DNA of 64,000 bases, taken from NCBI GenBank assembly GCA_023213395.1, contig CM041465.1, positions 124,937,741 to 125,001,740 of the forward strand, given 5' to 3'. Source of the DNA: Cycas panzhihuaensis. Its lineage: Eukaryota; Plantae; Cycadophyta. Both the position numbers and the translations under genes were made by a program. The notes beneath the pieces are model-generated. The model was not told the origin of the DNA and searched no databases. It saw only the letters and a list, made by a program, of their open reading frames with translations. Within the stretch, counting starts at the first letter, position 1. Each line of letters opens with the position of its first letter. This document shows positions 1-64,000 of this stretch, in pieces.

Positions 1-1177
1 TATTTTTCACTAGGAATGAAATGAGATATAGAAAAATAAGTATTTTGGTGTTTACCATGTTAAAACATAAAAATAGAGCATAAACACCCTACTAAATTGG
101 TTCAACCATTAAAGACTCCATCACAAAAGTAGAAAATTATTTATATTGATTTTATCACCAAGTTACCTTTAAGCAAGAAGAATGATAATTAGATGATAGA
201 GGTAATCAATGAACTCACAAAGTCTACACACTTTATTCTTGTATAATTGATGCACTAAGCAATCAATAAAGTTTTTGTCTTCATAAAGAAAGTGATACAA
301 TTACATTCGATACCAAAAGAAATTATTATGGATAGGGATATGAGACTTGCTTCCTAATTTTGGCAAGAGTTTTTCAAGGAATTAAGCATTAAGCTAAAGT
401 TAAATATAGCTATGACCTCAAGATAAACATACAAACAAAATTAGTAAATTGAATAGTTAAAGATATATGGTAAATGTATGTGGTATAAAAATTGACCTAA
501 TGGGAAGAATATTTACACCTAATTAAGTTTGTCTATAATAAAAGCTACTATATCTTGATAAACATAAGTCCATTTGAAGCATTATATGGGCATAAGTGCA
601 ATACAACAGTAAATTAGGATAATATAGAAAACCAATGTATAATTAGCTCGAAAATATTGTAGGAGATGGAGAAGCAAGTTATCAACATAAAAAAGCACTT
701 GAAGGTAATACAAAATTAATAAAAATGATACTATGACTCATAGAGAATAACCAAAACACTTAAAACATTAAAAACCATGTGCTCCTACACATTAGGACAA
801 AGCAAAGTTCCCTAAAATTAAGCAAATGCTAAAAGGAATAGGACCAATTACACAAACACTTGCATTACCTCCTAATATAAATATATATATTGTCTTTAAT
901 GTTTTATTATTAAAAGAATATGTATATGATTCTAATCATATTATTCATTAGTCTGTCATTCAGATGGAATTAGGGGCATAATTTGAAGTGGAAGACACAC
1001 AAGTACTAGATTGCAAGATGAAAGTACTATAGAACTAAGCCATCGAATAAGTATAATAGAGATATATAACACCTAAAGAAGCCACTTGGGAACTTGCCAA
1101 AGCCATGTAGTAGTACTATCTTCATTTATTCACATGATAAGCTACATCAAGGATGGTGTTATCTTTAAGAGGAGGAA
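1..1177 (+). mobile_element. pol: Degenerate Ty3/gypsy (Tekay/Del-like chromovirus) integrase-chromodomain 3' end with PPT (element A)
   Basis: Decayed motifs DFITKLP (~148), MDRD..FWQE (~330-365), PFEALYG (~570) and ATWE (~1081). Polypurine tract aagaggaggaa is followed by LTR start tgtagtagccc at 1178. Confidence 0.8.
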
Positions 1178-1331
1178 TGTAGTAGCCCAACTTAGGCACC
1201 TTGTACACCTCGTTTACATTAGTATTATCCTCATTTATTCACATGACAATCTACATCAAAGATGATACTTTCTCTAAGGGGAGGAGGAATATAATAGCCT
1301 AATTTAGGCACCTTGCACGTCTCATTTGCAT
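1111..1331 (+). repeat. Tandem duplication (~109 bp x2) of the pol-end/PPT/LTR-start junction of element A
   Basis: 1111-1219 aligns with 1220-1331 (tagtactatcttcatttattcacatga...gaggaggaatgtagtagccc...aggcaccttg). Confidence 0.85.
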
Positions 1332-1335
1332 ATTT

Positions 1336-1580
1336 TATTATGACCCTCCTTATCTGCTAATTAATTATTTAATTATCAAGGAAGAGATACCTTAAATGGT
1401 TGTAACTATTTATGAAAGGACCATATTATGTACATATATATAAACCTTCAATTGTAACAATCATCATCACTTCTCTTTGATCAATTAATTGTTAATATAC
1501 TTTCAAGAATGTGTGTGCTCTCACTTACTCTTTGAAACCTAAAAATTACTTCTAGCTAATTACAAGCAAGGTTCATAACA
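1336..1580 (+). repeat. 5' LTR of element B
   Basis: Direct repeat of 10579-10836; ends ttcataaca, followed by a tRNA-iMet-like PBS. Confidence 0.85.
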
Positions 1581-1933
1581 AGTGATATTAGAGCATCACT
1601 TTTGGCACTATGGGCATTCTATTATGTGTTTTCATGTAATGAATTTGATAAGCATCTAACAAATTGGGCAAGGAGATAATAAATTATTACTACATTTTTG
1701 CTTAACCTCATGTTGAATCTTACACTACCATTAAAATCATATTCTATTAACTTCATCATCCATATATCATTCACTAAAATAAGATAAACATTTTATAGTT
1801 AAGAAATAGATATATCATTTCACTTGTGCACATATATATATATATTTGATCTCTATAAACAATCAATTTGGAGATGCATATATTATTTCACTTATACACA
1901 TATATAAATATATATCTAAGCTGGACAAACATC

Positions 1934-1963
1934 CTCTCTCTCTCTCTCTCTATATATATATAT
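1934..1963. repeat. Compound (CT)n(AT)n microsatellite
   Basis: ctctctctc...tatatatatatat seen directly. Confidence 0.9.
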
Positions 1964-2145
1964 CAATTCCTCCATGATATTATAAATCATTGCATTACAA
2001 ATTATTATCTCCACTATATTAGAAGTCCTTACCATTTAAGGCTATAGTTGCCATAGCAATTTAACATAAAGGCAAGGCATTACGATTATATTTGCTATGT
2101 TTGCCTAAAGCATAACAATCTAAATGAGTCAAGTCAATATATTCT

Positions 2146-2758
2146 TGTCGTGGCGACTGCCTCATTGGCCATTCCTAGTTATACCCTCGTAGCCAACCGT
2201 ACGTAGTATTAAGATACTCATTGTCTATCTATTAAGATATTCGCCATATTGTAATATATATAGGGTTGTCACAGGTCTATTAACAGCCATATTAACAATT
2301 GCATCGTATTACGATATTCACCATACTTATGTCAGTTGTGTCTGCATTTTAAGTCGCTGGAATACGTAAACGTAAACGTATTTAAGTCAATTATTTGGCC
2401 ATAATCTATATTAATCAGTCGTGTCTGTTTTGATCTACGTCACCCATATTCTCATATCTTCGATCTTCAGATTGAATCGGCCACATACAATCTCTGTCGC
2501 ACTATTATTCTGTTCATATTTCTCCATCAGCCATCATCTAATATCCTCTCCGTCCATCGTTCGTCGCCTTGTCATTGTGTTCGTCCTTCTTGTCCATCCG
2601 TCATTTAGTATCATCTCCATGGACGTCCGCCGCCCTGTCAATTCCATTCGGCTGTTATTCCGTGTCGTTGCTCATACAAAATACAATATATATTATATAA
2701 ACATCCCTGTCACTATATTTCATCTTCATCATCACTTTTATATCACATGGTTACAACA
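2146..2758. mobile_element. CpG-rich block with TG...CA ends; candidate younger solo LTR inside element B
   Basis: Starts tgtcgtgg and ends ggttacaaca; many CpGs, in contrast to the CpG-depleted flanks; no clean 5-bp TSD. Confidence 0.35.
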
Positions 2759-3283
2759 TTTTAAATTATAGTTTTAATAGTTTTTAAACATAATACATAT
2801 TTAATTTCATATTTACTTTATAGTTATTCACATCATCAAGTAATATAAGTTATTAATAAGTATTTATATCCTCTGCAATTGCTTTTGTTAAAAAGTGACG
2901 TATTCATTATATATTTTATTAGGCTTGCCAAATACATATCTTATTATTACCTATTGATGTAGTGCTATACTTTTTGTGACAAAAAAATTGTATAGAAAAT
3001 TAATAGAAACAAGAAATGATAAATCTTTCAATTGGTGATAGATACTTCATTTTTTATGTTCTTGCCATATAAAATTGACATAAATGGTTACTCAAAACAT
3101 CACAATGATAGAAAGTGATCAGTAGGATTGAACTTACAATTCAATCTAAAAGGATATAGCTAAACCCATTATCCAAGCATTTCATAAAGTTATTTAGATA
3201 TCAAACATTCTCTTAAACTATATCCTATATCAGATTTTAGATAAATTGACGATCATGGTAGTAGGGGAAAAAAAAGGACATAA

Positions 3284-4056
3284 TTGTTCCTTACTTCGAA
3301 GATGAATGAATTAGTCACCAGTCATATGTTAGAGTCCAAACTACAAAGAATTATTCAAGTCCTCAAACAACTCAAGTTAATCTTGATAATAAATCTATCA
3401 AAAAATATCTTAATAACTATCAAAATTAAACTCCTGAAGAATAAAAAATGGTTGGATTTTAAGCATACTTTAACTATTTACAAACTATACAATCACAAAA
3501 AAAAAGAAAAAACTGGAAAAAAACATGATACAACACTTTAATATTGAGTAGAAATCACACGAACCAAGAGTAGAGATTCAACAAATGAAAAACTATTTTC
3601 GTCTAGTTTAAATTGAGCCACTAAAATAAGTTACTTTAGCCACTCTACACATAGATAGAATAACATGCAAATTGTGGCAATGTTTAAAACATACTTCATT
3701 TTAAAACTAATAATCAACTTAGAAAGAATTTGTTCATTTATTCATTAAACAATTTAAAACAATAACTAATTGTGATTACCATTGTGAATTGTGAAATTTA
3801 AAATAAACTAAATCTATAAAAGAATATAACACAACTTTCACTAAGTTAAATTATATATTAGAAGACATCCTGACCCATAGACTTATCCAATTATGTATTG
3901 ATGGCCCTATAACAGAGATCCAAACTAATGTCAAGGTCTAAGAACCAAAAGATCTTAACAAAGCAATACAATTAGTTAGAATACATAAAGATAAGCTCAA
4001 CGCATTATATAAAATAAATACAAACTTCTATATTCCTCTACCTATTTAACATAATC
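3284..4056 (+). pseudogene. gag: Degenerate gag N-terminal part of element B (continues after element C)
   Basis: Position between the PBS and the later zinc knuckle/protease; decayed gag-like remnants (LCIDGP...EIQTNV ~3890-3930). Confidence 0.5.
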
Positions 4057-4527
4057 TATAGCGATTCTTTTACCAAAACAATACAAAATTGGAGTAAAAT
4101 ATAGCCAATTTACATAAAATAAAATTTATATAGCAATTTCCTTGTATAAAAATATTCAGATTAAATGTATAACAAGTATAAATCAAAGTACAACTACTGA
4201 AATTAAGATCAAATTGCAGTCAAAATATAAATAGATGGTTGAAAAGGTACCAATACACCTGTAAAGTTCACCGAGCCCTCCGAGGTAGGGATCCTCCTAA
4301 AAAATGTAGCCTTAAGGCTAAAATTTGCACTTGCCAAAGGTTAAAATTAGAGAGGAAAACCTATACATAATGATGATCAAATGGCCTCCCAAGGGTCCCT
4401 ATTTATAGGCGCACCAACTAAGATAATAGAAGTCGGCTATAGAGATAAAAGATGCACAAAAAATACAATTATAAGTTAGCCATAGCCTTGTATAGGAGTC
4501 AGCTAGACTTAAGATAGGGTTGCTTCA
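4057..4527 (-). repeat. 3' LTR of element C
   Basis: Aligns end to end with 9089-9560. Confidence 0.9.
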
Positions 4528-4559
4528 AGACCCCCCCTCCCCATGAAACTGTGCTTTAC

Positions 4560-7500
4560 CCTCAAAGCACTAGTAGATTCAGAAATTATTTTAACCATTC
4601 GTCTTTCTCCCATGTGGCATCTTCAATGTCTAGGTCCTTCCATTTGATCAAGTGTTCTCTAATGTGTCTACTCCTAAGCACTTAGGTGCAGGTTTATAAG
4701 ATTCCTTCAGGCTTCAATGTCATCTTTCCTTTTTCATTAAGCTCTAGTATGTTAGATTGTAGAAGTATCTTCTTACCAACTTTCTTTTTCAGACATGAAA
4801 CATGGAAGATGTTGTGGATCTTTGTGCCTACTCGTAATCTTAATTGATATGCAACTTCACATATCTTGTTGGTGATTTCATAGGGACCAAAATATCTGGC
4901 CATGAGTTTGTGATTGCTTATTCTCTGTAGTGAATCCTGTTTGTATAGTTAGATCCGCAAGAAAATCAAGTCGACAACTTTAAGTTTTCTTTAAGAATAT
5001 TTTTTATCAGATTGTTGCTTCATCCTATTTTGTGCCATTGCTAGATTATCCTTTAACTTGGCGATGGTCTCTTCTGCTTGTTTTTTGCATTCCTCCACTT
5101 ATTGGACTTTTGATAGTCTGTTCTAAGTTGGTAGTGAGGGTGGATGATACCCATATAAAGCCTGGTAGGGTATTATCTTTGCTGCAGAATGATAAGTGGT
5201 GTTATACCACCATTATGTTAAGTGTAGCCAACGATGCCAATGTTTTTATTAGTTTGAACAGAAGTTTCGTAAGTATCCTTCTAAGCACTTATTGATGATT
5301 TTTATTTACCTATCAGTTTATGGGTGGTAAGCCGTGCTCCTCTTCAGTTTTGTGCCTATGCCTTTGAAAAGATCTTGCCAAAATTTACTAGTAAATTTTG
5401 GGTCACGATCACTTATGATTGCTTTTAGAAACCTATGTAAATGGTGGATCTCCTTCATGTATAAATCTGTGATGTCGTTGGCCTTAGCTATTGATTTCAA
5501 ACCCCTGAAGTGGCCATATTTTGTAAGGTGATCTACTATGACCAGAATTACATCTTTTCCTTCTGAATAAGGTAGTCCTATTATGAAGTCCATGGAGATT
5601 TCATCCCATTTCTACCCTAGAATTGGTAATGGTTAGAGTGATCTAGGTGTTCATATGCATTTGATCTTATTTCTTTGGCAGGTACTGCACTCTTCCACAA
5701 ATTTCTAAATGTCTATTTTTAAGCCTTTCCAATAAAAATAAGCTCTTATTTTTCTATAAGTCTTGTCGATCCATGTGTGACCTACTAAGGGTGTGGAGTG
5801 AGCCTCTTATAATATTATATCCTTTAATGTTGATTTCCTTGGGATGCAGATCTCCCCTTTCAAAGTATTACTCCTTTCTGTATTTTATATAAGCCAATTT
5901 GATCTTCACTTGTTTTGTCCATTAACTGCTTGTATTTTGAATCATTGTTGTACTCTTCCTTTATTACCTCGTGCCAGGCTAGAGCGGCTATTGATATTAC
6001 TTATATTGCTAATTGTTCGTGACTTCTTCTAGGATCCTTAAAAGGGTGATTGTAATTACATCATCTTTGTCATTTCTGTATATGATGGAGAAGTCAAATG
6101 ATTGTAATTTGCTTAACTATTTTTATTGCTCATCTAACAATCTATTTTGACTTAAGAACTACTTGAGACTGTCGTGGTCTATCCATACTTGAAAAGAGCT
6201 CCCAAGTAAGTATTGTCTCCATTAGTAGATTATGTGCATTATTGCCAACATCTCTTTGTCATAAATTAGCTTTAACTTCTCTCTATTATTTAGTTTCTTG
6301 CTTTTGTATGATATTATCCTTTTATCTTGAAGTAGGAATGCTCTTATACCAAACCCTGATGCATCACATTCCAAAATGAATAACTTTGAAAAATCTGGGG
6401 TTACTAAGATTGGGCTCTTACCATAGTGCCTTTAAGCTCTTCAAAGACATTGTTGGTCACTTCATTCTATGTGAAAGTATCCTTCTTCATTAGGTTCGTT
6501 AATGGAGTTGCTATGTTGGCATACCCTTTTATGAATTTCCTGAGATAACCTATTGCTCTTAGAAAACTGTGAACCTCTATGACATTCCTTAGTGTTGGCC
6601 ACTTAACGATTGCTTGGACCATTTTAGGGTCAACCTTGATTCCCTCTAAAGTAATTATATAACCCAGGTACTTGAGTTCCTATTGACCAAATAAGTATTT
6701 TTTCTTGTTGGCAAAGAATAATTTTTTTGTTATAACTTTTAAGACTAACCTTAGATGTTCTAAATGTTTGCTTTATGTTTTGCTATAGATGAGGATATCA
6801 TAAAAAAAATAGTAAGAATTTTCTTAAGAATTCCTTTAATGTGGAATTCATAATAGCTTGAAACGTTGTTGGTGTGTTGGTTAAGCCAAATGGCATCACT
6901 TTGAACTTGAATAATCCTTTATGAGTTCTAAAAGTTATTTTGTGGACGTCTTTCTCTTTGATCCTAATTTGATAATATTTGGATTAAAGGTCGATCTTAG
7001 AAAAGTATTTTACCCCATGTATTTCATCCAATAATTTATCAATATTAGGGATTGGATATCTATTCTTTATAGTCAATTTATTTAGTCATCTATAGTCTAT
7101 ATACATCTTGAATGTCCTATCTTTCTTGGGACTAATTACCACTAGTGAAGCAAATGGGATTATACTATTTTGGATATGACCTTATATAAGTAATTCCCTT
7201 GTTATGCTCTCGATTATTTTCCTTATGTTGTACAAGTACTTGTATGGCTTTATATTTACTGGTGTGACTCCTAAAATTAAGTCAATCGCATGATGAGTCT
7301 CTCTCGCTGGAGGTAATCCTTTTAGTTCTTTGAATACTTATTTGTAGTTGTCCAAGATGTTCTAGATATCTATAGGAATTTCTTGGATTTCAATTTTGTG
7401 GCATGATACTATATATGTTAGTGCTTTTTTCCACATAATTTTTTCTATTCTATAAGATGATACTAGATGTATAAGTGGATTTTGGGTCCACAAGTATGTA

Positions 7501-8960
7501 TTTTGTTCTATTTATTCAGAAGCACATGGATTTGGTCATATAGTTAGTGACTGTATTCCCTAAGGTCTGTATCCATTGTACCCCTAAGACTACGTCGACT
7601 CCTCCTATTTGCATTGTGAACATGTTGGAATTCAAGGGGTACTCACCAATTTTTAAGTTGATATTTTTATAGAATCCTTCGCAGGGCGTCGTCTTCCCAT
7701 TGGCAATTGAGACTTGGAAGGTCTTCAACGGTTCTACCTTTATTCCTAACTTATGTGTTATTGGTCTATTGATGAAGTTATGGGTACTTCCACTATCCAC
7801 TAGTACTTCTATTAGAGCACCTTTCAGCATCCCTTCGAATCGTAAGGTTTGGGGTGCCATACTCTATCTTGTTATGGCCTGCAGGGAGATTTAAACATTC
7901 TCGATGTCAATTTCTAGTAATTCCTCTAGCTCAGCTTCAACTTGTTCATTATCGTTTTCCTTCTCTTGTATTGTTTCCTCTTCTGGTTGTTTTGATATAT
8001 CTAGTTCTTCATTATTTAACATGAATACCTTCTTACCTAGGCATTGGTGTTCCCTGTTCTATTTTCCTCTGCATTTAAAGCATGTGCCTTCCTTGTGTTC
8101 CTCACGTGTAGGATTTTCTATTGTGCTTTTGATTGCGAGAAGAGCATCAACTTTGATACCTAATCAATTCTAATTTGTGGTGGGTGGTGGTGGCATCTCT
8201 ATTTTGCATACAAAAGTTGATCAAGTTTCTTTGAGTTCAGCTTCAATGCATCTTGCGTGTTTTATAACTTCTTCCAGTGCTCCATGTTATTGTGCTAGCA
8301 CACAGAATCTTATCGGCACCTTGAGACCACTTATATATGTTTCCCTGAGGCATTCCTGAGGGATATTTAATGTGATCATGCATTGTAGCATCTAGAATTA
8401 TTTGGTATATTCTCAAACTGACCATATTTACTGAAGTCTTGTTAGTTGAGCAAAGTAATCCATGGCCCACGAATCTTTCGTATTATTGCTCTAAAGTTCT
8501 CTATTCCTGTTGTTGTGATCCTATCATATTTTTCCACTAATAATACCAATTTAGGGCTCGTCCATATAGGTGATGAGGTGATAGGAACAATTTCTATCTC
8601 TAGTGTCTGGTTAACTACAAAGTAGGTTTCCATCTAAAGTAGCCAAGCTCTTATGTCCTACATTTTTTCAATATCAAATTTCTCCAATACAATCTTTGTG
8701 TTCGTGGGGATTCCTTGTGGTCTCATGTTTCTTTGTTGAAAAGTGAATCCTTCTTTGAATCTACGTTCCTAGTTTTCGTGGTCTATATCTTGATCAGAAT
8801 CCTAGATTTGTTTTACTTTTGGCTAGATTATTTCTTGTCTTTCTAATCTACCATTGAGGTTTTTGATTTATTGTATTAATTCTTACACGACTACTATCAT
8901 CTTTTCTACGATTTGTTCCTCAGACTCTTGGGATCTTGGCATTCTGTTCGACATTCTAAT
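4560..8960 (-). pseudogene. pol: gag-pol polyprotein remnant of element C
   Basis: Protease LVDSGSTHNFI (7516-7860); integrase MDFIIGLP...[12 protein letters not shown]...STAYHP (5318-5593); GPY/FHVS motif (4694-4903); ATWE chromodomain; many stops and frameshifts. Confidence 0.93.
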
Positions 8961-9088
8961 TTTCTTAGATCTCAATTCTATTTCAGTTCTTTCTATCTTT
9001 CACGGGTGGGAGGGTGGGTCAAAATTCCCTTCCCTTTGGAAAATATTCCCTTAAAATTTTTTCTTCAAAATGAAGCTCCAATATCACT

Positions 9089-9560
9089 TATAGTGATTCT
9101 TTCACCAAAATGATACAAAAATGGAGCAAAACATAACCAATTTACAGAAAACAAAACTCAAATAGTAATTTCCTTGTATGAAAATATCTAGATCAAATGT
9201 ATAATAAGTATAAATCAAAGTATAATTACTGAAATTAAGATCAAATTGTTATCAAAATATAAATAAATAATCGAAAAGGTACTAATACACTTGTAAAGTT
9301 CACTAAGCCCTTTAACACAGGGATTCTCCTCAAAAAATGTAGCCTTAAGGCTAAAATTCTACACTCACCAAGGCCAAAATTGGAGAGGAAAACCTACAAA
9401 CAATGATGATCAAATGACCCCCCAAGGGTCCCTATTTATAGGCATATCAACTAGGATAATGGAAGTTAGCCAGAGAGATGAAAGATGCACCAAAACTATA
9501 ATTAGAAGTCGGTCGTAGCCTTGTATAGGAGTCGGTCAGACTTAAGACAAGGTCACTTCA
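9089..9560 (-). repeat. 5' LTR of element C
   Basis: Aligns with 4057-4527 and is adjacent to the PBS. Confidence 0.9.
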
Positions 9561-10560
9561 TAATCCATTACCAAATACTCAGCATAAACCATTATTGATC
9601 AATTTAAATTGACCTATCAAACTAATCATTCAAAAGACAGGGATAGAACAAGAAGAATTAAGGAAAAAAGACATGTTCTTTAGATACGAAGAGAAGTGGG
9701 CTCCTAGGCATAGATGTCAAAGGAACCAATTATGTACAATTAGATTATTGTATGACAATAATATTGATAAAGAAGAACAAGAATAGAGTTTAGAAAATAA
9801 ATAAGGAGATTATTATAATTATGAGCATCAGGGGAATTACTGTAATCTCAAGGTTGACAATCCAAAAATATCATTCTCATCTATGAGTAATTTCACTTGA
9901 TCAAATACATTAAAATTACAAGGATCTATCTAAAATCAAGTTGTTACAATCTTGATAGATTTAGGTAGCACTTATAATTTTATTAATAAGAACTATGCTT
10001 AGTAACCAAGATCATTTCTATTAAGGACTTCCTATTTCTAGGTAAGTGTTGGAGGAACATAAGTAATATCAAGCCAAGGCATGATAAAAACCCTTAGTCT
10101 CATTATAAGTAATATCAATATTATATAAGACTTTTATGTTATTGATGTAGGAGGTATAGATATTATGTTAGGTAGTCAATGGCTGAGTACACTTGTAACT
10201 TTCGAAATGAATCTATATGAGTTATTCATAAGATTTAGGAAAGAAGGAAGAACCATCATGTTTTCAAGAAGAAACCTAAGATAAGCCAAAGTAATATCAT
10301 ATGAAGAAACTGGAAAATATCCTTAAGATATAAGGGCTCAATTTTTTATATTCCAAGCAAGAATTAACTTGACAATTAAAAGAGCTAAAATATGTAAAAC
10401 ATCCCAAAAATATGAAAATTATTGCCAAGGTCTTCAAATAGAATTATCTTCTAATAAAAGCCTACAACATTCAAGTAATATCCTAATGGACACAAACTTA
10501 ATAAATGACAATGTTTATTCTAAGGACTGCAATCATTTAACTATGTTTTGTAGATGAAAC
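9561..10560 (+). pseudogene. gag zinc knuckle and protease remnant of element B
   Basis: EKWAPRHRC (~9690-9720), ILIDLGSTYNFI (~9948-9985) and DIMLGSQWL (~10160); the sequence then runs to the PPT without RT. Confidence 0.8.
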
Positions 10561-10578
10561 ATCTTAATAGGGAGGAAT

Positions 10579-10836
10579 TGTTATAAGCCTCCTTAAGTGC
10601 TAATTAAGTAATTAAATATCAAAGAAGAGGTAGCTTGAATGGTTGTAACTACTTATGAAAGGACCCTATTATGTATATATAAATAAACCCTCAATTGTAA
10701 TATTCATCATCATTTATTCTTTTATCAATCAATTAATTAGTCAATTAACTATTAATATACTTTCAAGAATGTGTGTGCTCTCAATTACTCTCTAAAACTC
10801 AAAAATTGCTTCCAATTATGAATAAATTTCATAAGA
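10579..10836 (+). repeat. 3' LTR of element B
   Basis: Begins tgttataagcc after the PPT; aligns with 1336-1580. Confidence 0.85.
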
Positions 10837-11612
10837 TATTCCATTATACAACATAATCCTTTACACATATCGTGATGTAAACATCCCTTATTATAAAACA
10901 TAGGTCCATGCAATATCCCATTAAATGTGAGGGATGCACCTTGAAATACTTTACACTTTATATACTATAGTTGAGCACTATGTAACATTAGAATTGAGGT
11001 ACATATGGTTGTAAATATTTAGAGTCCATATGCTTAATGCTTGTAAATATTATAAACATTGAAGTACACAAATAATGAAATGTGGCTAGATTGCTCAAAG
11101 GATAAGAGGAAGGCACTTGACCTAAATAAATGAGCAATCTTAAGGAGTAGAATACAATAATTAATTCCTACATTAATACATGTCCATTAGAAAGCAATTA
11201 GTTTTAATATAAGTAACAAGGTAATGATGAAGATCCATGTTGTGTGTCTAATTAAACCTCTCAACAATGAGATTTTTATAAGTTTAACCCTAAACACCCT
11301 TAATGATTCAAAAGTCGATTAATAATTTAAGTTGGTTATTCTTTAATATAAGTCTAAGAAGTAATGAAGGATTTCAATTTTCTCTCTTCTATATTTTCCC
11401 TCTCTATTATTTCCATTTCATAAAATGAGGAGAGTTAGGTTAAACCTTCCCTAGAGGAGTGGTGTATGTAATACCCCTTGAATGAGTGATCAATTTTAGT
11501 GTCATTGCTAAATCATCACTCCGATATGATGTTAGAGACATTAGTATGATGTTAGGAGAGTCATAACTACCACAATTTATATGCAAACTTACCATGCATA
11601 TTTTATGATTGC

Positions 11613-11753
11613 AGTGTGATGCCATTGAGTAATTATGTGAAATTTCATAAGGTAATGCCATAGGGGTAGTGTAGCACTATTGACTATTATCATCATGTGA
11701 TGCCAATGCGTAATGTGATGTCATTGATTATTATTATGGTGTGATGCCACTAG
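11613..11753 (+). repeat. Cluster of ~5 degenerate gtgatgcca(t)t motifs, probably within the resumed long LTR of element A
   Basis: gtgtgatgccattg, gtaatgccatag, tgtgatgccaatg, tgtgatgtcattg, gtgtgatgccactag. Confidence 0.6.
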
Positions 11754-14700
11754 ACAGAGCATTGCATATTACTTTAGTAAAGCATCATGATTAATGCAAT
11801 ATAGTGAGTAGCTAAAAGGACCTTGATCTTGTCTATAGATGGGACGTTGAAGTATACTAAATCCAAATTAAGCTGAGAAGCCTAGTCGATCCCTAGAGAG
11901 CCTCTCCCATAATGGGCATTTTTATCTAAATATGCAACTCAAGTAAAAATAGGAATTAGAAATTTGAAAATAATATCCATTCATTCAAGTCAAGCACCTT
12001 AGCTTCAGGGTAGGTTCTCATGATAAGCTCTAATGGTTAAGTGATGAAACTCTTTTGATTGATTTGGTTTTCCTTATATAAAGATATGTTTTCTTACTTA
12101 AAGATTATGTAATTAATTTTATATCGATGGCATCTTGTTATGAAGGTACATTGAGATGTTATTCTAATATTCTTAAGTCAAATGATATGATGTGATGGAT
12201 TAACTTAAATTGGTAAATATATGTCTTTATTTGATTGATTATATATCATTATTACTATATTATATAAGCAAAGTCAAGATCTTATAAAGACCTAAAAGGA
12301 CACCTTATTGGTGTTTAGCTAATATTATATTAATGTTGACTACAAGTTAGACATTATACGTTGATATTCTAGTGTTAATTGTCTTAATGTTAAAATCCCC
12401 ATGTCGATGCTTCATCACCATTTTTCTAATGTCTATGCCTTTTAGCATTATGAATAGATGAAATGATATATATGAGTCAAGAAATCAATATCAATTCATT
12501 ATTCCAGCAATCTTATCTCAACTTCTTAACTTGAGTGCTTGATTAGCATCATGCTATCAATATAACCTTACCTTGTTAACATTGTATTGAATGTTAATAG
12601 AAGACTATAGCCTTTCATTATTATGTCCTATGTGTTTCACTTATCATGAAGGGATAAACTCTACATTGCATAAAGTGATGAGCAAAATAATGCACACTAA
12701 GAGCATAATGAGCTGAGGATAATGCCAATGAAATGTCATTATAAACTAAGATCATAAAGTAAGGAAAACATTATTGACATAATAATTATATTTATAGTCA
12801 AAACTTGCCAAATAATACTTGTGATTGTTAGCATGGCATGATGTTTGCTTATCCTATAGATTCCACTATATAAGAAGAAGAAAATTTGGAGCTTAGGCAA
12901 TCCCAGGAAGGTAAGTAATAAGATTAGATATTAGAAGGAAGTTTGCTTCCTATAACTAATATAAGAGAGAGAGAAGCAGAGATAAAGACATAGAGACAAA
13001 GACAGAGAGAAAGAGAGAGATGCTACTAACCTTGTATACTATTGACCTAGCATCCTACTAGCCTTAAAGGACATTGACCTGATATTTAGTCTTATATTAT
13101 TGTATCATTTCCAAGCCATAAGCATGTATATGAATAAGAAAATAAGACTATAAATACATAATAAATATATCTTTCTTAGTTATGACAAGTTATATGAAAG
13201 AGGCAAATATTATTTAATTAATAATAAGACCATATGTACACATTGACAAGTATAATTAATATGAAGTCAAGGGACTAATTAGTTTCCTTTTTTATTAAAA
13301 AATAAACACTTATAAATAGAATATGTATAAATCACAATTGACTCTTACCTTAACCATGTGTAGAGGCATTGACCTCATAGTTGACATGACTTGTACCCAA
13401 TAAAATATGAAATGTGAGTGGTGTAATGGACATAGATAAGCTATTAAAATTATTCTCCTCTTCTATCTCATTTGAAGGAAAGAAAATCCTACATATAAAT
13501 AAACTATTTTTATAAGGAAAATATACTTCAATATCTCAATATAAACAAATCATAATAGTCTCCTTAGGGGGGTCAATGAGAGTAAGAAATCATATAATTA
13601 AAAAAATTAGATAACAAATGGCTTAATTCTTCTTCTTAAAACATTCTCTTTAAAAAAAATTCTTCTTCTTCAAATTATAATTATTGTAAATGAAGTGTAA
13701 GAAATGAGTTTATATATCTTAATTTTGTATCAAAACTCAAATAAAAGTTAGCTCACAACATCTCAAATATCATTAATGTTATTTTCACAATGACTAAGGC
13801 TAACCTAGTTTCCAAAATTATGATCTAAGATTTTGAATGACCTAAAATGCTACCTATTTTTTGGGGAAATGCCTCTAGTTTCTTGGTTCTTTGAAAATTG
13901 ACTTAAAACCCCATTAAAAAAATATTAAAATTTCTTAAAATTTGACTTGTGAAATCTTTAAGATATCCTCTATCTATCCATGACTATATAGTTTAATTTC
14001 AAGTGTTAATAATGATAGATATATTAAGGAATACATTAAAAGACTCAATTTTCTATTACAAAAATGTATCAATTATGGACATGGATAGAGCCTAAACTCC
14101 TTTCCTTACACGATTATAGGCTCTAGTAAGGATGTGGATAAAATTAATCACTAGAGGATACATGTATATTCATCCTCTAAATTGAATCAAGGTTGCTTAC
14201 TTTGTGCCCAACCTATTGTACTTCAAAGTCTAAAGAAATAGGAAGATGCAAAGAACTAATTAATCTAGTTAATAAAAGATTATAGGTGTGATATATTTAA
14301 AACCTCTAGTAACATGAATAAAGAATAATTAAGTGATTTGCTTATACTAAGCATAGAATTGTGCCTTTAATTGCTAATGAAATTACTATTTTAGAATTAT
14401 GAGAATGGTACACATCGACTACATTTTAGGCACAATACTAAAAAAGGCATGTCAAGCATGAATATTCGTTATACCAAATGGGAATTTAATTCAAATTTTA
14501 TAGAGAAGATCATGATGAATGAAACTATAAAATGAAGTAACAATTTGAAGCACTATTCAAGCAAGAGAAGATGCTTTTATAAATATGTTATTTATTTAAA
14601 TACACAAGAAAAATATGTAGATAAATTAGTGGATGATAAAAATTATGCATCCTCATGAAGGTTTAAAAGTTTTCCTCCTCATCATGCTTTAAGACCCATA

Positions 14701-15274
14701 AATTATCCAAGTGCTCCACAAAATATGATTTAGTCATTTTGTGGTAGATGTTCTCCACCATCACTACATAGGTACTCATCATAAATTTATCCTCCTCAAT
14801 CCTATAGATTCCAATCATATCCACCATCATGTAATTCATAATGAAAACTCATGTATGGATATTATCCACATGAGGACATATAGAACAATGCCATATGTCA
14901 TTCAAGAAGTTGATAAGCAGTAATTCATTTAATGTGCCTATTATTCTCCAAGTACTAACATTACCTCTAGTCTAATAGCGAAAATCTAATGGTAAATTTA
15001 TAACTCCTAGGACAAATGTTCATATAGCATTACCTATATAGGTTGTCCCAAATCTAGTAACAACACCTTTGCATACAATTATAACATTAGAGGAAATGCC
15101 TTACTAGAATGATGGTGATGTTTAAAGAATAAGTTTAATTAAAAACTTAGGAATTCTAGATATATCATAGCTAAGTGAAATATGTGAGGGTATTACTCAA
15201 ACCTTTTGGTCCTATAAAGCAATGATCGAGTTGGGTCCAAGGACATCTATAGGATTCTAAATAGAGATGTTACA

Positions 15275-18200
15275 TTAATGAGCCACTACAATAGGAAATT
15301 TCTCAAGCAAAATAGATTGTGCAATGAAAAATAAACAAAATGTAAGTTCATAAATAAAACATAAGAATGTAAAATAATAAATCCAAGCAAATAAAGATAA
15401 AAATAAGTAGATAACAGGATTAATTTTATTGAATCCTAGCGCCAAAGTTCCCAATGAGATTAACCCATTATCTAATAATATCTAACAATTTTTCCATAAG
15501 GCCCTACCTTGTTTAAATATAGCATTTATTATTACCATTAATTTCATTATTTAATATGGCATTAGGGTTATTACAAGTCCCCCTTTCTTTATATTACTTT
15601 ACCCTTGAAGTGTTTTTATTAGCCCTACTAGTACCAATAATTGTTATTTAGCATATTGACTAACATATTATGTAATGGATCCCTAATAGTCTTCCCCTTC
15701 TCAGATGCATTGCCCATGAAATATAGGAGAGATAGCATACTTCCTAAGACTACCACTAACTAAGGCCATGATATGATAAGACATTAAGCCATCTTTATGC
15801 TACCTTCTTGAGTCAACAAATAGATCATATGTGCTATGGGTTATAACTTCCTCCTTCTTGAGGCTTAATGTGTTATTTTCATATTTCATCCTTAGGGAGT
15901 TGGCCTTAAAGGTCGGGGTGGAGGAGTGGAGCTTCTTCGAAATAGGGAAATGTTATTATTATGAATAAATAATAAAGGATGGGAAATATGGTCAAGATCT
16001 CAAGAATAGGGGTGGGGCTAATTAGTATGATAAGACCTTTATATGTGGACAAGAGGCCTAGAAGGTGATGTAACTAAATATGGGGGGAAAGTATTTATAG
16101 AGAGATGATGAGTTAATAGAGAGGAATCTAGTTTAGGTGAGTGATATATGAAAAACTTTTAAGTAGTGAGATGGTTTATATAGAGGGATGTTGTAGAAAG
16201 ATGAGAGGAATTTGAGAATAAGAGTGTTTGAGTAACTTATGTAGTGGGGTGAGCCAAAAGGGGTGTAGAGAGTTAATAAGAAAAGAGTGAGAGATAAGGC
16301 ATATAGGATATGACATGTGCTTTTTATAGATGATAATTATATAAGATAAGTATATAGGAATGAGAGGGTGATGGGGTGATGACATAAGATATGCAAGATT
16401 AGGAAAAGGAGGAATATAATATAGATGTATGGATAATTGAACTAAGGATAAAGGTGACGTGTTAGAGGTAAGACTAGGGAATAATATGTATGGAGGGTTG
16501 GTAAGGTAAAAGGGGATAAGTGATGAGGAAAATAGTAAGCATTTTATAAGGTTAGGAGTGAGGCTAGGAAATGACAGGTGAGAGGGTTATAAGAGGCAAC
16601 TAAGGGATGAGGGATACTTATTCCTTATGAGACAAAGACTCTAATGGACTCATGTAAGGGAAAGATGTGTGAATAAGAGATGATGGGAGTATCTAAAAGA
16701 GATATGTGGAGGAGTGCACAAGGAAGGATGATGGAAGGCAAGTGTGTTGCTTATAAGGTAGGTTGGGAGATGTCAGAGACAAAAATGAAGATGAATCCTT
16801 ATGTCGATGGGTGGATGCATGTTAAATGCCTTAGAAGGTATGGAAAATGGGGGATGGATAAGATGAAAGGGGACATCATGATGACAACGTGAGTGTACCT
16901 TTCTATTTAGAGAATCCCTAATAGATAATTCATGGCTTGAGGAGGATAACAAGTAGGAAATCTTAGGTGGGATCATGATCTTGTTCATAAAAGGATTAGA
17001 ATTGAGAAGCTTAGGTATAAGAATTATGAACTCCTAATAGGTGGGGGGTGCAAGATTTTTGAGATCTATATGAAGTGGGAACTCAAAAGTAACTAAAAAG
17101 GCTACTAAAGGAAATGGAATTATGTGAAATAGAATCTAAACCATTAACAATTACATTATTTATGCCAACTTGTTATCCTAATTTTATGGATGAGTCATCT
17201 ACTTCATCTTCAAGCATATTAGTTTGCTCTTATTCCAATTAATTAGAAGAATATTTCTTTTTAACATACTCATTTGAGTCAATTTGTTGCTCTGACTTCA
17301 TGGTTGATTCACATTCATGGTGCTTCATGGTAAGTTTTGTCTCTTCCCCAAATTATCCATTTATAGTCCTCCTTTACTTGGTTCGAATATATTGGTTGAT
17401 TCTTCTTCTAATTGTTCAAAGTAGATCTCTTCCTTATTTAGTACATACACGATGTGATTTTTCATGTAATTTCTACCTGGCCTCTCTCTACACATTTGTG
17501 ATCTTTTCACATGAAACTATTACCTTGTTAAAAATTTTAGCTAGTACTTCAAGTATCTCTAGAGATATTTCCATTTTTTAAATAGAAAAATTACCAAAAC
17601 TATTACCACTTGAGATCAATAGAGTGTTAGGAAAATTGTTAGAAATAACAACTCCAAATATGGAACAAAGAATGACTTATATTCTCAACAAGAGGTAATC
17701 ATCAAAAACTTTAATGCCCAAGTCAAAATCTCACCTCAAAAATAAAATAATACTCCAAGGTAGATAAAAAATATTTCAAATAGTGACTACACCATATAAC
17801 TTAGTTGTGATACCACTTAAAATAATTACTTAGGGTAAAGGATAAAAATCAATAAACATTCTATGTTGAATGTTCTAATATAATATTAATAAAATTCAAA
17901 CCTAATGCCATTGAAAAAAAGGTGCCAAGTGAGAAGGTTGGGGGGAGCGTGGCAGGGTGGGGAATGGAAATGAAATTTCGAAGACCCGTGCACAAATGAA
18001 TTTTTATGACAATTGAATTCCTACAATTTCTTGAATGGACATGGTAGTAGATCCTTAGTGAGTAGTAAATATAATGATGGAAGAGGCAACCCTTGCTAGA
18101 TGATATTAAGAGGGTATGAGAGGTTGTTGTCTTTCTACTAAGGGAAATTTCATGCTTTCTTGGCCCACTAAATCCAATGGGAACTATCACTACTTAGAGA

Positions 18201-18629
18201 TCTAGATGGAATTTATAAATTATAATTATTTGCTAATTGCCCATGGTAAGGACAATTTGCAATTAGGTCATTTGATGGAAAAATATAATGTAAATTCATG
18301 CAGGGTTTAAAAAAGAGGATTGGTATGTTAAAACAATGCCATACCATAACTAAGCAAAATCAATAAAGTCAAATAATAGTCAGTAGATACCGATTGTAAT
18401 GTTTCCAAGGAAGATGCTACATCGAGAATCCATAGCAATAAGTAATTTCTCCTATAAAATGAGTATCTAACAAGTTAAATTTAGTCAAAGCATAACACCA
18501 AAGTGCCAAAGTATTAAACCATTATCCAAATAATATCTGATTATTCATCCATAAGGCCCCTCCTTTTTAAATATAACATTAATTGTTAGAGTTGACTTCA
18601 TCATTTAATATGGTGTTAAGTTTATTACA
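15275..18629 (-). mobile_element. Old non-autonomous LTR element (element D); left boundary approximate
   Basis: 15430-15575 aligns with 18490-18629 (ccataaggccc...atttaatatgg...ttattaca). PPT gtccccctt follows 15575; PBS-like gttgtgatacca at 17804-17815. The ~2.2 kb internal region has no pol motifs. Confidence 0.55.
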
Positions 18630-18999
18630 TCATCTATGGCACATGAGCAATAATAAGTAGGCAGAGAAGATGAGCTAAAATTTGGAAGAAAACCTAAAAA
18701 GTAGTTGATGACACTACTTGGTATCCATGTAAGCAAAAAGAAGTAGATTGAAATAAAGTAATAAAAAAAATCTATCTAAAAGGCACCCATATGGTACATT
18801 TGATGGCATTCCTCCCTGCCCACAAAGATTGAAAATACATAAGAAAAATGAAGATTTCTACTTATAATAACTAGTATATCAATGCATCCGTAGATGTACA
18901 AAAAAATGGTTATTATAAAGAATACCTTTATAACATCCCAATGAACCATCATTACTTGTTTCTTCCTTGTATTTCATTTGAGTTGTTTCTTAGAGCAAT

Positions 19000-20823
19000 T
19001 CTCCATCCCAAATAGAGGTATATTAATTTGATGTTCCCTCTAGAACCTTGGGTAGAATGTTTACAACTCTATGTTCCTATGAAGGATTATGCATCACAAT
19101 AAATACCAATGTAAGGCTATTCATTATAAGAAGAAACTCAATTACCCATTATTAATTCAAAGTTGTGATCAATACTTAATGTAATTCTAAATATGTTCCC
19201 TACCAAACTTAACTAGGTCATCCCATATGAAAAAAGTTAATTATTTAGCTAATAGAGTATAAATCTCTGTACCCCATTCTTATTTCTAATCAATTTTCAC
19301 TCCCATGTATAAGATTCATTCTATTTGATTCTAATCCAACCTCCTCATATGTGTTTCCATCGTGCATACTTTTCTCAATGTTTCCAACGTCATCTCCAAA
19401 AGATTCATCGTTATCATTCATGTTGAAATATTTGCTTGAACTCTTAAGACAACTCACACTCTTATACTCATGCATGCTTCTATTATCATAGGAAATTTAT
19501 ATATGATAGTAGTTAGTATTAAGATTGTATACCTCATATGTCCCTTGAAGCCAATTCATTAAAAAGATACATATATTACCATCTTCTAAACTAATATTTG
19601 CCCTAATTTTTTTGTAACTATAAGGTTCATACTCATAGGGGTGATTCGTGCTTGTAGCATCCTCAATGTAACATAATGCATTTAGTCTCATTATAAGAGG
19701 AACTAGCAGTTTTCTCACTATGGATGATGGTGCTCAAAGTTTCATCCAGTATCTTTTAGTAGGTTGATCCCTTACATTCCATTAGAAGTTATTTCCGATA
19801 ATATGAGTGTAAAGATCCTCTTTTACTAGTCTTATAAATATTCTATATTGTATAACCAAAGGCAACCAAGCAGCGTTGGGTAGAATGGGCCCCCACTTAT
19901 CACTTAGACTACAGTAAGCTCAAGAGTGTTAACTATCCACGTGAAATCTACCTTAAGGCTTGGAACCACCACTATAGGCATGTTCTTCTAATTGGCTAGT
20001 ATGATTGAATAGATGGAAGGCTCCATGGTGGAGCATCTTAATTTCTTCCATATGTGCTCACATAACACATTAACACATGGGCCACTATCTATAATTGTAC
20101 CATTTGTTATTCTTCTCATTACTTTTATGGATATTTTTGGATCCTCATTTACTAAGGGTAGTATGTTCTAAAGACTTTACATTGTATTATCTAACAAAAA
20201 TGACGGCAGTGCTACCATTTCTAGCAACTTTATCACTCTTGTTGGTGGAGTTGTTAAATCTGGTTATCCTACTAGATGTTACATAAACACATCTTTAAGA
20301 TGGAAGGTTAGGACTTATACGTCCTCTCCTTTCGCATACTTGTTTAATTTATAGTCTCTTCTCCTAAGGGTAGTTTTTTTTAGTTGCTTAAGCTAATTCA
20401 TCTAAGTCCTTTTCCCTTTTTTGGATTGCGATAATTAGATTCAATCACTTGGGCTTTGGCTCTACTTTCAGTTTGCTAATTAATAGATAGAGTTATTTAT
20501 GGGTTGACTTAAATGATGGATGTTAAATTACAAGTTTTATGAGGGCCAATCTTTACAGTTATGATCCTTTAGCATAATTCTAACATGTGTAAACATACCT
20601 TTTTGGTGTTCTTATAAGGGCATTCAATCTACCATTATCCAAACTCTAGATAAAACAAACATTTTTCTATTGGTTTTCTCTTCTTAAATACATCATATGT
20701 GTCATTACTTGTATATGCTATTTTGGGTGTGCAACCCATTGACCACATTAACCAAGGGTAGTTCTATGTTTGTCAAGGTAATATTCGATGTTATTTTGAT
20801 TTAGTACCTCACATGTGTACATA

Positions 20824-20869
<46 letters not shown>

Positions 20870-22300
20870 TGTCACCCTTTGGTTGTTCTATTTCATATGT
20901 TTTGTAATTTTTGTTTGGTCATCTTTTCTTAAGCTTCTTAGGCTAATTCTACTATAGGTGCCTCAACTTCCCCATTACTTTTGATATTTGTTACCCCTTC
21001 ATGTAATGTGTCTACTCTTAACTCCTATGTCTCCTCATTAAGCTATCTAAACATGTTAGATTCACAGGAAGCTACTTCCTAATTATTTATTTGGGCCTTA
21101 AATCTTAATAGCAAGTCACATGCTTTCCCACAGCCATATCCAATTAGTGTTATCTTAATCGTTCTTGCATTTTAGTCAATAACCTATCCAAAAAATCTTT
21201 ATAGGAGGTAATTGAGAATTACATCTTTTGAGATCATGTTCATTACAATGATATTTATTCTACTCTCATAATTTAGTATTAATTATCCATGTCACTTTCA
21301 TGTAAAGCACAAATAATTACTTGCCTTCTTATGAACTTTTAAAAGCACTATAAAAATTGTCATAATATCATCCTAAAATAGGAAATTAATGTCATGGTTT
21401 TAATAGCACACCAAGGTGACACTTATCACTATTCATAAGAAGCAACCCCTAATGCTAATTTTAGAGGTGATTCCCTTTATAGTGACCAAATTTCTAAGGA
21501 GGACTAGATGTTTTATAGGGTTGCCCATACCATCCAAGACAAGGTGACTTAATCCATTATCATTTTGATAAATGATATTTTGGACTAATTACCACATTGT
21601 TCCCCCTCATAACTAATGTTGATTCTAGTTTCCTTATGAATAGTGCATTTGTATCAAATGTCCCGAGTGCTTTTTGGATAGACTGGAGTTTCTACTTATG
21701 GTATCTACATTACCATTGATGTAACAAATAAGAATTGCTCTTCTTCTACCATTGGTAATGTCTATTTGTGAGATGTATTAAATAGTTGTCAAGTGGGGGA
21801 AAAAAATGATATATGTTGTAAAACCTTCGATTGCTTTTTCATTATTATTAGTTGAGCTCCCTAAACTTTCTTTTGAGCTTATCTCTTAATGTTGAATATA
21901 TCCCTCCAACATAGGGGCTCCTCTAAGATTCAAATGATTGTCATACCTTCTCTAGGGGTTACTAATTCATTCAATGTTGTAGTAAATCCATTACTTATTT
22001 GGCATGTTTCTAGAGTGGGGCATTTTGCATCTATAACTTGTCTTTTTTGAATTTTTGGTCAAGTTTTCCCTAGTTTTACCAATCTTTAGGGTCTTATTTT
22101 CCTTATGACATCCATCTTATTCTTTTGCCCATCTTATTGCTCATTTCTGATTGGATTCTATTATTATTTTATTTAAATGTTGTTCAGATAACATTAGATT
22201 GCCCCTTGGTTGCCATAACTTTCAGACCATGCCATATGAAAAACATCTAAGATCTTTGATATTCTAATCATACATTTGCAAGTGTTGTAATCACAGTATG
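19000..22300 (-). pseudogene. Very degenerate gypsy-type gag-pol remnant (boundaries approximate)
   Basis: Only faint remnants: zinc-knuckle-like YRCKMPH (~22010-22040) and protease-like segments (~21520-21640); no LTR pair found. Confidence 0.35.
20826..20866. repeat. (AT)20 microsatellite
   Basis: Perfect dinucleotide run. Confidence 0.95.
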
Positions 22301-23897
22301 TTAGATGTACTTAAGTTATAGGATCAATGATTACTAGTGAACACTACCCACAACTTTATGATTGCTACCCAATTCAAATTAATAATAGGTACCTATCAAT
22401 AACTCTTCATGTTCTAATTTGATAGAATGGCCAAAATGTCTTTGTCTTGAATAGTGTTGCATAAAAATGAACTTATTCTAATGTGCAAATATTATGCCTA
22501 GAATATGCATTATTCCAACACATTATACACAAGTTTCCCTTGTACCTCAAATTGTGCTAGATGCTAACTATATTACTACACTCAACTCTCCCACTGAACA
22601 AAATGTGAGAGTGCTTGTTTTGATCATTCCAATAGGTGTGACTCCCCAAGGAACAAAATTTGGTCACAACTATGATCATATATATGCAAACAATTGTGAT
22701 GAATACACATACATATGTGTACCCTTGATATGCAAGCATATACTTATATATAAGTATACGTGTGTAAATATATACATATCCATTCATCAAGGTTAAACAC
22801 ATCACTTTGATTTTTGCACAATAGATGCAATTTTCATCTACTTACTCATGTCTTATTCTTTCTATGTCTCATCCTAGTTGTTTGCCCCATTCTTCTTTGT
22901 TTTAGTACAACCACTCCTCTATATTCATCATTTTTGAAGTCCTCAATTGTTCTCTAGCCCACCATCCCCATCATGATTTGCTTATTCCCTACACATTACA
23001 ATCATCCTTGTAACCTTATTCGTCCATTCCATATCAAAGATTTATGCTAACTAACCCTAATTCCTACCCTTCATACCATTTGTTTTACGCATGACCATGC
23101 CCACTATTTCTACACGTAGTTGCTTAAAAGCTAGAAACAAGTAGTGCCCCCTTACTCCTAACCATTTTCTTCTTGTGCATTTAAGTTGTTCACAATGACA
23201 TATTAGACACTAAGTTTGAATTGTATTCAACTCACTTATAATAGCATGGGTAAAGTTGATTATTGTTGTTATAAGCCTTAGCACTCTATGGAAATTATAC
23301 AAGCAAGTCCATGCTTTAGTGTTTTCAGGTACTTAATTGGCCTTGTATTATAACCATGCCTATTGCATATTTATTGGATACATTGTCTTGCCTTATCCAA
23401 GGTAATTTAAAGTTTCAAATCATGTCATCATAGCTAGTAAAAGGAAATAAAAGTTATCGAAGCCAACTTCGATGGAGTTTTCAAGAAGCTCCATGGGCTC
23501 TACTTTCAACTGCTTAGGCATCATGCTCTAAATTGAAAAAAGTAGGGTAGATCAAATGCACATCTATATGCTCTTTTTCAAGTGGTTGTGATCAAGGTAA
23601 TTATGCCATTTAATAATTAATTTATCATTATTTCAACACTAGAAAAAAAAAGCATGGCCATGAATTCAATGACCATTATTTTTATTAATATCCCTATTCA
23701 AAATTATTGAAATATGCTTTATCAATCTAACAAATATAATTCATTAGTTTCACTATTTGTCAATTAGTTAAAACTCTTGTCTATTTGTCTTCTCTTTTCC
23801 CATTTAAAACTAGTAAATTATTTTCTTTGATTTAAGAAGCCATGGAATTCATAGATTTTATTTATCAAAATCACACAAGGATCATGCATAGACCACT

Positions 23898-23944
23898 CCC
23901 CCCTACCATGCTTCCCCCAACCCCCCCTCCCGCCCACCCCCTCC
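23898..23944 (-). other. G-quadruplex-forming motif within a short dispersed repeat (related copy at ~17920-18040, opposite strand)
   Basis: Minus strand reads GGGGG-T-GGG-C-GGG-A-GGGGGGG-TT-GGGGG; flanks resemble 17920-18040. Confidence 0.55.
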
Positions 23945-24293
23945 AACTTGTACCCTTTAGATAACCATCTAAGAGAAAGAAACATGTACTGCCTATGGCT
24001 AACCTTCAATGTTTTATATAAATCCCATCAAGGAGGTAGTCCACACTATTGTAAAGTGCTTCTATACGTGTGGGATCCTATTTAACATGTCTCATTCATC
24101 ATACTTCAAGAAAAATAGTCTGTGCCATTAATAATAGCCCTATGAAATATGTCTTCGATATATAAAAATATATGTGCCACTTTGTTGGAGGACAAGGGAT
24201 TATGTTCATAAGATGATAGAATATATTAACACATAGGCCATTCATAACTGTAGTATCATTATGGATAAAGAGAAAATATAATTGTAAAAGCAA

Positions 24294-24688
24294 TGTATTA
24301 ATAGAACTCTAAACCATGCAAAGAACAAATAGTATAAATAAACCAAATACACAACAAGAAAACATGAGGAGATTCAAATTTAAGCATAAACATTTTATTA
24401 GTTTGAGCAACAACTAAAGAATTACAAAGATGAAAACCCCAACTTTTCTCATCAATTCATTAAAGACTTATCCAACATTTTTTCATGTGTTATTACATAA
24501 CAATATATAGACACAAGTTTACAAGATACCACCTTACGGTTTTACAATACAATGGGTATAAACTATGGGCTGAAAAATACCCCCATAAGACACCCAAAAT
24601 TCTTTCTCGGGGACTTTTGCCCCTAAACCCCACAAAGGGGCTCAGGTGCAACACTTATACCCATGTAACACTTACAAATTGTTCAACA
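24294..24688 (-). mobile_element. LTR-like fragment or solo LTR abutting the hAT relic
   Basis: TG...CA ends (tgtatt...ttcaaca) and LTR-like composition; no TSD match. Confidence 0.35.
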
Positions 24689-25490
24689 TATCCAACAATG
24701 GAGAGTTAAACGGATGCACCCAACCATCCTTTGTTGAACATTGTCTCCTCTCCTACAATTATCGTTTTTCTAAAAGTTATAAATTGTTCAAAACATGAGA
24801 AGAATACAAAATTTTGGATCGAAGTATTATTTTTAGCTATGAATGAGGTTGAACATGCCAAGGCCATACATATTATCATGGATGCTACTTTGGTTTACAA
24901 AGTTGCAAGTATGTTGATACATGCTAAGTATCGTCATATTTTAAGGACTTCTTTTTACATGCATGCATTGAATAATATTCTTAATGATATTAATATAATT
25001 AATTGAGTTGCCAAATCTATTTGGAATATGAGATCCATCTAAATATTTATGTAACCATCATTAGGCATAGGAGATCTACCGTGAGCATGCACATGTAAAA
25101 TTACTTAAATCAACAAACACTTGGTTTTTTGCTTACTTCATTTTCTTATAATGGTTGGTGGAAGTGAGAGGCATTAAGGCGTGTCATTTTCAACAAATAA
25201 AAGAATATGTAGAAATAATCAACTTCTGATTAGAGCCTATGCATTAAACATCTCATTGTAAATACTACATTTTAGGCAAATGTTGAATTTTTGTTGTTCT
25301 TTGAGCTTATGGTTTGTTACTCCAAATGCTCCATGTCTAGAAGAGATATGCAAGTATATGGATTCTATTTGTGAGAATATCAAAGCTATTATTGATCTTC
25401 AAGATATTGATTTGTACCTTTATTTGTAATGAATCATTCTCATAGGTGGAATGCCCTTAATACACAACTTCATAAAGTAGCATATAGATC
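24689..25490 (+). pseudogene. hAT-superfamily (DUF659-type) transposase relic
   Basis: M(D)(G)*TD, NHPLLNI, VFLKVINCSKHEKN, IIMDA...AKYRHI...HALNNILNDI (ORF 24731-25006) and RWNALNTQLHKVAY near 25445-25485. Possible hAT-like terminus ...aaaccc...caaccttg at ~26098. Confidence 0.85.
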
Positions 25491-25571
25491 CGTTGAGAGC
25501 GTCTGTTATCTTTGTAAAGGAATAATACAATCTTAGACTGGCCTCCTTCACATGACCTAGAAAGAAATTTT

Positions 25572-25865
25572 TGATGAACCGTCAAACCAAAACTTCATAG
25601 TGTTAATGGAGAGGACCGCCTACTAAGTAGAGCATTACCTCTCCCATGGATTGAACAAGCTAGCCCCACTTTCACTAGTATTTGAGAACCCTAAGGGCCC
25701 CAGCTACAATGACATTCAAGCATATCGCACTACCACCTCTGTAAGTGTTGTTACCCCCAACAAGATTCAAACCTAAATCTTGACTTTGATACCATTCATG
25801 ACGATCATCATACCAAAATCTCAAAGTATTAATGAAGAGGACTCCCTACCAAGTAAACCCTTATA
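25572..25865 (-). mobile_element. TRIM (terminal-repeat retrotransposon in miniature), ~300 bp
   Basis: ~65-70 bp diverged direct repeats at 25572-25637 and 25796-25865 (accaaaa...ttaatg.agaggac.cctac.aagta); PBS-like ctttgatacca (25784-25794); PPT-like cctctccc after the left repeat. Confidence 0.7.
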
Positions 25866-26247
25866 TGAGTATTAATTTATTTTGTTTTTATTTTTGCTTT
25901 TATTTACAAAATTGATCAAACTATCATTTTGTGTGTATATTTAATAATTATTCTCAATGCTTGTGATTTTTTTTTTAAAATTAAAAAAATATATATTTTA
26001 AATTAAAATATTAGTTGTACCTACATGCATGAATCCTATTTTTTGAAAAAAGATCTAAGTTCTTCAAAACCCCAAACTTGCAAACCCAACAACCTTGGTC
26101 TTAAGAAATTATACATTACCTCAATGCTCTTGAAAAATTACTAAACATATAGGCATTGAAACAAATAATTCTTTCTAGAAAAAACTATAATATTTAGATA
26201 TTCATAAACAAATTTCCATGCTTGTTTACTTTGAGCACTAGAAGTTA

Positions 26248-26404
26248 AATACCCAAATTCAGTAGAAATGGATTTTTTCAACTTCTCAAGGTAAGAATAA
26301 GTCTGGAATTAGATAGAGCCCAAGACGTTAAATTATTAAATTCAATAAAAATGAGTTTTTACAACTTCTCAGTGTAATCACAAGTCTGGACTCAAACAAA
26401 GCCC
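26248..26404 (+). repeat. Tandem duplication, ~83-bp period x2
   Basis: aaattca.ta.aaatg...ttt.caacttctca..gtaa...aagtctgga...agccc occurs twice. Confidence 0.75.
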
Positions 26405-26924
26405 ATACTTGTGAACATAAAACAGATACTTGTAATTCCTAATGTTTGCAATAACCATAACCATTTTATAATATTTGATAATAATATGACTCTTAGTGAC
26501 TAAAGGACCATCATTCATTTATTAGTAGAACCTAAAAGCAGAAAACTAATGATCCATCACATCATCATTCTAGCATTTCCTTTTTTTTTCCTTTAAGAAA
26601 ATTAAAAAGCATCATGGAATTCCATGTCTACCCCTCTTTGTATTTTATAAATTCAGTACTGAGATAAATAGTGTGGATGAGCATCTATACTACATTTCAT
26701 TTGCACAACACATTATTAACAATAAGCAATCAATTTACCTAATAAACCATGAGTTTATGAATGAAAGCTTTGATGTTGATTTTGCAGGATTAATCAATTT
26801 AATGTTCTCATCATACTTGTATCCTTTGTTGTACACTTATTTCCATTCTAGATCAAACCAAAACACTAAGAGAAAATAAGTTACTACAAAGTTTAGTGCT
26901 AAACGAAGATTTAAAGAACTATAC

Positions 26925-27089
26925 CAACATGACAAGTAATATTTTCAAGAACAACTTGCTAGTGCCTTGGGTGAAAAAGTCCAATTGTCCACGAGAGGAA
27001 CACAAGTGCATGAAGTTTTTTGCCACTAAAAGAGCCAATTTGTTGGAAGATAATACTTAATAGAGTGATTTACGATGTAAACAAACAAC
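26925..27089 (-). pseudogene. Candidate pseudo-exon (165 nt, phase 0-0) with one in-frame stop; product unknown
   Basis: Branch/acceptor ctaatgcttcttttgtag|G and donor TTG|gtatag; reads VVCLHRKSLY*VLSSNKLALLVAKNFMHLCSSRGQLDFFTQGTSKLFLKILLVML. Confidence 0.3.
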
Positions 27090-28028
27090 CTACAAAAGAA
27101 GCATTAGCATGAAAGATATTCCCATGTTATCTATTAAGCTCGGTTCCCAACAAGTGCCTTTGACTTCAACTGTGCATGTTGTATGATATTTAATAAACAT
27201 TGTAATATGTTTTCCATACAAGTGTTATCCCTAAGGACATAACCATTGGCTTGGCACACTGCATGATGTAGAGTTGAATTGGTCCTAACATATATGCATT
27301 TATCATTGTCATCTTGACATTTTAAGAAATCATTACTGCCCTAGAATATTCATTAGAATCTAAATTCTGCCTTGCATTTCATGGATGAATATAATGAATA
27401 CAATATACATTTCTATAAATGGGAAACATGGAGAGGTGCAGGCATGTACTTTCTAATGATATAATACAGAAGACCATTACATCTATATCTTCCCATATAT
27501 ACATTAATAATTACCAAACTTTTAATGATTCATAAGGTCATCCCAAAATATAGAAATTTTAGTACGTCAAGAACATTCAAGTAGCCACACATAGAGATTA
27601 AGGTAAGAACTTTGAATTCCATTAATATAGGCTGCATGGAAAAACTTAGAAAATGCAAAACCATAAAATGTATTCAAAGATGCTACGAAGGGTAGAAAAT
27701 AACTAAATGAAAATATTGCACCCTTTCAAAAAAAATTGCACAATTCCAATGAATAAAGGTTTGTTAATTTCTCAATCTTGAGACTCAATAGTCATTTTAT
27801 GCATTTTGGAAGGGTACTTTAAACCTGTGGTACAAGGAAAGAAGTTGTGCCTCAAAATGTCACAAATTTGTTAACTTTAAGGAGTATTTTATCTTCTAAT
27901 AGAAGAGCAACCGTATTTTACATTTCATAGTAGTAGAAGAAACTTGGACTCCATTTATGTGGGTTGAATAAAAAAAGAAGGGGCAAAGCAATAAAATGTG
28001 TTAAAGACAAGAAAAAATAGGCAAAAGA

Positions 28029-28548
28029 TGGGGTGATGCTTATTGTTTATAGACATAAAATATAGCATTCATACCATATATAATTTATAAAACATTATCT
28101 CATCATAAATAATAACAGATATCCACAATAATTTAGATACAATAACAAACCACATAATAATATCATATTATTGCCATACTTGCCATAATAAATAGTAAAT
28201 ATTAAACAAAATAACAATAATATCTTGCCCTCTTTGAGATAAAGGTTTTCTCCCAAAATGGAACACATTGTCCTAGTGGCCCTAAGCCACTATTCTACAT
28301 CCAAAATATCAAATTCTCCAAAAAATAGTTTATAAATGAATGAGGACCCTCTATTTATAATCTTATTTTCTCTCTCTAAACCCAACTTCTAATTCTCTCT
28401 CTTCAAAACACTGACTTCATCTAATTTAAGAATGTAACGACTCTCTTAAAAATATTAACTTCATAATAATAAATATGCACTAAATAATTCTTTTTTTATC
28501 TCCTAAAAACTAATTTCACAAACTTATTCAAAATTTAGGAACGTAATA
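28029..28548 (-). repeat. 3' LTR of element E
   Basis: Aligns with 43396-43904. Confidence 0.88.
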
Positions 28549-29259
28549 ACTCTCTCCTGCTTGAAATACTTTGCCCTCAAAGCATAGGTAGTTGCGTGTA
28601 GAGCTTGATCGGTCCAACTTTAACTAGTGGTTCTAGTCATTACTTGTTAAATCCTATGTCATAAAAATTGGGTCTAGTCTTGCAACTTCTATTGGCTATT
28701 ATTAACGAGTGACTTGAATTTGTAGATGCTTGTTCTTGGGACTAGGTATATGTTGTAGTTTGTCTTGTATTGAAACGATCCTAAGACCTACATGGTGCTT
28801 TTGATATCTTGATCTTGTTTTTTGTTTGTACATTTTGCTCTAAAATGCCATGACTCATGGAATGAGAGGTGATGAGAATACTAAGAAATTTTGTGCAAAA
28901 ATTATGTTAAAAACAGAGCACACCAAATCGTTTATGTACACGCCAATCTCAAAAACAAGTATGCAAGGAGATTTCGTGGGAAAACCTACATCAAAACACC
29001 GATTATATTGGAACCAAAAAACATACGAGTACAAATGGTCTTTGGGTATATATAGATACGTAAGACCAAAAATATACAAATGTCCTTTATATCCGTCGAC
29101 CCAACAAATAATAAAAAGGTTCACACACGATATTATATCACATTTACATTAGTCGGGTGATATTTTAACATCCCCTCTTAATGTAAATGTTGGTCTTCAA
29201 AACTATGAAGTGTCTAACATTTATCCTTGAAGGTAGATTCCCCTTCAAGACTAAAACCC

Positions 29260-32200
29260 AAATTTGCACGAATCTTTAAAAATTAATCTTCAGTAAGAGC
29301 CTTAGTGAACACGTCAACAAGTTGCTCCTCACTTGGACAAAATTCAACTTGCATCTTTCCTGATCTGATTAACTCATGGATGTAATAGTGTTGAATTTCG
29401 ATGTGCTTCGTACGTGTGTGAAACTCTGGATTCTTTGAAAGTCAAATAGCACTTTGACTATCACAATGGATAATAGGGGTGCTAGATGATACTCCAAGTG
29501 TCTCCAAAAGTTCCTGCAACCATACAGCTTCCCTTGCACCAATGCTTAGACTTTGATACTCAACTTCTGTAGAAGACAAGGCCACAATATATTGCTTTTT
29601 AGATTGCCAAGAGACAAATCCACTACCAATGCCAAAAATATAACCTGTAGTTGATTTGCGGTCTTCATCATCTCCTTCCTAATCAACATCTGTATACCTA
29701 TACAATTTTGCCTTTCTACCACGAAGGTATTCAAAGCCTAGATTAAGTGTACCCTTAACATACTTCAAAATCCTCTTTGCTGCACTTAAATGTGGCTCTT
29801 GGGGATTTTGCATGAAATGAGATACTAATCCAACAATATAGGCAATGTCACGTCTAGTATGAATTAGATAAATCAAACTTCCTACTAATTTCCAATACAA
29901 TATCCCATATATAGTTGGTTTATCCATGTTCTTCAGAAGCTTTGTGCCTTTTACACATGGTGTCCTAGCTGGTTTACAATCCTTCATCCTGAATCTCTCA
30001 AGTAGGGATTGAGCATACCTTGTCTGCAACATCATGATGTGATCTTCAATCTGCCTAATCTCAATACCCAAGAAGTGATGAAGAGGACAAAGATTTGTCA
30101 TATCAAAATTATGACCCAAAAGGGCCTTTGTATCTGTAATAGTCATGCTACAATTTTCTTAATAATAAGATCATCCATATACAAAATAGTAAGAACTATT
30201 GAAGATGCTCTCTTTCTAATATAAAGACTTGGTTCTAAATCTGTTGTCACAAAACCATCTTCCTTCGATCTAGCATTGATCTTTTCATACCAAGCACGCA
30301 GTGCTTGTTTTAGGCCATAAAGAGATTTCTTCAAGCAACACACTAAATGCTTCTCTCCTTCCTTCATGAAACCTAAAGGTTGGGCCATATAGATTTCCTC
30401 TTTCAAATCTTCGTGAAGAAATGTGGACTTTACGTCCATTCGATGTAACTCCCAACCAAATGTAATTGCTAAAGCAAGGATCAATCAGACCATTGAAATC
30501 TTAGAGACCGGTACAAAAGTCTCTTCACAATCAATTCTTTCTTTTTGTTTAAAACCTTGAGCTGCAAGTCTAACCTTATATTTGTCTACTTTACCATTGG
30601 AGTGATACTTTGCCTTATAGACCCACTTGTAACCGACCAAGTTCTTCATAAGAGAACAAAATTCTTCTTCCATTACAACTTTCCATCGCGGATCATCCTT
30701 TGCTTCTTTAAATAAAATAAAGTCACTGGAATCGTTGGTGTTCATTACTAAGGTCTGACTAGTATGTTGAGTCCTTGTTCTTCGACCATCTTCAAGATTC
30801 TCAACCATCACACCAGAATATTCAATAGTTCTTCTTGCCCATAACGAAACATGGGGTGTAGACCATGTTTCAACTTGTAATGACTCCTCTATATAACTTC
30901 CACTAGGTCCTGCTTTAGAATCGATCTGAGGAATAGGCTCATGTATCTGTAAATCTATTGAATCACGACTTGAAAAAGGTAGAAGAGGGAGGATAAAATG
31001 TATCTTCAGATGAACTGTCAACATGATACATCATTGACTCATCAAACTTAACATCTCAACTAATCAAGATTTTCTCCTCCTACGGATCCCAAAGTCTATA
31101 AGCCTTACTCTCTTGAGAGTACCCTACAAAGATACACTTTAAACTCTTGGGATCCAATTTCTTTTGATTTTCGTTTGGGATGTGTGCATAGGCAATGCAC
31201 CCAAATACCTTAAAATAGTTAATGGAAGGTTTCTGACCAGTCCAACATTCTTCAGAGGTAATACCACGAATAGCCATAGTAGGTACCCTATTCAAAATAT
31301 GAATAGTTGTTACCACAGCTTCTGCGCATAACTTAGGAAGCAAACTCTTACCATGCACCATGCACCTCGCCATTTCTATTATGGTATGATTTTTTTCTTT
31401 CTGCTACACCATTTTGCTGTGGGGTATAAGGGACAATAAATTCCTACTTAATACCATTGGTAAGGCAGAGTTGATGAAAGGCATTATTATCATACTACTT
31501 TCCATTATCACTTCTTAAAATCTTAATCTTCATACCACATTCATTCTCGACACAAGCTTTTCATTCACAAAATATATTGAATACATCAGACTTATTCTTT
31601 AAAAAGAAAACCCAAGTTTTTTTGCTGAAATTATCCATAAACACAAGTACATAGCGAGCTCCAGAAATAGAAGGATTAGGTAATGGATCAAATCTGTATG
31701 GATAAGTTCTAATTTCTCTTTTACCCTCTAAGCACTGTCTTTAACAACAGGATAACGATGATGTTTTCTATATATACATCCCTCACAAGCACTCTTTGAA
31801 CATTGAATATGAGGCAAACGAATTACCATTTTCAATCTATTCATTAAGTTGATTCTCCCATACAGTTAAGATGAACCAATCTTTCATGCCACAACTTACT
31901 CACATCATCAGCACTGGCAACGAAACTATAAGAATCCTGCTAGGTTTTAAAAGACTCAAATATCCAAAAGTTATCATGTACTTTCCCAGTAGCAATAATA
32001 GAGTAGTTTTTCTTTGGATCTTTAACTAGGCATTTATCATTATAGAGCTCAATTCTCATACCTTGTTTGCAGATTTTCCAAGTTGAAAGAAGATTTAACT
32101 TTATTTAAGGCACTTAATAAACACTATCAAATTTTCCACCTACAAGTGAAACGGTTCCAATACCTTCTACAGGCAAAACACTAGCATCTCCAAGAATTAT

Positions 32201-33140
32201 ATTAACATCAATTGAACCTGCATCCATGGCATCAAAAATATGCCTGATAGGTGATGTGTTTTTGAGCACTTGAGTCTACGATCCAATAATCTTTCTTTTC
32301 AGATGACATTGTTAAGACCCGAATACAATGTGCCGCTACACTCTTTCCTTTTTCATCTTGGTTTACCTTATGCTTATCCTATTTTTTGATCCAACAATTT
32401 CTTTCTTTGTGACCATCTTTCTTGCAGTAATTACACCTACCCATGAACTTCTTTTTTCGGAAGGTCTCACCAATCTTCTGTGTAGATTTACTTTCATGGA
32501 CTATATCCTTCTTTTGTGTCTTCATTACCAAGGTCTGATTTGAAACAGATCCATCGAGCATCCCATGATGCTTGAATTTGGCATCTTTAGCTAAGATCAG
32601 ATTTTTCAAGGACTCAAAAGACTCACCTTCCATGGATTCATCACTACCATAAACAGTCTGAAAGGTGGCAAATGCCGTCAGTAACTTGGACATAATAGTA
32701 GCAAACAACAAAACATCATCTATTGAGTTTTTCTTTAGCTCATCCAATCTATTTCTTAAACCAATAATCTTGTTCAAGAAGGCACTAATGTTATTTTCGT
32801 CTTCTACCTTTGCACTCAATAATTCCATCATGAGGGCAACATGACGATTATTCTTCTTTTTCTCAAAAGTCTCGCACAGTTTAGTCCAAATTTCGTATGG
32901 GGTTTCAAGATTGTGTACTAAAGCTCTTTGATCGGAGGCCAAAGATAACTTAAGTAAACCAACAACCATGAACTGTCTTTCTTCAACACGTACACAATCT
33001 TTTTTATCTAAAGGCAAGCTTAATAAAGGTGACTTAGTGATTCCCCAAAGCTGATTTACCATTAAAACAAGCTCCATGGGTTCCTTCCACTCGTTAAAAT
33101 TATTCCCATTAAATGTAACTAACGGTGCTAGCTTCTCCGT
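29260..33140 (-). pseudogene. pol: Copia gag-PR-INT-RT-RH polyprotein remnant of element F
   Basis: Gag with CNYCKKDGHKERNC (32379-33077); INT FGCIAYAHIP...KLDPKS...FVGYS (31080-31373); RT MDVKSTFLHEDL...SLYGLKQA, YMDD and LVGSLIYL (29679-31024); RH RTKHIEI...QLVDVFTKAL (~29290-29420). Confidence 0.95.
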
Positions 33141-33600
33141 GATTTAAAGAAAATGGTAAAACAACTCAGAAAATCAACTGAAACCAAGTTACTTCTCTTG
33201 AATAGTAGACTTATTCAAACACACAATCCAAGATCAATTAAGCTAAACAATTTCAAAACTTGAAACACTTTGAACTGAACAACCTCAAGTCTGATTATAA
33301 AAACACAACACAATACACCTCTGAACCAATGTAATTATGTCATCAAATGCCCTTCTTATCACCCAAATACAATCTTACACAACAATAATTAAGTAGATTG
33401 TTAATGAAGAAAATTGTATCTCACAATAATCTTCAGCTTAGTTGCTTACTATTAATCCTTCTCAATACGAAATTGACCCTTAATAAAGCCGCTATTGATT
33501 TATAAAGGTAACAAATTAAACCTTTATTAATAATCAATTCAAAAACCACTATTACAACAAGTCACAACGAACTTCTCACACATCCACAACTCCCAATGAA

Positions 33601-33678
33601 TGCAAACACCTGCAACCGTCAATGTATGCAAACACCTGTAATCGTCAATGTATGCAAACACCCGCAACTGTCAATGTA
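33601..33678 (+). repeat. 26-bp tandem repeat x3 in the 5' leader of element F
   Basis: tgcaaacacctgcaaccgtcaatgta repeated three times. Confidence 0.9.
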
Positions 33679-33740
33679 CAAAATACAGTTAAGGATTCAA
33701 CGCTAATAAATATCAATGCGTACCGTTCAAATTCATAAGG

Positions 33741-33882
33741 GTGCAACACATCAAGACATCAGGCTGCACCGTGAACACATAAAGGCGCAACACAACACGA
33801 TATCACAAAGGGCGACTCAATACACGAAGAGTGTAATACATTAAGATATCATGCTGCATTGTGAATACGTAAAGGCGCAACA
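33741..33882 (+). repeat. ~52-bp direct repeat at 90-bp spacing in the leader of element F
   Basis: gtgcaacacatcaagacatcaggctgcaccgtgaacacataaaggcgcaaca versus gtgtaatacattaagatatcatgctgcattgtgaatacgtaaaggcgcaaca. Confidence 0.8.
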
Positions 33883-35838
33883 ACAGACACATATATACTA
33901 TCCCAAAGATTTAATAACATCGTAAAGATTCAAAATTATTAAATTGTGAGCATCCAGTTAAGGCATTTACAATGGCCATTGGGAGAAAAACAACGGCTGA
34001 AAAGGGGGCAACAATGACTGTAGATCATAAGCAGAGATTGAACGTTTCCCAGCAATCTCTCGTCGATCAAAACAATGCAAACGCAATCAGTCTGGATGTG
34101 GTGAAACGACAATATGGAAGAGATTAACCAGGCGACTTTAGATTTACATGGCTGAGTGGCAACGGGAACACAAAGCAGTCTTTTTGGGCAATCGAAGGAG
34201 AAGGCAACGAAGGGTATCAGAACACTACATTGAACAACCAAAATACTTCAAGTTTGATTGGCCAAATACAAACATTGAAGGAAGCATGGCTATCAACACA
34301 ACATACTGACATTCTACAACAATCTTCAAGTTTTCATAATGATGCAAGAACAGAGAAATAGATATAGGAATGCTGAGGAAAGATAGCACAACACTAAGAG
34401 TACAACAGAGTAAGAGATGAAAGAATATCATAAGGTACCTTTAAGAGAGACTGGATGAATTTGAATAGGGCATCTGCAACATCTTCAAGGTTGGTTCACC
34501 TTCAACTCTCTTCTCAAACATCCAACACAACTGAGAATAGGGCTACACCAACTCTACGCAACACCACACATCTACACGCTCCAACGATCTGTCAACACGA
34601 TCACAGCACCATGCGGTTCACCCGGCGGCAGCGTATAACCACGAGCTCTAATACCATGTTAAAAACGAGCACACTAGATTATTTATATCCACGCAAATCT
34701 AAGAAACAAGTACACAAGAAGATTTCGTGGGAAAACCCACATCAGAACACCGATTACATTGGAATCAAAAAGCATAAGAATACAAATGGTTTTTGAGTAT
34801 ATATAGATCCATAAGACCAAAAATATGCAAATGTCCTTTACATCCGTTGGCCCAAACAAATAATAAAAAGGTTTGCACACGATATTATATCACATTTACA
34901 TTAGTCAGGTGATATTTTAACAAGTTATGATGTAATTTTGGGAGTCTGAAAGAAAAAAAGATCATAAAGGTCATATATAAGTGACTACATAACTCAAGAA
35001 AGAGTGGGAAGAGTGGGGGTCTATAAGGTGGTCAACAATAAATTTGTATGTGTGAGTAACTTGGAGAAGTGCACTATACAATGAGAAGTACTTGGGGTTT
35101 GAGAATTGATTTAAAAAAAATGTTATGATTAGGACATGTTTGGTTGGATAATTAGGGATCTTAAAGAAATAAGAGGGATGTGGAATTAGTGATAGATGCT
35201 CTTTATGGGAAAGAGGTTTACATAGAGGTTCAAAGACCAGAGACAAGTTAGAGGGGGGAATTAATGGAAAAAAAGAGTATGGTTATATTGAGGTGTAGAA
35301 GGTTGGGACAAACATCATGATGTTTTATAAAAAGGCATGATCACATTAGGAAGATAAATTTGATGAAGGTAAGATGGAGGGTTTAGAACATGTTGCTAAA
35401 GAGATTTTGTAGGGGCAGAGAAATATGTAAAAGGTGGAATGAGTTAGGGTTGTGAAGATGGACTAAAATTTGTCTTACGAAAACCTTGGAATTAAGAAGC
35501 TTAATAGTTTGGACAACTATGGAGTAAAGAGGAGAGGATTTCTGTACAACTATTGAGGATGGAAATGAAAGAGGAAAGATGAAACTAGCAAAGGAAATGT
35601 GCATGTGCAAAACAAGATCAAGTACCTTGTGGAATTCACTTAGTTGCCTAACTTCTTTTTCTCCCTATTTAGACTCTTTCTAAGGTCCACATATCTTCAT
35701 CAGATCCTTTTTTTATTGCTCATCAACTCCATCATGTTGTTCCTACATAAGTTGTTTATTATAACACTCTACTTCAACCAATACTTGGTTAGATTCTTCA
35801 ACAAGATGCTCAATCTTCCCTTGCTTTTTGTCTTCAAT

Positions 35839-38800
35839 TACAACAATCTGATCCACAGAGTGCACACAAAGAACACCTTTAAAAGTATCTGGGAGCTCAA
35901 AAAATCTTTTATTATGGATTCAAAAGCACAATTGCATTAATAGAGCACAAGAAAACTTAATAATCACTAAAAAGATAGATGTATTTTTGTACAATCTCAA
36001 AAGACAATAAGATAGCATAAGTGTTCCTTTTACAATTGCTTGAGCTTACATAAGCAAAAATGACCGTTAACTCTAGCATCCTATTGGCGGCCCATTGGCC
36101 CTACAATCTCATTAGTGGAGATATGCGACTAGTGCACATGAATTAACAATTGTTCTTAACCTTCTCTTCCTTAATCATGTAGTTGTGGCTTTAGCCATTA
36201 CCTTCTCCATGTGATCAGATACTCTTGTGCCATTAACCTTGGAATGTTCCTTAACAGGCCCCCCTCCTTAAGACATTGAGTCCCCGAAGTGCTAAAAGTA
36301 CGAATGTTACTAGATAAATTCTTTTGACACCCATGTTGCTTCATCAGGGTCACAACGAGCCCACTACACTAAATACTCGAAAATGGTTCTACTCCAAAAA
36401 TAACGTCGATAAGAATCTAGAATGCCTATTGGAGGAATTATAAGAACTTCTTCTTCGTGGAGGATTGGTAGGTTTGTTTGTAGCTTTTTCAAAGTATTTC
36501 TTTAAGCAGGACACATGGAAAACATTGTGAATTTTAGAATCAGGGAAAAGGCCTAGAGCATAAGCGGCTTCCCCAATTCTTTGAAGAACTTTGTAGGGAC
36601 CATAATAATGAGGACACAGTTTGTGAGATTTCTTATCGTTGAGAGATTTGTTGCTTATAAGTTTGGAGATGAAGGAAGACCAAATCACCCACAACAAAGA
36701 CTCTCTCAAACTGGTGGTGGTTAGCCAATTACTTCATTCAATTTTGAACAGTTGTCAAGTTTTGCTTAAGAGTGTGTAAGATTTGATCCATGTCTTGAAG
36801 TTTTTGTTGTGCTCCCACATTTTGAAGATTAGTAATGAGTGTGTGGTGTGATGGTGGGGGATATCCATAAAGGGCCATAAATGGGATCATCCCAATAGAA
36901 AATTAATGGAAATAATTATACCAATATTTCGCTAATGCCAATTAGGAAGTCCAACATTTGTTATGGTCTAATACAAAACAATGCAAGTATATTTTCAATG
37001 TTTTATTGAGAACCTTTGATTATTTGTCTGTTTAGGGATGATATGATGAACTCATGTTAAAAGAAGTGTCAAATGCCCAAAAAAACTCTTGCCAAAATGT
37101 GCTTGCGAATTTTGGATCACGGTTAAAGATAATCGTGGATGGAAAGCCATGAAGGCGAATGATAAATTAGATGTAGAGATCAACTAGCTGAGGAGTTTTG
37201 TAAGTTATATGGATTAGTAAGAAATGAACATATTTGGTCAAGCGATTGATGATGACTCTAATTAAGTCATATATTGTAGATAATGGTAGCCCAGTAATAA
37301 AATCCATGGCAATGTCATGCCATTTAACCTGAAAAAATTTCAAGGGTTGAAAGAGGTCAGGTTAGAGTTTGGTCTCTACCTTATTTCATCAGCATGTTTC
37401 ATATTCTGAGACATACATAAGGATGGTGGACTTCATGTGGGGCTAATAGAAGTTTAATCGAATTCGGCAATATGTTTTGTCAAGCCCAGAGTGACTGTCA
37501 AGAAGGCTATTATGGTATTCGACTAGGATGCATGGGATGAATTGTGATGCTGGATGGACAAAAATACGATTGTGATATAGGTGATTATTACGTAGAGTCA
37601 TGTCTTTATGATGTTGGATTTTATTAGCCCATGTGGCAAAATCATCTTTGGATTCGTTATCATGGATAAGGTCTTCTAGCCAAGAGGGTTGGGGAAGGGA
37701 GATGGCTGGGTTTGCTAGAAGATAAGAGAGCATCAACAACGACATTATCCTTGCCTTTTTTATAAACGATGGAAAAGTCAAAAACTTGAAGTCTGTCAAC
37801 CCACTTGGCATGTTTCTCTGACATAACTAGTTGGTCTAATAGGCGTCAAAGGCTATGATGGTTTGTCAGAATGGTGAACATGGATCCAATCAGATATTGA
37901 AGCCACTTATCCATTACATGAAGAATAGCCCTCATTTCCTTTTGATATGTTAAAAGGTGACACTCCTGGTTTTTGAGTTTCTGGCTTCCAAATGCAATAA
38001 GATAGAAATTCGACATGAGAACAACTTATATCCCAACTCTACAGGCATCGCATTATATCAGGAGTGGTGAGCACTAGTGTAGAGGACATGAGCATTTTTA
38101 GGTGATTGAAAGCATCTACAATGCCAAGTGACCATTGAAATAGATATTTACATAGCAAAATTATTAGAGGGGTGATTATAGAAGCATATTTTTTGACAAA
38201 ACAACGGTAAAATATAATCAATCCAAGAAAAGCCCATGATTGTGTAAAGTCTTTTGGTGTGGGCCATTGAATGATAACTAGTATTTTGTCAAGGTCTTCC
38301 TGTATCCCTTCCATGGAGATGATATGCCCTAGGTATTATAATTTAGTTTTGCCAAATTCGTATTTGGACATTTTAACATACAATTGGTTTTGCTCAAGAA
38401 TTTGTAAGATGAACTCTTAGGTGTTGGACATGTAGCGCCATGGTAGTACCATAGATGAATATATCATCAAAGAAAACAAGGATGAATTTCTAAAGGTAGG
38501 TTGCAAAGATTTCATTCATTAGAGCTTGGAAGGTAGCAAGAGCGTTGTATAACCCAAAGGGCATGACCTAGAATTCAAAATGGCCATGGTGGGTTCTAAA
38601 GGTCATTTAATGCATGCCCTCTTGTGCTATAGGAATTTGATAATACCTTGATTATAAGTTTAGTTTTGAGAAAAGTGTAGCCCCATGAATTTCGTCCAAC
38701 ATGCCATCTATTCAAAGGGTCGAAAACTTATTTTTAATAGTGAGTTTATTAAGTTATCTATAATCGATGCAGAGCCGAAAAGAACCATATTTTTTCAAAC

Positions 38801-41800
38801 AAGTATAATAGGTTCGACATAAGGGTTCTTATTGAGTTGAATGATGCCCATATCCAAGAGTTTAGATGTGATACACTCAATTTCATTCTTTTGAAAATAC
38901 AAGCTTTGGCATTGTCATAAGTTGATGGGGTTGTGTGGGTGTTTTAATTCAATGATGTGGTGGAATCCATGATCTAGAAGAAGGCTTCCTAGTAGAGGAT
39001 TAAAAACAGACTCATATTTGCTAAGGACTATTTGGATACCTAGATGGGACCTCTGGTTGTGGTTGAACGTTACTGATTTGAACAATATAACCAAGAATCC
39101 CATTGGGTTGCTTACTCATTTGCTTAGGAGAGATTAGTTTATTTGGTAGGGACTAAAGATTATGCAATTTGTAAGTTTGTCCAAATTGGTCTTTAAACAT
39201 CATAAAAGAATTGTTGAGAGAGTTATTGGTATTATAAGTTCCAAAGGTTTAGAGTCATTCGATGTCTAGGGTATCTGAGCCCCCAATAGATAAGGCATAA
39301 AAGTTAGATCAGAGGTGATAAGTGCCAATTTGAGCTTGAAGATTTCGAATAACCCCCGCATAGTGAAGGCTATAGTGGCCAAATAGAGAGCAATTGAATC
39401 TTATTTTTGGTTCAATGTATAGGTTCAGTTGCTTGGCGACTACAATATTGAGGAAGTTCAGTGACACACCACCATTGATTAAGATTGTAATGGGGGTCCT
39501 CATCAATGTCCCTCTTATACGTAATGGGTTAGGGCAGGGAGAAGGAGAAACAACAAATACGAAAGGTTCAAAGGCGTGCTCAAATTCTAGTGGTGGAGGG
39601 GACTCTAGTAGAGGTTCTTTGTCAATTTCATCTTCTAAGTCAGAATCAGAGTTAATGGTAAATATTACTTTGCTTACTTTGCAAACTCTACTATGCTCGT
39701 TGAACCATTTTTTCGTGCACTGAGTGCAGAGCCACCGCCGTGCACCGAGTGCAGCCCACTCCCCTGCATGTGTGCCTTTGATGTGGAAACCTTTACTAAT
39801 GATTGTTCTGTTGATGAACGTTCTGTTGGTCATTCTACCAGGCGTTCTGTTAGTTGTCTCATGTAGTTGTATGTTCGAAACTGTGGCGGCATGTCCAGAT
39901 TTGATTGCCTTGGGCAATTGGACCATACTAATTCTCTTCTAAAACCAATTATTCGTTCTATCACAAATTCTATCTTCTCTGCCTTAATTGCATTGATAAC
40001 ATCCCTAAGGTTGGAAAAAGAGATGATCTTTAGCCTCATTTGTATACGACCTTTCAATCCAGTTATATAGGTTTTAATAAGTGTCTGTTTATCAAATGTT
40101 GAGTGACTTGATTGTGAATGGCTTGAAATTCATCGATGTATGCTTCAAGTGAGGTAGATTATCTTAACCAAGTTACCTGACTGAAAAATGATTAGTTCTA
40201 GGTTTCCTCATACTACTTAAAAAAACATTTGCAGAAAACATCCCATGTTTGATTTGCATGATACTCATTGGCCCACCATCTGTACTAGTGGTGTGCTTTG
40301 CCTTCTAAGTGAATGGAAGCAAATGCCAACGGATCTGCTTAAGACATCTGGTTAAGTATGAAGTATGAGTCAAACTTGTTGATCTAAGAACGAGCAACAT
40401 CTTTGTTGAAATCCAGATCAAAGATGAGTATATTGATTTTATGATTGAAAGTTTGTTGACGAATGAGCTATTGGCGAACAAATTAAAATCAATATACTAT
40501 GAAAGTATATAATTTTATGATTAAGACAGATAAGTTGTAAGAAAAAATATAGGATGGTGGGGCTTAGGGGTGCCTATATGCCATTTCCCCCAAAATTTAA
40601 CAGTTAAAATACACCTATTGAATCCTTGTCAACATGGCATGCTAATCAAAATAAGATAGGTGAAATTTAATGTCATTTTTTACATCATGGATGATTTTTT
40701 TCTTTATGACAATTGCTACAGTTTAGGTCATTTCAGATTCTAATAAGTATTGTTGAAGTTATTGCCTTCTCTTTGTAGGTTTATGATGCCAGGGACAGAT
40801 GAATAACAAGAAATCAACATACTCAATTTTGTTATATGAGTGGAACTTTCAGATCGTATGAGAACTACTAGACTCTAACACTAGGATTACTTGGATCTGC
40901 AGACCCTGTGATAAACATCTCTATCAATTATGTAACTCGGCCCAATATATTAGAGTACCACCTACAGAGGAAAGACTATTTCCGTAAAGTCTACAACCAT
41001 GTAGAGGTGTTCATGCAGAGTAACTTCTAGATGCTAACCACTAACCTGTACACTATAGAAGATAAACGACCAAAGGCTTACTTGTTATAAACAAGGAAGG
41101 GGAATCCTAAAAGGATTCCTCCTATATACTCGAAGGTATGTGGATACTCAATTCCATATACGAATTATGTTTCAACCTTGATTCAACAGAGTTAATTGAA
41201 GTCTTTCATGCAAGGGTTAACTAAAATCCTTCACGCGAGGACAAAAAAACCACAATGAGCTTAGCCTAGAACGATAAATCCTTCACAATATTTAAAGAAC
41301 CCCAACACAGAATCTCTACCTATGACAGGGAACTACCACACAAAGTTATCTATCCAGAAACTAAGGAAGGAGAGGGAGGGAACAAAAAGGATAAGTGACA
41401 AGCAATGTTGTCTACCATCTAACAAAAGTTAAAATGACAGAAATTAAAATTAAAAATGAGTTACGAGAGTCATCAAGGGAGGAGGGAGAAAATTTCCTTT
41501 TCTCTACTTTTGACTGCTCTACGGGGTTGTCGAACCTTACTCTAATACGACTTACAACAATTTGATCCACAAGTTGTGCATAAAGAACACCTTTGGAAGT
41601 ATCTGGGAGCTCAAAAGATATTTTATTATGGATTTAAAAATACAATTACATTAATGGAGTGCAAGAAAGCTTAATGATCACTAGAAAGATAGATGTATTC
41701 TCATACAATCTCAGAAGATAATAAAATAACATAAGTGTTTATTTTACTACTACTTGGCCTTATATAAGCAAAAATGGTAGCTAATTCTAACATCTTATTA

Positions 41801-41970
41801 GTAGCCCATGTGCCCTTCAATCTCATTGGTGGAGATATACAACTAATACACATAAATTAACAATTGTCCTTAACCTTCTCTTTCTTAATTATGTGACTAT
41901 GGTTTTAGTCTTAACTTTCTCCATGTGATCGAATGTTCTTGTGCCATTAACCTTGGAATGTTCCTTAACA
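35839..41970 (-). mobile_element. Full-length degenerate Ty3/gypsy chromovirus (element G)
   Basis: 418-bp LTRs 35839-36256 and 41553-41970; perfect TSD tcaat; PBS-like actctaatacga (41539-41550); PPT ggccccctcc; domain order gag-PR-RT-RH-INT-chromo. Confidence 0.93.
36290..40480 (-). pseudogene. pol: gag-pol remnant of element G
   Basis: CTQCTKKWFNEH and ILINGGVSLNFL (39309-39926); WPTPK...FLGL..FYRCFVKKYA (38039-38314); INT zinc finger H..H..G.DKTY (37443-37811); KLCPHYYGPY...IHNVFHVSCLK (36389-36709); EATW chromodomain. Confidence 0.92.
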
Positions 41971-43395
41971 TCAATCTTGATATGTTGTTGCTCCTGAATT
42001 GATTTCCCTTGATGCTCCTACAATGCTTATTAGATCCCTTTATCAACAATCAATTCTTCCTCTTTTATTGTCTTTTCACCTAGTTGCTTCAATTCTTTGG
42101 TAATTTCCTTGTATTAAATTATAGCATTGTCTTGAGTTGCATTCATTTCTTTGTCTTAATCCCACTAGAAAAACAGTATCTTAAAATATCTTTTAAATTA
42201 ATACCATTTATTAAATATTTTTGTTTTTTCAGACCAATCTTTAGACCATCGATGAGCTTGTCCCCAAACGGTATTAAATATTCTGTTTATAATCCTCGAA
42301 TTTTGTATCCAATGAAAGTCCACAATACATGTCATAATATTGAAGCATTTTTGTAGTTGTTATACCTTCCCCTGAGACAAATAGTTAAATATTTTGAATT
42401 TTTCGTATTGAGAATGCCTTTTGTTACACCTACTTTAGTAACATCATTCATTCTACCAAAGATTTTTCTTCCAACCAAGTCATCATTCTTTATTCTTTTC
42501 AACAAAAAATTTAATTTCATAGATTAAAACCTACATCAAGGATTGCTTAGAACTATATTATGCAACCATTTAAATCGATTGACTCTAAATTATGATTTTA
42601 GAGATTTTAATGAAATTGAAATTAAATTTTGCAACAAAAGTTATGTACACAAACGTCCAAGTACCCCCGTTTAAAAACAAAACAAAAATGATACAACTTT
42701 TTCTCCATTGATCCAAATTAATTGATTTATTTTCTTGAGTGGAAAGGACTTCAAAACATCTCCAATGAGCCAAGTTTAAAATATTTTGAAACTTTATAAC
42801 TCTTGTAGTGGCCCCCGTAAGTTGGATAAAAATTTTGAATTTTATAATAGTACTAGTGCCCTTCACTAAAATAGTAATAAATTTTGAATAGATCTCCAAA
42901 TTGATTTTTTTTTCTTTTTTTTGAGTAATTTATGCTTTAAGCCACACCAAATCCTTTTTAAAATATTAAAGTCATTTGAATACCTATAACGATTGTTATG
43001 GCCCTTTTAATATAGGTCACAATTAAGATTTCTATGGAGTGCATGAATATTTGTTACTAAATTGTTGATATAGATCTAAAACCACTTCCAACAGAAAGTA
43101 AACATTGAGACAAATAAAAAAATAATTGAAATTAATTGAACACTTATAATAAAAATTATGATCGTTTAAAGTTACAGTTGTAAATTTGAGTACCTAAAAA
43201 CAATAATGGACAACAAACCGAAATTAAATTCTTTGTAATTTTTGTATTTTTGCTTCAAAACTTACAATATAACCACTCAAAATTTGCAAATAGACCTGTT
43301 TGACTCAAAGTTATAGTTATCTTTTAAAAATTTTTCTGTTTATATTCCCGAAAATGCAAATCTTAGATAGACTAAAACAAAGCTCTGATACCGCT

Positions 43396-43904
43396 TGTGG
43401 TGATGCCCATCATTTATAGACAAAAAATATAATATTCACACCATAGATAATTTACAAAACATCATCATCATAAATAACAATCTATATCCACAGGAAATAC
43501 CACATAATAATATCAAATTAATATCAAACTTGCCACAATAGATAGTAAATATCAGATAAAATAAGAGTTAACATCTTGCCCTCTTCGAGGTGAAGGTTTC
43601 CTTCCAAAATGGCGCACATTACCTTAATAGTCCTAGGTCATTATTCTAGAACCAAAATATCAAATTTTTTAAAAGATGATTTATAAATGAATAAGGCTCC
43701 TCTATTTATAGCCTTATTTTCCCTATCTAAATCCAACTTCTAATTCTCTCTCCTCAAAATACTGACTTCATCTAATTTAGGGATGCAATAACTCTCTCTC
43801 CTAAAAATATTGACTTCATAATAATAAATATGCATTAAATAATTCTTCTTTTCTCTTCCTAAAAACCAATTTCACCAACTTCTTCGAAATTTAAGAAGAT
43901 AACA
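43396..43904 (-). repeat. 5' LTR of element E
   Basis: Follows the PBS; aligns with 28029-28548. Confidence 0.88.
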
Positions 43905-44089
43905 AAAAACATGTTTAAAAATTAAATGTAGCTCTTTTAAACAATATGCAAATAATTTCCAAGAACCCAACTTTAGGTTCCATGGGGATTTTAAACATTT
44001 TTGAAGGGTTGTTTAAGCCTTTGCGGTGCAAGGAAAAAGCAATGGTTCAAATTTCATTATGTTTCTTAACATTAAAAGCATTTCCACTT

Positions 44090-44441
44090 CTAAGCAATGG
44101 AAGAGTAACCATATGTTACATTCCTAAACACTGACCCCACTGAATCTAATGAGCAAAGGATGGAACTTGCCAACCAATGGTCACAAGCTAGATTCTTCAC
44201 ATGCAAGCACAACATTGGCCCCAATGCCACAGGAAGATGTACCCAACAATAGAGAACCTTAGATTCTATCACCTTCAAGAGAGAGAGATCATCATTGTTC
44301 CTTCTCCCTCTGATGTCAAGATATCTTGCTCCATAAGTTTCAACATGGATGGCATGCATCCTAAAGCTCCAAGCACCAGACATCGTGAAAAGCCTTTTGA
44401 AGTTGATATTTGATTCACCAGGAAAGTAGTTGTAAGGGTCT
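44090..44441 (-). other. Probable terminal exon of the host gene (3' UTR or alternative coding exon); 3' end undefined
   Basis: Acceptor gattgtgtttttgtag|AGACCC; unique, non-decayed sequence; carries a ~116-codon open frame (DPYNYFPGESNINFKRLF...). Confidence 0.5.
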
Positions 44442-44933
44442 CTACAAAAACACAATCAAAGTGAGAATCAAACACAATCTTATAGAGTCATTTTCTAGTA
44501 AAGAGGCCATGCCCCACTTTATTTACATTGATGCAATCACCAGGATGGGAAAACAACCAAAAAGTGATGACACTTTGAAGTGTAGTATATTTGAGTTAAA
44601 AAACATTAGAATTGAAATATTTATAAAAATCTGAACTTTGAAGACTTTCAATGCTATACATAGCATTGTCCATTACAGAGCACAAATGAACAGTTCATGA
44701 GTTGGTGATAAGTGGAACTAAAGAAACAAGATACTGCAGATAATTTAAGATGGCATGAAATGCTCAAAAGTTCCAGAATAGTAAAGAGATCAGTTTCCTA
44801 ATTTCAATACAATCCAGTCTACAACCCTGTGAAAACTAGGATTTGAATGAATTTAAGCATTATGAACTTTTAAGCCAATCCTGTATCAACGTAGAGCCAT
44901 TTTGATGATATACAAATTTGATATGGATGTTAC

Positions 44934-44978
44934 CCTCAGAGGGTCGATAAGACTTAAGTTGTGAGTGCCAAACAGGAC
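44934..44978 (-). other. Candidate 45-nt cassette exon
   Basis: Acceptor gttacggcag|GTCC and donor GAGG|gtaaca; open as VLFGTHNLSLIDPLR. Confidence 0.25.
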
Positions 44979-46543
44979 CTGCCGTAACATCAAATAAAAC
45001 TTTAACAAAGCATACTTTGCACACTTCAGGATATCACCAGACACAAATTTTTACTTGAAAGAGCACACAAAAGGTGTGAAGAGTCAATAAAACCCAAGCA
45101 GGGATCACAATTGAGCACTTGTTAGCTGATTTTTATCCATACAAACAAAGGCCTGATGTGCTTAAGGCAATCCTTTCACTCACTCAAGGTTACAGCTTAC
45201 AAGTAAGAGCTCGTAAGTATATCTTACGTGCTGAGATACACTAACAGAAAATCAAAAGCGGAACTTAAACCCATGCCTTTCAAGCAGCAGTAAATTATAA
45301 AAACACTCAGAAGAGATGACGGACAGCCCCATTCTAACACTATCCACTGGCCAGATCTACCAGACAAACAATTCAGTCTTCAAGCCAATCCCATTGGAAG
45401 ACTCAGATTAGCACAGCTGAGTGTCCCTGACTGTGGCCTTGTCACTAGATTATGTGCCTTATCCAGGAGACATTGGACTTTGGATAATAGGGGAGACAAC
45501 TGTTGTAGACACTACATCTACTATACCTCATCTACAGACTTCACCAGACTACCACCCAGGATTGTATAGCAGGTACCGATAGCAGGGATATCCTCATTAG
45601 ATGACTGACTTCATCAGATCTTAAACAACCTTCTACACTGCCCAGACATTGAATGTACATGATGTTTTCTTCCATCCCATTGTACCAGGGGACATTAAAA
45701 AAGTTATGTCAAACTTTTGCTGGTAAAAATAATTTACCTAGAAGATGAGGATAACAAATTGATGCATCAAACTCCTAAGTTAATGTCCTAGATACTACGC
45801 CTGTCTCATTTCAGTATAAATGGCTGGCCAAGTTAAAAACGCTATTCTAACAACCGCCATTGTTGCCATGCACTTTCTATGAAGGTACTTTGGCACTGTA
45901 TCAACAGTATAGGATTGAAGCTTTCAAGAATCATTCAGTGTTATGATCGCATATCTGTCCATTTGACCCCTGTATTTGCCATGAAAACAAACACTAAACA
46001 TTATGAAATCAATTACCATAAGGTATTTGGGCATACAAAATGCAAGGCTTACAATTCAAGGTCAAAACTAGAAAGGTGCTCTCATGGATCACATGACATG
46101 TCATATGGCAGATGGAACATGACGCACTGGTGGTTATATTTCTTTGCAATAAATGGGCAAATTCCTTTGCAGCTCACATTATAGATCTTATCTAAAATTA
46201 CAAGGACTTGAGCTAAAAGAATAGTACATCAAAAACAATCAATGAAGAATAGCAAAATGAACTAGTATGTTTTAATCTTTCATGCCTCTTGAAGCATAAC
46301 TCTCCACATACAAACAGTTATTATGGAAAGTAAGCCCAGTCAAAACAGAAATTTTACAGAGGCAACATACAAAACATAATTATTGAACCACCTAGAGCTA
46401 CGATAATAAGTAAAATTGCTATGAATATCTTCTGGCAATAAAGAATTGCCTTTCCTATTACAAACTAGATGAAATGATTCTATAGATGGAGGGGGATGAT
46501 AGCGTACATTTTGAAACAATAAAGAAATTTGTGTTTTGATCCA

Positions 46544-46648
46544 TTATCGAGCAGAAGCTCGAATTAATGGTTCAATAATCCCTTGCAGCTCTTGTAAAGA
46601 ACGCTGCAGTTGAAGCTCTCGAATTACTTTACCCCGGAGGAGTATAAT
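46544..46648 (-). CDS. Last coding exon of an unidentified host protein (IILLRGKVIRELQLQRSLQELQGIIEPLIRASAR*); exon extends to a donor at 46508
   Basis: Acceptor gtgttggtggcag|ATT; the only frame open for 34 codons, ending in TAA; donor AAAT|gtacgc 36 nt after the stop; CpG-containing, undecayed codons. Confidence 0.6.
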   Translation of the reverse strand: MILLRGKVIRELQLQRSLQELQGIIEPLIRASAR

Positions 46649-47009
46649 CTGCCACCAACACAAATGCACAACAGGTTAAATCGAAATGCGCCAATGGCCA
46701 CCTGGGGAAAATGCATGACAAATAAGTGTTGATGTTGATGTTCACAAACCAACCACTATGACTATGTAGGTTATGACAAGAATGAGCATGCAATACACAT
46801 CAACAAAATAAATCTAGCAATGCTAGGTGCAAACTCAAACCCATCATCCTTTTGTCTCAATACCCAGTCCATAAGATCATGTAGATTCAAGAGACATAAA
46901 TTACCTTGCCGCTTAATATGATAAAATAGACTATTCAATTACTAAGCCAAGAAAATTAACAGGAAAACCATGTTTGTGATCCTCAGACATTACAAAATCA
47001 GGTGCATAG

Positions 47010-47410
47010 ATCCTGTTTCCAATATAGCCTGGTTCAGCCATTGGTGCAGACTGGGCAAATGAGGTTTGCTCAAGCTAGAACCCAGGTGAACCTGGGTTCA
47101 TCTAGGCTGAACCCAGTTTAGTCGGGGTGTAGTGGGTTGGCTGAACCCAAGTCCCATTGCAGTTTTTCACCCAAAAACATAAACTAACCCTAACTCACTA
47201 CCACACAAACCCTAAACATAATTAGTATAATTCTACGATGTTTATTAGCAAATTTCAATGGTATAATTATCTAATATTTTCTTCATGTCCCACACACCCT
47301 CCCCTCTTAAATATATTTATCATACCCATCCCTACAACCCTGAGTTTGGAGGGCCGAACTGGATTCCCTGAGCCCCATTTCTACTAAAACCCGGAATATG
47401 GTAACCTTAA
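47010..47410. mobile_element. MITE or non-autonomous hAT-like element in the intron (boundaries approximate)
   Basis: Repeated gaaccc/gggttc subterminal-type motifs including the hairpin gaacccaggt-ga-acctgggttc; AT-rich core; ends ...atggtaacctt. Confidence 0.4.
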
Positions 47411-47581
47411 AAACAGAAAGCATTCGCAATAATTTCAATTTGTATGATACAAGTCACATTTCAAGGGATATTAACATTTGCTAAAAAGGGTTTAGCCTAC
47501 AGCATAAACAAGACTACTGCTTTTAAGCATAATAGAGACGGAAAATCTGTTTATGTTTATCTGCTCGAAACCAGGATGTGC

Positions 47582-47983
47582 TGTTAGATTTTCAACAAGG
47601 AGAGCATTCAACATCAAAACAAAGCCACAAGACCAATGAACAAAGCATAAATTGTATAAACTCAACTCAAGGATGATTACATCATAATACTATTGCACCA
47701 TAGACTCAACATGAGTCTCCATGATGACTCGATAACTACTCTACCTCAATCACCTATTTATTCATCATAGGTGGGAATACATAAGTGAGGTGGAATGCAT
47801 GTGGGACAAAGACTGTTAACCTACCCAATTACACTTCACCTACTAACTGACCAATGACCTAACTTCTCACATAATTCACATTATAATATATGACTCTTAG
47901 ACCCTAACATAATACTTAGGACTATACATTAATGACTTTAAGACACCATGACACTTGATTACATTAAACATTATCTTCTAACA
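47582..47983 (-). repeat. 3' LTR of element I
   Basis: Aligns with 51286-51688. Confidence 0.95.
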
Positions 47984-48050
47984 CCTCCCCTTAATGTTTA
48001 ATGTCAAGACTGTACAAAACTGATTACCAAAGACAACATGACACTTATTA

Positions 48051-49560
48051 CTAAGGATTGACAACAAAACTGATAAAACCTAATATAAGACTTGACTTGA
48101 AGCATTGTTTGAATTTCCAACGCCTAAGTCTAGGAACCTTTCTGAAGACGATGTCATAAACTTGATCTTTGACTAGAATGCAACGAAGTTTGTATGACAT
48201 GTCTGTTCTATCATCCTCTACTTCTTGCTTGGTGACTCCTCCTTTGTCTGACTGTTTTGACTGCATGTGTGATTCCTTTCCAAGATCAACATATGATTTG
48301 GACTTGACGATTTCCATGAAAGGAAAGAGATTTGTTTCCAAGACAGCGAGTATGATCAACTCTTCGAACAAATAAGCATTCTCATGAAAGGTAAGAAAAG
48401 ACAATGATTTTTTTTCCTATCACCACTTGTGCAGGTACTTGTCCTGAATCAATAAAATACTCTGTTTTTCCTTCATCAACCAAGAGATCTTTTGTTGTAC
48501 CAGATATGATGTGGATTTCTGTTATGTTCACATGAACATACCTCCCAGTTATGGTTACATAAAAGTAGTACAATATCTCAACATAATTGCCTTTCTTGAC
48601 TAAGTAACTTGCCCAAAACATAAAACAATCTTGGTGGACAAGATTTTGTCCAAACAACATTCCAATTGTGTCCTTCTCACTTTGAATGAATCTTCCAGAG
48701 CCATTGCAGGATATGTTACCATAATTTGAATTTTTTCAAGGTTAAGAGCAAACAATGCTCCCAAATTGAATTGGATCATACAAAGTCTTGTGCATGTGCA
48801 TACAACCATGTGACCTGTCATCATTTGGAACTTGGTAACACATTTATCAACACAAATTAAGGTTATCTTACCCAAACTTTCCATCAAAGTAGTTGTGTCT
48901 CCATGATGGACCACCTATAAAAGATGATGTCTGAAGTCACTTTCAATGTCCATTCTTTCAACAATTTTCAATGCAGTTTTTCCTGTCAACATATTGAAAC
49001 TCAAATTCTTCTCAATCTTCGAATCTTCAATTTTATCTACTTTCTCAGATTTCAAAAGGTGATCATCAGACTCACCAGAATCAACCTGATTATTTGCATT
49101 CCCCCTTTTCGCTTTCCTCTTTAGCTTCGTTTTTTGGTTATTGGTTAGGTTGTTGTACATAGCTTGTTCTCCATGAGTAACCTTCTTTTCTACTTCATTT
49201 TTGTTACCTGCAACACAAATTTTATGTCTTTTCAAGAGCCTCTTGTACCTCTTGGGGGCTCTTTTCATATGCATCTTTTAGCAAACTCCAAGCTTCTTTA
49301 GCAGAATTAGTATTCTGAAGTGTATGAAGGAGGAAATGGTAGGAAGAAGGAAGATTTTCCTTGTCAAAGGCTGCAAGCATTACATCAATAGCTACTTTGT
49401 TTTTCTTTTTGAAAAGTTCCTCTCCTTCTTCATTAATCAAAGCAGTACCAAGAACAATTTTCCATAGTCCTTTAGCCATAAATATGCATTCCATTTAAAT
49501 TTTTCAAATTTGAAAAGTAGTTCCAACATATTTAGGCAAGACTATGTTACTTTCTATTAT
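48051..49560 (-). pseudogene. gag: Copia gag (UBN2-like) / protease / RNase H C-terminal remnant, with INT-RT deleted
   Basis: MECIFMAKGLWKIV...SAKEAWSLLKDAY (49222-49494); YFIDSG (~48450); KDQVYDIVFRK, resembling DQVADIFTK (~48150). Confidence 0.75.
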
Positions 49561-50109
49561 CCAAAATTCATTGTTCTCTGATACAAAAATAATAACATCA
49601 TTCAACTCCATGATGTATGAATACACCCACTTCAACTTGAAATAGACCTATTAAATCTATATAAAAAAGCCTCAAATTACATACCAACACGTCCCCCTTT
49701 GAAGTACGATTCCAACGCCACTGACTGTTTTGAAAAATGTGCAAAAATCTGTTTTTGAATAATAAATTCGAGTCATTAAGGGATTAATCCCTTGGTATTA
49801 AGTCATGTTAAGGTTTAAATAACCAAACACTTAACCATTAAGGGCTTAGCAAAACTCAAAACATATTTCACCTTGCAAATATTTTTAAATCTACCTCAAT
49901 AGTCTTCACGTCCACAAATTTGGGAGTTTAATTTAATCAAAAATATCTTATTCTCAATATCAAACCCTAACTGTGACCTGTGTATGTGGCAATGGCACTT
50001 CTTCCGTTCGAAGATCCAACAAGCGCGAGCCAAAGCATTCCGGAGAAGATGATATGTATGAAAATAATTGTTGTCCATGGGTCAAAGCCGAGGAGTTCTA
50101 GTTGGAAAT

Positions 50110-50313
50110 GGACTACGCTTGATTCTCAGTAAAATACTCTTCCATTCACTTCTTCGATAGCATCCCTCATGGCTTGCTCATCAACAAATGTTACAAATCC
50201 AAATCCACAGGATCTTCCAGTCTCCTAGTCATTCACGACCTTCAAACCTGTCACTTCACCAAAGGGCCTAAAAGCTTGCTCTAAGTTCCTTTGTATCCAA
50301 CGCCCCCACAACA
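50110..50313 (-). pseudogene. Captured, intron-less RRM fragment of a glycine-rich RNA-binding protein (AtGRP7/GRP8-type)
   Basis: Reads RNLEQAFRPFGEVTGLKVVND*ETGRSCGFGFVTFVDEQAMRDAIEEVNGR, then TENQA*S; compare GRP7 RALETAFAQYGDVIDSKIINDRETGRSRGFGFVTFKDEKAMKDAIEGMNG...TVNEAQS. Confidence 0.9.
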
Positions 50314-50504
50314 GAAACCATTGTCATCAACTACTCTGGACTAAGCGCCTCGATCGTCAAGGCATGCTAACGTACAAGGGTCAAGAGAAGCCCTGCCAAG
50401 GTCATGCGAATGTGGGGATTCGAAAACGGTCAGAAGGGTGTCACGAGTTCGAATCCCATTCTCTCTGGGATTTCTTTCACTGCAGCTGGCGCTTTGCTTG
50501 CCTC

Positions 50505-50751
50505 TTCTTTGCTCTTCACCCCCGTTATCTTCTTCATCTTATATTTCTCAACATAGGCAGTGATCTCTATGCTATAGAGAACCACCCTTCCAATTTTTGA
50601 TGTTTATACGACTGCTTCTGCTTGAGCCAGATGAAGCCAATCTCCTTCACATATCCAGATTCCACATGCTCTTTGAGGGAAGCAGACCCTTAGGCAAGCC
50701 TAATTCTTCCAAAAGCTCCACAGATTTCTGGTAATAGATCTCAACACCTTG
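50505..50751 (-). pseudogene. Captured DUF538-family gene fragment
   Basis: GVEIYYQKSVELLEELGLPKGLLP / KEHVESGYVKEIGFIWLKQKQSYKH / KIGRVVLYSIEITAYVEKYKMKKITGVKSKE (two frameshifts); matches the DUF538 motifs LP.GLLPL, GF.WLKQK and EITAYVE...TGVKSKE. Confidence 0.88.
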
Positions 50752-51285
50752 CAGTTGTGGCCTCTCTTTTCCTCACACACAAAAATCTTCTAATACTAGG
50801 TAACCAATACACAATGGAGAATGTGATAGCAGGTTTGGATACTGATTGCTAAGAAATCTTCACTTCCACGCCTTTTTCAGATGCGAGCAACTGACTTTTC
50901 TATGTATCCAGTGGTTTTATCAACTGTCCAATAGTGGATGACGTCTCTTCCATAACTGGATTCATACAGTTGCTTTTCTTCATAACTGCAACTCTAAGGA
51001 CGACATCCTCTACTCTGAGCAGCCAGCAAAGACATCCACCAATTATAGCTTCTCTGAAGTTTCTCAACCCGTAGGTTAGGATTTCATAGACTGATTTCTT
51101 CAAGAAACCCTTAATACTTTAAACACAATCCTCAAGGTCTTAACTCTCATGGTCAAGAGAAAACTAATCAACAATTCCTTCACAAATATCAAGCAAAAGA
51201 CTTCATAAAGCCGTACCTCCTTCCTTGTCGAAAATTTGGTGAACCTGCACACAACACCCTTAATAGTCAACTTGCTCTGATACCA

Positions 51286-51688
51286 TGTTAGATTTTCAAC
51301 ATGGAGAGCATTCAACATTAAAACAAAACCACATGATCAATGAGCAAAGCATAAACTGTATTAACTCGACTCAAGGATGATTACATCAGAATACTATTGC
51401 ACCATAGACTCAACATGAGTCTCCATGATCGCTTGATCCCTACTCTACCTCAATCACCTATTTATACATCATAGGTGGGAATACATAAGTAAGGTGGGAT
51501 GCATGTGGGACAAAGATCGTTAAACTACCCAATGGCACTTCGCCTACTAACTAACCAATGACCTTCTAACTTCTCACATAATACATTATAATATATGACT
51601 CTTAGACCCTAACATAATACTTAGGACTATACATTAATGACCTTAAGACACCATGACACTTGATTACATTAAACATTATCTTCTAACA
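51286..51688 (-). repeat. 5' LTR of element I
   Basis: Adjacent to the PBS; aligns with 47582-47983. Confidence 0.95.
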
Positions 51689-51828
51689 TGTGCTAGAACA
51701 AGCAATGATTTAAAAAACTGAAAAAAAATATGAGCAGGGCCATCGAAAACAAGAATCAATAGAACAAAGAAATTGGCATGAGGAAGTGGCATATAAAAAA
51801 CCAGTGAAAATAGGAACTCCATACTTAC

Positions 51829-51869
51829 TTTTTCTAACTCTTCAATCACTTTAGAAAGGATAAAGGAAA
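51829..51869 (-). CDS. Candidate penultimate coding exon of the host gene (xSFILSKVIEELEK); acceptor uncertain
   Basis: Acceptor gccttctctag|TT and donor AAA|gtaagt; splices in frame to 46648, giving ...VIEELEK-IILLRGKVIRE.... Confidence 0.4.
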
Positions 51870-52353
51870 CTAGAGAAGGCATGGATATGTGCTCAAAAAT
51901 TAAAATATGCTTCCAATCAATGACGGTAACGTTGACAACAATTTTGATATCATAGAAATGCACTGTAGCATTACCCATCCCAGAGGTGCATTTTAGAACT
52001 TTGCACTAAAAGTTTCTAGTATTTTTGTCTATCACCAAACCACTGTGTAGCCATATACTCCTTTAAAGGGTGTTGTACCTATATCTGATGTACCCCATAT
52101 ACTAAGAGACCACATGGATACACCATGGATATATATCTTGGCCATACCCCATATCTAGGCTATACCAAAGTTTGTATCCAAGCCATATGTTAGATTGTCA
52201 TTGGTCATCATATCCAGAATACTTTTAGCATATCCTAGAATACTCCAATAAGATACGGCCCATAAAAAGGCGAAGAAATCAAAATGTGATCTTTATTGAT
52301 TAAAAAAAAGGGAAAAACAAAAAAGAAAAAAAGACATTTATAAGTTTTTAAAA

Positions 52354-52441
52354 TAGCTCCAAATTTGTTTATTATCTTATTTTCAAATTTAATGTATGTC
52401 ATATACTTATTTTCATATGTATATATATTTCTATATATTTT
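52354..52441 (+). repeat. 88-bp direct repeat flanking element H (second copy 58228-58315)
   Basis: tagctccaaatttgttt...ctatatatttt on both sides of H, with few substitutions. Confidence 0.9.
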
Positions 52442-55120
52442 TGCACACCCACATTCTTTCTCAGTGACATAACATTGTGACTTAAGGGTTAACATGACCC
52501 TTATGCACTTCTGCTCACTTGAGAGCCTAAAAGGACACGTCCTACATGCAAAGAATGTAGCTTGGATGTTTGACACTTGTCAAACATCTAGCACCTTAGG
52601 TCTCTTCTGTAACTCTATATATTGAGACCACTTCTCATGTATCTCATACAGTGTTTAAGTTGTATTGTTATACTGCCAATTTGCTAATCAAACTGATATT
52701 CATTTGAAGATTGGACCAATTCCATCTCCTCCACATTTTGGTATCATCTTGCTCATGCTTTTTCATGTTTAGTCTTTTATCTTGTTTACTTGATTAACCT
52801 TTCATTCTTAAGTGTTGATCTCTTTGATTCTAGAACTAGAGTTGAACATTCTTCTAGATCCTAGTTATTGTAGGCTAAATGCCATTTTCAACATTTGGTA
52901 TTAGAGCAGTAGAAGGATGTTCCTCTCTGTTTTGATTTCTTGCTTTCAAGAAGATCTAGTTAGAGTTTACAAACCCTTGGTGACGACCTTCACTCTCCAA
53001 AGGCGATCCAAGGTTTGTTTAAAGCATTTTCTGCAGTCCATCAACATTTTGGAGGTATTTTGCAACCTGAAGACTGTTTATATTGTGTTCTGAATTTTTT
53101 TTCTTAACACACTTTGTTGGGTGCAGCACTAATTGCTGCATTAGAACAAAGTTTTCTTTGTAAAAGGATTTATTTTTCAAGTTTTTTTATCACAATCTGT
53201 GAAATACAAGTAAGTTTAGTCTCAGATCTGCTTGTTTTTAGGCTTGAAGTACTTACCAAGTCTTAGATCTACTAGCTGAGACCATAGATCTATTGATTTC
53301 AACTCACTTGGCAACTGCTCTACCTTGAGATCCACTCCCTGTAGTGGAAAAATCTCTTCTTTTATGTTTGTAGACTACTTTGGGCTTGAAGCTAAGCCAT
53401 ACAAAGACGGCACTTAGCCTCTGCAGTGCTCCTCGGAGTAAGCTCTCAAGACTTTGTCTGTTGGGTGTACCCTCAAAACCCCTGGGAGCTCAAATCTTCA
53501 GTGTAGTTTTGTTTATGCATTTTGCTCTTCACTGGAGGTTAGCCATCATCACTTCGGGTCCCATGTGACCTCCGTAAAGTTGTATGACAACCCTAAGAAG
53601 TCGCACGACTCCTCTGATCATCCGCAGCTCGTGCGCCCTCCATCACATTCAACTGCTCCATTCTTCCTTTGTATGCAATGACATTATGTGAAACTTGAGT
53701 GAAGGCTTCATTGGAGGGGTGAGATCCAACCTGTGAAGTTTCAGACTAATCTGAGTAGCAAGGAAGAAATCCGATCAATCTCTGCGTGTTTGTGTGCCAC
53801 TCTTCACCTTCATTCGACCTGCGTTCACACTGCATACATCGAAAGTATGTGAAGAGACCACTTAAAATTATCGTACAGTCATTTGGAAGCCAAACCTAGT
53901 GTTAGTTTTTAGATCTGATCAATCGTTGGTATGAAAATTTGACTTATAACAACATGTTTCTTCGAAAATTTTTGTTTTCTAACTTTAAGTTATAAACTTA
54001 GGATATGAAAATTAGAATATTCTCTTTTTAATATATTTTCATTTCCTAATGTTTGTCTTTTAAAGAGTCATTTAATTGATACTTTATCAATTAAAAGATA
54101 TTTAATCACTTGTTTTAAATTTTTGAAGTCACTTTACACAAAATAATTTGCATTTGTATTGTGTGACCCATCAAATGATTTTTAAGTCACTTTCATTATT
54201 GTAAAATTAAAAAATCACCTTTTTAAGAGTTTTATTAAGGCTCCCTGCGTGGTGACCTAGTGCCCTAAGTTCAAAAAGGGGCTCAAAAATCACCTTTTTA
54301 ATAAAAAGGTCACTCTTTTTCGTGACTGATTAAGACTATTTTAAGTCCTAACACTTGGTGCCTAGTGCCTACATTGCAAAGTGATTCTTCTCTCATCTTC
54401 AAGTGATTATTTTCTATTAAAAAGAACCCACTTGAAGCATCCTCACTAGGAGGTTCATCATTTTTATTTGGGTGCTTAACACTTCTTTGATCTTTTGAAA
54501 AGTGTTTTCTTCTTAAACACTTAATGTGTTATATGTGATGTACTTAAAGTTTTTACTTGGATATCTTTAGCACTTTTTCTCACTTCTTTAAGTGTTGTGA
54601 AACACTCAAAGTGTTATATTTGATGTACTAAATTGCTTCTTCTTGAAGCCACATTTGTAAAATTTTAAGCATTCATTTTTCAAGTACATCATCCAAATAA
54701 AACTCATCTAAAGTAAACTTGAACACTCTTAAAAAGTATTTTAAAATCTAGTGGGAGAGGCCCGAAAAAGGTTCAAACCTTGCCTCTGAATTAGCCTTAA
54801 GCTTGGTGCATTCTCTAGGAGACCAACCAACCGTACGGTCAGTGCATAACAATTAAGATTTCTTGAGGGAAAGGAGATTCGAAAAAGGTGTTATTGGGGT
54901 TGTGAATCCTAGGGAAAGTATGGTACACCCATGCAGATCAACCCTACCTGCCTTTTCCTAGATTTGACTTAGTCAACCATTGAATCTCATTTATAGATTA
55001 GGGTTGGGCCAACTCAATAGCCTAGTCCTCCACCCCTCATCATTCTATTCAATTGTTAGATCTTTTAGTAAGATCAAGACTGTTGGCTTGTTAGAAGGTG
55101 GAACATAAGCAACGAAAGCT

Positions 55121-57883
55121 TTGAGTCTCCAAGTTCATCTGCTAGCCTTAAGACTACACAACTTCAACATGCCTGCTTTAAACATGCTCAACGCATGTAC
55201 CATAAAATTAACAGGTCAAAATAATTATCAAGAATGGAGGAAGAAAACACAAAACCTATTGATAATGAATGAATTTTGGGGTTATGTTTCTGGAAAAATT
55301 CCCCAAGCTATACCTGTGGAAGATGATGGTATTGTTGTTCATCCAAATCCAGTTTATGTTGCTACTTGGGAATCCAAGGATGAAATTGCCTTGGCTTTCT
55401 TACATATGATTATTGATGTTCATGTTGATGAGAATATTGTGTGTGCAAAGACTTCAAGGGAAGCTTGGGACACTTTGTCCTCATTGTATGAAAGACGAGA
55501 TAAAGCTTGCATTATATTGGTGAAAGCAAAATTTTATTCTTTAAAATTTATCAAGCCTATGTCGTCTTTTTTATTTGTCATCAAAGAAATTTATAATGAA
55601 TTAAATACATTAAGCAAACCAGCTTCCAGAAACGAGTTTGTAACGACAATTATCCATGCATTGCCTAAGGATTATAATGAATTTATATCATCCATTACAC
55701 GAGATGGCTCACTTTCAAGTATGTCCTTCAATCAACTTGAAAGTTTGTTACTTCAAGAGGAGCAAATTTATATCAACGAAGATGATAAGCCATCCACATC
55801 AGGAGCATTCATGGCCAAGTTGAAGGCCAAGCAAGGTCCCAAACCTTCACTCACAAAACAATTTGGGAATATAAACATTGGCTCATCAAAGGCCAATGTC
55901 ATTTGTCATTATTGTGGCAAAGTTAGCCACATAGCTCCTGAATGCAAAAGGAAGCAAGCCGATCTCCAACACACATGGCAAGAATTGTGTCAAGAACATC
56001 GAGGCGAATGACCTCATCAGTAGTTCTAACAACTGTAACACTTTCAGCAACAGCAACCGCATCGACCAAATTAAGGTGCATATTGAGAAGGTCAAAGAGG
56101 AAGGGGGGGTTTCAGAGGTGGTAATCAACGCTACTCCAATCAATTTGCATATGAGGATAAGCTCTTTTGTGCTTATCACACACCAGATGTTAATCAAACA
56201 TGGATCATCGACTCAGGAGCATCTCGTTATATGATAGGGAGTGAAAAACTCCTCTATGACATCAAAGAAGGAAAGGATCGATCAATGACCTTTGGAAACA
56301 ATGAATTAGTTCACATATCAAGTATAGGCAAAATTGCCTCATTTCACTCTCCTTCAAATCCCTCTTCTACATTTTTCACTAGAGATGCCTACCTAATCCC
56401 TTCCATGGAGAAGAGTTTTCTATCTGTTAGCCAACTGAACAAGCAATAGATGAGCATTTTAAAAATGAGAAATGTGTCATTAGTGACAAGTATGATCAAG
56501 TTGTAGCCATTGGTCAGGAAGACCATGGACTTTATAAGATGGATGTTAATAATATAACCCTTGATTCTGCTTACTCTGTCACTCAATCATTGTCAAAGAT
56601 GCAACTTTGGTATCAATGTCTAGACCACTTAAGCTTAGACAATGTCAAGCTAGTGATGAGCAAAAACATGGTGCATGGGCTTCCAAGACTGTATGGTTCA
56701 AAATACCTTTGTGAAGCATGTATAATGGGGACACAACATCGATTGTCTTTCCCTAGAGGCAAAGCATCGCATGCGTCATATCCTTTGCAGTTGATACATT
56801 CAAATCTATGTGGACCTATGTCCACGACATCCTTTGTAGAAGCATTGTACTACATCTCCTTCATAGATGATTTCTCTCACAAAGTTTGGGTCTACTTCAT
56901 CAAATAAAAATCTGAAGCATTCCAAAAGTTTAAAGAATTCAAACTTGAAGTGGAGAATGAATTTGGCCATTCAATCAAGATTCTAAGGTCAGATAATGGA
57001 GATGAATTCACTTCAAAGGAATTTATCCAATTCTGCAAGGATAACGACATTCATAGACAGCTAACCATTCCTCATACTCCTCAACAAAACGCAGTTTCCG
57101 AACGGATGATCAGAACTTTGGCAAAGAAAGCCAAAGCCATGATGCATGCAAGAGGACTAACATGCACATATTGGGCAGAAGCATTCCCCACAGCTGCCTA
57201 TGTGGCAAATCAGAGTCTTACATCAACAATTGTCGACATCACACCAAAGGAGGCTTGGTCTAGCAAGAAGCCTACCGTCAATCATTTAAAACATTTGGGT
57301 GCACTGCATATATGCACATCCCCGATTAGCAAAGAGCTAAGCTAAATAAACATAGTCTAAAATGTATTTTTGTAGGCTATACCATTCACAACAAGGCATA
57401 CAAATTGTATGATCCTGTTGGTAAGAAAATGCATCTCTCAACAGATGTAATCTTAGTTGAAGATGAACACAAGGAGTTGGAATCAACATCCATCCAACCT
57501 CCTCTTAACAAAGGCAAAAAGATTGTTGAGGACTGACTTCCTTCTCAATCTTCAACACCATGTACATCATCTGCACCAGCTAATCCTTCTACTTCATCAG
57601 AATCTGCTCCACTTAATCCCAGCACATCTTCTGTTGATTAACCACTCTAACTAGAAGATCTTGAGGTGCAAGTCACATCAGTTAAAAAGTTGCCCAAATG
57701 GTATACTCAGACTGTTCAAGACAACGAAATCATTGATAGAAAGCGTCCATCAAAATATCAACAGTAAACCAATTATGCACTTATGGCTGAAGTGTTACGT
57801 ATTGATGAGCCTTCCACTTTTGAGGAGGCATATGAAAATGAAAATTGGAAGACTGCCATGGATGAAGAAATTCATTCTATTGA
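55121..57883 (+). pseudogene. gag: Copia gag-PR-INT and RT start of element H
   Basis: 296-aa gag ORF (KLTGQNNYQEW...CHYCGKVSHIAPEC); WIIDSGASRYM; LCEACIMG...HSNLCGPM...FIDDFS; LRSDNGDEF...TPQQNAVSER. Confidence 0.93.
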
Positions 57884-57985
57884 ATTGTATTGTTATGCAT
57901 TGTATTGCCAGAATGTTATGCATTGAATTGTATTGGCAGAATGTTATGCATTGAATTGTATTGTTATGAATTCTAATAAAAATTC
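57878..57985 (+). repeat. Templated filler DNA at the deletion junction of element H
   Basis: Iterated attgaa/ttgtattg/ttatgc/gccag units copied from both sides of the junction. Confidence 0.8.
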
Positions 57986-58637
57986 TGTTTAAGTTGTATT
58001 GTTATGCTGCCAGTTTGCTGATCAAACCGATATTCATTTGGAGATTAGACCAATTCCATCTCCTCCACATTTTGGTATTATCTTGCTCATGCTATTTCAT
58101 GTTTAGTCTTTTATCTTGTTTACTTGATTAGCCTTTCATTGTTAAGTGTTGATCTCTTTGATTCTAGAACTAGAGTTGAACATTCTTCTAGATTGTTGTT
58201 ATTGTAGGCTAAATGCCATTTTCAACATAGCTCCAAATTTGTTTGTTATCTTATTTTCAAATTTAATGTATGTCATATACTTATTTTCATACATATATAT
58301 CTTTCTATATATTTTATATGTAGTAGATTTTGATCCAGGGCACTTGGAATGGTTGAGGGATGGCTCCAGGGACGGTGGACAGTTGAAAGCCCAGAAGAAA
58401 TCAAGTATTCCAATAAAACTAGTGAAGTGACAATTAGTGGACAGTTTTGGAACAGTTCCAATATGCAAGGGACAATTGTAAGCCACAATACCAACTCTCA
58501 AGGAATGGTTCCAAAGCACCTCAACGACAGTTCAAATTGCATCAGAATGGTTGTGGAACGGTGGATGGTTCTTGGGACGGTTCAATGCCTAAGAGCCAAG
58601 CATCATGATTTTAAGGACATACAAATGTACCCAACAA

Positions 58638-60284
58638 TGTTAAATATTGTTGATTAGGGATTTTGTGTTATGAATGGCCAAGAGTCATGATATAAAAGTT
58701 GTACCCTTTTAGGTTTTGGCCATGTAAAACTATATTAAAGAGTTATTTCTCCTGTTGGTTCAACGATGAGAGTCGAGCAATTGAGTCCTACTGTATATTC
58801 TCAAGGATGAGAGCCAGACAATAAAAGTGATGTAATCTTCTCTTCAATGATGATAAAATATATAGGCTATGAGGAAATACTTGTGCATTTAAGTCTCTGA
58901 TATTGATTGCTTCTAGTGCGATGATAGATATGTTGCATATGTAAGGATGTTGTAGGTTGCTACATAAGTTGTCAATGTTTTAAAGTGCAGACAACATCAA
59001 GAAGGTGAAGAGGACACAAAATAGATATATTATTGGGCGGTTTCGAGACACTGGTGGGCCAAATATCTATTAACATTGGTTTCGTTGCTAAACCCTTTTG
59101 AGTAGAAAATAACCTAAGGCTTTAAGGCAAATGAGAGTGCATGTATAAAGATCAAAAGCCCCTAGTTGCCATCATGATGGCAATTTCTAACTAAACCACG
59201 ATAGCCAGGGGACCTTCTAATGCCACCTAAGAAGCCTTTCGGGAATAAAGTACCAGAATCTAGTCATTAGAGGGCAATGTGTTGTGCAAAAGAGAAACAA
59301 ATTAAGGCAGGTGCACAAGAGGGGTTCACCGCTAAGAGAAAAAATTAAAGAATAATCTAACGAAAGTGGATAGACAACACCACAAACAACCATAAGTGAA
59401 GAAGGCATTATGATAGATGAAACTACACCCAACATATTTGACCTATAAGAAGCTTTGGTAGTAGGGGAAGACCTAGAGCTGGAAGAAAACCGAAAGAACA
59501 TAAATGATAAGGAAGATAAAGCAAAAGGAGGCCTCCAGACAATTTGGGAACATTATTTCACAAGCAAGTTATTTAATACACCACCAAAATCTAACAAAGG
59601 GACACTTATATTCAAAACATCATTAGCAATACAAATACCAAGAGAAGGGTAAATACAAGTAAAGATCCCTAGTATTAACCCATTATTTAAGGAGAAGGAA
59701 TAGACAATGCTAGAAGGAGGGTTGTCACTTAAACTTGATAAAGGAAAAAGTATCAACACCTAGGACACTTACCAATATGGCATTTTCAAGTTGTTACAAC
59801 AAGAGTGCATTCAATCATTTGAAGTTTGATGGATCCATAGAAGTAGAAGAATATATGTACCTTTTTAACAATCTGATTGAGGCACAAAATATTACAAGTG
59901 AAAAAGATATCAAGGGAATGCTCATAAGTGTGCTAAGAGGAGTACCACTCGTATGGTACAAGGAAATAGATGGAAGTAGTAAGTCTTGGCAAGAAATTTC
60001 TAATGTCTTTAAGGAGAGATTCTAGAAACTAAAAAACAATGAAACCGTACTCCAAGCACTTGGGAAAATAAAACAATAGCTAGGAGAATTAATATTAGAT
60101 TGCTCTAGCTAAACGTCTGAAATAGTGGCTAACATTATCAATAAAGATAGGCTACCGAATTTCATGCCAAAGAGTTATTTCATAAATGGGCTAAACCAAA
60201 ATGGAGAAATACCCTACAACAAAGACTAAATAAATCATTCACCAAAACAAAGGAGTTGGCTTTAAAATTTGAAAAGGAGTTAGA
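58638..60284 (+). mobile_element. gag: 5' LTR (58638-59075), PBS and gag of a non-chromovirus gypsy element (Athila/Tat-type; element K), interrupted at 60285
   Basis: TGTTAA...TTAACA LTR; PBS tggtttcgttgc (tRNA-Asp/Glu-like, not iMet); gag KFDGS...LRGVPLVWY...SWQEISNVFKERF (59735-60025). Confidence 0.75.
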
Positions 60285-61261
60285 TGTTGAAGACCTTGGT
60301 ATTTGTTTCCCACAATCTAGAAGTTTCACAGTCATTGTGCCAATAGGTAAGTGCAAGTATGTGCTTCTTCCTTTCTAGTTTAGCTTAGATTAGTTCTTTT
60401 ACAAGTGTGTGTTGTTGTTTGCTTGTTGGTCTTTCGAATGAATGTGCCTACATTTAGTCAATGATGAATCCCACCATGGTCGGTGGCTTAACAATTGTCC
60501 ATCCAAGCTCGATGGGTTAAAAACGGCCTTTCAGTATCTCTGCAAGTCACGTTTCGCCCTTCTTTTCTCATGTTTGCAACACTACTTTGCTTAGTTTGCC
60601 CTTTCGGACATCCCTTTTTTATGCATTTTCATCCATCCCGCTATGATTTTCGTTTGCCCCGCTCTATTTTTTGCCCATACCGTTCTAATTTTTGCTATCT
60701 TACTTTGATTTCTATTTGCATTTGCATAAAAAGAAATTTCCACGATACCATGAAGTTCACCACAATACCGCAAAAACATAAACTTCACAGTATTGTGGCA
60801 AACTTCGCAAAACCAATTTTTTCACTTTGAAATTTTTTTAGCCTGTGGTTGGTCATGTATTTATGGCACCTAACCGCAAACCAATCAATTAGATTCATCA
60901 AAACCATGGACTGCCCATGGGTTTTGATTGAATACCATAGGCCAATTAATGCTCTAGCATTAATTAGCACCAAAACCAAGGGAAATTTGCCCGTGGCTTT
61001 GGTCCATGGTGTTTTGGCAATCTATGGGCCCTAACCTTTTAATTTTCTATTTATACGCCTCCCATTTCATGGCGAGTGAGAACCAAAATCTATAATGTTA
61101 TGCTATCGAAATGCTACGAAATCTAGGTAAAATTTTCTTTGCACTCAAATTTGATCGTTGGCTTCCTTATTTGTCTTGGAGATTGAACACTAGTTGTTGT
61201 TGGAGCACTCTCCAGTTGGAGTGGAATGTCATTGGCATCCCTCTATCATTAAGAATTGGGG
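60285..61261. mobile_element. LTR-like segment starting TGTTGAAG, joined to a truncated copia RT
   Basis: Abrupt TG start interrupting the gag of K; non-coding, CpG-retaining; contains a hairpin cluster. Confidence 0.45.
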
Positions 61262-64000
61262 CAAGTTGCCGATAGAGTGTCGTGTCTTCCTCTCGAGTGT
61301 CTTCATCAGGAAGTTTGACATTGGGCTCCATTGGAGTAGACATTGTTCTGGCGTCTTCTAATCGGAACTTGATTAGAAGATCGTTGATATATTTTTCTTG
61401 GAAGAGAGATTTTTACATTGTATTGAATTACCTCAATTCCCAAGTAATATCTCATTAGTTCAAGGTCAGACAATTCGAAGGATTTTGACAAGTCCATCTT
61501 TAATTTGTTGATATCCTGCTCATTGTTTTCAATTATCAACATGTCGTCCACAAAGATCAGGAGCTATATGACTTTGCCTTTTTCTCTCTTGATGAACAAA
61601 GTTGCATCAACGTTTTGATAGTCACATACCTCATAAGCAAATTGCCTCATTTGGTTGGACAACTTGGTGAACCAAGCATGAGGGGCTTGTTTTAGGCCAT
61701 ATAGCGGCATTTTCGATGCACTGCGTTACGCTCTGTCCTGCTATCTCAAAGCCTTTAGGTTGTGTCATGAAGATTTTTCCTTCCAAATCTCCATTGAGAA
61801 AAGCAATTTTCACATCAAGTTGGTGGATTTTCCAACCCTGTTGAACAGACAATTCCACAAATGCTCTGATTGTGGACCATTTGGTAGTTGGTGTGAAGAC
61901 CTTTGTGTAGTCGATGCCTTCCCTTTGGGTGAATCCTTTTGTGACCAACCTCGCATTGTGTTTTTCAAGTGTGTCGTCTGGTCTGTATTTATTTTTGAAC
62001 ACCCATTTGTTTCTGACTACCTTCCTTCCCAAAGGTAGATCAATGAGCTCCCATGTACCATTCTTGATCAAGGATTGGTATTCCTCATTCATGGCATTTC
62101 TCCAAACTGTGTTTCATAGCTTCTTGGTATGATAGAGGCTCGCCATTTGAAGCAAGGTGCAATTCAGCTGGTTCGAGCTCTGTGGGAAGTGATGTTTGCT
62201 CCCTTGCTCTGTAGGTACCGCTTCGAGTGGTAGTTTTGCCTACCTCATCAGATCTCAAGTCTTTGTGCAACCGGTAGGCTTCTCAAAAACCTTTGGTTGG
62301 GAATGAGGTTCTCATTTCCACAACATCCTAGTTTTTATTTTGATCCTGAAAAGGATCGTGGGAGATGTATGGTCTAGAGGTCGATGACATTGTTGGAGAA
62401 GATGACCCTGCAACTAAAAGTGGTGAAGGTGGTTCTTCTGCAGCTCATTTTCCTTTTGATGTTTGACGTGGTGATTCTTGGCTACTCTCCCAAGATGGCG
62501 TTGGATTGGCGCACATTGGCACAGGATATAAGTCAAGGATAGTGTCCTCTGGGGCTCTATTGTCAGATTCCAAAATTTTGAATATTTCTTCAATGTCTAC
62601 CCCCCCAAATGTTGGAATTTGTACATCATATTCCTGGACATTATTGTATCTATAAGATGGTGCTTTAGAATCAATCCAAAGTAGTTGATCCTCTGTCTCT
62701 GCAAACACCACATCTCTAATGATAATGATCTTCTTTAATGTTGGAATGAAGACCTTGTACCCTTTCTTGTTCATGGGGTACCCAACAAAGATGCTCTTAA
62801 AGCTCGCGGTTGGAACTTATTTCTGTGCTCAACAAAAATGTGAGCATAACAAGTAGAAACGAGAATTTTGAAGTGATGGATGGTGGGGGTCCATCCAGTC
62901 CATCGTTCATTTGGAGACAGGCTGAGCTTCGATGGACTAATGTTGTTCATGCAGTAGACTACAGTATAAATAACTTCGGCCCAAAGATATGCAGGTACAT
63001 TCTTGAAAACGAGCATAGCCTGTGCCATATTCATTATGGTTTTGTTAGTCCTTTCAGCAATGCCATTCACTTACAATAGTTGTTTGATGCTTGATCCCCT
63101 GGTGATGTAAGAAGTCTTCAAATTTATTTGAAGTCTATTCGCCACTATTGTCTGTCCTGAAATGCTTCAGCTAATATCCGAACTCCTCTGTGAGAGTCTT
63201 GAATGCCTTGAATACTGTGAATGCTTCATCTTTTGATTTGAGAAAGGTCACCCATTACTTTCGAGTGAATTCATTAATAAATATAATGTAGTACCTCTTC
63301 CCTGTGAGAGAAGGGATAGGCATAGGCCCACAGATGTCTGAGTGTACAAATTCAAGAGGCTGACTGGCTTTCCACTGACTCTGGGGAAATGGTTGTCGAT
63401 GGGATTTGGCAATAATGCAAGATTCACATTTGAACGACTTAGAGGAAAATCTAGGCAGACCTGAAGCAGAATAGGAGATTTCTTTAAGTTGATCAAGTTT
63501 GACATGCCCCATGCGAGCATGCCAGAGAGCATTTGGGGACAGCTTGGAATGAGTCAAGGTGACATTATATGCAAGTTCTTCTTCGACACAGATGGGGGTA
63601 GTAACTTGGTATGTAAAAGAAGACAGCGTGGTTCCAGTTAGTCTAAATAGCTTACCTTCAAGTTTCTCAGTCATCACCACAAAACATGGAGGCAGGTGAA
63701 TAACACGAAAAACTTGATCATTAGCTGTGACACTCAGGTCGAATCCACAGGAGACAAGTGTGGATAGCGACAAAAGGTTTTGTTTGAGATGGGGTATATA
63801 CAAAACATCTTTTAAAGTAAACTCGGGCAGACCTGGGAGCTTTAGACATATGGAGCCCATGCCTTGAATAGGCTGTGTCGACTTATCGACCATGTGTACT
63901 ACTCCGGTGACCTCTAAATCAAAATCCTGGAAGAAGTCACGATAACAGGTCATGTGTTAGGTAGCTCCTATGTCCATAACCCAGTCTGATGATGATGTTG
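61262..64000 (-). pseudogene. pol: Ty1/copia PR-INT-RT (element J), running off the window and truncated after RT motif YRQL
   Basis: DWVMDIGAT*HMT; LWHARMGH...CESCIIAKSHR...HSDICGP (63255-63953); NGIAERTNKT; EEYQSLIKNGTWEL...QLDVKIAFLNGDL (61631-62092); VDDML; PMEPN...LYRQL, then an abrupt break. Confidence 0.92.

What the first reader, a model, noticed from the sequence alone, without database searches (positions are those of the whole stretch)
47582..51688. Gene-capturing non-autonomous LTR element: a Bs1-like mosaic of host mRNA fragments inside a host intron
Seen: intact cis elements (paired TG...CA LTRs, perfect iMet PBS, PPT, perfect tgtgc TSD); only gag, PR and RH-tail remnants; and, between the PBS and gag, sense-strand DUF538 and GRP-RRM fragments separated by unidentified blocks. 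Known: maize Bs1 is an LTR element carrying pieces of several host genes, and retroviruses capture host sequence by RT template switching. Inference: this family captured at least two unrelated host transcripts and then transposed as a unit. It could be a source of chimeric transcripts or of siRNAs targeting the parent genes.
Basis: partly seen in the sequence, partly recalled or inferred. Interest (0 to 1): 0.85.

Follow-up and report, generated by a model that had tools for sequence, protein, structure and literature searches.

The report
Gymnosperm retrotransposon carrying two host fragments
This is a decayed copy of a crippled jumping gene, lying just upstream of the last exon of a gymnosperm ribosome-assembly gene (likely inside its intron), that carries broken pieces of two unrelated host genes, likely picked up from their RNAs and likely re-copied a few times; this kind of capture is already known and is common in gymnosperms.

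Summary
Mostly real, but a known kind. 47582-51688 (minus) has 402/403-bp TG..CA LTRs (K2P 0.068), a perfect 5-bp TSD, an iMet-type PBS, a PPT and a broken copia-type gag. The claimed protease and RNase H remnants were not supported. Between PBS and gag lie sense fragments of a DUF538 gene (50505-~50772) and a glycine-rich RNA-binding protein RRM (~50108-50322), both with stops or frameshifts; three other blocks stayed unidentified. A contig from a probable RNA run matches the DUF538 piece at about 89% and runs on where the element switches sequence, so a parent exists. Public DNA contigs show an abundant LTR/gag backbone, a scarce cargo, diverged sibling contigs that share the RRM junctions, and the same insertion under three species labels. 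No poly(A) or convincing TSD flanks the cargo. The element lies 934 bp upstream of the last exon of UTP15 (83% identical to Ginkgo). Best reading: stepwise template-switch capture into the leader of a non-autonomous copia-type family, then limited re-transposition. Sibling TSDs, intron loss and expression were not shown. Unlike Bs1 there is no chimeric ORF. Such capture is reported as widespread in gymnosperms.

The parts
46544..46648 (-). Last coding exon of a host UTP15 (SLOW WALKER1-like; that name is recalled) gene, AG acceptor before, TAA at the end
   Evidence: Pfam UTP15_C E 0.0097, profile 123-147 of 147; 83% identical to residues 496-530 of the 530-aa Ginkgo protein Gb_10217, tblastn E 1.7e-11, the only hit in the window; context
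47577..47581 (.). Target-site duplication, left copy (TGTGC)
47582..47983 (-). 3' LTR, 402 bp, TG..CA
47984..47992 (-). Polypurine tract
   Evidence: sequence
47993..49221 (-). Degenerate family backbone downstream of the recognisable gag; no PR, INT, RT or RH detected; abundant in related genomes
   Evidence: no domain; summed contig depth about 1,300-8,700 in the bins 48007-49212 of X1, X2, X3
49222..49560 (-). Broken copia-type gag remnant
   Evidence: Pfam PF14223 E 2.4e-6; 0 of 500 shuffles
49561..49736 (-). Family leader next to gag; most family contigs part from this copy at 49736
   Evidence: loose ends at 49736 in 14, 24 and 23 contigs of X2, X3, X4
49737..50107 (.). Block C, unidentified, scarce (AT-rich part 49737-49960, GC-rich part 49961-50107)
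   Evidence: no Pfam, Rfam or tRNA hit; no protein hit in the one frame searched; composition
50108..50322 (-). Captured fragment of a glycine-rich RNA-binding protein gene (RRM), with an internal stop; outer limits approximate
   Evidence: Pfam RRM_1 50129-50290 E 2.7e-14; PDB 2mpu, 4c7q; contigs of the RNA? run X24 over 50159-50289
50323..50504 (.). Block B, unidentified, 52% GC, scarce
   Evidence: no hit; fold z -0.19; composition
50505..50772 (-). Captured 5' part of a DUF538 gene, frameshifted (lacks 1 nt near 50676 and 7 nt near 50597 against the parent-like contig); sharp 3' junction at 50505; 5' limit between 50749 and about 50772
   Evidence: Pfam PF04398; X24 contig of 967 nt laid over 50505-50749 with 26 other letters and 8 gap letters, running on unlike at both ends
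50773..51273 (.). Block A and PBS-proximal leader, unidentified, intermediate abundance from about 50860 upward
   Evidence: 7-15 contigs per run show differences at 50970-51081; only a chance hit in the representative search; none
51274..51285 (-). Primer-binding site, tRNA-iMet type (assignment from established knowledge)
51286..51688 (-). 5' LTR, 403 bp, TG..CA
51689..51693 (.). Target-site duplication, right copy (TGTGC)

Best explanation
This is a decayed, non-autonomous copia-type LTR retrotransposon whose leader holds broken pieces of a DUF538 gene and a glycine-rich RNA-binding protein gene, likely captured step by step when reverse transcriptase switched onto co-packaged host RNAs, and likely re-copied a few times with enzymes borrowed from other elements. 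Shown: the cis signals, the absence of detectable pol, the identity and sense orientation of the two pieces, a parent-like DUF538 contig, the scarcity of cargo against the backbone, sibling contigs with shared joins, and the same insertion under three species labels. Inferred: RNA-level capture by template switching, mobilisation in trans, that the siblings are separate insertions, and that the site is a UTP15 intron. This copy is likely inert since it inserted, about 15-47 million years ago depending on the rate used.
For: (1) Intact integration signature, no pol domain. (2) Both pieces are partial and sense; at 50505 the element switches sequence while the parent-like contigs of X24 run on (loose ends at 50505 and 50506), as Tan et al. 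describe for LTR-mediated retrocopies (PMC5131818, passages). (3) Longest A or T run within 40 nt of six block ends is 5, and the only exact repeats flanking five block definitions are single 6-7-mers or none. (4) Backbone versus cargo: 8-96 contigs per run show listed differences at 48185-49517, against 0-8 at 50024-50798 (the 40 rows shown of 706); 14, 24 and 23 contigs leave this copy at 49736. (5) Diverged siblings bridge RRM|B by at least 31 letters each side: X2 contig 50196-50407 (28 other letters) and X3 contig 50221-50521 (40 other letters, no gap), beside near-identical, probably orthologous contigs (10, 8 and 6 other letters). (6) A deletion variant joins RRM directly to block C: joints 49997/49987 to 50151/50152 in 3 contigs of X2 and 1 of X3, plus a 5-contig loose end at 50152 in X2 that resembles block C by eye; a 9-nt word is shared at these breakpoints, reached by 6 of 1850 random pairs. 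(7) The left insertion junction is bridged in X1, X2 and X3 (7 of 500, 9 of 379, 6 of 391 other letters) and the right one in X3. (8) The RRM runs without a break across the site where, by my recall, angiosperm GRP7-type genes have their first intron.
Against: No full sibling element or second TSD was seen (no genome held), so segmental duplication is not excluded. The B|DUF538 join is not bridged by the tool's 31-letter rule: four contigs end 15-17 nt into DUF538. Intron loss is unproven: the intron position is recalled, and a DNA contig of X3 (50137-50290, 28 other letters, unlike on both sides) also crosses that site without a gap, so intronless or processed GRP copies exist as DNA and could have been the donor. 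Microsimilarity at the capture junctions themselves could not be tested; the 9-nt word marks a later deletion. Sense orientation of 2 of 2 pieces has a 1-in-4 chance. Joints were read at 80% likeness, where repeats can mislead. Summed contig depth is not a copy number. More than half of the leader is unidentified.
Confidence: 0.7

Rival explanations
1. DNA-level capture: breaks in the element's leader were repaired by copying short genomic stretches (intronless genes or processed pseudogenes) as filler, and the filled element then transposed.
For: An intronless GRP-like DNA contig exists in X3. DUF538 gives no intron test here. Blocks A, B and C have no protein match and could be non-genic DNA. 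Microhomology deletions also fit DNA repair.
Against: Both identified pieces are coding and sense to the element's RNA, with parent-like contigs in a probable RNA run. They cluster in one leader of a family that replicates through RNA.
Confidence: 0.17
2. A ready-made mosaic (Pack-MULE, Pack-CACTA or Helitron piece, or a LINE-made retrocopy) inserted into the leader and was then carried along.
For: The scarce zone has a fairly sharp edge at 49736. A 7-nt word flanks 49737-50860. Old TIRs or poly(A) could have decayed.
Against: No inverted repeat of 20 nt or more has both arms in the cargo zone (0 of 16 pairs). No poly(A). Abundance rises in steps on the PBS side rather than at one edge, and siblings differ in block content (joints 50020 to 50451 and 49954 to 50428; an X4 contig with block A that runs on unlike below 50805), which fits stepwise change better than one insertion.
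Confidence: 0.08
3. The mosaic has been kept for a function, as a chimeric transcript or protein like Bs1, or as a source of small RNAs acting on the DUF538 and GRP parents.
For: The insertion persists under three species labels. In Platycladus 19.81% of captured fragments were transcribed and donors were more methylated (PMC13477047, section 12).
Against: Both pieces carry stops or frameshifts; the longest ATG-started sense frames (119, 94, 92 aa) lie in the backbone, none in the cargo. About 11% difference from the DUF538 parent leaves few long perfect matches for 21-24-nt RNAs. Orthologous contigs differ by 1-3%, like the flank, with no sign of extra conservation.
Confidence: 0.05

Closest known systems
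Maize Bs1 (seen through PMC13317346 and PMC5131818, passages; the original papers PMC2899935 and PMC160511 were not held)
   Same: Plant LTR element holding partial pieces of several unrelated host genes; few copies that share switch points (Bs1 1-5 copies across Zea).
   Different: Bs1 forms a chimeric gene that is transcribed and translated; here no ORF spans the cargo and both pieces are broken. Two identified donors, not three. The cargo lies upstream of gag.
LTR-mediated retrocopies (Tan et al. 2016, PMC5131818, passages)
   Same: Partial host pieces flanked by element sequence, no poly(A) or own TSD, several parental genes, secondary copies, insertion in or near genes.
   Different: There the retrocopy replaces part of the internal ORFs; here it sits in the PBS-gag leader. 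Junction microsimilarity was not testable here.
TR-GAG and other gag-retaining non-autonomous LTR elements (PMC13570524, passages)
   Same: About 4 kb, LTRs, PBS, PPT and gag but no RT, RH or INT; abundant family.
   Different: The gag of this copy is broken, and it carries host-gene cargo, which the passages read do not mention.
TE-captured exon fragments in gymnosperm giga-genomes (PMC13477047, passages and section 12); LTR-captured genes of rice, sorghum, maize (PMC3726574, passages)
   Same: [quoted passage not shown]
   Different: Those are bulk surveys; I did not see this family or these donors named in the passages read. Their supplements were not opened and may list them.

Membership tests
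LTR retrotransposon, Ty1/copia type | Paired LTRs with TG..CA ends and a 4-6 bp TSD | tested here: met
LTR retrotransposon, Ty1/copia type | PBS inside the 5' LTR and PPT before the 3' LTR | tested here: met
   iMet assignment from established knowledge
LTR retrotransposon, Ty1/copia type | Copia-type gag | tested here: met
   PF14223 E 2.4e-6
LTR retrotransposon, Ty1/copia type | pol in the order PR-INT-RT-RH (needed for autonomy and for lineage assignment) | tested here: not met
   no pol domain in 6 frames; PR 47 of 500 and RH 80 of 500 shuffles at best. So non-autonomous; the superfamily rests on gag and PBS only
TR-GAG | gag present, RT, INT and RH absent, multi-copy | tested here: met
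TR-GAG | Retains a gag ORF | tested here: not met
   the recognisable gag is open for only 90 codons stop to stop; other family copies not seen whole
LTR-mediated retrocopy (Bs1-like) | Partial pieces of host genes between the LTRs, with identifiable parents | tested here: met
LTR-mediated retrocopy (Bs1-like) | No poly(A) tail or own TSD at the cargo | tested here: met
   decay over tens of millions of years weakens this test
LTR-mediated retrocopy (Bs1-like) | Loss of parental introns | tested here: inconclusive
   RRM continuous across the recalled intron site, but the parent gene structure was not seen and an intronless DNA contig exists; PMC9051487 passages confirm a first intron in AtGRP7, not its position
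LTR-mediated retrocopy (Bs1-like) | Microsimilarity between parent RNA and element at the fusion points | not testable with these tools
   needs full parent mRNAs and an empty sibling leader; no genome held
LTR-mediated retrocopy (Bs1-like) | Secondary copies with the same switch points at different insertion sites | tested here: inconclusive
   diverged contigs share the RRM|B and RRM|C joins; their insertion sites were not seen
Bs1 itself (chimeric gene) | One chimeric ORF, transcribed and translated | tested here: not met
   no sense ATG frame of 92 aa or more in the cargo; stops and frameshifts

The most novel reading that the evidence does not exclude
The abundant gag-only family is a 'Pack-LTR' family: its PBS-to-gag leader is a swappable cargo bay in which different sub-lineages carry different host RNA pieces, added and pruned step by step, so that one family has scattered many different host-gene mosaics through this gymnosperm lineage, as Pack-MULEs do in grasses. 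Hints: most family contigs leave this copy at one place (49736), block abundance falls in steps, and siblings differ in block content.
Probability: 0.3. Interest if true: 0.55.

Novelty: new member of a known kind. Interest (0 to 1): 0.35.

Why it matters
If right, it is a clean, datable gymnosperm example of multi-gene capture by a non-autonomous LTR element, with siblings that record the order of gains and deletions. That makes template switching versus DNA-repair capture testable in one family once a genome is at hand. It does not change what is known: capture of this sort is reported by the hundred thousand per gymnosperm genome, and nothing here shows a function. It would matter more if the family's leader proves to be a general cargo bay.

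Tried and rejected
No genome was held, so no genome-wide BLASTN. PR and RH remnants: rejected as unsupported. Block B as tRNA, SINE head or structured RNA: ARAGORN 0 genes, Rfam 0 matches at E<=1 over 47000-52500, fold z -0.19 with 75 of 200 shuffles as good. Protein searches for unidentified blocks covered only some frames: block B one minus frame, 0 of 131 candidates; blocks A to C one minus frame, 0 of 1244 candidates of 222-709 aa; block A another minus frame against 1.84 billion representatives, 1 hit, a four-fold tandem-repeat protein judged chance. Plus-strand frames were scanned only with Pfam. The ESM Atlas did not answer, so block C was not examined by features. Sibling loci in metagenome contigs: 0 matches for two LTR motifs. 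No other copy of the element in the window. PDB search with the 33-aa DUF538 piece: 0. None of these blanks is used as evidence on expression. The 7-nt word at joint 50020/50451 is not beyond chance (78 of 1850). Earlier findings: none by sequence or place. Literature searches were made; I did not search for this family or these donors by name, so I make no claim that it is absent from print.
Full report
Observation. The element is on the minus strand. Its LTRs are 51286-51688 (5', 403 bp) and 47582-47983 (3', 402 bp), both TG..CA, with 374 matches, 16 transitions, 10 transversions and 5 gap columns; K2P distance 0.068, SE 0.014. TGTGC flanks both ends, the PBS TGGTATCAGAGC follows the 5' LTR directly, and a 9-purine tract precedes the 3' LTR. 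With the two gymnosperm rates quoted in PMC9364684 (passages; 2.2e-9 and 7.3e-10) the insertion dates to about 15 or 47 million years. A copia-type gag remnant lies at 49222-49560 (Pfam E 2.4e-6; 0 of 500 shuffles against one of two window gags tried; the other gave 62 of 500). A very decayed remnant cannot be excluded.

Cargo. Between PBS and gag, in sense orientation, lie a DUF538 piece (Pfam E 2.6e-5 and 0.015 in two frames) and an RRM piece (E 2.7e-14) whose best single-domain PDB matches are RBP1 (2mpu) and an RNA-binding glycine-rich protein (4c7q). The order from the 5' end is block A, DUF538, block B, RRM, block C, family leader, gag. Blocks A, B and C stayed unidentified in the frames searched. 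In run X24, whose RNA status is a guess of the tool, a 967-nt contig lies over 50505-50749 with 26 other letters and 8 gap letters and runs on unlike at both ends; a second contig parts at 50506; short contigs cover the RRM at 50159-50289. So the DUF538 piece has a parent-like sequence about 89% identical and a sharp junction at 50505. Both pieces are broken, and no sense ATG frame of 92 codons or more falls in the cargo. No A or T run over 5 and no convincing flanking repeat was found at the block ends.

Family structure from public DNA contigs. I laid 6 of the 24 listed runs; about half of each large run was read. Summed depth, which the tool says is no copy number, is 1,300 to over 90,000 on the LTRs and backbone but 5-59 over 49816-51021 in X1, X2 and X3. 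In the 40 difference rows shown, 8-96 contigs per run carry a listed difference at 48185-49517 and 0-8 at 50024-50798. At 49736, 14, 24 and 23 contigs of X2, X3 and X4 leave this copy for another sequence. The degenerate backbone is therefore an abundant family, and this cargo marks a minor sub-lineage. Block A from about 50860 upward is intermediate (7-15 contigs per run at 50970-51081).

Siblings. Beside near-identical, probably orthologous contigs (6-10 other letters), X2 and X3 each hold a contig 13% diverged that bridges RRM and block B (50196-50407, 28 other letters; 50221-50521, 40 other letters). Four contigs of different identity end at 50519-50521, 15-17 nt into DUF538, and an X3 contig starts at 50493; this suggests, but does not show by the tool's 31-letter rule, that the B|DUF538 join is shared. 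A deletion variant joins the RRM at 50151/50152 to block C at 49987/49997 (3 contigs in X2, 1 in X3, plus a 5-contig loose end in X2); the breakpoints share a 9-nt word, reached by 6 of 1850 random pairs. In X4 two joints skip the RRM (50020 to 50451, 49954 to 50428; what lies between is not known), and one contig holds block A but runs on unlike below 50805. These fit stepwise gain and loss. No sibling's insertion site was seen, and joints read at 80% likeness can mislead.

Site. The left junction is bridged in X1, X2 and X3 (species labels A, B, C; 7 of 500, 9 of 379 and 6 of 391 other letters) and the right one in X3 (19 of 624), so the insertion is older than the split of those samples' lineages. 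934 bp downstream on the same strand lies the last coding exon of UTP15 (46544-46648), 83% identical to the end of Ginkgo Gb_10217. No other exon of that protein is in the window, so if the gene is whole the element sits in an intron of at least 17 kb; introns over 20 kb are common in gymnosperms (PMC9364684). That the host is a gymnosperm is inferred from this match and the repeat-rich window.

Mechanism. Most likely (0.7) a gag-only, pol-less element packaged host RNAs, reverse transcriptase supplied in trans switched templates onto them and back, and the product was copied again a few times before this copy inserted and decayed. This is the model of Tan et al. (PMC5131818, passages). The element anatomy, the donors, the scarcity of cargo and the shared joins are shown; the RNA step, trans-mobilisation and separate sibling insertions are inferred. 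Against it: intron loss is unproven, because the GRP intron position is my recall (PMC9051487 passages, confirm only that AtGRP7 has a first intron) and an X3 DNA contig crosses the site without a gap. DNA-repair filling (0.17), a nested ready-made mosaic (0.08) and retention for function (0.05) are the rivals.

Comparison and novelty. It works like Bs1 and other LTR-mediated retrocopies, but lacks Bs1's chimeric ORF (Bs1 seen only through PMC13317346 and PMC5131818 passages). Its backbone resembles TR-GAG elements (PMC13570524 passages) though this copy's gag is broken. A 2026 survey reports about 400,000 captured fragments per gymnosperm genome, 13.68% of carrier TEs with two or more, and shows copia examples (PMC13477047, passages and section 12; supplements not opened). 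Rice, sorghum and maize have hundreds of LTR-captured genes (PMC3726574, passages). Verdict: a real, new member of a known kind; interest 0.35. The boldest open reading, a family whose leader is a swappable cargo bay, has probability 0.3 and would deserve 0.55.

Noticed in passing
window 47993-49560: The backbone is nearly unrecognisable as protein-coding yet is very abundant in related genomes, so the family seems to have spread in a pol-less, degenerate form; its helper element is unknown.
   Followed up: partly
window 46544-46648: Only the last coding exon of UTP15 is in the 64-kb window; the upstream intron would exceed 17 kb and is filled with copia-type elements.
   Followed up: partly
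window 49963-49971: A telo-box-like AAACCCTAA on the plus strand at the edge between the AT-rich and GC-rich parts of block C; block C may be an antisense-captured promoter or 5' UTR (motif recalled, not tested).
   Followed up: no
window 50425-50465: Block B holds two inverted GTTCGAATCC/TTCGAATCC-like words resembling a tRNA T-loop; ARAGORN, Rfam and folding gave nothing.
   Followed up: yes
window 50738-51118: One minus-strand frame of block A has only 3 stops in 127 codons, which hints at old coding sequence, but no relative was found.
   Followed up: partly
window 4057-9560, 28029-43905, 28904-34922, 35838-41970, 52652-58228: Five further direct-repeat pairs (80-95% identical) that look like LTR pairs; two of them lie inside the 28029-43905 pair, a nested stack. 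Exact termini and TSDs were not resolved.
   Followed up: partly
window 50137: A contig of X24 parts from the window copy here and, read by eye, continues the RRM with a few more codons; the window copy seems to have a short internal deletion between repeated words.
   Followed up: no
window 20826-20866: (AT)20 microsatellite; seven other short tandem-repeat rows elsewhere, none inside the element.
   Followed up: no
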